Source: Roseivirga sp.
Lineage (GTDB): Bacteria; Bacteroidota; Bacteroidia; Cytophagales; Cyclobacteriaceae
Reading direction: 5' to 3'
DNA length: 64,000 nt
NCBI GenBank assembly: GCA_965277585.1
Contig: OZ255828.1
Span: 1,653,865 to 1,717,864 of the forward strand
The position numbers and the translations under genes were made by a program. Shown piece after piece: positions 1 to 64,000 of the stretch. How positions within the stretch are numbered: the first letter of the stretch is position 1; every line of letters starts with the position of its first letter. The notes under the pieces were generated by a model. It was not told the DNA's origin and ran no database searches. It saw only the letters and a program-made list of their open reading frames with translations.

Positions 1-408
1 CTGGGAGAGCTTTTTGAGTTCTCAGATGCCACCGGTGCTGAAATTATGGAGATTTCAAAAGCCAACTTCCGGGTAAAGCTCCACAGAGCCCGACAACAAC
101 TCTATAGCTTTATGAACCAGAAGTGTGGCTTAGTGAATAAAAACAACCCTTGCCGCTGCGCTAAAAAAACGGTAGCCTTTATTGAGAAGGGCTTTGTAGA
201 TCCGGTAAACCTGCATTTTCAAAAAGACACACTGAAACGGATTGACCAGCTACTGGATAAGAAGATTGATACCTTTCAACAGGACATTCACGAGGACTAC
301 CAGGCACTTTTTCAGGAGCACCCTTTTCTCAAAGGACCGGAAACAGCTTCTGTCAAAAGCTGGCTTGACTCAGATAAAATGAAAGATGTTTTTGATCTGG
401 ACAACTGA
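1..408 (+). CDS. RNA polymerase sigma-70 family factor, C-terminal portion (5' end lies outside the window); region-4 HTH followed by a Cys-containing C-terminal extension
   Basis: Frame 1 is open from nt 1 (LGELFEFSDATGAEIMEISKANFRVKLHRARQQLYSF is a sigma region-4 HTH). It is followed by CGLVNKNNPCRCAKK. The stop is at 406-408. Confidence 0.55.
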   Translation: MGELFEFSDATGAEIMEISKANFRVKLHRARQQLYSFMNQKCGLVNKNNPCRCAKKTVAFIEKGFVDPVNLHFQKDTLKRIDQLLDKKIDTFQQDIHEDYQALFQEHPFLKGPETASVKSWLDSDKMKDVFDLDN

Positions 409-425
409 AAACCTCTCTGATTGCC

Positions 426-2153
426 TCACTTAAGCTGAGTCAGCATTCGGGCTTTCACGACTTCCAGACGTTTCTTTGTGATGGCCAGCTTCTTACTGAA
501 TTTGTCACCTGCTTTGGGAACAATATCCACCGTGGTATCCAGTACATTGAGGTAGTAATCTGCCCAGGTGCTGATGATGTCTATTTCTTTGTCTCTGTCT
601 CCTCCACTGGCAATTGCCTCCTCGCTCAGGGCTAGCTCATCTTTCAGGCGGGTGTTGAGCGTATTGTTGAGATCATCCAGGAGGTAATCGCCCAGCTCCT
701 CCTTGTTCTCCGTCAACATCAGCGCAATCATCAATGCACCGGTTCCTACGTTTTCCAGTGTTTCTGGAGATACCTTATCTATTCTGTCACCATCGGTATG
801 GTAAAACTGATCAGTAAAATGCCAAAGCAGTACTCCCGGGATATTACCCTTCAGGAAAGGAACATGGTCGCTACCTCCCTCATAGGGATTGAATTTCACG
901 GTCCAGTTCCTCTTTTCTCCGATAGCCTGAAAAACGTTAATCGTCAGGTCATTAAAGTAATGGGGTTTCAACTGCTTTTTAGTAAGCGGGCTACCACCCC
1001 ACTCGGAGTGTTTCTCCACACCACGCACCCAGATAGCTCCGGGATCTGGCATTTTTTCGATCAGAAAAGTACCTCCGGTCAAATCGGTATTCTCTCCTAC
1101 CATATCGAGGCTCATACCCCATTTGATGTTCCTGGCACGCTCTTTATCCTCCTGAATAAACCTGCGGGTCGATACAATTTCGTCTCCGAAAAGGTAGGTA
1201 ATGGTGCGTTCGGGGTTGATCTTGCCTGCCTTCAGTAATCGTGCACTGGAAGTCGCTATTTCTCCCAAAGCCCCCACACCACTTGCGTTATCATTGGCTC
1301 CGGGTTCCTGTACGTGCGCACTGAATACAAACCGCTCTTCCGGGTTTTTACTTCCTCTCAGCTCTGCTACCAGGGTCAACTCTTCTGACTTCCACATTTT
1401 GGTTTCAAGATTCACCCTGATCTTAGTCTCTCCCCGCTCTATTGCTGCTTTCAGTTTTTGTCTTGCCTGATTAGACAGGAGTATGGCAAAAGACTTTTTT
1501 TCATCATTCCGGGGGATTCCGGTAAACTGAATGGAATTGACATTCTTATCAGCCTGCAGATAACCGGGCAATCCATAAGAGATCACACCAGCTGCTCCCC
1601 GCTTGTTTACCCCCTGGTTAAAGAGTAGTCGCGGGGAGGTCTCTCCAAACACCACTTTGCCTTTGAGGTCCTGAGTGAAATCAAGGCTTCTGCCCTCACC
1701 TACATAAACGACTTCAAACTCTTTCTCTCCACCCGTGCTATACGAGTGTATGGCCATCATATTGAAGTTGGTTTTGAAGTTGAGAATTTCTTCTCCCGAC
1801 CCCAGTTTCAGACTACCGGCCACTGGCTCCCAGGTAGGGTTTCTTAAGGGACGTTTTTCTATACGGTAAACAAGCCGGTTATCGGTACCGGCCTTGCTTT
1901 CTTCTACAAAACCAGCCGCTCTGAGCTTTTCCACCACATGATAAATACTCTTATCAAACCCCTCGTTACCTACCACACGCCAGTACTTCTCTACAAAAGC
2001 CACCGTATTAAAGGCCGACTCCTTGTCAAAGGTTTCCTCGATCATCTGAAAATAGGGGGCGATAAACTCAGGAAGCTGACGGGCATTCAGAGGAGAGCAC
2101 GCAAAAGCAGCAAGACAAAAAAGTGCGGAAGCAAAGGCTTTTCTAAGTATCAT
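426..2153 (-). CDS. M28 family zinc peptidase (aminopeptidase with PA-like insert), secreted
   Basis: The 594-aa ORF has HVQEPGANDNASGVGALGEIA, the M28 metal-binding signature. The start is likely at the internal Met 2153 (MILRKAFASALFCLAAFA signal peptide) rather than 2210. Confidence 0.75.
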   Translation of the reverse strand: MILRKAFASALFCLAAFACSPLNARQLPEFIAPYFQMIEETFDKESAFNTVAFVEKYWRVVGNEGFDKSIYHVVEKLRAAGFVEESKAGTDNRLVYRIEKRPLRNPTWEPVAGSLKLGSGEEILNFKTNFNMMAIHSYSTGGEKEFEVVYVGEGRSLDFTQDLKGKVVFGETSPRLLFNQGVNKRGAAGVISYGLPGYLQADKNVNSIQFTGIPRNDEKKSFAILLSNQARQKLKAAIERGETKIRVNLETKMWKSEELTLVAELRGSKNPEERFVFSAHVQEPGANDNASGVGALGEIATSSARLLKAGKINPERTITYLFGDEIVSTRRFIQEDKERARNIKWGMSLDMVGENTDLTGGTFLIEKMPDPGAIWVRGVEKHSEWGGSPLTKKQLKPHYFNDLTINVFQAIGEKRNWTVKFNPYEGGSDHVPFLKGNIPGVLLWHFTDQFYHTDGDRIDKVSPETLENVGTGALMIALMLTENKEELGDYLLDDLNNTLNTRLKDELALSEEAIASGGDRDKEIDIISTWADYYLNVLDTTVDIVPKAGDKFSKKLAITKKRLEVVKARMLTQLK

Positions 2154-2222
2154 GCTGTGAATATAAGAGAAGCGGTGGGAGATTTGAAGCGAGATCGACA
2201 AATGACACACTGTGGCGTCAGG

Positions 2223-3791
2223 CTACTTCTTTTTCAATACACGCCCTTTAAGAGCCTGGGTATATGCTGCTTCACTTATCGTTAATTCACCGTTGACCCA
2301 TAAATACTCTATTCCCTCGGAGTATTCGGCAGGGTTAGAAAAATCAGCCATCGGCTTGAATTCCTCCGGATCAAAGATGATCAGGTCAGCAAAATACCCT
2401 TCTTTCAACTCTCCTCTTCTGGCAATACCAAAAGTCCGGGCCACCTGGCCACTCGATTTGAAGACAAAGGATTCCAGCGAAAGAAGTGGCTTATTGACTA
2501 CATAATCCTGGTATTTCTTAGGATAGCTGGCATACTTTCTGGGATGGCCGGTGGTGCCGTCAGAGCTGGTCATAACCCAGGGCTGCGTCACAAAGTTCTC
2601 AAGGTCATAAGGGTTCATGTTGAATGATGCCACCCTGGCACCTCCCTCACGGGCTATTTTCAAGGCAGCCTCTACCGGATCGAGCTTTAATTTTTCTGCT
2701 ATTTGGGCCAGATTTAATCCAATGAGGCTCGTATCACGGAGATCGGCCGTAATCAGGAGTGATTCAGCACCTCCTCTTTTCCGCATGTTTTCTTTGATCT
2801 CACTGCGTATCTGGGGAAGCAGCTGTTTGTTGTTTAAGCGGGCATAGTATTGCTCTTCCCCACCGGCCTTCACCCAATTGTCTATCAGTGCATTTTCCAG
2901 ATGAGTACCCGATGCGCGCCAGGGATACTGATCAGCAGTGACCGTGACACCTCTGGCTTGGGCTGCTTCGATGAGAGCAATCACCTCATCACTCTTCTTC
3001 CACACATCTACTCCCAGTGCCTTGATATGTGCAAAATGCACAGGAACTCCTGCCTTTTCACCGATTTCTATGGTCTCCTTCACGGCATTGATCAAACCGA
3101 TGTTATAGCTGCTCTCATCCCTGATGTGACTATCGTAAATACCCCCAAAGGGAGCTGCTTCTTTGGTAAGCTCAATGACCTCCTCCGTTGCAGAGTAACT
3201 TCCGGGTACGTAATACAGTCCGGTGGAGAAGCCATAGGCCCCTTCGGTCATACCCTGCCTGACGAGTGCCCTCATCTGCTCCAGCTGATCGGCATCAGGT
3301 TTTATGTTCTTATCGCCCAGTACAGCCCGTCTGATCACATTATGCCCCACCAAAAATGCAGTATTGGTACCAATCCCCTGCGTTTCCAGCTGACTGGCAA
3401 GCGCAGTAATCTCATAAGGACCAGCACCATCATTACCGTTCACTACGGTTGTAACTCCCTGGGTGAGATAGTTCAGATTGGCATTACGATCCCGGCTTTT
3501 CAAGTCGCCCAGGCTGTGGGTATGTGCATCAATAAAGCCAGGGGAAACAATTTTCCCTGTAGCATCCAGTACCTTACCGGCCCGGATGTTCACGGAAGAA
3601 GCATCCCCCACAAACAGAATGCTGTCTCCGCTCAGGGCTATATCTCCTTTATAGGCTGCGCTACCTGTTCCGTCTACTATGGTGCCATCTTTAATCAAAA
3701 AATCTGCTTCCAGGACTGCGGGCTCACAGGCACTCAAAAAAGCTATGATTGACAGTAAGACCCAGGTTGTATTTCTGATATTTTTCATCAT
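2223..3791 (-). CDS. N-acyl-D-amino-acid deacylase (D-aminoacylase) family amidohydrolase, secreted/lipoprotein
   Basis: N-terminal signal plus SPGFIDAHTHS metal-binding motif of the amidohydrolase/D-aminoacylase family. The ORF is 522 aa. Confidence 0.75.
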   Translation of the reverse strand: MMKNIRNTTWVLLSIIAFLSACEPAVLEADFLIKDGTIVDGTGSAAYKGDIALSGDSILFVGDASSVNIRAGKVLDATGKIVSPGFIDAHTHSLGDLKSRDRNANLNYLTQGVTTVVNGNDGAGPYEITALASQLETQGIGTNTAFLVGHNVIRRAVLGDKNIKPDADQLEQMRALVRQGMTEGAYGFSTGLYYVPGSYSATEEVIELTKEAAPFGGIYDSHIRDESSYNIGLINAVKETIEIGEKAGVPVHFAHIKALGVDVWKKSDEVIALIEAAQARGVTVTADQYPWRASGTHLENALIDNWVKAGGEEQYYARLNNKQLLPQIRSEIKENMRKRGGAESLLITADLRDTSLIGLNLAQIAEKLKLDPVEAALKIAREGGARVASFNMNPYDLENFVTQPWVMTSSDGTTGHPRKYASYPKKYQDYVVNKPLLSLESFVFKSSGQVARTFGIARRGELKEGYFADLIIFDPEEFKPMADFSNPAEYSEGIEYLWVNGELTISEAAYTQALKGRVLKKK

Positions 3792-5041
3792 TTCCGGTTT
3801 TCAAGCAATATCCTGATCATCTCCTCGGAAGTGATTTTTCCGATCAGATCAATGGTATCACGCGGGGTTCGATCTCCAATTTCGTAAGTCATGCCCTCTG
3901 CTCCAAACTGAGAATAAAACCAGCCTTTGGTTACCGGGGTAGCCAGCCCCTTCGGCTTTTCGTTGACTTTGTACCCTGGTAATCGGGTTTCCAGGGCTTT
4001 AAACCACTGCTCTCTGAACCAGGGCGTGGTAGGCGTTTTCTGAATGGACTTGTCCTGGGTATAGAAAACATCGCGGTAAGTAGAATGGAAGTCCAGCCCC
4101 AGCAAGACCTTGCCTCCTGTTTCATGCTGCATTCTGACAATATGATTGGCGATTGCCCGCGTTTCAGGCTGACGATAGTAAGCCCAGTCCCTGTTCAGGT
4201 CCACACCGTTCGCATTATGGCGCCAGTGGCCCATATCCACCCCGTCAGGGTTGAGCAGCGGATAGATAATGACACGGTACCTGCTTAAAAAACTCTCCAG
4301 TTGTGAACTTTCCATCATCCGCTCTACAAATGCCTGCATGGCAAAGAAACCGGTTACTTCCGGAGGGTGCTGCCGGCTGAGAATGACGATGATGTCCTTT
4401 TTTCCAGACTTACCCTTGTTAACATCCAGGAAAATCAGATCTCGCCCCTGTGCGCTTTTTCCCGCAGAGGACAGACGAACATCAGGATGGTCGGCAAATG
4501 CTTCCGCCCAGTCACGCACTCTTTTGGTATCGTAAATCTCCTGGGCCGATACCCATAAGGTATCAGAAGAAAGTGGCAGCCTGATCACAGCACTGCCCCC
4601 TTCCTCTTCAACAACAACCCGATGATCATCGATCTCTCTCCAGACCTTTCCATTACTACTCAACTTCGGAGGGTAACGGTGCCTGGCTTCTTGATAATTC
4701 ATTTTGAGATAAACCTCCTGTTCACTATCAGCCCAGACCTTGAATGCATACCAGGGGCTGTTGTTGACCGGATAGTTCTCTGCAGCAACCCGAGCCTCCA
4801 GTAGCGTATCATTCACTCTTTTTATCTCGTTGAGCCGGGCTCCCGGAAAATCATTCGTGATGTAAACATCCTCCCCTAAGTCATACAACTGCTTTACCTG
4901 TTCCTCAACAGCTTTGTTTCCCGTATCCACAGGAGTAGGAAAATCGTAGGTCGAGGCCTGTGGTATCTCAGGCTGATTGCTACAGCCCCACAATAGCAGA
5001 ACTAACAGAAAGTGAACAGGGGTCTTTTTGAAGGACGGCAT
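3788..5041 (-). CDS. M14 family zinc carboxypeptidase, lipoprotein
   Basis: Lipoprotein signal (LLVLLLWGCS). Zn carboxypeptidase-like motifs include DFHSTYRDVFY and HPPEVTG. There is a 4-nt ATGA overlap with the upstream gene. Confidence 0.65.
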   Translation of the reverse strand: MPSFKKTPVHFLLVLLLWGCSNQPEIPQASTYDFPTPVDTGNKAVEEQVKQLYDLGEDVYITNDFPGARLNEIKRVNDTLLEARVAAENYPVNNSPWYAFKVWADSEQEVYLKMNYQEARHRYPPKLSSNGKVWREIDDHRVVVEEEGGSAVIRLPLSSDTLWVSAQEIYDTKRVRDWAEAFADHPDVRLSSAGKSAQGRDLIFLDVNKGKSGKKDIIVILSRQHPPEVTGFFAMQAFVERMMESSQLESFLSRYRVIIYPLLNPDGVDMGHWRHNANGVDLNRDWAYYRQPETRAIANHIVRMQHETGGKVLLGLDFHSTYRDVFYTQDKSIQKTPTTPWFREQWFKALETRLPGYKVNEKPKGLATPVTKGWFYSQFGAEGMTYEIGDRTPRDTIDLIGKITSEEMIRILLENRK

Positions 5042-5056
5042 AACAGAATTCTTTGC

Positions 5057-6052
5057 TTATTCGAAATAGCTCGTCAGGGGAATATCTCCCATGGTTCTCA
5101 GACCCGGCTTTGCTTCCAGAATTCTGGCGATACTGTTGATCGTGATCGCACAGGTAGCCACATCTCCGTTAACACCTCCGTCTATTCTCGATTTGATATT
5201 CGGAGTTCCCTGAATGATAACCTCATCATATGACTCGGGCTCTCCTACTGCTGCCTGAAAAGTCAGCGTGATTTTCTCTTCTCCATTCAACCAGCCTTTT
5301 CCTATCTGGCACACGCCCATCGCATCTCCTTTTTTGATGTCCATGCTTTCGGTATGCACATCTTCTGAAGCGACTACAGGAGCAATCACATCCTCCGTGG
5401 CATCAAGCTTCCAGCCAAGTTTAGCCGCCACAAATTGCATGGATTCTGTCAGCCCCACATGCCGGAGGGTTCCCTCTTTTTTTCTTTGTTCAAAGGCATC
5501 AAGACTCAAGCCGGCACCTATCTTTCGCTGAAAGGGGCCTCTTCTGTAGGCTGCATTCTGGTATCGGTTGATTGTTACCTTTTCTACATGCTGACAGACA
5601 GAGGTAAGAAATGCCGGCAGGGAATCCATCAGGAACCCGGGATTGACACCAGTACCTACCACAGCTGTGTTCATCTCAATCGCCAGCTTATCAATACGGG
5701 CTGACAACTCAGGGGCGCAGTCCCAGGGATAGCTCAGCTCTTCGCAGGTGGAGACTACCGGAATACCCGCCTTCACGATCTCCTCTATCTGGGGGGTAAT
5801 CCGCTCCATATCCGACACAGTGGTCAATACGGCCACGTCCGGCCTCACTTCACCCAAAACTTCCATCAGGTTTTCGCTGATACTCACCGCATCGCTCAAA
5901 TCCTCGTGGAGGTCCGCCAGTTGCTTACCGATCAGTTCGGGATTCTTGTCTACCGCCCCTACGGTTTCAAGGCTGTTTCTTTGAGAGATGAATTGCCCGA
6001 TTTTTATCCCGAGGGGGCCCATTCCTATCTGTACTACTTTGATTTTGTTCAT
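5057..6052 (-). CDS. NAD(P)-binding oxidoreductase of the dihydrodipicolinate reductase / meso-diaminopimelate D-dehydrogenase-like family
   Basis: IKVVQIGMGPLGIKIG Rossmann motif at the N-terminus; GVNPGFLMDS and GAGLSLD resemble Ddh/DapB-family motifs. The start is placed at internal Met 6052; the longer ORF to 6142 adds a dubious 30 aa. Confidence 0.5.
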   Translation of the reverse strand: MNKIKVVQIGMGPLGIKIGQFISQRNSLETVGAVDKNPELIGKQLADLHEDLSDAVSISENLMEVLGEVRPDVAVLTTVSDMERITPQIEEIVKAGIPVVSTCEELSYPWDCAPELSARIDKLAIEMNTAVVGTGVNPGFLMDSLPAFLTSVCQHVEKVTINRYQNAAYRRGPFQRKIGAGLSLDAFEQRKKEGTLRHVGLTESMQFVAAKLGWKLDATEDVIAPVVASEDVHTESMDIKKGDAMGVCQIGKGWLNGEEKITLTFQAAVGEPESYDEVIIQGTPNIKSRIDGGVNGDVATCAITINSIARILEAKPGLRTMGDIPLTSYFE

Positions 6053-6142
6053 ACTGTCCTTTGTTATGCTCCGGCTCATCCGGATCAGAATATTCGAAAA
6101 GTAGAGGAGCGTAACGGATAGGACTATGCCGATCCTGCTCAT

Positions 6143-7069
6143 TTACGAAGCACGAAGGGCTGTAGGGCTTGTTTGATAATTGCGCCTGAACAGGCGTGTA
6201 AATGAACTGTGACTCTCGAAGCCTACATCAGAGGCGATGCTTGAAACAGGTAAATCGGTGGTTTTTAGCAGGTAGGAAGCGTACTTTAATCTTTCTCTGG
6301 TAAGAAACTCCAAAGGTGTGAGTTGATAAAACTCCTTAAAGGTTCTGAAGAAATGATAAGGAGAAAGGGCAGCCACCTCGCTCACCTCATCAATGCTCAG
6401 TTTAGAGGCCAGGTTGGCACTCATAAAATCTCTGGCCAGGCTGATACGCTTATAGAGTTCTACCTTGGTTGATTTCTTGATCGACTTGATCTTATCTACC
6501 TCAGCCAGTGTAGAAAAATGATTTCTGACAATTTTCTCCAGGAGATCGTAGGTGAGCTCCTGATAGGCCATGGCACCATCTGCTTTGTTTAAAATGGCTT
6601 TCTTCATTTGCGCCAGGGCCGCGTTGATTCCCGGATCATTGTCATAGGCCGTTTCGAAGATGCTCAGTTCATCACTGTAATCTTTGAGAATGTTATCGAT
6701 AAGCAGATCTCCTGATTTTATGGTATTATCCAGTACATCATTGATCTCATTGTCTCCGAAAGCCACAATAATGGCTTCAGTATTCTCCTGGGAATCGATC
6801 TCACTGTAGTAGGTCTGGCCCTTGTTTACGATCAGGTAGTTGTCTTGCTTAAGCACGCAGTCTGCATTCCCCACTTTGTGGTATTGATAACCATTCAGAA
6901 CTGCCCGAAGTGTAAAACGTGAGGTATGCTTGCCTGAATTGAGCTTATTAGACCGGATGAAGAACGCATTACCGGAATCCCGCTCTCCCACCTGATTGGT
7001 CTGCGAGCAATAGTTATTGTGCTCAAAAGCCGTCAGCAGATTATTACAATATGGGCACTTGTTTTCCAA
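6143..7069 (-). CDS. AraC family transcriptional regulator
   Basis: C-terminal AraC HTH (SPYHFFRTFKEFYQLTPLEFLTRERLKYASYLL ... GFESHSSFTRLFRRNYQTSP). It is divergent from the susC-like gene. Confidence 0.85.
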   Translation of the reverse strand: MENKCPYCNNLLTAFEHNNYCSQTNQVGERDSGNAFFIRSNKLNSGKHTSRFTLRAVLNGYQYHKVGNADCVLKQDNYLIVNKGQTYYSEIDSQENTEAIIVAFGDNEINDVLDNTIKSGDLLIDNILKDYSDELSIFETAYDNDPGINAALAQMKKAILNKADGAMAYQELTYDLLEKIVRNHFSTLAEVDKIKSIKKSTKVELYKRISLARDFMSANLASKLSIDEVSEVAALSPYHFFRTFKEFYQLTPLEFLTRERLKYASYLLKTTDLPVSSIASDVGFESHSSFTRLFRRNYQTSPTALRAS

Positions 7070-7334
7070 AAGTTGATGGTTATCAGAATCAAGCCGCTCA
7101 GGTTATTTCTGTATGACAAGGAAACCCGACATCAATGAAAGCTCCAACTCAGAGTACTTCCCGATGCTTCACCTCCTCAGTATGAGGCTCTGTCTCCGGG
7201 CAAAAAACCACAGGTTTTCTTCCAAAGACAAACTCACTACACAAAATCGCTCATTGGCTCACTTCTCAGGTAAAACTACAAAAACAAATATTAAAATTTG
7301 ATAAACACTAAAATTAAAGAATATAATTTCAGCA

Positions 7335-7362
7335 ATATTCAGAATATCAGACTTATATTCTG
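7335..7362. promoter_or_regulatory. Overlapping palindromes in the AraC/susC divergent intergenic region (candidate operator)
   Basis: Two palindromes seen: ATATTC-A-GAATAT (7335-7347) and CAGAATAT-cagactt-ATATTCTG (7340-7362), about 220 nt upstream of the susC start in AT-rich DNA. Confidence 0.3.
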
Positions 7363-7576
7363 AAAATAACAAAAGGCTACTTTTTAGGCGGAAGCGATAT
7401 TTACAATCCCAAACTTGTAAATAAGCCGGTCAAAAAAACTCTTATCAGAACAACTGCTAGACAAGTCTGCAACCGAGCGAAATAGCAGAATCTGCACAGC
7501 CTTACTATATGATTTGCTCAATCTTTAAAGATTAAGCAATGGATTTTTTCGCTAAAACCATAATGGAAATTTAAGT

Positions 7577-10500
7577 ATGATGAAAAATTTACGGATTAAA
7601 ATTCTCATGCTCTTACTACTTTCCGGTTCCGGTTTGTTTGCTCAACAAACCGTTACGGGAGTCATAAGAGATGCTAATGGAGAGACCATGGTCGGAGTCT
7701 CCGTTAGAGAAAAAAACACGACAAACGGGGCCATTTCCCAGGGTGATGGCTCTTACTCAGTCACTGTTGCCAACAGTTCTGCTGTACTGGTATTCACTTT
7801 TATCGGCTATCAGGCCGTAGAACGAACAGTAGGTAATCAAACAGTGATCAATATTACCATGCAGGAAGATGCCACCCTGCTGGAAGAAGTAGTAGTAACC
7901 GCACTGGGTCTGACCCAAAGAAAAGACGAACTCGGGTCTACCGCCTCTACTGTTAAGGCAGCAGACGTTACCCGTTCCGGGGAAGCCACACTACTCAATT
8001 CGTTAGGTGCCAAAGCTTCTAATGTTCAGATCAACCGGTCCAATGGTGATCCGGGAGCAGGGTCGACCATTAAGATCCGGGGCGCCAACAGTATTACCGG
8101 TACCTCCAGTCCATTGATTATTGTAGATGGTATTCCCATCTCTAACAATACGCAGTATGGTGGTGGTAACAACGCCACAGGTGGTAGAACCGGAGGTGTT
8201 TCTCAGCAATCCAGGATTAACGACATCAATCCGAATGACATAGAGTCTGTACAGATTCTGAAAGGGGCCTCGGCAGCAGCACTCTGGGGGTCCAGAGCCG
8301 CCAATGGGGTAATCGTGATCACTACCAAAAACGGTCAGGCCGGTAAGCCTAAGATCAGTTATAAGTTTACCACTTCCTTTGACGAAGTAAACCAGCGATA
8401 TGAACTGCAGAATGTTTGGGGGCAGGGAAGATCAGGTGCTTACAACCCTACCAGAGCAGAAGCCTGGGGTGATTACATTCCCGATAGAAATGGCGGAGCC
8501 GATGAGGTAGACCCCAATGGTGGCGTTTTCATAGCACAGGATGGCACAGAATACCGACCTATCCTTACCAAAAACTCAAGAGGCACCTTTGTAGACGAAA
8601 ACTGGGATGCTGTTTTTCAAACGGGTGGTTTCCAGCAACATGATCTTACTATCAGTAGTGGTAATGAAAAATCGTCCTATTTCTTTAGTCTGAGCCGACT
8701 GGATCAGGAAGGTATCATCAAGGAGAGTAACTATGACAGAACGAATGTGAGGTTGAACAACCGTACCTTCTTCAACGACTGGTTGTCTATGGAGTCAAAG
8801 GGTAGTTTTACCCGTACTTTCTCCAACAGAATCCAGCAAAGCTCTAACACAGCTGGTCTGCTTTTGGGTCTTTTGAGAACACCACCAGATTTCGATTCAA
8901 GAGATTACCTGGGTACCTATGTAAGTGCCAGTGGTGAGTCTTTCCCGCTCAGACACCGCTCATATCGAAGATACCTGGGCAATGCTACCAACCCGATTTA
9001 CAATAACCCCTTATGGACTGTTTATGAGCAGGATGCTACAAGTACCGTAAACCGTTACCTGTTCTCTGCTTCTATAGATATTGAGCCGGTGGACTTTCTG
9101 TCTGTAAAGCTCAGAGGGGGACTTGATGGCTATGACGATAAGCGTACCTACTTCTTCCCCATCGGTTCTGCCGGCAGTCGCGCTAACGGACAGTTTGCAG
9201 AAGATGTACTCGGCAGACAGGAAATCAACTTTGATGCTATTGTGACCGGTCGTTTTTCTCTGACAGATGATATCGGGTTGAACGCTACCGTTGGCTGGAA
9301 CCTGAACGACAGAAAACTGAGAGGTAACAGTACTGATATTGTCGGCTTCCTGGTAAATGCCAGAAAACCAACAACAGACCTGAACACAGCTGCTGAAAAC
9401 TCCACCATCAGCAATTCCAATACAAAGATCAAATCCAACAGAGGTTATGCTCAGTTGAATTTTGATTTATTCGACCAGTTGTACGTGAATGTATCGGGTG
9501 CCATTGAAGCTTCTTCTACGGTAAAAGGTAACTTTACTTACCCTGCCACGGATGTTGCCTGGCAGTTCACCAAGCTCCCCTCTTTTGGCAACTCTACCAT
9601 ACTTTCGTTTGGTAAGTTAAGAGCCTCATGGGGTCGTGTGGGGGTAGCCGCTCCTGCTCACAGATTCCAGACACTGGCAGAAGGTGGCTTCTCTTATTCT
9701 ACCTACAGTGATCCGCTGGATATCGCCCTCTTCGGTGGTGGTTTCCGATTGGATGATGACAAAGGTAACCCACTCCTCGAGCCTGAGATCAAGGAAGAAT
9801 GGGAAATCGGTGCTGATCTGAGATTCTTCGAAGACAGACTGAATCTGACCTTCACTTACTATAACAACAGTATTACCGGTATCATCATTCCTGTAGACCT
9901 CACGCCTTCTTCAGGTTTCGATACTCAGATTCTGAATGCTGCTTCTATGGAAAACAAAGGTTTTGAAATGGATTTCGGCTATGATGTGCTTTCTGACGGA
10001 AACTGGAACGTCAACTTCTATGGTAACTGGGCCACTAACGAAAACCTGGTAACGGACTTACGCGGTACAGAAACCATCGACCTTTCAGGAGGTTCTGTAA
10101 GCTCCAGGGCCATTGTAGGACAGCCATTGGGCGTCCTTTACGGAACAGGTTCTCAAACCAATGCCAATGGAGAATTTATCCTGGATGCCAATGGTTTCCC
10201 TCAGTTGACACCAAGCCCGATTGTACTCGGTGATCCTAACCCGGATTGGCGTGGTGGACTCGGTGCTGAAGTTACCTGGAAAAAATTCAGGTTGAACGTA
10301 CTCGTAGAGCATTCTGAAGGTGGCACTTTCTCTCCAAGATCGCTTTGGGTACTCAACAGATTTGGCACTACACTGGAAACAGCTAACAGGTTTGTCACCA
10401 CGGAAGCACTGACCAATTACGCTGGTGATGTGATTCCTGCCGGTACTACAGTACGTGGAAATGTAAGAGACTTCGGAGCCGGTAATGTTTTACTGGATGA

Positions 10501-10816
10501 ATCATGGTACAGAACAGGTATTGGCGGGGGCTTTGGTGATAACCAGGCTTACAACTTCGCAGTGTATGATGCCACCTTTACCAGGCTGAGAGAACTCTCT
10601 TTAGGATATACCTTCGATTCTCCTTCATTCAGAGAAAAGACCAAACTGAGCTCTATCATTGTGACAGCTACGGGTAGAAACCTCTTCCTCTGGGATGGTA
10701 TTCCTGGTATTGACCCTGAAGTAAATCAGACAGGTGTTGGTAATGGTTTGGGACTGGAATACTTCACCAACCCCAGCACAAGGTCATATGTACTTTCTGT
10801 ACTTGTTAATTTCTAA
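7577..10816 (+). CDS. susC: SusC/RagA family TonB-linked outer membrane transporter
   Basis: The 1079-aa ORF has an N-terminal signal, a carboxypeptidase-regulatory-like domain (QQTVTGVIRDANGE), a TonB plug (LEEVVVTALG) and a C-terminal beta-barrel ending in an aromatic residue. Confidence 0.9.
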   Translation: MMKNLRIKILMLLLLSGSGLFAQQTVTGVIRDANGETMVGVSVREKNTTNGAISQGDGSYSVTVANSSAVLVFTFIGYQAVERTVGNQTVINITMQEDATLLEEVVVTALGLTQRKDELGSTASTVKAADVTRSGEATLLNSLGAKASNVQINRSNGDPGAGSTIKIRGANSITGTSSPLIIVDGIPISNNTQYGGGNNATGGRTGGVSQQSRINDINPNDIESVQILKGASAAALWGSRAANGVIVITTKNGQAGKPKISYKFTTSFDEVNQRYELQNVWGQGRSGAYNPTRAEAWGDYIPDRNGGADEVDPNGGVFIAQDGTEYRPILTKNSRGTFVDENWDAVFQTGGFQQHDLTISSGNEKSSYFFSLSRLDQEGIIKESNYDRTNVRLNNRTFFNDWLSMESKGSFTRTFSNRIQQSSNTAGLLLGLLRTPPDFDSRDYLGTYVSASGESFPLRHRSYRRYLGNATNPIYNNPLWTVYEQDATSTVNRYLFSASIDIEPVDFLSVKLRGGLDGYDDKRTYFFPIGSAGSRANGQFAEDVLGRQEINFDAIVTGRFSLTDDIGLNATVGWNLNDRKLRGNSTDIVGFLVNARKPTTDLNTAAENSTISNSNTKIKSNRGYAQLNFDLFDQLYVNVSGAIEASSTVKGNFTYPATDVAWQFTKLPSFGNSTILSFGKLRASWGRVGVAAPAHRFQTLAEGGFSYSTYSDPLDIALFGGGFRLDDDKGNPLLEPEIKEEWEIGADLRFFEDRLNLTFTYYNNSITGIIIPVDLTPSSGFDTQILNAASMENKGFEMDFGYDVLSDGNWNVNFYGNWATNENLVTDLRGTETIDLSGGSVSSRAIVGQPLGVLYGTGSQTNANGEFILDANGFPQLTPSPIVLGDPNPDWRGGLGAEVTWKKFRLNVLVEHSEGGTFSPRSLWVLNRFGTTLETANRFVTTEALTNYAGDVIPAGTTVRGNVRDFGAGNVLLDESWYRTGIGGGFGDNQAYNFAVYDATFTRLRELSLGYTFDSPSFREKTKLSSIIVTATGRNLFLWDGIPGIDPEVNQTGVGNGLGLEYFTNPSTRSYVLSVLVNF

Positions 10817-12258
10817 TGAAAACATCTCAAAAAATGAAAGTCATGAAAAAATACTTATACGCGCTTATCGCAGGCCTTTTCCTGATCTCCTCATGCCAGG
10901 ACATTTTGGAAGATGTAAACGATAACCCCAATCAGATTACTCCTGAGGAAATTGAAGCCAGATTGTTCCTGACAGGAGCCCTGTTGGCCAACACCAGTGG
11001 TCAGGCAGGACACCTGAACAGAATCTCAGGTATGTATAGTGGACAGTTGGTGGGAATTACTTCGCTTTATTCCAATATCTACGGTTATTCCTTGTCTACG
11101 GCAGAATCAGTAGGCACCTGGAGTCGCTTCTACATTGGTGTAGTTCCCAATCTGAGGTTTATCAGAGAGCGATTACCAGATGATAACCTGATGCAGGGTA
11201 TAACGAAGGTTGTAGAAGCCCATGCCATTGGTACTGCTGCTTCACTCTTCGGTGATGTACCTTATTCTGAAATAGCAGGGGATATCGAAGACCCGGCTTT
11301 TGATGGACAGGTAACCGTGCTCAATGCTATGATTGCGCTGCTGGACGATGCCATCTCTGATTTGAGTGCTGCCCCCAACGCTTCTATAAGCGAGGACATT
11401 TACTTCGGAGGAGACGGTGCTAAATGGCTGGCAGCTGCCAACACTCTCCAGGCACGCTATTACATGCTCATGAAAAACTATCCGGCCGCCTTGCAGGCAG
11501 CTCAGAATGGTATTGCTGATGCGTCAGGTAATATGCAACACATCCCCCGGGGTGACCCAAGCGTAGCATCAGGAGACAAAAATCTGTTTTGGGAGATCCT
11601 GGCAGGTGCCAGAACGGGTGATATCGGTACAGCCGACAGCTACATGATCCAGTTACTGGATAACAGTACCGCTGTCTACCGAGGCAATGCCAAAACAGAT
11701 GAAACTGCCAGACTCGGCTACTATACCATCGATGAAACTTCGGCTGACAATAACCTGGGAATCATTGAGCAGTTCGAGCCACAAAACCTGGTTACCTACC
11801 AGGAGAACAAACTCACTTTGGCGGAAGCCACTATCAGGGGAGGAAACTTTGCCGGTGCGCTACAACACCTGAACGAATACAGAGCCTGGCTCAACGGTGG
11901 TGGCGGACTCAATGCCAACTTCAGCGGTATGACGCATCAATACGATGCCTATGTAGCAGCTGATTTTGACAACGGGGGCATGGAAAACGCAGATGGTATT
12001 TCTGCTTCTGATGCCCTGCTGAGGGAAATCATTGAAGAGCGATATATCTCAGGATTTGGTACCTTTATGCCTTACGATGATGCCAGAAGAATCAGAGTAT
12101 CTGACCCGTCTTTGGGAGTGCCATTTCCTTTCAACACCAATACCGCTACTCAGCACCCTGAAAGGATGCCTTACTCAGATGACGAGTTGAATACCAATTC
12201 CAATGCTCCGGCTGAGGACCCTGGTATCTTCACAAAAACTGAAGTAAACAGAAACTAG
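10816..12258 (+). CDS. susD: SusD/RagB family nutrient-binding outer membrane lipoprotein
   Basis: Immediately follows susC with a 1-nt overlap. Lipoprotein signal LFLISSCQD. The 480-aa length and TPR-like composition fit SusD. Confidence 0.85.
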   Translation: MKTSQKMKVMKKYLYALIAGLFLISSCQDILEDVNDNPNQITPEEIEARLFLTGALLANTSGQAGHLNRISGMYSGQLVGITSLYSNIYGYSLSTAESVGTWSRFYIGVVPNLRFIRERLPDDNLMQGITKVVEAHAIGTAASLFGDVPYSEIAGDIEDPAFDGQVTVLNAMIALLDDAISDLSAAPNASISEDIYFGGDGAKWLAAANTLQARYYMLMKNYPAALQAAQNGIADASGNMQHIPRGDPSVASGDKNLFWEILAGARTGDIGTADSYMIQLLDNSTAVYRGNAKTDETARLGYYTIDETSADNNLGIIEQFEPQNLVTYQENKLTLAEATIRGGNFAGALQHLNEYRAWLNGGGGLNANFSGMTHQYDAYVAADFDNGGMENADGISASDALLREIIEERYISGFGTFMPYDDARRIRVSDPSLGVPFPFNTNTATQHPERMPYSDDELNTNSNAPAEDPGIFTKTEVNRN

Positions 12259-12280
12259 TATTTAATTCATTCAGGCTTAA

Positions 12281-13054
12281 ATGCTTAAACATATCATACA
12301 AAAGGGTTACCGGAATCTGATTCTGGTAGCCCTCTTTTTTCCTCTTTCCGCCCTTGCCCAGCAAGCCGATACACTGGATATCCTCTTTGTGGGCAACAGT
12401 TATACCTATTTCTGGAATTTACCGCAGCATGTCAACCTTATGGCTGCATCACAGGGACGCAGTTTTGCCAGCAGACAATCCACTGCAGGGGGCAGCAACT
12501 GGGAACATCATTTACAAGGAGAACGAGACCTCAGGTCGGTTGAGCTGATCAGGCAGGAGGGCTGGGAATATGTGGTACTTCAGAACCACAGTATGAGCAC
12601 CCTCAACCGGCTCGCAGAGTTCAGAAAGAACGGTAAGACACTTATCAGCATGATCAGAAAGGCGGGTGCTGAACCAGTGTTATATATGACCTGGGCGCGC
12701 GAGTTCAATCCGCTTATGCAAGACCCCATCACCTCAGGATATCTATCCCTCGCCAAAGCCGAACGCGTCTCTGTAGTACCTGTGGGCCTCGTCTGGGCTA
12801 AAGTACGAGCACTCCGTCCGGACCTTAAACTTTTTGACCCGGATGGCAGTCACCCCTCTCCTGTCGGAACATACCTCAATGCATTGATCTTTTACCGGTT
12901 CTTCTCCGGAGCAGCTACTGCCGAAATTCCCAACCGACTCCAGACCACGGATAAAGATGGCGAGAAGACCTACCTGAACTTCCTCACTCAAAACGATGCA
13001 GACTTTCTGCAGCAGGTGGTAGACCTGTTCGACTTTTCGGCCTACAAATTCTGA
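12281..13054 (+). CDS. SGNH/GDSL hydrolase family protein, secreted
   Basis: LFVGNSYTY block-I Ser motif and DPDGSHPS block-V Asp/His motif, plus a signal peptide. Confidence 0.65.
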   Translation: MLKHIIQKGYRNLILVALFFPLSALAQQADTLDILFVGNSYTYFWNLPQHVNLMAASQGRSFASRQSTAGGSNWEHHLQGERDLRSVELIRQEGWEYVVLQNHSMSTLNRLAEFRKNGKTLISMIRKAGAEPVLYMTWAREFNPLMQDPITSGYLSLAKAERVSVVPVGLVWAKVRALRPDLKLFDPDGSHPSPVGTYLNALIFYRFFSGAATAEIPNRLQTTDKDGEKTYLNFLTQNDADFLQQVVDLFDFSAYKF

Positions 13055-13106
13055 CAGCTGAGTCTGAAATTCCTGACCGACTGATAATTCGCCTGATCGG
13101 AAATCT

Positions 13107-13138
13107 GTCTGCTTCGCAGATCATGCCTGGAAGCAGAC
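13107..13138 (+). terminator. Hairpin downstream of the SGNH gene (candidate terminator)
   Basis: GTCTGCTTC-14 nt-GAAGCAGAC 9-bp stem followed by ACTATTTGT. Confidence 0.3.
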
Positions 13139-13240
13139 ACTATTTGTAGACAAATTGTTGACCGGTCAAAATGTCGTCCCGGGTTTGATAGTAATGTAGG
13201 GTCAAATCCACCTACTTTATATAGCTAAAGCACCTCCCGT

Positions 13241-14053
13241 ATGAGAAAATACGTTGAACCCTTTGTGATGATCGGTCTGGCATTGATACTGGGACTTACC
13301 TTCAAACCTGAAGAAAAGCCAGCAGGCCATGACCCTGGTGCTTTCGAAAACGAGATTCCATACTGGCCACTTGATGTAGAAAAATTAAAGGGTGACACGG
13401 TCATTCACGTGCCTTTTGACCCCTATTTTAAAACTGCCAAGACCTACAAGGCTTTTCCTCTGGCCGCCAACCTCAGGGCTTTTCTTGGTTCCGGTGCAAT
13501 CGATACGTCACTGGATGTAATTTTTGAATGTACCGATGGATACCGGCCTCATATGCCTCTGGAGAAAGTACTCCGGGGCAATGGCTATCTCGCGTACCGG
13601 GATCTGGAAGCCCCTGAAGGCAAACAGTGGCATGATAGTGTGGCGCAAACCATGCCTCCCTTTTATTTAATCTGGCCGGACGCTGCGACAGAAAGTAAAG
13701 ATTATGTAAGACCCTACGCTCTGAAAGGGGTTGAATTTAAAAAGGCAGAGGAAGAGTTTGCTGCCGCCATTCCCCGGGCAAAAGAACATATGGAAGGCTA
13801 TCAGCTCTTTAGCAGCACCTGTATGAAGTGCCATTCCATCAACAAAGCCGGAGGAGCTAAGGCCCCCGAGCTCAATTATCCCAAGAATATTACAGAATAC
13901 TGGACCAAGGAGAATATCTGGAACTTTATTCAAAACCCGGCTTCCTTTCGCTTCAACAGCAAAATGCCTCCCATGTCTGGTATAGACCGGGCCGCTTTCG
14001 AGAAGATATATGCCTACCTGGAAAGCATGAAAGACCAAAAACTGACTGAGTAG
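13241..14053 (+). CDS. c-type cytochrome (single CXXCH heme motif), membrane-anchored/secreted
   Basis: CMKCH heme-binding motif; N-terminal hydrophobic segment; SKMPPMSGI Met-ligand-like region. Confidence 0.7.
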   Translation: MRKYVEPFVMIGLALILGLTFKPEEKPAGHDPGAFENEIPYWPLDVEKLKGDTVIHVPFDPYFKTAKTYKAFPLAANLRAFLGSGAIDTSLDVIFECTDGYRPHMPLEKVLRGNGYLAYRDLEAPEGKQWHDSVAQTMPPFYLIWPDAATESKDYVRPYALKGVEFKKAEEEFAAAIPRAKEHMEGYQLFSSTCMKCHSINKAGGAKAPELNYPKNITEYWTKENIWNFIQNPASFRFNSKMPPMSGIDRAAFEKIYAYLESMKDQKLTE

Positions 14054-14056
14054 AAG

Positions 14057-14791
14057 TCAGAATACCACAGCTGAAGACACAAACTGAAAGGCATTCTTAT
14101 AGGTCTTGCCTATCGGAATCATCCTTTGGCCTGTCAACTCAATATGTTGTTTTGTCTTGGCCACCACAAAAGACCGGTTGACCACATATGACCGGTGAAT
14201 TTGTACAAAGTCACCCCCCAACAGCTTGGCCAGCTTCCTCAGTGAGCCCAGGGCCATAAACTTACCTTTTCGGGTATAGTATTTAACGTACTCTCCATCC
14301 GACTCAATATAGAGTATATCCGTGGTGGCAAGCTTGTGCTCATTTCCTCCCGACTTGATCAATATAGCCGGCCCCATCTGTTCCTGTGCCATTGCCTGTA
14401 CCTGTCTTTCCTGCTCATGTGCCAAATGCACCAACACGCGTTGGAGCGCTAACTGTAAACGACTCTCATTCAGGGGTTTGATCAGACAGTCGAAAACATC
14501 GACATTGCTCACCGGCACCTCATAGTTGAGATCTGCACTCAGCAGAATGAGTAAGCTTCCGGGGCTGCTGACCTTTAGCTGCTTTACTTCGCTCATAGGC
14601 ACCTGATCTGCATTAACAAAAACCAGATCGATGCTGATAACACTCAGCACAGAGCTCGCCTGTCGCAAGGTTCTGCAACACCTCACCAGTTCCACCGAAG
14701 CGGATTGTTGAATATGACACTGAATATCAAGGGCGGCTCCCTGATCCTCTTCAATAATCAGGCAGTTTAATTTTCGTCTTAGCTGGTCCAT
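14057..14791 (-). CDS. LytTR family response regulator (receiver + LytTR DNA-binding domain)
   Basis: C-terminal LytTR motif (HRSYVVNRSFVVAKTKQHIELTGQRMIPIGKTYKN). N-terminal receiver-like domain (LNCLIIEED). The start is placed at internal Met 14791. Confidence 0.75.
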   Translation of the reverse strand: MDQLRRKLNCLIIEEDQGAALDIQCHIQQSASVELVRCCRTLRQASSVLSVISIDLVFVNADQVPMSEVKQLKVSSPGSLLILLSADLNYEVPVSNVDVFDCLIKPLNESRLQLALQRVLVHLAHEQERQVQAMAQEQMGPAILIKSGGNEHKLATTDILYIESDGEYVKYYTRKGKFMALGSLRKLAKLLGGDFVQIHRSYVVNRSFVVAKTKQHIELTGQRMIPIGKTYKNAFQFVSSAVVF

Positions 14792-14896
14792 CGGTCTGTC
14801 GGTTAAGTTTAAAACTATACTCAACTGACAATCCAAACTTTGAATTGGTAAGTCTCCTTAACAAGCTTTAACGATTTTAACCTTCCTTAACAAGCT

Positions 14897-15406
14897 CTAT
14901 TTCACCCTCTTATAACTCACTTTCCATTCAGGTCTCCAGGTCTTACCTCCATCATAAGACGCCTCCCACAGGTACTCAAAGCTGTCAGGAGTAATCTCGT
15001 AAAAGGTTTCCCTGCGCATTCCCTGCCGGGTTTCGGCCGGGTCAGATTTGAGTATTACTCTATCTCCCTCCCTGTTGCCATAAAAAGTGTAGTCTCCCCA
15101 GGTCTCATCGTGAATCACATGTTTCCAGCGTTTCTCTCTGCCAATATAATTGAGGTAGCCTCGCTGAAAATTATCGATCCCATTCCCCTTCTTTTTAGTA
15201 AAAACCTCTTCAATCAGCCTTCCTCCCAGGAGCAGTGATACAGAATCTACCCCGGTAACCTCATTCCACTTCGGGGCTACACTCATGGTAGTATTCCAGG
15301 TACCAATCCAGAAATCAAAAGTATCGGGAACCGGTGGGCGCTGCTGTGCTGACAGAGTTGATGACAAGATGGTGACACAACACAGCGTAACTAAAATCCG
15401 AATCAT
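14897..15406 (-). CDS. hypothetical secreted protein (possible DUF1579-like beta-barrel)
   Basis: Signal peptide MIRILVTLCCVTILSSTLSAQQ. No recognisable catalytic motif. The start is at internal Met 15406. Confidence 0.45.
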   Translation of the reverse strand: MIRILVTLCCVTILSSTLSAQQRPPVPDTFDFWIGTWNTTMSVAPKWNEVTGVDSVSLLLGGRLIEEVFTKKKGNGIDNFQRGYLNYIGREKRWKHVIHDETWGDYTFYGNREGDRVILKSDPAETRQGMRRETFYEITPDSFEYLWEASYDGGKTWRPEWKVSYKRVK

Positions 15407-15617
15407 AATTTTGAGTTTTTGATTTGTGTAAATGATCCGAATATAGATCACAGAACCAGCTGAAACCGGTCTGTGTCATCTGTTTAAGCTTAAAAAGACC
15501 TTGAACAAAGCGATATATACCCATCTCATTTCGGTCATTAAGGATATTTGGAAGTCAGAAGACAGAAGTGTTAATTCGTTTGGCTCTCTGGCCTGACCCA
15601 AACCCGAAACCTGTTAT

Positions 15618-16685
15618 ATGAGTAATTACCTTATTGTTCTGCTTTACTCTGCAGGCATTGTTCAGACGCTGATTCTCGGAGCCGTCATTGTCAAAAAGAG
15701 AAAGCTTGGCAAAGCCCCCGATCGCATCCTCCTCGGGCTGCTACTCACTATTCTCCTGGTCCTGGTACAGTATACGTTGATCCTTACCGGGAACTGGAGG
15801 GCCAACAGACTGATGGGAGAACTGGGGACTGCCAGTTGGTTTGCTTTGGGGCCTTTATTCTACCTGTATACCCTGAGCCGGAAACCCGGCTTTGCACTAC
15901 ACACATGGCACCTCTTACTGTTCCTGATTCCCCTGTATAACCTGCTACAATATACGGTAAGCCTTTTCTACCCGGGGCTTGGCTTTTATCTGCTTTTCAA
16001 CAATGCCGTGGTTTACTCCTATGCCTGGCTGATGGCCTACATGGTGCATACATTACTCTTTGTTTTATTCAGCGTAATTTCCATCAGAAAGAGTACAACA
16101 AAGGACCATAAGTCTCTGCTAAGGTTTCTTCAGCTTTGGCTCGCTGTCCTCATCCTGTTGAGCATTTATCTGCTGTTAAAAGCTAACAGCCTTACTTACT
16201 TTTACCAGCTTGAACGCTACCTGGTCATAATTTTTAACATTTTCGTGCATATACTCACCTTCAGGTCACTGCTCGCCTCCAGGGCTTTTGACACAGAAAA
16301 GACTGAGCCTAAATACTCTAATTCCGGACTATCGCGGGAAGAACTGGCCCGGCTGTATGAAAAGCTTGAAAGCACCATGAAACAAGAGAAGCCTTATATG
16401 GATCGCAAACTCAACCTCACAGGCCTGGCTCGGGTTTCTGAAATCAGAGAAAACCAGCTCTCACAGGTATTCAGTCAGTACCTCAACTCGAGTTTCTATG
16501 ACTTTGTAAGTCAATACCGGCTCAGGGAAGTTGAAGAGCGACTCAAAGATCCAAAGTATGCCCACCTCAAGATTATCTCTCTGGCCGAAGACTGTGGATT
16601 TAACTCAAAAGCCGCTTTCTATAAGACTTTCAGAGAAAAGCATGCACAAACGCCTACACAATACCTGAAGTCCCTGAAACCCTAA
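15618..16685 (+). CDS. membrane-anchored AraC family transcriptional regulator (multi-TM N-terminal domain + C-terminal HTH)
   Basis: About six hydrophobic helices in the first 220 aa, then an AraC HTH (KIISLAEDCGFNSKAAFYKTFREKHAQTPTQYL). Confidence 0.8.
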   Translation: MSNYLIVLLYSAGIVQTLILGAVIVKKRKLGKAPDRILLGLLLTILLVLVQYTLILTGNWRANRLMGELGTASWFALGPLFYLYTLSRKPGFALHTWHLLLFLIPLYNLLQYTVSLFYPGLGFYLLFNNAVVYSYAWLMAYMVHTLLFVLFSVISIRKSTTKDHKSLLRFLQLWLAVLILLSIYLLLKANSLTYFYQLERYLVIIFNIFVHILTFRSLLASRAFDTEKTEPKYSNSGLSREELARLYEKLESTMKQEKPYMDRKLNLTGLARVSEIRENQLSQVFSQYLNSSFYDFVSQYRLREVEERLKDPKYAHLKIISLAEDCGFNSKAAFYKTFREKHAQTPTQYLKSLKP

Positions 16686-16690
16686 CCCTG

Positions 16691-17074
16691 TTATTTTTGC
16701 TCTCGCCTCAGCAGGGAAATCTGATATTCCAGTCTTTTTATTTCCCTAATGGTAGCGTTTTTATCCATCTGATTCCAGCCCCATAGTTTGAGCATAACCA
16801 TGACGAGAAAACAAGCGATGGTATAGAACATCCACTCCAGCTTATCACCGATTACATCCGTTTCCAGCATATGCATAAATGTCCATACGGCCACCCCTAA
16901 AAAAATCATATGCATGCCAAAAACTACCCAGTTCATCCAGCTATTCTTGCCTTTTAGCAGCCCAAACAGCTGTTCCGGGATGTTCTGCTGCCCCATTTGA
17001 TCAAAGTACGCAGCTTCTTCTTTCGTCAATGCCTGCTGGATCAACTCATCGATTTCTTGGTCTGATTTATTCAT
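16691..17074 (-). CDS. small two-TM membrane protein, putative cognate anti-sigma factor
   Basis: Overlaps the stop of the ECF sigma gene by 8 nt. Two predicted TM helices (WMNWVVFGMHMIFLGVAVWTF; FYTIACFLVMVMLKLWGW). Confidence 0.5.
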   Translation of the reverse strand: MNKSDQEIDELIQQALTKEEAAYFDQMGQQNIPEQLFGLLKGKNSWMNWVVFGMHMIFLGVAVWTFMHMLETDVIGDKLEWMFYTIACFLVMVMLKLWGWNQMDKNATIREIKRLEYQISLLRREQK

Positions 17075-17630
17075 GATTTCTGTTTTTTAGTTTCTTTTTT
17101 AATTGCTCCCTGGCATAGTAAAGCCGGGATTTCACAGTACCCTGAGGAAGGTTCAACACTTTTGACAAGACTTTCACCGGTACCTTTTCCAGATAAAACA
17201 GCCTGAGAATTCTCTGGTGGTCTTCTGGCAGCTCTTTAATAGCCAGCAGCATGCTGTCTACCGGATCAACGGCAGGCGTTGTTTCTTCTTCAGCGGCTAC
17301 TACCTCATGACGTGCCTCCTCGAGACTGCTTCGCTTGCGCTGCTCTTTTCTTATCCAGTCAGCAGACCTGCGCTGTACTATCCTGTAGACCCAAAACCTA
17401 AACAGAGCCGGGTCTTTTAATTTACCGATGCCTTTGTGGATAGAAACCCAGCTCTCCTGGGCTATTTCCCTCGCAACATCAGGATCGTTGATAAAACCAA
17501 ATGACCATTTGAGTATGCGTGGCTGCCATCGCTTCCAAAGCAAATCGTAGGCTTTCTGGTCCTGATCCTGGCATTTGATCACCAGTAATTCGTCAAAAAT
17601 CTGATCGGAATTCCGTTCCATCGTACACAC
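17067..17630 (-). CDS. ECF-type RNA polymerase sigma-70 factor
   Basis: Region 2 (WQPRILKWSFGFINDPDVAREIAQESWVSIHKGI) and region 4 (LPEDHQRILRLFYLEKVPVKVLSKVLNLPQGTVKSRLYYAREQL). Confidence 0.85.
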   Translation of the reverse strand: MCTMERNSDQIFDELLVIKCQDQDQKAYDLLWKRWQPRILKWSFGFINDPDVAREIAQESWVSIHKGIGKLKDPALFRFWVYRIVQRRSADWIRKEQRKRSSLEEARHEVVAAEEETTPAVDPVDSMLLAIKELPEDHQRILRLFYLEKVPVKVLSKVLNLPQGTVKSRLYYAREQLKKKLKNRNHE

Positions 17631-17724
17631 AAGAGTCTCGCCTGTGAGCCCCTGGTTCGATAATCTGCAAAAAATACTTCAGACAAGCATTCTGGTCAGG
17701 CCTTGTCCGAACTGTAAAACGGTG

Positions 17725-20700
17725 CTATAACTTCTCTTTTTCGAGGTCCGGGCCCAGGTATTGATGCACTGTTTTAATCAGTAATTTGTAGTCTACAGGC
17801 TTAGACAGATAGTCATCCATTCCCGCAGCCAGACACTTTTCTCTTTCGCCTACCATAGCAGCAGCCGTCAGGGCCACAATGGGCACATTGGCATTTTCAG
17901 AGTCAAGTGCCTTAATAGACCGTGTGGTTTCATAGCCATCCATCACAGGCATTTGTAAATCCATCAGCACTAAATCGTACCGATAGTTTTTCACCATGTG
18001 CAAGCCTATTTCACCATTCTCTGCACAATCCACCACAATCCCATGGCGCTCCAGCATTTTTGTAGCCACCTTCTGATTGGTAGGGTTATCCTCAATCAGA
18101 ATGATTCTCTTGGCAGAGCTTTGTTCTTCTTCCTCTATTTCTTCGGGCAGTTCTTCCTGGGGTTCATAGTGCAGGTCTTCTTCAAAAACCTCCTCTGTCT
18201 TAATGTAGAATCTGAAAATAGATCCGCTGTCCTGATCGCTTTCAGCCCAGATTTCTCCGCCCATGTTCTCTACCAGTTCTTTACAAATGCTCAGACCGAG
18301 CCCTGTACCGCCATAAGCCCTGGTATTCCCACTATCTACCTGTGTAAAGCTCTCGAATATCCGGTTCAACTGAGTTTCAGGCATGCCAATCCCCGTGTCA
18401 GTAACCGTAAACCAAACCTCAAACTGATCATCTCCCTGGCTCAAACCCTCCGCCAGAATGGTTACACCTCCTGAATGTGTAAACTTAACGGCATTGGAAA
18501 CCAGGTTGACAAGAACCTGTCTCACGCGGTCCCGGTCTCCCAGCACAAGGTCCGGAATGGTAGGAAGCACCCACTTCTTCAGGTAGAGATTCTTCTGACC
18601 GACCAGGGCCTGGAAAGAAGCTGCTACCTCCTCCAACAGATCCTTGATGCTGAAAACCTCAGAGGCAAAATGCATGGCACCTGCTTCAATTTTAGCGATA
18701 TCCAGAATGTCATCCACAATTACCTTAAGCGAACCAGCGGAGTTGGCCAGCGTATTCAGTATATCTTTTTGTTCTGTAGTCGATTCGGTCTCGAGTGAGA
18801 GCTGCGTCAGGCCTACTATACCATTCAGAGGTGTTCGGATCTCATGACTCATATTGGCCAGAAAACGACTCTTGATATTATTTGCCTCTTCTGCTTCAGC
18901 CAGGGCTACCTTCAGCTTCTCCTCTGCCTTCTTCCTCTCGGTAATTTCCTCAGTAAGCTCTGTGGACCTCTCTTGCACAAGAGCTTCCAGCTCCTTTCTT
19001 TTCTTGATAATCCTCCTGTTTCGTCCCCAGAGAATCAGGGCCATCAGGCCAATTACCGCCAGACCAATCAGCAACTTGAACCAAAGGGTCTCATAGAAAT
19101 GTGGCTGAATGGTAATAGCCAGCCTTTTCGTCTCTGACCAATCAGAAAAACGGCCTTTGGACTGTACCAGAAGCTCATAGTTCTTGCCTCCGGGAATGTT
19201 CTCAAAATTGGCTCGCCCGTCAAGTTTCTGTACTATCCAATCATTGTGATAGCCCACCAGCTTATAGCGGTATTTGACATCCCCGGGTCTGATATGATCT
19301 ATTGACCCATAGGTGATGGCGAAGCTGTTCTGCTCACAATTCAAAACAAGCTTATCAGTAACCGAAATGTCCTTTTCTAAAGGCGAGTCTTCTGCACCCG
19401 CCTTTACCTTTTCACCATTTACAAACAGCGAGGTGAATGCGAGGTTTTGTGGTATTTCGTATTCAACAATATAATCGGGGTGAAAAAGGGTAAGCCCGCT
19501 CAGGCCTGCCATCAATATTTTGCCCTCACTGTTCTTGATACCTGCTCTTTCAGAGAAGTGATTACTCTGCAAACCATCACTAATATCGAAGTTGTTGATA
19601 ACCGTTTGAGAAGTATCAGCATGATCAATTCTCAGCTCAGTAAGGCCCGCATTGGTAGCAAGCCACATAACACCTTCATCATCCTCAACAATTGATCTGA
19701 TATCATCACTCTTGAAACCGTTTTTCTCATTGTAGACCTCCTTTAGTTTCAGGTGTCTGTCGAGTAACAACAGGCCATCCTGCTGAGTGGCTATGAATAA
19801 TCCATGCCTTTCGCTTTCATAAATAGCATTAATGGGCAGATCAGCCGCTTCAGTTCCCTTCTCAAGGGAAACAGACACTTTTTCCAGGACGCCCCCTTTC
19901 AGAACAAAGAGCCCGCGATCGCTCCCCGCCAGAATAGTACCATTCTTAAGTTTGTTAATCGCGTTAATGGCTGGTACGTAATCTAGAGAAACTCCGTCAG
20001 CCCTTACCTCAATATCCCGCAGTACCTTGGAGACAGTTGAGTACATTTTGAAACCCTGATCTTCCGTACCCAACCAGGCATTATCTTTTTCGTCCACAAA
20101 AACGGCATTCACCTTAATTCCACTCAGTACATCTGGAAGAATACGCTCATAAGTTCCTGTTTTAACTCTCCAGCTCACAAGGCCATTGTTGGTTCCAAGC
20201 CAAAGATTATCATCCCTACAGTTATCGATAGCCAAAATGCCATTTACCTGATCAGCCATTTGCCCCTGAAATGGATAATGTTGGAATTTCCGGGTTGAGG
20301 TATTGAATTTTGAAAGTCCTTTACGCGACCCCAGCCAGGTGTTTCCTTTATAGTCGAACAGCGAGAAAATGGAATAATCCATCAGGTCATTCTCTGTTCC
20401 CGCCTCCGTGGTCTGTCCATAGTAATCAAATAGATTATCAGCGCTATGGTAATAGTTAATTCCCGAGTTAGGTGTGGTGATCCAAACCACTCCCTGTTTG
20501 TCCTGGTAGATACTTCTGAGCGTTTTGTCAGATAATGAGAAGGCATTATCGAAATCATACTTTACAAACCGACTTTCGTCAGTCTCCAGGTCCACTATAG
20601 TAATGCCATCCAGCGTAGCTACCCAAACATCCTTACCATCCACCAGGTACATATCACTGATATGATTATTCGTCAAAGGGGTCTGGGCGCTTCCTTCATG

Positions 20701-21441
20701 TAGCGTTCTGGAGCTTTTGCGTGTCGCATCGTAACGAATGATTCCGTTACTGGCCGTACCTATCCAGAGCTCATTACCCAAGGCCAGAAGTCTTGTTACC
20801 ACCTCATCATTGGTAAGATCAGTTTTGACCAGTTTACTCCCCTGGAGCTTATACAAGCCTTCCATGGTACTGACCATTAGCTCAGACCTGAAGTAAGCCA
20901 TATCAGTCATCTTCAGAGGGCTTCCGTCTTTTCCCGGAGCTTCCAGCACCAACTCCTCTTCAAAATTTTCACCAGAAATTTTGATCAAATGATCATTGCA
21001 GACAAACCACATATTACCGTTCTCATCCTGGCAGATATGGCGTATGGCGATGGTGCCTGCACGTTTCTGCTCGTGCCGGATAGGAATTCTGATGAAGAGA
21101 TTGTAGGGACGATCATAAAGATTAAGTCCATCCCGGGTACCCACCCAGAGACGTTGCTGGTCATCTTCGAAAAGAGCCGTAATATGATCATTGCTTATAG
21201 TGGTGGTGTCCTTTCTGTCGAACTTATGAATATCGTAGACACCATAGTCTATCACCCGGTTGAGCCCTTCCTCGGTACCAATCCAGAGAAAGCCCATATG
21301 ATCTTGCAGCGTAAGGGTAGTCTTGTCACTGGACAAACCATAATCGGCATAAATCTGATAGAAGAATGGATTTCGTGATTGCGGGAAAACCTGCACTGAC
21401 AAGCAGGCCAAAAGCAGGCTGAGGATTAATCTGCGGTACAT
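17725..21441 (-). CDS. hybrid two-component sensor histidine kinase/response regulator with periplasmic beta-propeller and Y_Y_Y domains
   Basis: The 1238-aa ORF has a signal peptide, repeated propeller blades (WIGT, WVGT, WLGT motifs), a TM segment (LLIGLAVIGLMALILW), HisKA (FLANMSHEIRTPLNGIVG), HATPase_c (VTDTGIGM, GGTGLGLSICK) and a C-terminal REC domain (RIILIEDNPTNQKV...DLVLMDLQMPVMDG). There is no AraC HTH tail. Confidence 0.9.
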   Translation of the reverse strand: MYRRLILSLLLACLSVQVFPQSRNPFFYQIYADYGLSSDKTTLTLQDHMGFLWIGTEEGLNRVIDYGVYDIHKFDRKDTTTISNDHITALFEDDQQRLWVGTRDGLNLYDRPYNLFIRIPIRHEQKRAGTIAIRHICQDENGNMWFVCNDHLIKISGENFEEELVLEAPGKDGSPLKMTDMAYFRSELMVSTMEGLYKLQGSKLVKTDLTNDEVVTRLLALGNELWIGTASNGIIRYDATRKSSRTLHEGSAQTPLTNNHISDMYLVDGKDVWVATLDGITIVDLETDESRFVKYDFDNAFSLSDKTLRSIYQDKQGVVWITTPNSGINYYHSADNLFDYYGQTTEAGTENDLMDYSIFSLFDYKGNTWLGSRKGLSKFNTSTRKFQHYPFQGQMADQVNGILAIDNCRDDNLWLGTNNGLVSWRVKTGTYERILPDVLSGIKVNAVFVDEKDNAWLGTEDQGFKMYSTVSKVLRDIEVRADGVSLDYVPAINAINKLKNGTILAGSDRGLFVLKGGVLEKVSVSLEKGTEAADLPINAIYESERHGLFIATQQDGLLLLDRHLKLKEVYNEKNGFKSDDIRSIVEDDEGVMWLATNAGLTELRIDHADTSQTVINNFDISDGLQSNHFSERAGIKNSEGKILMAGLSGLTLFHPDYIVEYEIPQNLAFTSLFVNGEKVKAGAEDSPLEKDISVTDKLVLNCEQNSFAITYGSIDHIRPGDVKYRYKLVGYHNDWIVQKLDGRANFENIPGGKNYELLVQSKGRFSDWSETKRLAITIQPHFYETLWFKLLIGLAVIGLMALILWGRNRRIIKKRKELEALVQERSTELTEEITERKKAEEKLKVALAEAEEANNIKSRFLANMSHEIRTPLNGIVGLTQLSLETESTTEQKDILNTLANSAGSLKVIVDDILDIAKIEAGAMHFASEVFSIKDLLEEVAASFQALVGQKNLYLKKWVLPTIPDLVLGDRDRVRQVLVNLVSNAVKFTHSGGVTILAEGLSQGDDQFEVWFTVTDTGIGMPETQLNRIFESFTQVDSGNTRAYGGTGLGLSICKELVENMGGEIWAESDQDSGSIFRFYIKTEEVFEEDLHYEPQEELPEEIEEEEQSSAKRIILIEDNPTNQKVATKMLERHGIVVDCAENGEIGLHMVKNYRYDLVLMDLQMPVMDGYETTRSIKALDSENANVPIVALTAAAMVGEREKCLAAGMDDYLSKPVDYKLLIKTVHQYLGPDLEKEKL

Positions 21442-21679
21442 ATTCTACTTAGGTGAGGCACAAATCTAGCGCAAAATACAGACAACAGCAACTACCCTAA
21501 CTTACTGACAATCAATTTCGTGCACCAACCAATGGTCAAAAGCAACAAAAAAGAACGGCTTACATAAGTACTTACACTATTTTGCCTTGAATACATAACA
21601 TGTATAAACATGAATTGTTCTTGAACCAGTGGCCAACGACAGTATCTGGAAGGGCCGAATGATGCGAAAGCCTGCCGGA

Positions 21680-22573
21680 CTACTTACCTTCAACAAACCC
21701 CTCTTCCTTATACCGGGGGTTGGGATAGGAATAAAAGCCTTCACCCGTTTTTACCCCCAACTTACCGGCATCAAGGTAGGTTTTGAGTAAGGCTGCAAAG
21801 GCCTGGCTTCTTTTATCGCTTTGGCTGCTGGTAATGTGCCAGGCCGTATCAAGGCCGACCGTGTCGAGAATACCAAAAGGCCCCATGTCCATTTTGAAAT
21901 TGCCCATCCAGCTACGGTCTATGTCCTCTATAGAGGCTACATCCCCGGTCTTGAGTGCTCCGGCAGCACCAATCAGGGCCATGAGCATAAAATTGAAAAC
22001 GTAGCCAGGATTCTCTTTTTTCACAAACACAGGAGTCTGCCAGAGCACCGGCCCCAGTTCCATCAGCAGATCATTCACCCAGCTTTCAGTTCCCGCATGC
22101 GGCATAACATCCACTACATTGGCATAGAAAACATCATGAAAATGATAGTTGCAAAAACGTTCCGGTCGTCCGGTGGCATCCGCGATTTGCGAAGGCAAAA
22201 GGTAAGAAGTATTAGAAGTAAACAGGGTTTTGGCAGGACAAAGTGCTCCGAACTGTGCCCAGACTTTTCTCTTCAGTTCCAGGTTCTCAGTTACAGATTC
22301 ATTTACAAAATCGACATCCTGAGCCGCTTCCTCTGCATTGGTGGTAAAGGTTAACCTGGCCAGGGCCTCATCGACCTGTGCCTGCGTAAGCCTTTCATGC
22401 CTGAGGAGCATCTTCACAATACTTTGGTGCACTCCTTTTGCCTTCATCAGCGCTTCTTCACTGATATCATAAATAGTGGTCTGAAATCCACTGATAGCAC
22501 ATTGTAAGCCCACCCGCAGGCCGAGTGTTCCCGCACCCAAAACGAGTACCTTTTTAATATCTTCAATTTTCAT
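21680..22573 (-). CDS. 3-hydroxyacyl-CoA dehydrogenase family protein (NAD-binding)
   Basis: KKVLVLGAGTLGLRVGLQCAISGFQTTIYD Rossmann fold typical of 3-hydroxybutyryl-CoA dehydrogenases. Internal Met 22573 is chosen so the gene does not overlap the upstream one. Confidence 0.75.
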   Translation of the reverse strand: MKIEDIKKVLVLGAGTLGLRVGLQCAISGFQTTIYDISEEALMKAKGVHQSIVKMLLRHERLTQAQVDEALARLTFTTNAEEAAQDVDFVNESVTENLELKRKVWAQFGALCPAKTLFTSNTSYLLPSQIADATGRPERFCNYHFHDVFYANVVDVMPHAGTESWVNDLLMELGPVLWQTPVFVKKENPGYVFNFMLMALIGAAGALKTGDVASIEDIDRSWMGNFKMDMGPFGILDTVGLDTAWHITSSQSDKRSQAFAALLKTYLDAGKLGVKTGEGFYSYPNPRYKEEGFVEGK

Positions 22574-22610
22574 TTCCATTCTCATTTCTGGTTCTTTCCC
22601 TGTCAGCGTA

Positions 22611-23663
22611 TTAAATCCTGTCCTGATCCAGGGCCTTGACTGCATTGGCTCCGCAAGCCATCACCGCATAAATCAGATTAGCAAAACGCGGGTCCTGTGT
22701 CAGCCCCTTCTTATACCGGGCGTAAATCTGCTGAATGATCACACCGATCTTGAAAGCTCCGAAAACATAGTAAAACACCTTATTGCTTAAATCAAATCCG
22801 GTTTTTTCAGCATACAGATCGACAAATTCAGCCCTGTTCAGGTTACCCGGCAGCCAGGTAAGACTGAAGGGTTTTAAGGCTTCAGAGTCATCGCCCTGAG
22901 CCCAATAGGCCAAAGAAGTACCCAAATCCATTAAGGGGTTGCCCACGGTAGACATCTCCCAGTCCAATACCGCAATGATCTCTTCCAGCTTGTCAGGGTT
23001 GAGCACCAGGTTATCGTATTTGTAGTCGTTATGGATGAAACTTACATACTGCTGGGCAGGTATGTTTTTTCCGAGCCAGTCAGCCACTTGTTCCATTTCC
23101 GGAAGTTTATCTGTCTGAGCATTAAAATAGCGTTTAACCCAACCAGTCACCTGCCGCTCGGTGTAGCCTTCCGGTTTACCAAAATCGGCCAGGCCTGCCT
23201 TATCCAGATCCATCAGATGCAGGTCAGCCAGGTTGTTGACACAAGATGCGGAAACGGCCCTCATGACTTCAGGTGTCAAAGTCAGGTTTTTCGGAGGCCT
23301 TCCCCTTAAAATCACTCCTCTCACGCGTTCCATTACGTAGAACTCCGCGCCCATCACTGACTCATCATTCGTATACAGTACTGCTTTAGGAGCCTTCGGG
23401 TAAAATCCCTCAAGAGCAGAAAGCACTCTGTACTCCCTGTTCATGTCGTGCCCTCCTTTGATATTGGCACCAAAAGGAGGTCTCCTCAATACATATTCCT
23501 TTTCCCCTGACTTTAACAGATAAGTAAGATTGGAGAAACCGCTGGGGAATTGAGAGATTTCAAGGTCACCGGAAAAACCCTCCAGGTTGTCTTTCAAATA
23601 TGACTTGAGCAAACCCAAATCGAGTTCTTCGCCTTTTCTTATGTCCGTTGCCTTATCAAGCAT
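22611..23663 (-). CDS. phosphotransferase (APH/choline-kinase-like) family protein, acyl-CoA dehydrogenase-associated kinase type
   Basis: HNDYKYDNLVL catalytic loop (H-x-D-x4-N) and DWEMSTVGNPLMDLG Mg-binding region. It lies directly upstream of an acyl-CoA dehydrogenase gene, as in ACAD10/11-like arrangements. Confidence 0.75.
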   Translation of the reverse strand: MLDKATDIRKGEELDLGLLKSYLKDNLEGFSGDLEISQFPSGFSNLTYLLKSGEKEYVLRRPPFGANIKGGHDMNREYRVLSALEGFYPKAPKAVLYTNDESVMGAEFYVMERVRGVILRGRPPKNLTLTPEVMRAVSASCVNNLADLHLMDLDKAGLADFGKPEGYTERQVTGWVKRYFNAQTDKLPEMEQVADWLGKNIPAQQYVSFIHNDYKYDNLVLNPDKLEEIIAVLDWEMSTVGNPLMDLGTSLAYWAQGDDSEALKPFSLTWLPGNLNRAEFVDLYAEKTGFDLSNKVFYYVFGAFKIGVIIQQIYARYKKGLTQDPRFANLIYAVMACGANAVKALDQDRI

Positions 23664-23768
23664 AGATTAGTTTATTATTAGTTAGTTGGGCGACCAGGCA
23701 AAATGAGATGCTGAACCTTTCCTAATCTCCATTCCAGACTGATCATTCGACATTAATCATACCTTACG

Positions 23769-24965
23769 CTACATGCCATACTTCTTCAGGATCGATTTTG
23801 CCAGACTGGCCTTATGCACCTCATCGGGTCCGTCATAAATTCTTGCCCCCCGCTCATGTCTGTACCAGAAAGAAAGCATGGTATCTTCTGTAATTCCTAA
23901 AGCCCCGTGTACCTGCACTGCTCGGTCCAGCACCTGCATCAGTACATTGGCCACGTAGAATTTAATGGTGGAAATCTCCAGCCGTGCTGCTTTACTGCCT
24001 TCCCGGTCCATTTTATCAGCAGCATGCAGCACCATATATCTGGCCGCATTAATCTCTGCCCTGCTTTCTGAAATCCAGTTCTGAATCGTTTGCTGATGCC
24101 CCAGCATCTTGCCATCTCGCAACTCACGGGTAGCCGCACGTTTGCACATAAGGTCAAAAGCGCGTTCACAGATACCGATCCAGCGCATACAGTGGTGAAT
24201 TCTGCCGGGTCCCAGCCTTTGCTGAGCCAGCATAAACCCACTGCCTGGCTCACCTATCAGATTACTCAACGGTACCCGACAGTCTTTATACTCAATTTCC
24301 GCATGGCTCATATAGCCACCACCCACATCACCCATGATGGGAATATTGCGGGTAAGTTCGAACCCTGGTGTATCCGTAGGCACAATGATCATACTGGCCC
24401 GGTTGTAAGGACCAGCCTCAGGGTCTGTCACAGCCATTACGATAGCAAAGGCAGCCCCATCAGCAGCTGTAGTAAACCACTTATGCCCGTTGATGACAAA
24501 CTCATCACCTTCCTGTACCGCAGTAGTTCCCAGGTTAACCGGATTAGAACCCGCAAATTCAGGCTCTGTCATAGAGAAGCAACTTCTGATCTCTCCATTG
24601 ATCAGCGGATGCAGGTACCTTTCCTTTAATTCCTCCGAAGCAAACTGATGCATCAGCTCAATATTCCCGATATCCGGGGCCTGACAGTTAAGCGCATAAT
24701 GGCCCAGTGGCGTCATACCCAGTATCTCAGAAAGCTGACCAAACTCAGTCATGGTCAGGCCCAGTCCACCTTCATCCTCGGGTAGATAAGGCGTCCACAG
24801 GCCCAGAGACTTTGCCTTTGCGCTCTTCTCATCCAACAGCGCTTTCGCTTCCGGCCAGGGTCCATGGACCAGTTGCATTTCAACAGGGTACAACTCCTCT
24901 TCCACAAAGGCTTTTACCCTGGGATAAAGCGCTTTGAGTTTATCGGTAGCAAAAAGTTCTATCAT
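23769..24965 (-). CDS. acyl-CoA dehydrogenase family protein
   Basis: 398 aa with the acyl-CoA dehydrogenase middle-domain motif CFSMTEPEFAGSNP and C-terminal four-helix domain motifs (QVHGALG). Confidence 0.85.
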   Translation of the reverse strand: MIELFATDKLKALYPRVKAFVEEELYPVEMQLVHGPWPEAKALLDEKSAKAKSLGLWTPYLPEDEGGLGLTMTEFGQLSEILGMTPLGHYALNCQAPDIGNIELMHQFASEELKERYLHPLINGEIRSCFSMTEPEFAGSNPVNLGTTAVQEGDEFVINGHKWFTTAADGAAFAIVMAVTDPEAGPYNRASMIIVPTDTPGFELTRNIPIMGDVGGGYMSHAEIEYKDCRVPLSNLIGEPGSGFMLAQQRLGPGRIHHCMRWIGICERAFDLMCKRAATRELRDGKMLGHQQTIQNWISESRAEINAARYMVLHAADKMDREGSKAARLEISTIKFYVANVLMQVLDRAVQVHGALGITEDTMLSFWYRHERGARIYDGPDEVHKASLAKSILKKYGM

Positions 24966-25014
24966 GTGGAATAGTTAACGGTTAAGGGTCCTGAGAGGAT
25001 TGTATCAGTTATGG

Positions 25015-25782
25015 TTAAATAGTGTAGCCGCCATCAGCGGTGATAATGGCTCCCGTAATAAATTTAGAGGCCGCTGAAGCCAAAAACACGGCCAGTCCCG
25101 CAATGTCCTCAGGCTGTGCCAGCATAGGCAGGGCCTGTTTCATCATAACATGCTTCAGTATCTTTTCATTAGAGGTAAGAGCCTCGCTGAATTTGGTTTC
25201 CACCAATCCGGGACAAATGGCGTTGGCCCTGATCTGGTCCGGCCCCCACTCACGGGCCAGTACCCTGGTCAGTTGAATTAAAGCTGCTTTGCTCACTGAA
25301 TAGAGCCCCAGCCCCTGCCCGGGAGTGATCCCTTCAATACTGCTGATGTTAATTACCGATCCGCCTCCCCGGCTCTTCATGCTCTCGTAAGCATATTTCG
25401 CCAGGTTCAGCGGCCCTCTTACATTCACATCCATGATCTTATTGAAGGCTTCATCTCCCGCCTCCTGTACCGGACCAAAAACGGGGTTGGCCGCAGCATT
25501 ATTCACGATGATATCAATGCCCCCCAGATTCTTTATGGTGCTTTCTGCCAGCGCCTTGATTTGTTCATCATCTCCCATATGACATGGAAAAGCAATAGCA
25601 TCCCAGCCTTTGGCTTTGAACTCATCAGCTACAGAAGACACCGCATCCAACTTCCGGCTGGAAACCACCACCTTGGCTCCCTGCTGTGCCAGTGCCATGG
25701 CAATGAATTTGCCGATTCCTTTACTCGCTCCTGTCACAATGGCCACCTTACCATCGAGCCTGAAATTATCTGCTATTTGCAT
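25015..25782 (-). CDS. SDR family NAD(P)-dependent oxidoreductase
   Basis: VTGASKGIGKFIA glycine-rich motif; NNAAANPVF; Y-x3-K (YSVSKAAL). Confidence 0.85.
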   Translation of the reverse strand: MQIADNFRLDGKVAIVTGASKGIGKFIAMALAQQGAKVVVSSRKLDAVSSVADEFKAKGWDAIAFPCHMGDDEQIKALAESTIKNLGGIDIIVNNAAANPVFGPVQEAGDEAFNKIMDVNVRGPLNLAKYAYESMKSRGGGSVINISSIEGITPGQGLGLYSVSKAALIQLTRVLAREWGPDQIRANAICPGLVETKFSEALTSNEKILKHVMMKQALPMLAQPEDIAGLAVFLASAASKFITGAIITADGGYTI

Positions 25783-25938
25783 GAGGGGTTAATTTTTGAT
25801 CGATTCTTTGTAAGATAAAAACAATTTAATTGTTATGCATGCAGAGTATTTTATAATTTGCTGAAAACCGGGGAAATTCTCTTTAGTGAAGTATGACAAC
25901 CTAAGGAAGTTTCCATTGATAACAGAACCACCAGACTC

Positions 25939-26916
25939 ATGAAAGCAGCTCAATTCGAAAAACTCGGACTCCCTACTGAAGTAATTAAAGTAGTAGACCT
26001 TCCTGTTCCGGAACCTGCACCGGGCGAAGTACGGATTAAGGTCACCAAAGCCAACATTATTCCGGCCGACATCATGTTTATCCAGGGTATGTACGGATTG
26101 AGACCGCAGCTTCCACAGATCGGTGGTTTTGAGGGCACAGGTACCGTGGATGCCTGTGGAGACGGAGTCGAAATGGCTGAAGGAACCGGAGTTATCTTTA
26201 CTGCTCAAGGTGCCTGGACAGAGTACGTTTGTGTTCCTGCCAAAACGGTAATCCCAAAGCCTCCGGTGATGTCTGATGATATTGCCTGTCAGGCTTTTGT
26301 CAACCCCTTTACTGCCTACGGTATGCTCATGGAAGCAGACCTCCAGGCCGGGGACTGGCTGCTGCTTACCGCCTCTGCCTCTGCCTTCAGCAAGTTTGTA
26401 ATCCAGCTGGCCGCTCAGAGAGGAATTAATGTGATCGGTACGGTACGAAGGGACGAACAAAAACAGCAACTGCTGGATTTGGGGGCTAAGGCCATCATCA
26501 ATGAAAAGACCGAGCACCTCTACAAGGCAGTTAAAACTGCTACGGAAGGAATTATGGTCAAAGCGGCTTTTGATGCCGTGGGTGGAGAACTGGGCGATAA
26601 AGTACTCAACGTTCTTCAGATGAACGGAAAGATGTTTGTCTATGGGCTGTTAAGCCTTCAGCCTATTCCGCTCAACAGCGGTCTGCTTATATTCAAAAAC
26701 CTGACGGTAAAAGGTTTCTGGCTCAGCACCTGGATGGCCAACCTCACCAAAGAGCAACGCATGACCATCGTACCGGAGATATTGACCATGCTGACCAAGC
26801 AAGAGCTCAAAGCCGATGTCGATGCCTACTATGGCATTGATGACATCATCAAAGCCATAGAGCACATGGAAGCACCGGGCCGCAGTGGCAAGATCTTACT
26901 GGATATGAGCAAATAA
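25939..26916 (+). CDS. zinc-independent medium-chain dehydrogenase/reductase (quinone oxidoreductase / enoyl reductase-like)
   Basis: MDR fold: GEVRIKVTKANIIPADIMFIQGMY, plus a nucleotide-binding region (LLLTASASAFSKFVIQLAAQRGINVIGTV). Confidence 0.75.
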   Translation: MKAAQFEKLGLPTEVIKVVDLPVPEPAPGEVRIKVTKANIIPADIMFIQGMYGLRPQLPQIGGFEGTGTVDACGDGVEMAEGTGVIFTAQGAWTEYVCVPAKTVIPKPPVMSDDIACQAFVNPFTAYGMLMEADLQAGDWLLLTASASAFSKFVIQLAAQRGINVIGTVRRDEQKQQLLDLGAKAIINEKTEHLYKAVKTATEGIMVKAAFDAVGGELGDKVLNVLQMNGKMFVYGLLSLQPIPLNSGLLIFKNLTVKGFWLSTWMANLTKEQRMTIVPEILTMLTKQELKADVDAYYGIDDIIKAIEHMEAPGRSGKILLDMSK

Positions 26917-26931
26917 GAGCTTCTGTCTCAC

Positions 26932-27741
26932 ATGAATCGGGTTGTATTCAGACTGCTCAAAAAGCCTTTCTTTGGTCGCTTTATGGTACCCTGGCGAAAC
27001 CCGCTGCCTGAGGGTGAGCGGGAGCACTGGCAGTCATTTAGGGTGAAAAGTAAAACCGGTGCTGAAATTCAATTGCTCTGGCATCAACGGCAAAATGCCC
27101 GTGGCACCATTGTGCTCGGGCACCCGATGGGAAAGGCTGCCAAAGGCCTGTTCTTAAAAAATGGTCATGCACAGCAGTTGATCACAAAGGGCTTCAATGT
27201 GATGGTGTATGACTTCAACGGTTTTGGTGAGAGCCAGATGGGCAGCTTTAATTTCTATCATGATGCCGAAGCGGCCGGCCTGAAGGCTCAGGCACTCTCC
27301 CCGGGGATGAAACTGGGATATCATGGTATGTCGCTGGGAGGTATGTGGATATGCCCGGTATTGTCAAAAGAGACAAACCCCTTCTCCTATGTGATTCTCG
27401 AAAGTGCTGCTACTACCCTTCCCGAATTCTGGAAGCACTACCCGCTGGCTCATAAGATTCTGCGGTTTTCTTTCTTCTTTATACCCAGACAGGCCGAATA
27501 TCTGAAACCCATTCGCCATATCAGTCAATTAAAGGGTGTAGAAAAACTACTCCTGATCTATTCTGATACGGACGACTATACCCCTCTGGAAATGGGAGAA
27601 AGATTCAGGGATCAGGCTAACATAGAAGCACAACTCTGGAATGCTACCGGTGCCGAACATGCACTGGCTTACAAGCAATATGGCCAGGACTATTGGGACA
27701 AGGTAATCGGTTTCTTTGACCAGAATTTTTATAAAGAATAG
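26932..27741 (+). CDS. alpha/beta hydrolase fold protein
   Basis: GMSLGG nucleophile elbow (G-x-S-x-G); the 269-aa size fits. Confidence 0.6.
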   Translation: MNRVVFRLLKKPFFGRFMVPWRNPLPEGEREHWQSFRVKSKTGAEIQLLWHQRQNARGTIVLGHPMGKAAKGLFLKNGHAQQLITKGFNVMVYDFNGFGESQMGSFNFYHDAEAAGLKAQALSPGMKLGYHGMSLGGMWICPVLSKETNPFSYVILESAATTLPEFWKHYPLAHKILRFSFFFIPRQAEYLKPIRHISQLKGVEKLLLIYSDTDDYTPLEMGERFRDQANIEAQLWNATGAEHALAYKQYGQDYWDKVIGFFDQNFYKE

Positions 27742-27797
27742 TTAGGAAGAATTCATACGAACCTCCAATTCTCTATCTTCATACAAATTCCATTACC

Positions 27798-44685: not shown

Positions 44686-45594
44686 ATGGGGATCAACTTC
44701 AAGGTGCTCGACTCTATGGAATCTCTCACAAGGACCGACTTCTCATTTTCGGAGCTGTGCGAACAGCGGGCAGCGGAAATAGTTGACCACTCCGGATCGC
44801 GAACCATTCGGGTACTCTGGTCGGGAGGTATTGACTCTACGGTAGCCCTGATTGCCCTTATGCAGGAGCTGGAACACAGAGAGGAGCTCCATCGCCTGAA
44901 GGTGCTTTTGTCTCGTGAGTCCATTCTTGAATTCCCCTCCTTCTTTCATCAAAAAATCGAAGGCCATCTGGAGTTTCTGCTCATGGACAAAACGATCTAT
45001 GACCATATTGACCTCTCAGAAATCAACATTACGGGTGAACATGGCGACCAGCTCTTTGGCAGTGATAAGCTAAAATACGCAGTCATGTCAGGAGAAGCCT
45101 ACCGTCCCTATGAAGAGATACTCGACTACGTGATTTCCAGGAAGCTGGGTACAGAAAAGTACACCCGCGACATTATTGATTACATCGCACCACAGTTGTC
45201 TCAATCACCACTACCAATTGTGACGCTCTATGATTACCTCTGGTGGATGAATTTTTCTATGAAATGGCAAAACGTCTCATTAAGGATCATTCACGGCCTC
45301 GATCAGCCCTATACGGTTTTAAACAATCAGCTCTTTCACTTCTTTCAGTCACAGGCTTTCCAGAACTGGTCTGTCAGCAATCACCAGCACAAGATCAAGG
45401 GTGAATGGAAAACTTATAAATATGTAGCCAAAGACTATATCAACCAGTTTCATCAGGATACAGACTACCTGACGAACAAGGAAAAAGAGCCCTCCTTAAA
45501 ACAGGTGATTGTGCGCGATCACAATCCCTCTATCTTAAAAGCCCCTGTAAGAGTTGCCAATAAAATCAGGCGTACATTGCTCGATAGTCTATGA
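44686..45594 (+). CDS. PP-loop (adenine nucleotide alpha-hydrolase) superfamily ATP pyrophosphatase, specificity unknown
   Basis: RVLWSGGIDSTVALIAL is an SGGxDS PP-loop. The start is set at Met 44686 to avoid a 77-nt overlap with the upstream ORF; the true start is uncertain. Confidence 0.5.
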   Translation: MGINFKVLDSMESLTRTDFSFSELCEQRAAEIVDHSGSRTIRVLWSGGIDSTVALIALMQELEHREELHRLKVLLSRESILEFPSFFHQKIEGHLEFLLMDKTIYDHIDLSEINITGEHGDQLFGSDKLKYAVMSGEAYRPYEEILDYVISRKLGTEKYTRDIIDYIAPQLSQSPLPIVTLYDYLWWMNFSMKWQNVSLRIIHGLDQPYTVLNNQLFHFFQSQAFQNWSVSNHQHKIKGEWKTYKYVAKDYINQFHQDTDYLTNKEKEPSLKQVIVRDHNPSILKAPVRVANKIRRTLLDSL

Positions 45595-45607
45595 GTTCAT
45601 AGCCGAA

Positions 45608-46291
45608 TCAGCGAAGGTTACGGAAAGTGTATCTGAGCGTATAGTAGATCACCAGAGAGGCGATAAAGAACCAGATAATGCCAACCACCATGCTGGGCAC
45701 TCCCGTCATCTCAGCAATACTATCCGCATCACTGCCAATACCCGTGCGATCAATCAGGTCACTCTTAATATCGATCACCACATAGATACAGCTCACCATA
45801 CCCACAAACTTGAGGAAGTAGTCGTGAAAAGTATCTGACAACCATTTGTAAGAGGCCAGCATAAACAGGCCAAACCCCACGGTCATAACGATACCAAACA
45901 TCTCTCCCGTTTTGATTACAAACCAGCTCAACAGAAGCAGCACAATCCCTATGCCCAGCGAAATGTATCGGTCTTTATCTGTCTTTACTGCCAAAATCAG
46001 AATCAGGGCTCCCCAGAACAAACTCCCCAGGTAACCGGCACTGGCAATCATAAACCTGGCCAGAAAGCTATCAGGCACCGTGTATTGACAGTATCCACCT
46101 ATTCTGTAATCAATCTGAATTTTTATGATATCCCCTCCGAATAGTTCAGCCATGAGTCCATGACTCATCTCATGCAGCATAACCACAAACAGCTTTACCG
46201 GATACAGTAAAAAAGTATTCCACAACACCACTGCAGCCGCCAGAAAAGCCAATAAAATCAACAACTGTTTTTGGGCACCGGATAAGGACAT
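45608..46291 (-). CDS. membrane-embedded M50-like zinc metallopeptidase-type protein (HExxH in TM helix)
   Basis: LHEMSHGLMA is an HExxH motif within hydrophobic helices. Six or more TM segments. Internal Met start 46291. Confidence 0.5.
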   Translation of the reverse strand: MSLSGAQKQLLILLAFLAAAVVLWNTFLLYPVKLFVVMLHEMSHGLMAELFGGDIIKIQIDYRIGGYCQYTVPDSFLARFMIASAGYLGSLFWGALILILAVKTDKDRYISLGIGIVLLLLSWFVIKTGEMFGIVMTVGFGLFMLASYKWLSDTFHDYFLKFVGMVSCIYVVIDIKSDLIDRTGIGSDADSIAEMTGVPSMVVGIIWFFIASLVIYYTLRYTFRNLR

Positions 46292-46476
46292 AGATTTCTT
46301 TTCACTGAGCACCTCTAAAAACAGGTATTCCTGGTTGAAATCAAAACACAAATACCCGATTTACTTATCCATTAGCTTAAAAGAGAGCAAGAGGAATCAA
46401 CCGGCAAACAAACCGGCCGGCCTGCCATACCCTTTCTCAATGCGTACCGTAAACTCATTCGAAAACCTTTTTTCTC

Positions 46477-47295
46477 ATGCTAATTAAAAGGTATCCTGTT
46501 GCCCCTCCACTGAGAGATTACATCCGACATTACTGGTCTATGACCGGTAAGGTTGGTAACCGCCACATTCGCTCGCGGGATATACCGGACGGTAACCCGG
46601 AAGTAATTATCAATTTCGGCACAGCCTTTGGCCGGGTCTCGGAGGGCAAGGTAAGGACAGCAGCGACAAACGGGGCAATCAAACCTCAGTTTGATCAACC
46701 GGCTATTATAGAGCAGTCTGGTGATATTGATTTGCTGGGTATCTCATTCAAGCCTGAAGGCATCTACCACTTCGTTCAATCAGCCATGCTTCCTTTTAGA
46801 AATGAGATTGTGCCTGTTGAGATGCTGGTGGGAGAAAGCCTGTTTGATCAGCTCAGATCTGAAGTCATTCCCTCGAATAGATTCACGCTCCTGGAGGAGT
46901 TTCTCCTGAAAAAACTCCGGACTGTGAAAGCCCCCAATGCGCTTATCCGCGAAAGTCTTGCGCGTGCACGATCCTGCCCTGAAGCTGTAACGGTGCGTCA
47001 ACTATGCAGAGACCTGAAAGTGAGCATAAAACACCTGGAAAGGCTCTACAAACAAGAAATAGGAACAACTCCCAAGAAATTGTTTGACATCATGAGAATC
47101 AACAAACTCCTGTCACAGGTCAAAGCTGCACCAACCGACTGGATGCACCTGGTTGTCAGCTGTGGCTATCATGATCAGTCACATCTGTGCCATGACTTTC
47201 AGAGGTTCACCGGCCAGACGCCAACACAGTATCTGGCAAAAAACGACAGGTTCTCAGGACACTATATATTGCAGGGTGTCGATTTTTTACAATGA
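46477..47295 (+). CDS. AraC family transcriptional regulator
   Basis: C-terminal HTH (VRQLCRDLKVSIKHLERLYKQEIGTTPKKLFDIMRINKL ... YHDQSHLCHDFQRFTGQTPTQYL). Confidence 0.8.
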   Translation: MLIKRYPVAPPLRDYIRHYWSMTGKVGNRHIRSRDIPDGNPEVIINFGTAFGRVSEGKVRTAATNGAIKPQFDQPAIIEQSGDIDLLGISFKPEGIYHFVQSAMLPFRNEIVPVEMLVGESLFDQLRSEVIPSNRFTLLEEFLLKKLRTVKAPNALIRESLARARSCPEAVTVRQLCRDLKVSIKHLERLYKQEIGTTPKKLFDIMRINKLLSQVKAAPTDWMHLVVSCGYHDQSHLCHDFQRFTGQTPTQYLAKNDRFSGHYILQGVDFLQ

Positions 47296-47684
47296 ACTCT
47301 GCCAACGCCTCATTTTCTTGCAGCAAAACAAGAACGATGAGATTACTGCATATCGCTTTTAGCTGGGTACTGATCATGATAGGTGTGATACATATCATTT
47401 TCGGCTTCAGCACTTTTTCCGGCTTCAGCATCAGCCTGCTTTGGTTTCTGGGTTCAGGCCTGGCGATGATCTTTATCAGCCTGATAAACTTTTTGTTTCG
47501 AATAAATCCGCATAACACCCTGGCATTCCGACTTTGTGAAACCGGGAATCTTCTCATGCTGATATTCATCATAGCCATCAACATAGTGAATTTAATGCTA
47601 CCGGGTGTACTGGGACTGATCAGCGTATCAGTGCTCTGTCTGGCCACTCATAAAACTTATATCGGTAAGAATACCCCGGCCTGA
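47292..47684 (+). CDS. small integral membrane protein
   Basis: Three or four hydrophobic helices. 4-nt overlap with the AraC gene stop. Confidence 0.45.
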   Translation: MNSANASFSCSKTRTMRLLHIAFSWVLIMIGVIHIIFGFSTFSGFSISLLWFLGSGLAMIFISLINFLFRINPHNTLAFRLCETGNLLMLIFIIAINIVNLMLPGVLGLISVSVLCLATHKTYIGKNTPA

Positions 47685-47838
47685 GTATTTTGAATATTCC
47701 GTCCTTCCCAAAACCTATTATCTGGCACTCCATTACCCCAAATACCCTCATTATTACCCATTGATGTAGCTCTTCGATATTCGACTTGCCCACTCCCCTG
47801 ATAATCAATATCTTCACAGCCTTTATTGAAACGCGCGT

Positions 47839-48588
47839 ATGGAAGTTCTGGGAATTGACATTGGTGGCTCCGGTATCAAGGGGGCTATTGTAGATACTAT
47901 TGAGGGAAGGTTGGTTTCTGAAAGGTTCAGAATCCCCACTCCTAAACCTGCCACCCCAAAGGCTATTGCCAAAGTAATCAGAGAGATCAAACATCATTTT
48001 GAATGGGAAGACACCATTGGCTGTACCTTCCCATCAGTGGTTGTGGAAGGCAAAGCCAAATTCAGTTCTAACCTTGATCCTTCATGGAAAGGCGTACAGA
48101 TCGATGACCTCTTCAGCAATTACTGCGATGACGAGCGCTTTTTTATCGTGAATGACGCAGATGCGGCCGGACTTGCCGAAATGCGCTTTGGGGTGGGCGT
48201 TCATCACAAAGATGGACTGGTGTTGATGATTACGATCGGAACCGGTCTGGGTAGTGGTGCCTTCTATGATGGCCAGCTTATCCCTAATTTCGAGTTAGGC
48301 CGTATGTTTGGCAAAAACGAAGAGCCTATCGAGTTTTGGGCAGCTGACTCTGCCAGAAAGAAAGAAGACCTCTCGTACGAAGAATGGGGTGCCCGATTTG
48401 ATTTCTTTCTGCATCACATTGAAAGAATCTTCACCCCTGATCATATTATCATTGGTGGCGGACTCAGCAAAAAAATTCACAAGTTCAGAAAAAGCATCAC
48501 CATTGACACTCCCATCTCGGTTTCAGAAAAGCTCAATCATGCCGGGATTATAGGGGCTGCCATGCATGCCGCTGAGCATCATAAATAA
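47839..48588 (+). CDS. ROK family kinase, polyphosphate glucokinase-like
   Basis: [20 protein letters not shown]-terminal ATPase motif; IIGGGLSKK; length of about 250 aa, typical for PPGK. Confidence 0.7.
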
Positions 48589-48678
48589 ACCAGGCTAAGG
48601 GAAGATCCCATTTGGCCTGTTTAGAATAGAGCCTGGTACCCGCCAGTCATTTTCTCACTTAGCCGGCAGGCCTTATGA

Positions 48679-49443
48679 ATGATCAAAACCTTTGCTACTC
48701 TCCGAATAGGACACTTTCACACCAACTATTGTGAAGATTTTTGGGTAAGCTCTCCTATTAGCACTAATCGACAACTGATAGCCGTACTGGATGGCTGTAC
48801 CATGGGAACAGAATCGGCTTTTGCCTCTATGCTCTTCGGAAAAACCCTTCGTCAAATCAGTCAGCAGCTTTATTACCAGGACTTCCTGACACCAACAAAC
48901 ACTTCCCTTAAAGCTCAGTTGAAACAGGTACTGCACCTGCTCTTCGAAAAAGTAAAGCGCATTAAAAACCAGCTCGGTCTGGACACCCACGAACTGCTCT
49001 CTACCCTGGTTTTAGCCATTACAGATGAAAAATACTACCAGGCTGAAATCATTACCATCGGTGACGGGCTGATATGTCATGATGGACGTATCATGGCCTT
49101 TGAACAGGGAGAACGGCCGGATTATCTGGCCTACCATCTGGGTAAAAAATTCGAAGAGTGGTTTGCCACACAAACACAGAGAATCAGTCTACACCATTTC
49201 ACAGACCTCAGTATTTGTACAGACGGCATATTTAGCTTCAGAAGCTTTAAAAAACCCCAAAGGCAAAAAAGTGAAGCTGAAATCATAGATTTTCTTCTGA
49301 TCAATGACCAACTATCAGAACACAATAACTTTCTTGAACGTAAAATGAACATCATTCAACATCAATGGCAGTATGAGGTCACAGATGACCTGGCCATTGT
49401 AAGGGTGATGGCCATTGAAAAAACCCATGAAGCTGACTCATAA
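48679..49443 (+). CDS. PP2C-like protein phosphatase domain protein
   Basis: CEDF...AVLDGCTMG region resembles bacterial PP2C-family domains. Confidence 0.4.
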   Translation: MIKTFATLRIGHFHTNYCEDFWVSSPISTNRQLIAVLDGCTMGTESAFASMLFGKTLRQISQQLYYQDFLTPTNTSLKAQLKQVLHLLFEKVKRIKNQLGLDTHELLSTLVLAITDEKYYQAEIITIGDGLICHDGRIMAFEQGERPDYLAYHLGKKFEEWFATQTQRISLHHFTDLSICTDGIFSFRSFKKPQRQKSEAEIIDFLLINDQLSEHNNFLERKMNIIQHQWQYEVTDDLAIVRVMAIEKTHEADS

Positions 49444-50635
49444 ACTATCTTTCCATATCACCTTTCTGGTGCTAATACTGTTGGTAGCAGGCTGTTCTTT
49501 AAATCCAGGACGCGATGGTAATACACTGGATTACCTGGATCAGATTCCTCCCGGAGATACCCCCAGGGTATTTGCACCGGGCATTGTCTCTGTTTCCGGC
49601 CGTTTCGATATGGGTTTCACCATGTCAGCCGATGGTAATGTTATTGCCTTTGGTATTGCTCATGAAAGTGACCCTACCCAGACGAACATCCAGTTTCTTA
49701 CCCGAAAAAATGGTATCTGGACGGGCCCTAACAGCAAATTACTACCCGATAATATCAACACCTCTCTTCCCATGTTCGGCCCTAAGGGACGCGAGTTCTA
49801 TTATACCCGGTCAGTAGACGGAGGAGAGAATGACCTCTGGATGGGGATTTACAGCTCAGGTAAAATCACCAATTGCCGTCAGTTGAATGGAGCGGTCAAC
49901 TCTGACAAACGCGAAGCCGGGCATGGCAAAACACTGGATGGCACCCTGTATTTTACCTCCAACCGTGATGATACCCGGCAGTGTTGCGGAGATATTTACC
50001 GGACCTCCGGAATTGACAATTACAACCAGCCAGAGCGGGTTTATGCCCTGAATTCAGAAGCTGATGAAGATGGACTCTATCTTTCACCAAACGAGGACTA
50101 CATTATTATTCAGGCCTGGAAAAATGAGTTTCAGACCAAACATGACCTGTACATCAGCTACCGTACAAGCCAGGGTAACTGGACCACACCGGAAAGACTC
50201 TCTGACGTGGTCAATGGTCCGGAAATAGAGCAACGGCCTTTTGTCTCACCAGACAATCGCTACCTGTTCTTCAGCCGCATGAGTATAGAGCAAAACGGCA
50301 GCAAGACAGCGTATGAGTCCGATATCTATTGGGTGAATACGGAAGAGATATTCAAGCCCTACCTCTTTAACCCCGTCAACACTTTTCAGATTAACAGAGA
50401 GCAATTCAGTACCCAGCTGCCTGTTGACCTGTTCAAAGATGTGGACGACCCGATGTTGAAATACACCGCAACCCTGGCAGATGGCAGACCTCTGCCGGAA
50501 GACATTGATTTTGATCCCGATCAGTTGATTGTCAGCGGTAGTCTCAGACAGACATCATCATTAACGCTTTCCATAAGGGCTCAGGACAGCTACGGCAACA
50601 AGACCTCAGTTCATATTGAGCTGATAGCCCAATAG
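49415..50635 (+). CDS. lipoprotein with TolB-like beta-propeller repeats and C-terminal cadherin/Ig-like domain
   Basis: Lipobox LLVAGCS; repeated segments (YFTSNRDD, YLSPNEDY, FVSPDNRYLFFSR); C-terminal 90 aa resemble putative Ig/dystroglycan-type domains. Confidence 0.5.
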   Translation: MKKPMKLTHKLSFHITFLVLILLVAGCSLNPGRDGNTLDYLDQIPPGDTPRVFAPGIVSVSGRFDMGFTMSADGNVIAFGIAHESDPTQTNIQFLTRKNGIWTGPNSKLLPDNINTSLPMFGPKGREFYYTRSVDGGENDLWMGIYSSGKITNCRQLNGAVNSDKREAGHGKTLDGTLYFTSNRDDTRQCCGDIYRTSGIDNYNQPERVYALNSEADEDGLYLSPNEDYIIIQAWKNEFQTKHDLYISYRTSQGNWTTPERLSDVVNGPEIEQRPFVSPDNRYLFFSRMSIEQNGSKTAYESDIYWVNTEEIFKPYLFNPVNTFQINREQFSTQLPVDLFKDVDDPMLKYTATLADGRPLPEDIDFDPDQLIVSGSLRQTSSLTLSIRAQDSYGNKTSVHIELIAQ

Positions 50636-50642
50636 TCAGATC

Positions 50643-51512
50643 TCAGGAATCACTACCGGCCCCGATCGCTTTTCTTCCATAGAGAATCGCTACAAAAGCA
50701 GCTGAATACATGATCAGTGTGTAAATGGCTGCCGCAATACCAAAGGAAGTATCGTTGAGGGTTACGGTAGCGATGGTGATGGCCAGTGCAGAGTTTTGTA
50801 TGCCTGATTCAATAGAAATGCTGATGGCCTGCCGGATTTTAAGCCTGAAGAAACGCGCTGAAAAGAAGCCCAGGGCCATCGTAACAAGGCAAAGCAAAAC
50901 GGTAGGCAGGCCTGCCTGTTGCAAATAGGGTATAATGTTCGAACGTTCTTTAATAATCAGTGCCAGGGTGATCAGGGCAAGCAATACACCTGAAGCAATG
51001 CGTACCGGCTTATCCATTTTCAGGGCAAAAGCCGTGGCTTTCGCTCGCATTACCATACCGGCAAGAACCGGCAACACTACAATCATCAATAACTGCCCTA
51101 TGGTCTGTAACACATCCAGGTGTACCTCCCGCTCATCTCCCTGAAATTCTGCCAGGGCAAACTGAATAATCAGCGGAATAGAGATGATGGTAATGAGGCT
51201 GGCCACGGCCGTCAGTGTTACTGAAAGGGCTGTATCACCTTTGGCCAGGTGAGAAATCAGGTTGGAAGTAGCACCTCCGGGACAGGCTACCAGGATCATG
51301 ATACCGATAGCCACGGCAGGGCTCGGATTCAGTAGGGTGACCAAAGCAAAACCAATCAAAGGCAAAAGCAGTAACTGGTTTGTCAACCCTATGATTACCG
51401 CCTTGGGCTCCCTGACAATACGCCTGAAATCATCTATGGTAAGGGATAGTCCCATACCAAACATGATACACATAAGCGCAATGGCCACTATAAGCGCACT
51501 GAGATTGTCCAT
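50643..51512 (-). CDS. bile acid:sodium symporter (BASS) family transporter
   Basis: 289-aa polytopic protein; MFGMGLSLTIDDF resembles the BASS/SBF signature. Confidence 0.65.
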   Translation of the reverse strand: MDNLSALIVAIALMCIMFGMGLSLTIDDFRRIVREPKAVIIGLTNQLLLLPLIGFALVTLLNPSPAVAIGIMILVACPGGATSNLISHLAKGDTALSVTLTAVASLITIISIPLIIQFALAEFQGDEREVHLDVLQTIGQLLMIVVLPVLAGMVMRAKATAFALKMDKPVRIASGVLLALITLALIIKERSNIIPYLQQAGLPTVLLCLVTMALGFFSARFFRLKIRQAISISIESGIQNSALAITIATVTLNDTSFGIAAAIYTLIMYSAAFVAILYGRKAIGAGSDS

Positions 51513-51551
51513 GGGTAATCAATATGAATTAACCGAATTTCTATACGTCAG

Positions 51552-52343
51552 CTAAACCCTGACGAAGTCGAGTTCAGCAGCAATATCCTGCCACAGAGGC
51601 TGAAACTGAAAGTAACCTGCCAGCGGAAACCCCAACTCAGCACGTGTCTTCATAGCCACCTCATGACTGATTTCAATCATGGGTTTGCCGGTCTGCATGG
51701 CCAGCAGCTGTGCCTGACAACTCCGTTCCATGGTGATAAACCACCAGGCGGCCTCATCTATGGAGTGCCCGACTGTGAGCAATCCGTGATTCTGAAGAAT
51801 TGCGGCCTTGCCATCCCCCAGACTCTCAGCAATTCTTTTACCTTCCTCCAACTCATTCACAATACCTGTATAATCATTAAACAAGGCATGATCTTCATAA
51901 AAGGCACATACATCCTGGGTAATAGGTGCCAGCTTTTGTCCCAGGGTAGAAAAAGACTTTCCGTACACAGAATGTGAATGCGCAGCGGCTATCACATCCG
52001 GACGGGCTGCATGCACCTGAGAGTGAATTGCAAAAGCAGCGCGGTTAACAGGCAAATTCCCCTCAACTACCTCTCCTTCATGATTGACCAGCAACAGAAG
52101 TTCCGGTCTCATCTGGTTGAAAGAAACGCCAAAGGGATTCACCCAGAAGTGATCTTTCAATTCCGGGTCCCGAACTGTAATATGACCGGCCACGCCTTCA
52201 GAAAAACCAAACTTTCCAAAAATTCTGAATGCTCCACTGAGCTTCTTCTTCAAATAAGTTCTTTCCTCCTCCACAGTCTCAAACCGTTGAGGTAAGGGGA
52301 GGTTGGCAGGAAGCATATCCAGTGGTGGGTTCGGTACGGCCAT
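51552..52343 (-). CDS. class II aldolase/adducin family protein
   Basis: His-rich metal site (AAHSHSVYGK) and GHITVRD region typical of the class II aldolase/epimerase fold. Confidence 0.7.
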   Translation of the reverse strand: MAVPNPPLDMLPANLPLPQRFETVEEERTYLKKKLSGAFRIFGKFGFSEGVAGHITVRDPELKDHFWVNPFGVSFNQMRPELLLLVNHEGEVVEGNLPVNRAAFAIHSQVHAARPDVIAAAHSHSVYGKSFSTLGQKLAPITQDVCAFYEDHALFNDYTGIVNELEEGKRIAESLGDGKAAILQNHGLLTVGHSIDEAAWWFITMERSCQAQLLAMQTGKPMIEISHEVAMKTRAELGFPLAGYFQFQPLWQDIAAELDFVRV

Positions 52344-52366
52344 AGGGTAGTTATTAGTATTCTGTT

Positions 52367-52996
52367 TTATTCAGCTGCTTCTTCGGCTTTCAGGTTATCA
52401 TATTCCTGCCGGCCCTTCTCTGTAAGATAAGGCAGCAGGATTCTCCAAAGAGATTCAATGGGAGAGTCAAAACTCTTCCCGGGTTTATTCCGGTCAAGGA
52501 GTGCGCCTCCCAGAGTCCAGAAGGTATTAACCATCCAGAGATTGTGGATGAGATAATCGTGATCAATATCTCCTCCTTCAGGCAAAAGCCTGCCGGTAGC
52601 TACATAGTAGTCTACCAGTCTTCTGGCATCTACCAGCCGGGTAGCCGTGGTCTCCCTGTAGTCACCGGTGATATCCGGATATACTTCCAGGAGATAAATA
52701 ATCTCAGAGAAGTAGAAGGCATAACGGCTTTGTATTTCAAAGAAGCGGGCAAACATATCTCTGAAATGCCTGAGTGTAATCTCCTGACCCTCCGGCACAA
52801 TGATGCCCTTGCTACCACTGAGAATTTCCTGCTGAATAGCTGCCAGCAGATTTTCTTTTCGCTTGAAGTGATAGGTAAGATTGCCCGGACTGATGCCCAT
52901 TTCATCGGCTATCTCTTTTACAGTGACTTTAAAAAAGCCTCTTTGATTAAAAAGATTAACCGCAGTTCTTAGGATTTCTGACTTAGTATTTTTCAA
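52367..52996 (-). CDS. TetR/AcrR family transcriptional regulator
   Basis: N-terminal HTH (FKVTVKEIADEMGISPGNLTYHFKRKENLL). Confidence 0.85.
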   Translation of the reverse strand: MKNTKSEILRTAVNLFNQRGFFKVTVKEIADEMGISPGNLTYHFKRKENLLAAIQQEILSGSKGIIVPEGQEITLRHFRDMFARFFEIQSRYAFYFSEIIYLLEVYPDITGDYRETTATRLVDARRLVDYYVATGRLLPEGGDIDHDYLIHNLWMVNTFWTLGGALLDRNKPGKSFDSPIESLWRILLPYLTEKGRQEYDNLKAEEAAE

Positions 52997-53137
52997 AGCT
53001 TTGGCCGAGGATTAGGTTAATACCTGAATCAAATCTAGTACATTTATACTAATAACAAAATACGATTTATTCGCTGAGCAAGAATTTCAACAATTTTGAC
53101 CAAACATCCTGAAATACAGGTGAAAATCAGGTAGATA

Positions 53138-53377
53138 TCAGAGCAGCTGAGCTTTGATAAAGCACTGCCAGCCCTCAGTCGGATCGTCAGGATTAGGTGT
53201 TTCCGATGTTACTTCCTCCAGAATACTATAAATCCTTCCGAGTTGTTTTGCTCTGAAGTCAATGCGGTTCAAAGCCTTTTCGAGGGCACGATCCTTCGTA
53301 AAAGACCAGACACGCGTTGAAATAGTGTCGCTTTCCGAATCAAATGGAATATTGTCCAAAAAGATACTATCGCGCAT
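53138..53377 (-). CDS. hypothetical small protein
   Basis: 79-aa ORF in an AT-rich region; weak support. Confidence 0.25.
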   Translation of the reverse strand: MRDSIFLDNIPFDSESDTISTRVWSFTKDRALEKALNRIDFRAKQLGRIYSILEEVTSETPNPDDPTEGWQCFIKAQLL

Positions 53378-53495
53378 ACTTACAAACCATAATAAACACT
53401 GACAAAATAGAGATATTTATTATGTAATCTACAAAAATATGGTTTTATACATAGTAAATTATTCTAAAATCAGCATAAAAATCATCAAGGCTGAT

Positions 53496-54569
53496 TTAAC
53501 TTCCCGGAAGACTTACTTCCAAAAGCTGAAGATTTTCTGAAACTCCCGTGAACTTATATACATAGTCAGGCGGAATCACAAAAGCATCACCCGGGCTCAA
53601 AGACTGCTCCTTTTCTTCAGCCTCTAAGGTTATGTTTCCTTCCAGTACGAAAGTAAACAAGATGTCTGCCTTATGGTTTAACTGTGGTTCCTGGGTCGAC
53701 TCTCCCACAGCCCGAATTACCTGAACTGATGCCACTCCCCTGGTAGCCCTGGCAATACCTGTATCTCTCACTTCAAACCCATCCGCCTTCCAGGTAGTCC
53801 ATTGTGCCTTTTCAAGCTCATGTCTGCAAAAAACCTGCCCGCCAAATTCCCGGTCGGGACGCAAGCTGGTAGTAGGCAGTTCCATTTCGTGGTCTATGGT
53901 AGTCATATGTTCAGCCGGAACACCTATTTCAATGACCTCGAGATTTTCAGATGATTCCAGAACACGGTGTCTGATCTCCGGAGGCTGGGTGACACAGTCA
54001 CCGGCTTTCAAAATGAACGGAGGTCCCTGATCTTCATAGACCAAACGTACCCAGCCACGATAGCAGTAGATGAGCTGAAAGCCGATGGTATGATAATGCA
54101 CCATATCCGGCACAGGGCCCGCCTCCGGAATCCTGATATGTGAGGCGATGATACTCCCTCCAAGACGATCAGGTATCAGATCGCGATAGAGCATACCTGC
54201 TCTGCCAATTACCCAGGGGGCACTGTCTCTAAGTCTCCTCACCTCAAACATGTGCCTGGTAACGGGCATCTGCATCTGATAAGTAGCGGGTAAAAACCTG
54301 ATAACCGTGCCATTCGGAGCTACCAGTTCTTTTTCGGGTGATTCATCTGTCAGTAAATGAAGTATGGGGGCGGTGGTTTTTACTGAACGGTCGAGCCGGA
54401 TTTGCATGCCATAGCCAGACATGCGTGCCACTGCAGGATCATCTGAAGGATAGATTTGGTCCAGCCGGAATCCCAGACCGGTAAAGAAAGTCATGTCTTC
54501 GGTCAAATCTGCTGAAGGTAGCAGCAGTTCTGCCTGTCCCTTGAAACCTGCGTTATCCGCCATACTCAA
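53496..54569 (-). CDS. bicupin-type protein (two cupin-like halves)
   Basis: Two His-containing beta-barrel-like segments (PDMVHYHTIGFQLIYCYRGWVRLVYED and a C-terminal segment); 357 aa. Confidence 0.45.
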   Translation of the reverse strand: MSMADNAGFKGQAELLLPSADLTEDMTFFTGLGFRLDQIYPSDDPAVARMSGYGMQIRLDRSVKTTAPILHLLTDESPEKELVAPNGTVIRFLPATYQMQMPVTRHMFEVRRLRDSAPWVIGRAGMLYRDLIPDRLGGSIIASHIRIPEAGPVPDMVHYHTIGFQLIYCYRGWVRLVYEDQGPPFILKAGDCVTQPPEIRHRVLESSENLEVIEIGVPAEHMTTIDHEMELPTTSLRPDREFGGQVFCRHELEKAQWTTWKADGFEVRDTGIARATRGVASVQVIRAVGESTQEPQLNHKADILFTFVLEGNITLEAEEKEQSLSPGDAFVIPPDYVYKFTGVSENLQLLEVSLPGS

Positions 54570-54683
54570 GTTTAGTCAAAATAGATAAGAATAATTTCGC
54601 AGAAGGCTGCCACCGCGACAGAGTCGCGGTGTGCCTCATTTGTTCATCATTAAAGCTCACAACTAAAAAGTGAAGTGCTTACC

Positions 54684-55040
54684 TCAGAATCCGCGTGTAG
54701 AAATCTTAATTTTACCTACGCCTCCGCAGTTGGGACATGGCATAAAAGCCACCGTTCCACTTCCACCACAATAATAGCAGGTAACCGTCTTAGATAGAAT
54801 ATCAGCATTTCGCGCAGCTTCCTGAAGTGTAACCGGTGTGGTCTTCGTTCTGGCCAGCGCCCTCCTATCAACAGACATTTGAATGGGTTCTACTTTCAAT
54901 AGATCCGGATATGCTTCCACCATATCCTCTATTGATTTAAACTTAGTAAGTTTACCATCTTCTTCAACGCACCAGGTCCTTCCTTTCTTAGTATAATAGG
55001 CTTTCAAATTGCCTAAGTGGTGTGTCTTGGGTTCTGTCAT
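54684..55040 (-). CDS. hypothetical protein with C-terminal CxxC...CxxC zinc-ribbon
   Basis: CYYCGGSGTVAFMPCPNCGG. Confidence 0.45.
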   Translation of the reverse strand: MTEPKTHHLGNLKAYYTKKGRTWCVEEDGKLTKFKSIEDMVEAYPDLLKVEPIQMSVDRRALARTKTTPVTLQEAARNADILSKTVTCYYCGGSGTVAFMPCPNCGGVGKIKISTRGF

Positions 55041-55248
55041 ACCGTGAAAGTAAGGAGATAATTTATATAGTTAAAATTTGAGTTTCTGAATATCACTATA
55101 CAATCAAAAATTAGATCATTTGAAATAAATGCAGAAATATATCACGATTCCTATGTCTTGTTTGACTTCTGGTGTCTATTATTCCAATGGTTTCATACAA
55201 CCCGATTTCCTTAGAACTAAGGATGTCTTTCTTTTAACATAAAGCTAA

Positions 55249-64000: not shown

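Follow-up and report, generated by a model that had tools for sequence, protein, structure and literature searches.

The locus described here, part of a window of 64,000 nucleotides (the whole stretch of DNA that was analysed), is best explained as a non-glycan utilisation system built on a SusC/SusD pair and directed at anionic peptides with D-glutamate and/or gamma-glutamyl bonds, a reading to which we give a probability of roughly 0.55. Peptidoglycan stem peptides and poly- or oligo-gamma-glutamate are the candidate substrates. A functional tie of the peptidase, amidohydrolase and dehydrogenase genes to susCD is supported, because the neighbourhood is conserved in both a forward and a reverse search of other genomes. 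Also supported is the proposal of an earlier, sequence-only reading that the locus is centred on SusCD and is not devoted to glycans.

Gene content of the locus

The nine genes named in the sequence-only reading are all present, with boundaries equal to those it proposed or a few codons off, and open reading frames, Pfam, NCBIfam and public gene calls agree on the set. Five of them lie on the minus strand with intergenic gaps of -4 to about 90 bp, a tight packing that suggests one operon. The first gene in it encodes an AraC regulator (6143-7069, minus strand; HTH_18 and HTH_AraC) and is divergent from susC across an AT-rich control region of 507 bp (7070-7576), which lies within a stretch (7001-8000) of GC content 0.41 and has a single strong sigma-70-like match at 7298-7327, a consensus that is not the Bacteroidota promoter type. 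In line with the earlier claim, a domain search of 1-26.5 kb of the window found no glycoside hydrolase, polysaccharide lyase or sulfatase.

On the plus strand, the SusC/RagA-type TonB-dependent transporter (7577-10816) reaches 598 bits with TIGR04056 (cut-off 368) and 61 bits with the TIGR04057 signature, and its identity ranges from 49 to 93% over 80 loci. It is followed by a SusD-like lipoprotein lid of the SusD-like_2 type (10843-12258, plus strand; PF12771, PF12741), 471 aa in the public gene call, with the lipobox ISSC and then an acidic stretch; the SusD_RagB and SusD-like_3 models of Pfam do not match it. This protein is unusually conserved, with 56-90% identity in Cytophagales, Saprospiraceae, Flavobacteriaceae and Marinimicrobia, and such extreme conservation argues for one defined ligand class.

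Three minus-strand genes encode hydrolases, and export signals (lipoprotein or signal peptide) are visible in all three as well as in SusD and the SGNH protein. The amidohydrolase (2223-3791; Pfam Amidohydro_3) is D-aminoacylase-like: it reaches 175 bits with PRK09061, under the cut-off of 340, and its solved relatives are D-aminoacylase 1m7j (4e-68), the N-acyl-D-Glu deacylase 3gip (3e-49) and OngB (2e-42), a sugar-acid deacetylase of the same D-aminoacylase family. The M14 carboxypeptidase (3788-5041; PF00246) has the lipobox LWGC and an N-terminal beta-sandwich-type domain, and its clade keeps HPPE, NRDW, DFHS, TYEIGD and Lys372, the latter in the S1' region, invariant. The earlier reading had noted that the M14 family includes murein-type peptidases, but the enzyme is not of the MpaA or gamma-D-Glu-mDAP-peptidase (M14C) type, the MpaA model giving 24 bits where 157 are required; judged by its best solved relatives (3l2n, 4a37, 4b6z, 3k2k and CCP5 8v3m), the enzyme is of the CCP-like M14D type. 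The M28 peptidase (426-2153; PF04389, 59 bits) is 575 aa in the public call, the 594-aa version from a GTG start being probably too long, and shows a signal peptide, a probable lipobox (..AAFAC) and a PA-domain-type aminopeptidase architecture, with 2ek8 and YwaD aminopeptidases as its best relatives in the PDB.

The fourth enzyme of the operon is an oxidoreductase (5057-6052, minus strand; DAP_DH_C, PF19328, 115 bits) of 331 aa from Met31, which when read from that residue has no export signal. Its resemblance to meso-DAP dehydrogenase (Ddh), proposed earlier, is not borne out, as the PDB search showed no detectable similarity to Ddh and returned 7xdu (7e-54) and AmDH4 (6g1h/6g1m) instead. 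Together with 248 bits for NF040740 (Ord), under the cut-off of 400, these relatives place it in a distinct clade of the 2,4-diaminopentanoate dehydrogenase and native amine dehydrogenase family, and it is predicted to be a cytoplasmic, NAD(P)-dependent enzyme of the amine or amino-acid type.

Downstream of susD, a secreted protein (12281-13054, plus strand) has a weak DUF4886 hit as its sole Pfam match. Its SGNH fold is confirmed by an AF2 model of pLDDT 92 with 4s1p, 4i8i (DUF4886) and TesA as top Foldseek matches, and the motifs GNSYT...DxxH are invariant, as are S40, G70/71, D188 and H191. The suggestion that it removes O-acetyl groups from peptidoglycan found no supporting link; in Echinicola vietnamensis, its orthologue is paired with a DASS carrier inside a PUL of the glycan type whose SusCD is a different one. 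A c-type cytochrome (13241-14053, plus strand) completes the locus. Neither the cytochrome nor the M28 peptidase, both listed in the earlier reading, is a conserved part of the system: each occurs beside this SusCD family only in the closest relative (L001), so that both are lineage-specific, the M28 gene as an addition to the operon.

Recurrence in other genomes

We retrieved 80 species-level loci by SusD alone (the forward set). Near susCD, at most a few genes away, lie orthologues of the M14 enzyme (15 of 80, at a distance of 1-4 genes), of the amidohydrolase (12 of 80, 46-52% identity), of the AraC regulator (10 of 80, flanking, 32-44% identity) and of the dehydrogenase (8 of 80). Gene order and orientation vary in this set, which includes Saprospiraceae, Cyclobacteriaceae and Flavobacteriaceae. 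Another 80 loci were retrieved by the dehydrogenase-like gene alone (the reverse set), whose commonest neighbours are SusC (16), amidohydrolase (16) and SusD (15). An operon is repeated there in the order MocR (divergent), M14, SusC, SusD, dehydrogenase and amidohydrolase, followed in some cases by a MurI-like protein, a T9SS-sorted protein and a GltP-like carrier; in loci of the Flavobacteriia type, susD is immediately followed on its own strand by the dehydrogenase and amidohydrolase genes, and M14 sits immediately upstream of susCD. Recurrence in rearranged form indicates that the gene combination, M28 and cytochrome c excepted, is beyond chance.

The remaining neighbours in the forward set give the theme its direction. 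The SGNH gene, which adjoins susD in 21 of the 80 loci, ranks first among the single neighbours of this SusCD family, together with Sortilin/BNR (21) and DASS (19), and none of these three has an obvious role in peptide catabolism. Further recurrent neighbours are GGT (16), FGase-like (8), DgcN-like (7), DgcA-like (3) and D-amino-acid-transaminase-like (3) proteins and GltP-like carriers, and at least one glutamate or D-amino-acid gene (GGT, FGase-like, DgcN/DgcA-like, transaminase-like, DASS or GltP-like) is present in 26 of the 48 loci that span at least 15 kb, while about half of the SusCD loci have none within 10 kb. The MurI-like glutamate-racemase homologue, which has a lipoprotein signal, was seen on four related metagenome contigs only. 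The gene dgcN has been described as the key gene of a pathway for acidic D-amino acids, and it is reported in Marinisomatia and Bacteroidia (PMC12363236). Equivalog cut-offs are missed by the DgcN, DgcA, GGT and MurI-like proteins, as by the amidohydrolase and the Ord-like dehydrogenase, and a search of the window itself for GGT, racemase, DgcN/A and an inner-membrane carrier found none. With GGT, the racemase homologue, DgcN/DgcA-like proteins and the D-amino-acid transaminase in related loci, we take glutamate as the common denominator. The use of D-amino-acid peptides, as first proposed, gains a wider neighbourhood of D-amino-acid genes together with GltP and DASS carriers, but the theme is narrower than D-amino acids in general, namely D-/gamma-glutamyl peptides.

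Proposed route and competing explanations

Going by family assignment, the SusD lid would catch the peptide, which would then pass through the TonB-dependent barrel of SusC to the periplasm, where the three exported hydrolases would shorten it. The CCP-like M14 enzyme may take off C-terminal acidic residues, its S1'-region lysine being compatible with Glu; the amidohydrolase may cut acyl-D-amino-acid bonds and free a C-terminal D-residue, for example D-Glu from gamma-Glu-D-Glu or L-Ala-D-Glu, or D-Ala; and, in this lineage only, the M28 aminopeptidase would trim the N-termini. The freed (D-)amino acids would then cross the inner membrane, by a DASS or GltP-like carrier in related loci, and one product, a D- or acidic amino acid or a diamino acid, would be oxidatively deaminated by the cytoplasmic dehydrogenase, and some product may act through AraC to turn on both divergent operons. 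In related loci these steps may be swapped or extended by GGT, the MurI-like lipoprotein, DgcN/DgcA-like proteins and the D-amino-acid transaminase.

Two narrower versions of this explanation differ in the substrate. Import of muropeptides or peptidoglycan stem peptides is possible, at clearly less than even odds; here the amidohydrolase would remove D-Ala, the M14 enzyme would cut around gamma-D-Glu-mDAP, the amidohydrolase would split L-Ala-D-Glu, and the dehydrogenase would handle the diamino acid. No source of gamma-D-Glu other than peptidoglycan is, to our knowledge, ubiquitous in seawater, sediment and sludge, in keeping with how widely the SusCD family is distributed. The founding member of the dehydrogenase family uses a diamino acid with a D-alpha-centre, and L-Ala-D/L-Glu epimerase models are also matched by an enolase-superfamily protein among the neighbours in Marinimicrobia loci. 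GH20 is present in two loci; no other CAZyme recurs among 100 other neighbours, a point in favour of a non-glycan system. Against it stand the M14 type, the lack of Ddh similarity and the absence from the dehydrogenase of two residues that we take to be carboxylate ligands of 2,4-DAPDH. Moreover, amidase, lytic transglycosylase, NagZ, MurQ, LD-carboxypeptidase, alanine racemase or dehydrogenase and DAP epimerase or decarboxylase are not recurrent near SusCD across loci, and the recurrent enzymes all indicate Glu, none Ala or DAP. As the evidence favours glutamate, gamma-linked and/or D-, over alanine and DAP, poly-/oligo-gamma-glutamate is about as good a candidate as muropeptides. Taken by itself, the version with this or another gamma-glutamyl oligomer as substrate seems rather doubtful. 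A surface enzyme would nick the polymer and SusCD import the oligomers, which GGT (in related loci) would trim from the N-terminus and the M14 and N-acyl-D-Glu-deacylase-like enzymes from the C-terminus, at L- and D-Glu respectively; D-Glu would be converted by racemase or DgcN/A and the product taken up via GltP/DASS. We know of no indication that gamma-PGA is abundant in marine or sludge organic matter, the dehydrogenase is left without an obvious role, and the window has neither GGT nor racemase. Nevertheless, a role can be assigned to every recurrent enzyme (GGT, M14 with its S1' lysine, amidohydrolase, FGase-like, MurI-like, DgcN/A-like and GltP-like), and the T9SS-sorted protein, with invariant His/Asp/Glu residues, is a possible surface depolymerase, though it has no detectable similarity to solved structures, PGA hydrolases included. 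CCPs also act as deglutamylases in eukaryotes (PMC3940198).

The other two explanations depart from glutamyl peptides altogether. Protein degradation is well known from Saprospiraceae and Flavobacteriia, and SusCD could be a general, RagAB-like oligopeptide importer of proteolytic Bacteroidota, with the peptidases as ordinary trimmers and the D-amino-acid genes incidental. Generic peptidases (M28, S9, M20, M14) do occur among the neighbours, and peptide import by SusCD-type complexes is known, as for RagAB of Porphyromonas gingivalis (bioRxiv 10.1101/755678). We consider this unlikely, as SusD is of another type than SusD_RagB or SusD-like_3, its conservation favours a defined ligand class, and the recurrent enzymes (GGT, D-aminoacylase family, racemase, DgcN/A) are specialised rather than broad endo- or aminopeptidases. 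Less probable still is that the susCD-SGNH unit and the operon from araC to M28 are regulated and used independently, with SusCD importing a non-peptide acidic compound, such as a di-/tricarboxylate ester or an acidic sugar derivative, on which SGNH esterase, Sortilin/BNR protein and DASS carrier would act, and with the amidohydrolase as an OngB-like deacetylase. The rank of those three neighbours, the SGNH and DASS pair in Echinicola, the kinship with OngB and the lack of any peptide or D-amino-acid gene in about half of the loci all speak for it, but the Flavobacteriia-type gene arrangement and the top rank of this SusCD in the reverse search speak against it, and sugar-acid catabolic genes are not recurrent among SusCD neighbours.

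Comparison with characterised systems

In the preferred reading, a system for D-/gamma-glutamyl peptides, a sugar-type outer-membrane importer is paired with exported peptide-cutting enzymes. The pairing recurs in marine and wastewater bacteria, and since it does so beside D-glutamate-handling genes, it probably represents a way, so far undescribed, of using peptides with D-amino acids as food, for example bacterial cell-wall remains. For the M14 enzyme, the structure paper on the CCP of B. cenocepacia argued that such an S1' lysine suits glutamate, and little activity toward a Glu model substrate was reported for that protein (PMC3940198). E105, R163, Q165 and F265 are invariant in the dehydrogenase clade, the last two being replaced by N and H, respectively, in canonical enzymes. 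For the amidohydrolase, N-acyl-D-Glu deacylase is a precedent among the solved relatives (PMC12149444); the HxH and YPW motifs are kept, whereas Asp stands here in place of the Cys that bridges the metals in the Alcaligenes enzyme.

Gene content of the locus and its transporter

Open reading frames, Pfam and NCBIfam matches and the public gene calls on the identical DNA concur on the gene content of the locus, and therefore the observation of the sequence-only reading, which had described a SusC/SusD pair beside peptidases and a D-aminoacylase with no glycoside hydrolase, lyase or sulfatase, is correct: all of the genes are present as described, and Pfam found no GH, PL, CE/esterase-family or sulfatase domain over 1-26.5 kb. 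Because it holds no CAZyme, the locus falls outside the PULDB definition of a PUL, which asks for a susC/susD pair with one CAZyme or more beside it. The minus strand bears five genes in tight succession, beginning with an AraC regulator (6143-7069) and continuing with a DAP_DH_C oxidoreductase of 331 aa (5057-6052; the DAPDH-like dehydrogenase), an M14 carboxypeptidase (3788-5041), an Amidohydro_3 protein (2223-3791) whose gene overlaps that of the M14 enzyme by 4 bp, and an M28 peptidase (426-2153). Beyond an araC-susC spacer of 507 bp (7070-7576), the plus strand carries susC (7577-10816), susD (10843-12258), the gene of a secreted 257-aa protein of SGNH fold (12281-13054) and, 186 bp past it, that of a protein that ends in a cytochrome c domain (13241-14053). 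The longest reading frame of the dehydrogenase (5057-6142, minus strand, 361 aa) begins 30 codons upstream of its likely start, Met31, and that of the M28 peptidase (426-2210, minus strand, 594 aa) begins 19 codons upstream of its likely start, Met20, which is followed by a signal peptide; the shorter forms are used in the public gene calls. A promoter and terminator scan was uninformative for this Bacteroidota genome.

Two neighbouring genes deserve a remark. The cytochrome c protein (13241-14053, plus strand, 270 aa) has a mono-haem domain (CMKCH) at its C-terminus and no Pfam match in its N-terminal ~170 aa; like the M28 gene, its gene is found beside this SusCD family only in L001, the locus of the closest relative, a Roseivirga sp. 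MAG, and the protein probably does not belong to the system. A 1238-aa hybrid sensor kinase encoded farther along (17725-21441, minus strand) has Reg_prop/Y_Y_Y propellers together with HisKA, HATPase and receiver domains but no AraC-type HTH, and it looks like a hybrid two-component PUL regulator in truncated form; the interval between it and the locus holds the genes of an ECF sigma factor, a membrane AraC-type protein and a DUF6768 protein.

Judged by their profile matches, SusC and SusD form a genuine pair of the SusCD type. SusC reaches 598 bits against TIGR04056 (cut-off 368) and 61 bits against the TIGR04057 signature (cut-off 46), and with its Plug and CarbopepD_reg_2 domains (Pfam) it belongs to the SusC/RagA family of TonB-dependent transporters. 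SusD, assigned to the SusD family by its matches to PF12771 (85 bits) and PF12741 (57 bits, cut-off 27), bears the lipobox ISSC; the start of its longest reading frame overlaps the susC stop, and the public call begins 26 bp downstream. It matches neither PF07980 nor PF14322 in Pfam and is thus not a lid of RagAB type, and a RagB chain is absent from its PDB profile matches. Its AF2 model (pLDDT 59, 16 close homologues) was too poor for use.

Enzymes encoded beside the transporter

The best solved relatives of the M14 carboxypeptidase are the CCP-like (M14D) enzymes 3l2n, 4a37, 4b6z and 3k2k together with mammalian CCP5, and the matches to the first four extend over N-domain and catalytic domain alike (query residues 51-312), which places the protein in M14D. 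HPPE, NRDW, DFHS and TYEIGD are invariant in its clade, and a lysine is conserved two residues ahead of a conserved Trp, which by its spacing to the catalytic Glu we take to correspond to positions 255/256 (S1') in carboxypeptidase A. The CCPs of P. aeruginosa (4a37) and B. cenocepacia (4b6z) and mammalian CCP5 have the same N-terminal then catalytic domain with HxxE...H...E, BcCCP also has the S1'-region lysine, and by this analogy the lysine suggests a specificity for acidic residues (Glu). The known CCPs are cytosolic, whereas the window enzyme carries an N-terminal lipoprotein signal with the lipobox LLLWGC and so is predicted to be exported. We know of no physiological substrate for the bacterial CCPs.

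The amidohydrolase has its closest PDB relatives in Alcaligenes D-aminoacylase (4e-68) and Bordetella N-acyl-D-glutamate deacylase (3e-49), the sugar-acid deacetylase OngB being more distant. It may fall in the same subfamily as A. faecalis DA1 and Bordetella Bb3285 and has in common with both the HxH metal site (DAHTH) and the YP(Y/W) hinge (QYPW), but it differs as an exported lipoprotein with a perfect lipobox, by an Asp where the metal-bridging Cys is expected, and by its score against PRK09061 (175 bits), which is below the NCBIfam subfamily cut-off of 340. Such deacylases were reportedly found by Cummings et al. in 2009 to cleave L-Xaa-D-Xaa dipeptides as well. A single residue separates D-Glu-specific from hydrophobic-specific deacylases (PMC12149444); the HMMER alignments end at the hinge, at about residue 300, and the counterpart of Arg295 (Bb3285) or Leu298 (DA1) was not alignable.

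Read from Met31, the dehydrogenase is without a signal peptide. Its solved relatives are 7xdu (2,4-diaminopentanoate-dehydrogenase type, 7e-54) and native amine dehydrogenases, and it belongs to the same fold family (PF19328) as Ord and AmDH4. It is not assigned to Ord itself, since it scores 248 bits against NF040740, under the equivalog cut-off of 400; moreover, there is no ornithine aminomutase near it, and its partners are instead SusCD, a D-aminoacylase homologue, glutamate racemases and GltP. Within the clade, the catalytic Glu and the Arg that corresponds to R161 in AmDH4 are conserved, with an invariant Gln and Phe in place of the Asn163 and His264 of Ord/AmDH4; positions of the N163/H264 type are said by Mayol et al. 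to be those that hold the substrate carboxylate.

The AF2 model of the 257-aa protein (pLDDT 92) matched 4s1p, 4i8i and TesA with Foldseek at probability 1.00, and S40 (block I), G70/G71 (block II) and D188 and H191 (block V DxxH) are invariant, the motifs being assigned without the canonical block III Asn. By model and motifs it is a genuine SGNH-fold hydrolase, the closest relatives of which are uncharacterised. In L001 (L001:11467-12367) the SGNH gene is shortened, with 11% of the window protein matched, and an IS1-family transposase ORF sits in its place, so that this copy has probably lost its function in an otherwise intact L001 locus. In Echinicola vietnamensis (CP003346.1), the gene of an orthologue overlaps that of a DASS carrier, the two making up a unit (L081:10001-12246) in a glycan-type PUL with a different SusCD, a RagB-type SusD, a Big_2 protein, a SASA esterase and a weak GH88; thus the pair behaves as a portable module for unrelated SusCDs.

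The murein-specific functions at which the sequence-only reading had hinted were not borne out. Against a murein peptidase (M14C/MpaA), the M14 protein scores only 24 bits with the MpaA profile NF007897 (cut-off 157), and its PDB matches are CCP-like and include no MpaA or ENP1 chain; the gamma-D-Glu-mDAP cell-wall peptidases are put in a separate subfamily, M14C (PMC3940198). The supposed likeness of the oxidoreductase to DapB/meso-DAP dehydrogenase gave way to the 2,4-diaminopentanoate type, the Pfam match being DAP_DH_C (PF19328) with no Ddh chain among the PDB matches at E <= 0.01. For the SGNH protein as a peptidoglycan O-deacetylase, that is, an Ape-type O-acetylesterase, no support was obtained: PatB structures rank only 39-49 in Foldseek, at 9% identity, and the orthologue in Echinicola lies in a glycan-type PUL.

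Conserved gene neighbourhoods

In the forward direction, 80 species-level loci were collected through SusD alone, and their ORFs were called and clustered. Identity of SusD is 56-90% across Roseivirga, Cyclobacteriaceae, Saprospiraceae, Flavobacteriaceae and Marinimicrobia, with Roseivirga MAGs as the nearest relatives, and when the same genomes are compared, SusD is more conserved than the enzymes encoded beside it; in the Flavobacteriaceae locus L070, SusD is 57% and SusC 60% identical to the window proteins, against 43-47% for the M14 enzyme, the amidohydrolase and the dehydrogenase. The recurrent families lie mostly 1-4 genes from susCD on the same strand, in varying order. In a cultured carrier of the family, Flavobacteriaceae sp. 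LMIT009 (L058), the order is M14, susC, susD. According to counts that rest on heuristic ORF calling, with many of the loci being MAG contigs or short contigs, the families also present in the window are the SGNH protein (21/80 loci), M14 (15/80), the amidohydrolase (12/80), AraC (10/80) and the DAPDH-like dehydrogenase (8/80). The others are a Sortilin/BNR protein of ~950 aa (21/80), a DASS carrier (19/80), gamma-glutamyltranspeptidase (GGT; 16/80), an FGase-like amidohydrolase (8/80), a DUF1611/DgcN-like protein (7/80), fam12, a family with fn3 and/or a T9SS sorting domain (6/80), a DgcA/L-Ala-D/L-Glu-epimerase-like enolase, a D-amino-acid-transaminase-like protein and an S9 peptidase (3/80 each), and an M20 peptidase and a GltP-like carrier (2/80 each); GGT, DASS, BNR, DgcN, GltP and the remaining partners of this kind have no homologue in the entire 64-kb window. 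None of 100 other neighbours in the forward set was recurrent, and GH20 genes were seen only twice.

In the reverse direction, 80 metagenome loci were collected through the dehydrogenase alone, and its commonest neighbours turned out to be SusC (16), the amidohydrolase (16) and SusD (15), followed by a GltP-like carrier (8), MocR (7) and M14 (7). The co-localisation in both directions therefore links the peptidase, the amidohydrolase and the dehydrogenase to SusCD well beyond chance. In another context, one without SusCD, the dehydrogenase is found with a GltP-like carrier, a 3-hydroxy-D-aspartate-aldolase-like enzyme and a glutamate racemase whose score of 183 bits, above the cut-off, marks it as genuine. 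In eight loci without SusCD (L117, L127, L141, L146, L151, L157, L158 and L162) a rubrerythrin/ferritin-like gene (~159 aa) directly follows the DAPDH-like gene.

A Flavobacteriia-type operon was found repeatedly, in the order MocR (reverse), M14, SusC, SusD, dehydrogenase, amidohydrolase, two further proteins and the GltP-like carrier. The first of the two, directly after the amidohydrolase (L128:12371-13900, L106:12117-13685, L132:15508-17037, L135:6251-7780), is a MurI-like protein of 509 aa with a lipoprotein signal, ~240 extra residues and the motifs GVFDSGTGGLTV, ACNTA and GCTHYP, and its top NCBIfam match is glutamate racemase (106 bits); the context of this protein and that of the type of locus L153 represent one lineage each. 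To our knowledge, export would be an unusual property for a glutamate racemase. The second is the T9SS-sorted fam12 protein, ~410-500 aa long with an optional N-terminal fn3 (L067:13816-15150, L112:12569-13813, L128:13910-15193 and seven others). Its core has invariant His247, Asp251, His332, His417, Glu419, Glu421 and four Cys; the PDB profile search matched the C-terminal sorting domain only, and Pfam only fn3 and Por_Secre_tail. Recurring in operons of SusCD, dehydrogenase and amidohydrolase, fam12 may be a surface depolymerase.

Ten Marinimicrobia (Neomarinimicrobiota) MAGs (L056, L060, L062, L064, L069, L071, L075 and L077-L079) encode SusC and SusD 49-59% identical to those of the window, in a conserved cluster with NhaC, a YheO-like regulator, Sortilin/BNR, DASS, FGase-like, esterase-like, DgcN-like, GGT and DgcA-like genes, which suggests that the system as a whole has been conserved across phyla or transferred between them. 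In five loci of Saprospirales and Cytophagales (L011, L016, L020, L043 and L080), Chorismate_bind aminodeoxychorismate synthase-like and pabC-like class-IV aminotransferase genes lie beside SusCD in differing orientations, which possibly reflects lineage synteny or a link to pABA-glutamate/folate; the other neighbours do not fit the latter reading. As judged from the families present, the shared theme of the neighbourhoods is acidic D-amino acids and gamma-glutamyl bonds.

Proposed function and comparison with known systems

The most likely function of the locus, to which we give a probability of roughly 0.55, is the utilisation of anionic D-Glu/gamma-Glu peptides through SusCD. Family assignments, export signals and neighbourhood statistics are direct results of the sequence analysis, whereas substrate, enzyme specificities, co-regulation of the operons and what the dehydrogenase does are all inferred from homology and neighbourhood. 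SusD and SusC would bring in an anionic peptide bearing D-Glu and/or gamma-Glu, from which the periplasmic M14 lipoprotein would take off C-terminal acidic residues, while the D-aminoacylase-type lipoprotein would free a C-terminal D-residue from the acyl-D-amino-acid bond and, in this lineage, M28 would trim from the N-terminus. The products would then be taken up and one of them deaminated by the cytoplasmic dehydrogenase, and AraC would govern both divergent operons.

As to the peptide itself, two sources fit. Peptidoglycan stem peptides are ubiquitous and agree with the diamino-acid ancestry of the dehydrogenase family, but the neighbourhoods show no recurrent amidase, glycosidase, Ala or DAP genes, and the M14 subfamily is the wrong one. 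Poly- or oligo-gamma-glutamate gives a role to every recurrent enzyme but the dehydrogenase, although its abundance in these habitats is doubtful. A general peptide importer like RagAB is possible, yet the specialised enzymes, the type of SusD and its conservation are a poor match for it. That the two operons are independent, and that SGNH, Sortilin/BNR and DASS serve a non-peptide acidic substrate, is a less likely but serious alternative, with several facts in its favour: these three are the commonest neighbours, about half of the forward loci are without any peptide gene, and SGNH and DASS occur together in the Echinicola vietnamensis PUL.

In a full-text literature search, no SusCD locus coupled to such enzymes was found described. 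The enzymes appear to be new clade members of the M14D, D-aminoacylase, 2,4-DAPDH/AmDH and SGNH families, none reaching an equivalog cut-off. Quite tentatively, the SusCD family might be a dedicated, phylum-crossing gateway in the outer membrane of Bacteroidota and Marinimicrobia for D-Glu peptides from peptidoglycan remains or gamma-polyglutamate, feeding a previously unrecognised periplasmic pathway of an exported CCP-type deglutamylase, a D-aminoacylase acting as a D-specific carboxypeptidase and a glutamate racemase, followed in the cytoplasm by a new-clade NAD(P)-dependent amine dehydrogenase acting on a D- or diamino acid. Bacterial cell-wall D-amino acids are a sizeable, relatively persistent share of marine and soil organic nitrogen, and we know of no D-amino-acid uptake systems of Flavobacteriia, Saprospiraceae or Marinimicrobia; such a gateway, if real, would be a major molecular route for particle- and bloom-associated bacteria to recycle the D-amino acids in marine dissolved organic nitrogen. 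SusCD systems are almost always taken as glycan importers and CAZyme-free loci usually ignored. A conserved SusCD family wired to gamma-glutamyl/D-amino-acid enzymes would widen the substrate range of these transporters. It would also provide a physiological context for the bacterial CCP-type M14 enzymes and the new amine-dehydrogenase clade, marker genes for peptidoglycan/polyglutamate turnover in metagenomes and metaproteomes, and concrete targets for knock-outs and enzyme assays. The main interest is that the locus offers a molecular route, open to experiment, for organic matter that contains D-amino acids in bacteria abundant in the environment.

Like the Sus-like glycan PULs, the locus has susC and susD side by side, the SusC/RagA signature, SusD as a lipoprotein lid, a regulator in divergent orientation and genes for hydrolases exported as lipoproteins; in the relatives' loci an inner-membrane carrier and a surface protein sorted by T9SS are further points of likeness. 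It differs from them by having zero CAZymes, its hydrolases being a metallocarboxypeptidase, a D-aminoacylase-like amidohydrolase and an aminopeptidase, and its SusD is far better conserved across orders and phyla than is usual for glycan SusDs. As far as we know, neither the DgcN-DgcA pathway nor murein recycling (MpaA, YcjG) has been linked to an outer-membrane SusCD importer. The DgcN-like and DgcA/epimerase-like genes accompanying SusCD in the Marinimicrobia loci point to D-Glu as the product, whereas the window is without these genes and the matches in related loci are below equivalog cut-offs; dgcN has been noted in Marinisomatia and Bacteroidia (PMC12363236). The nearest functional parallels are RagAB of Porphyromonas gingivalis and the peptide-loaded BT2263/2264, SusCD-type complexes that take peptides and not glycans. 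RagAB has the same architecture as the locus SusCD and presumably the same pedal-bin mechanism, but its lid is of the SusD_RagB family whereas the locus SusD belongs to the SusD-like_2/SusD-like Pfam families. BT2263 is only a weak profile match (5e-06), and, unlike the locus SusCD, RagAB is not within an operon of D-amino-acid/gamma-glutamyl enzymes. By analogy, the locus thus resembles RagAB in its putative function while standing outside its family.
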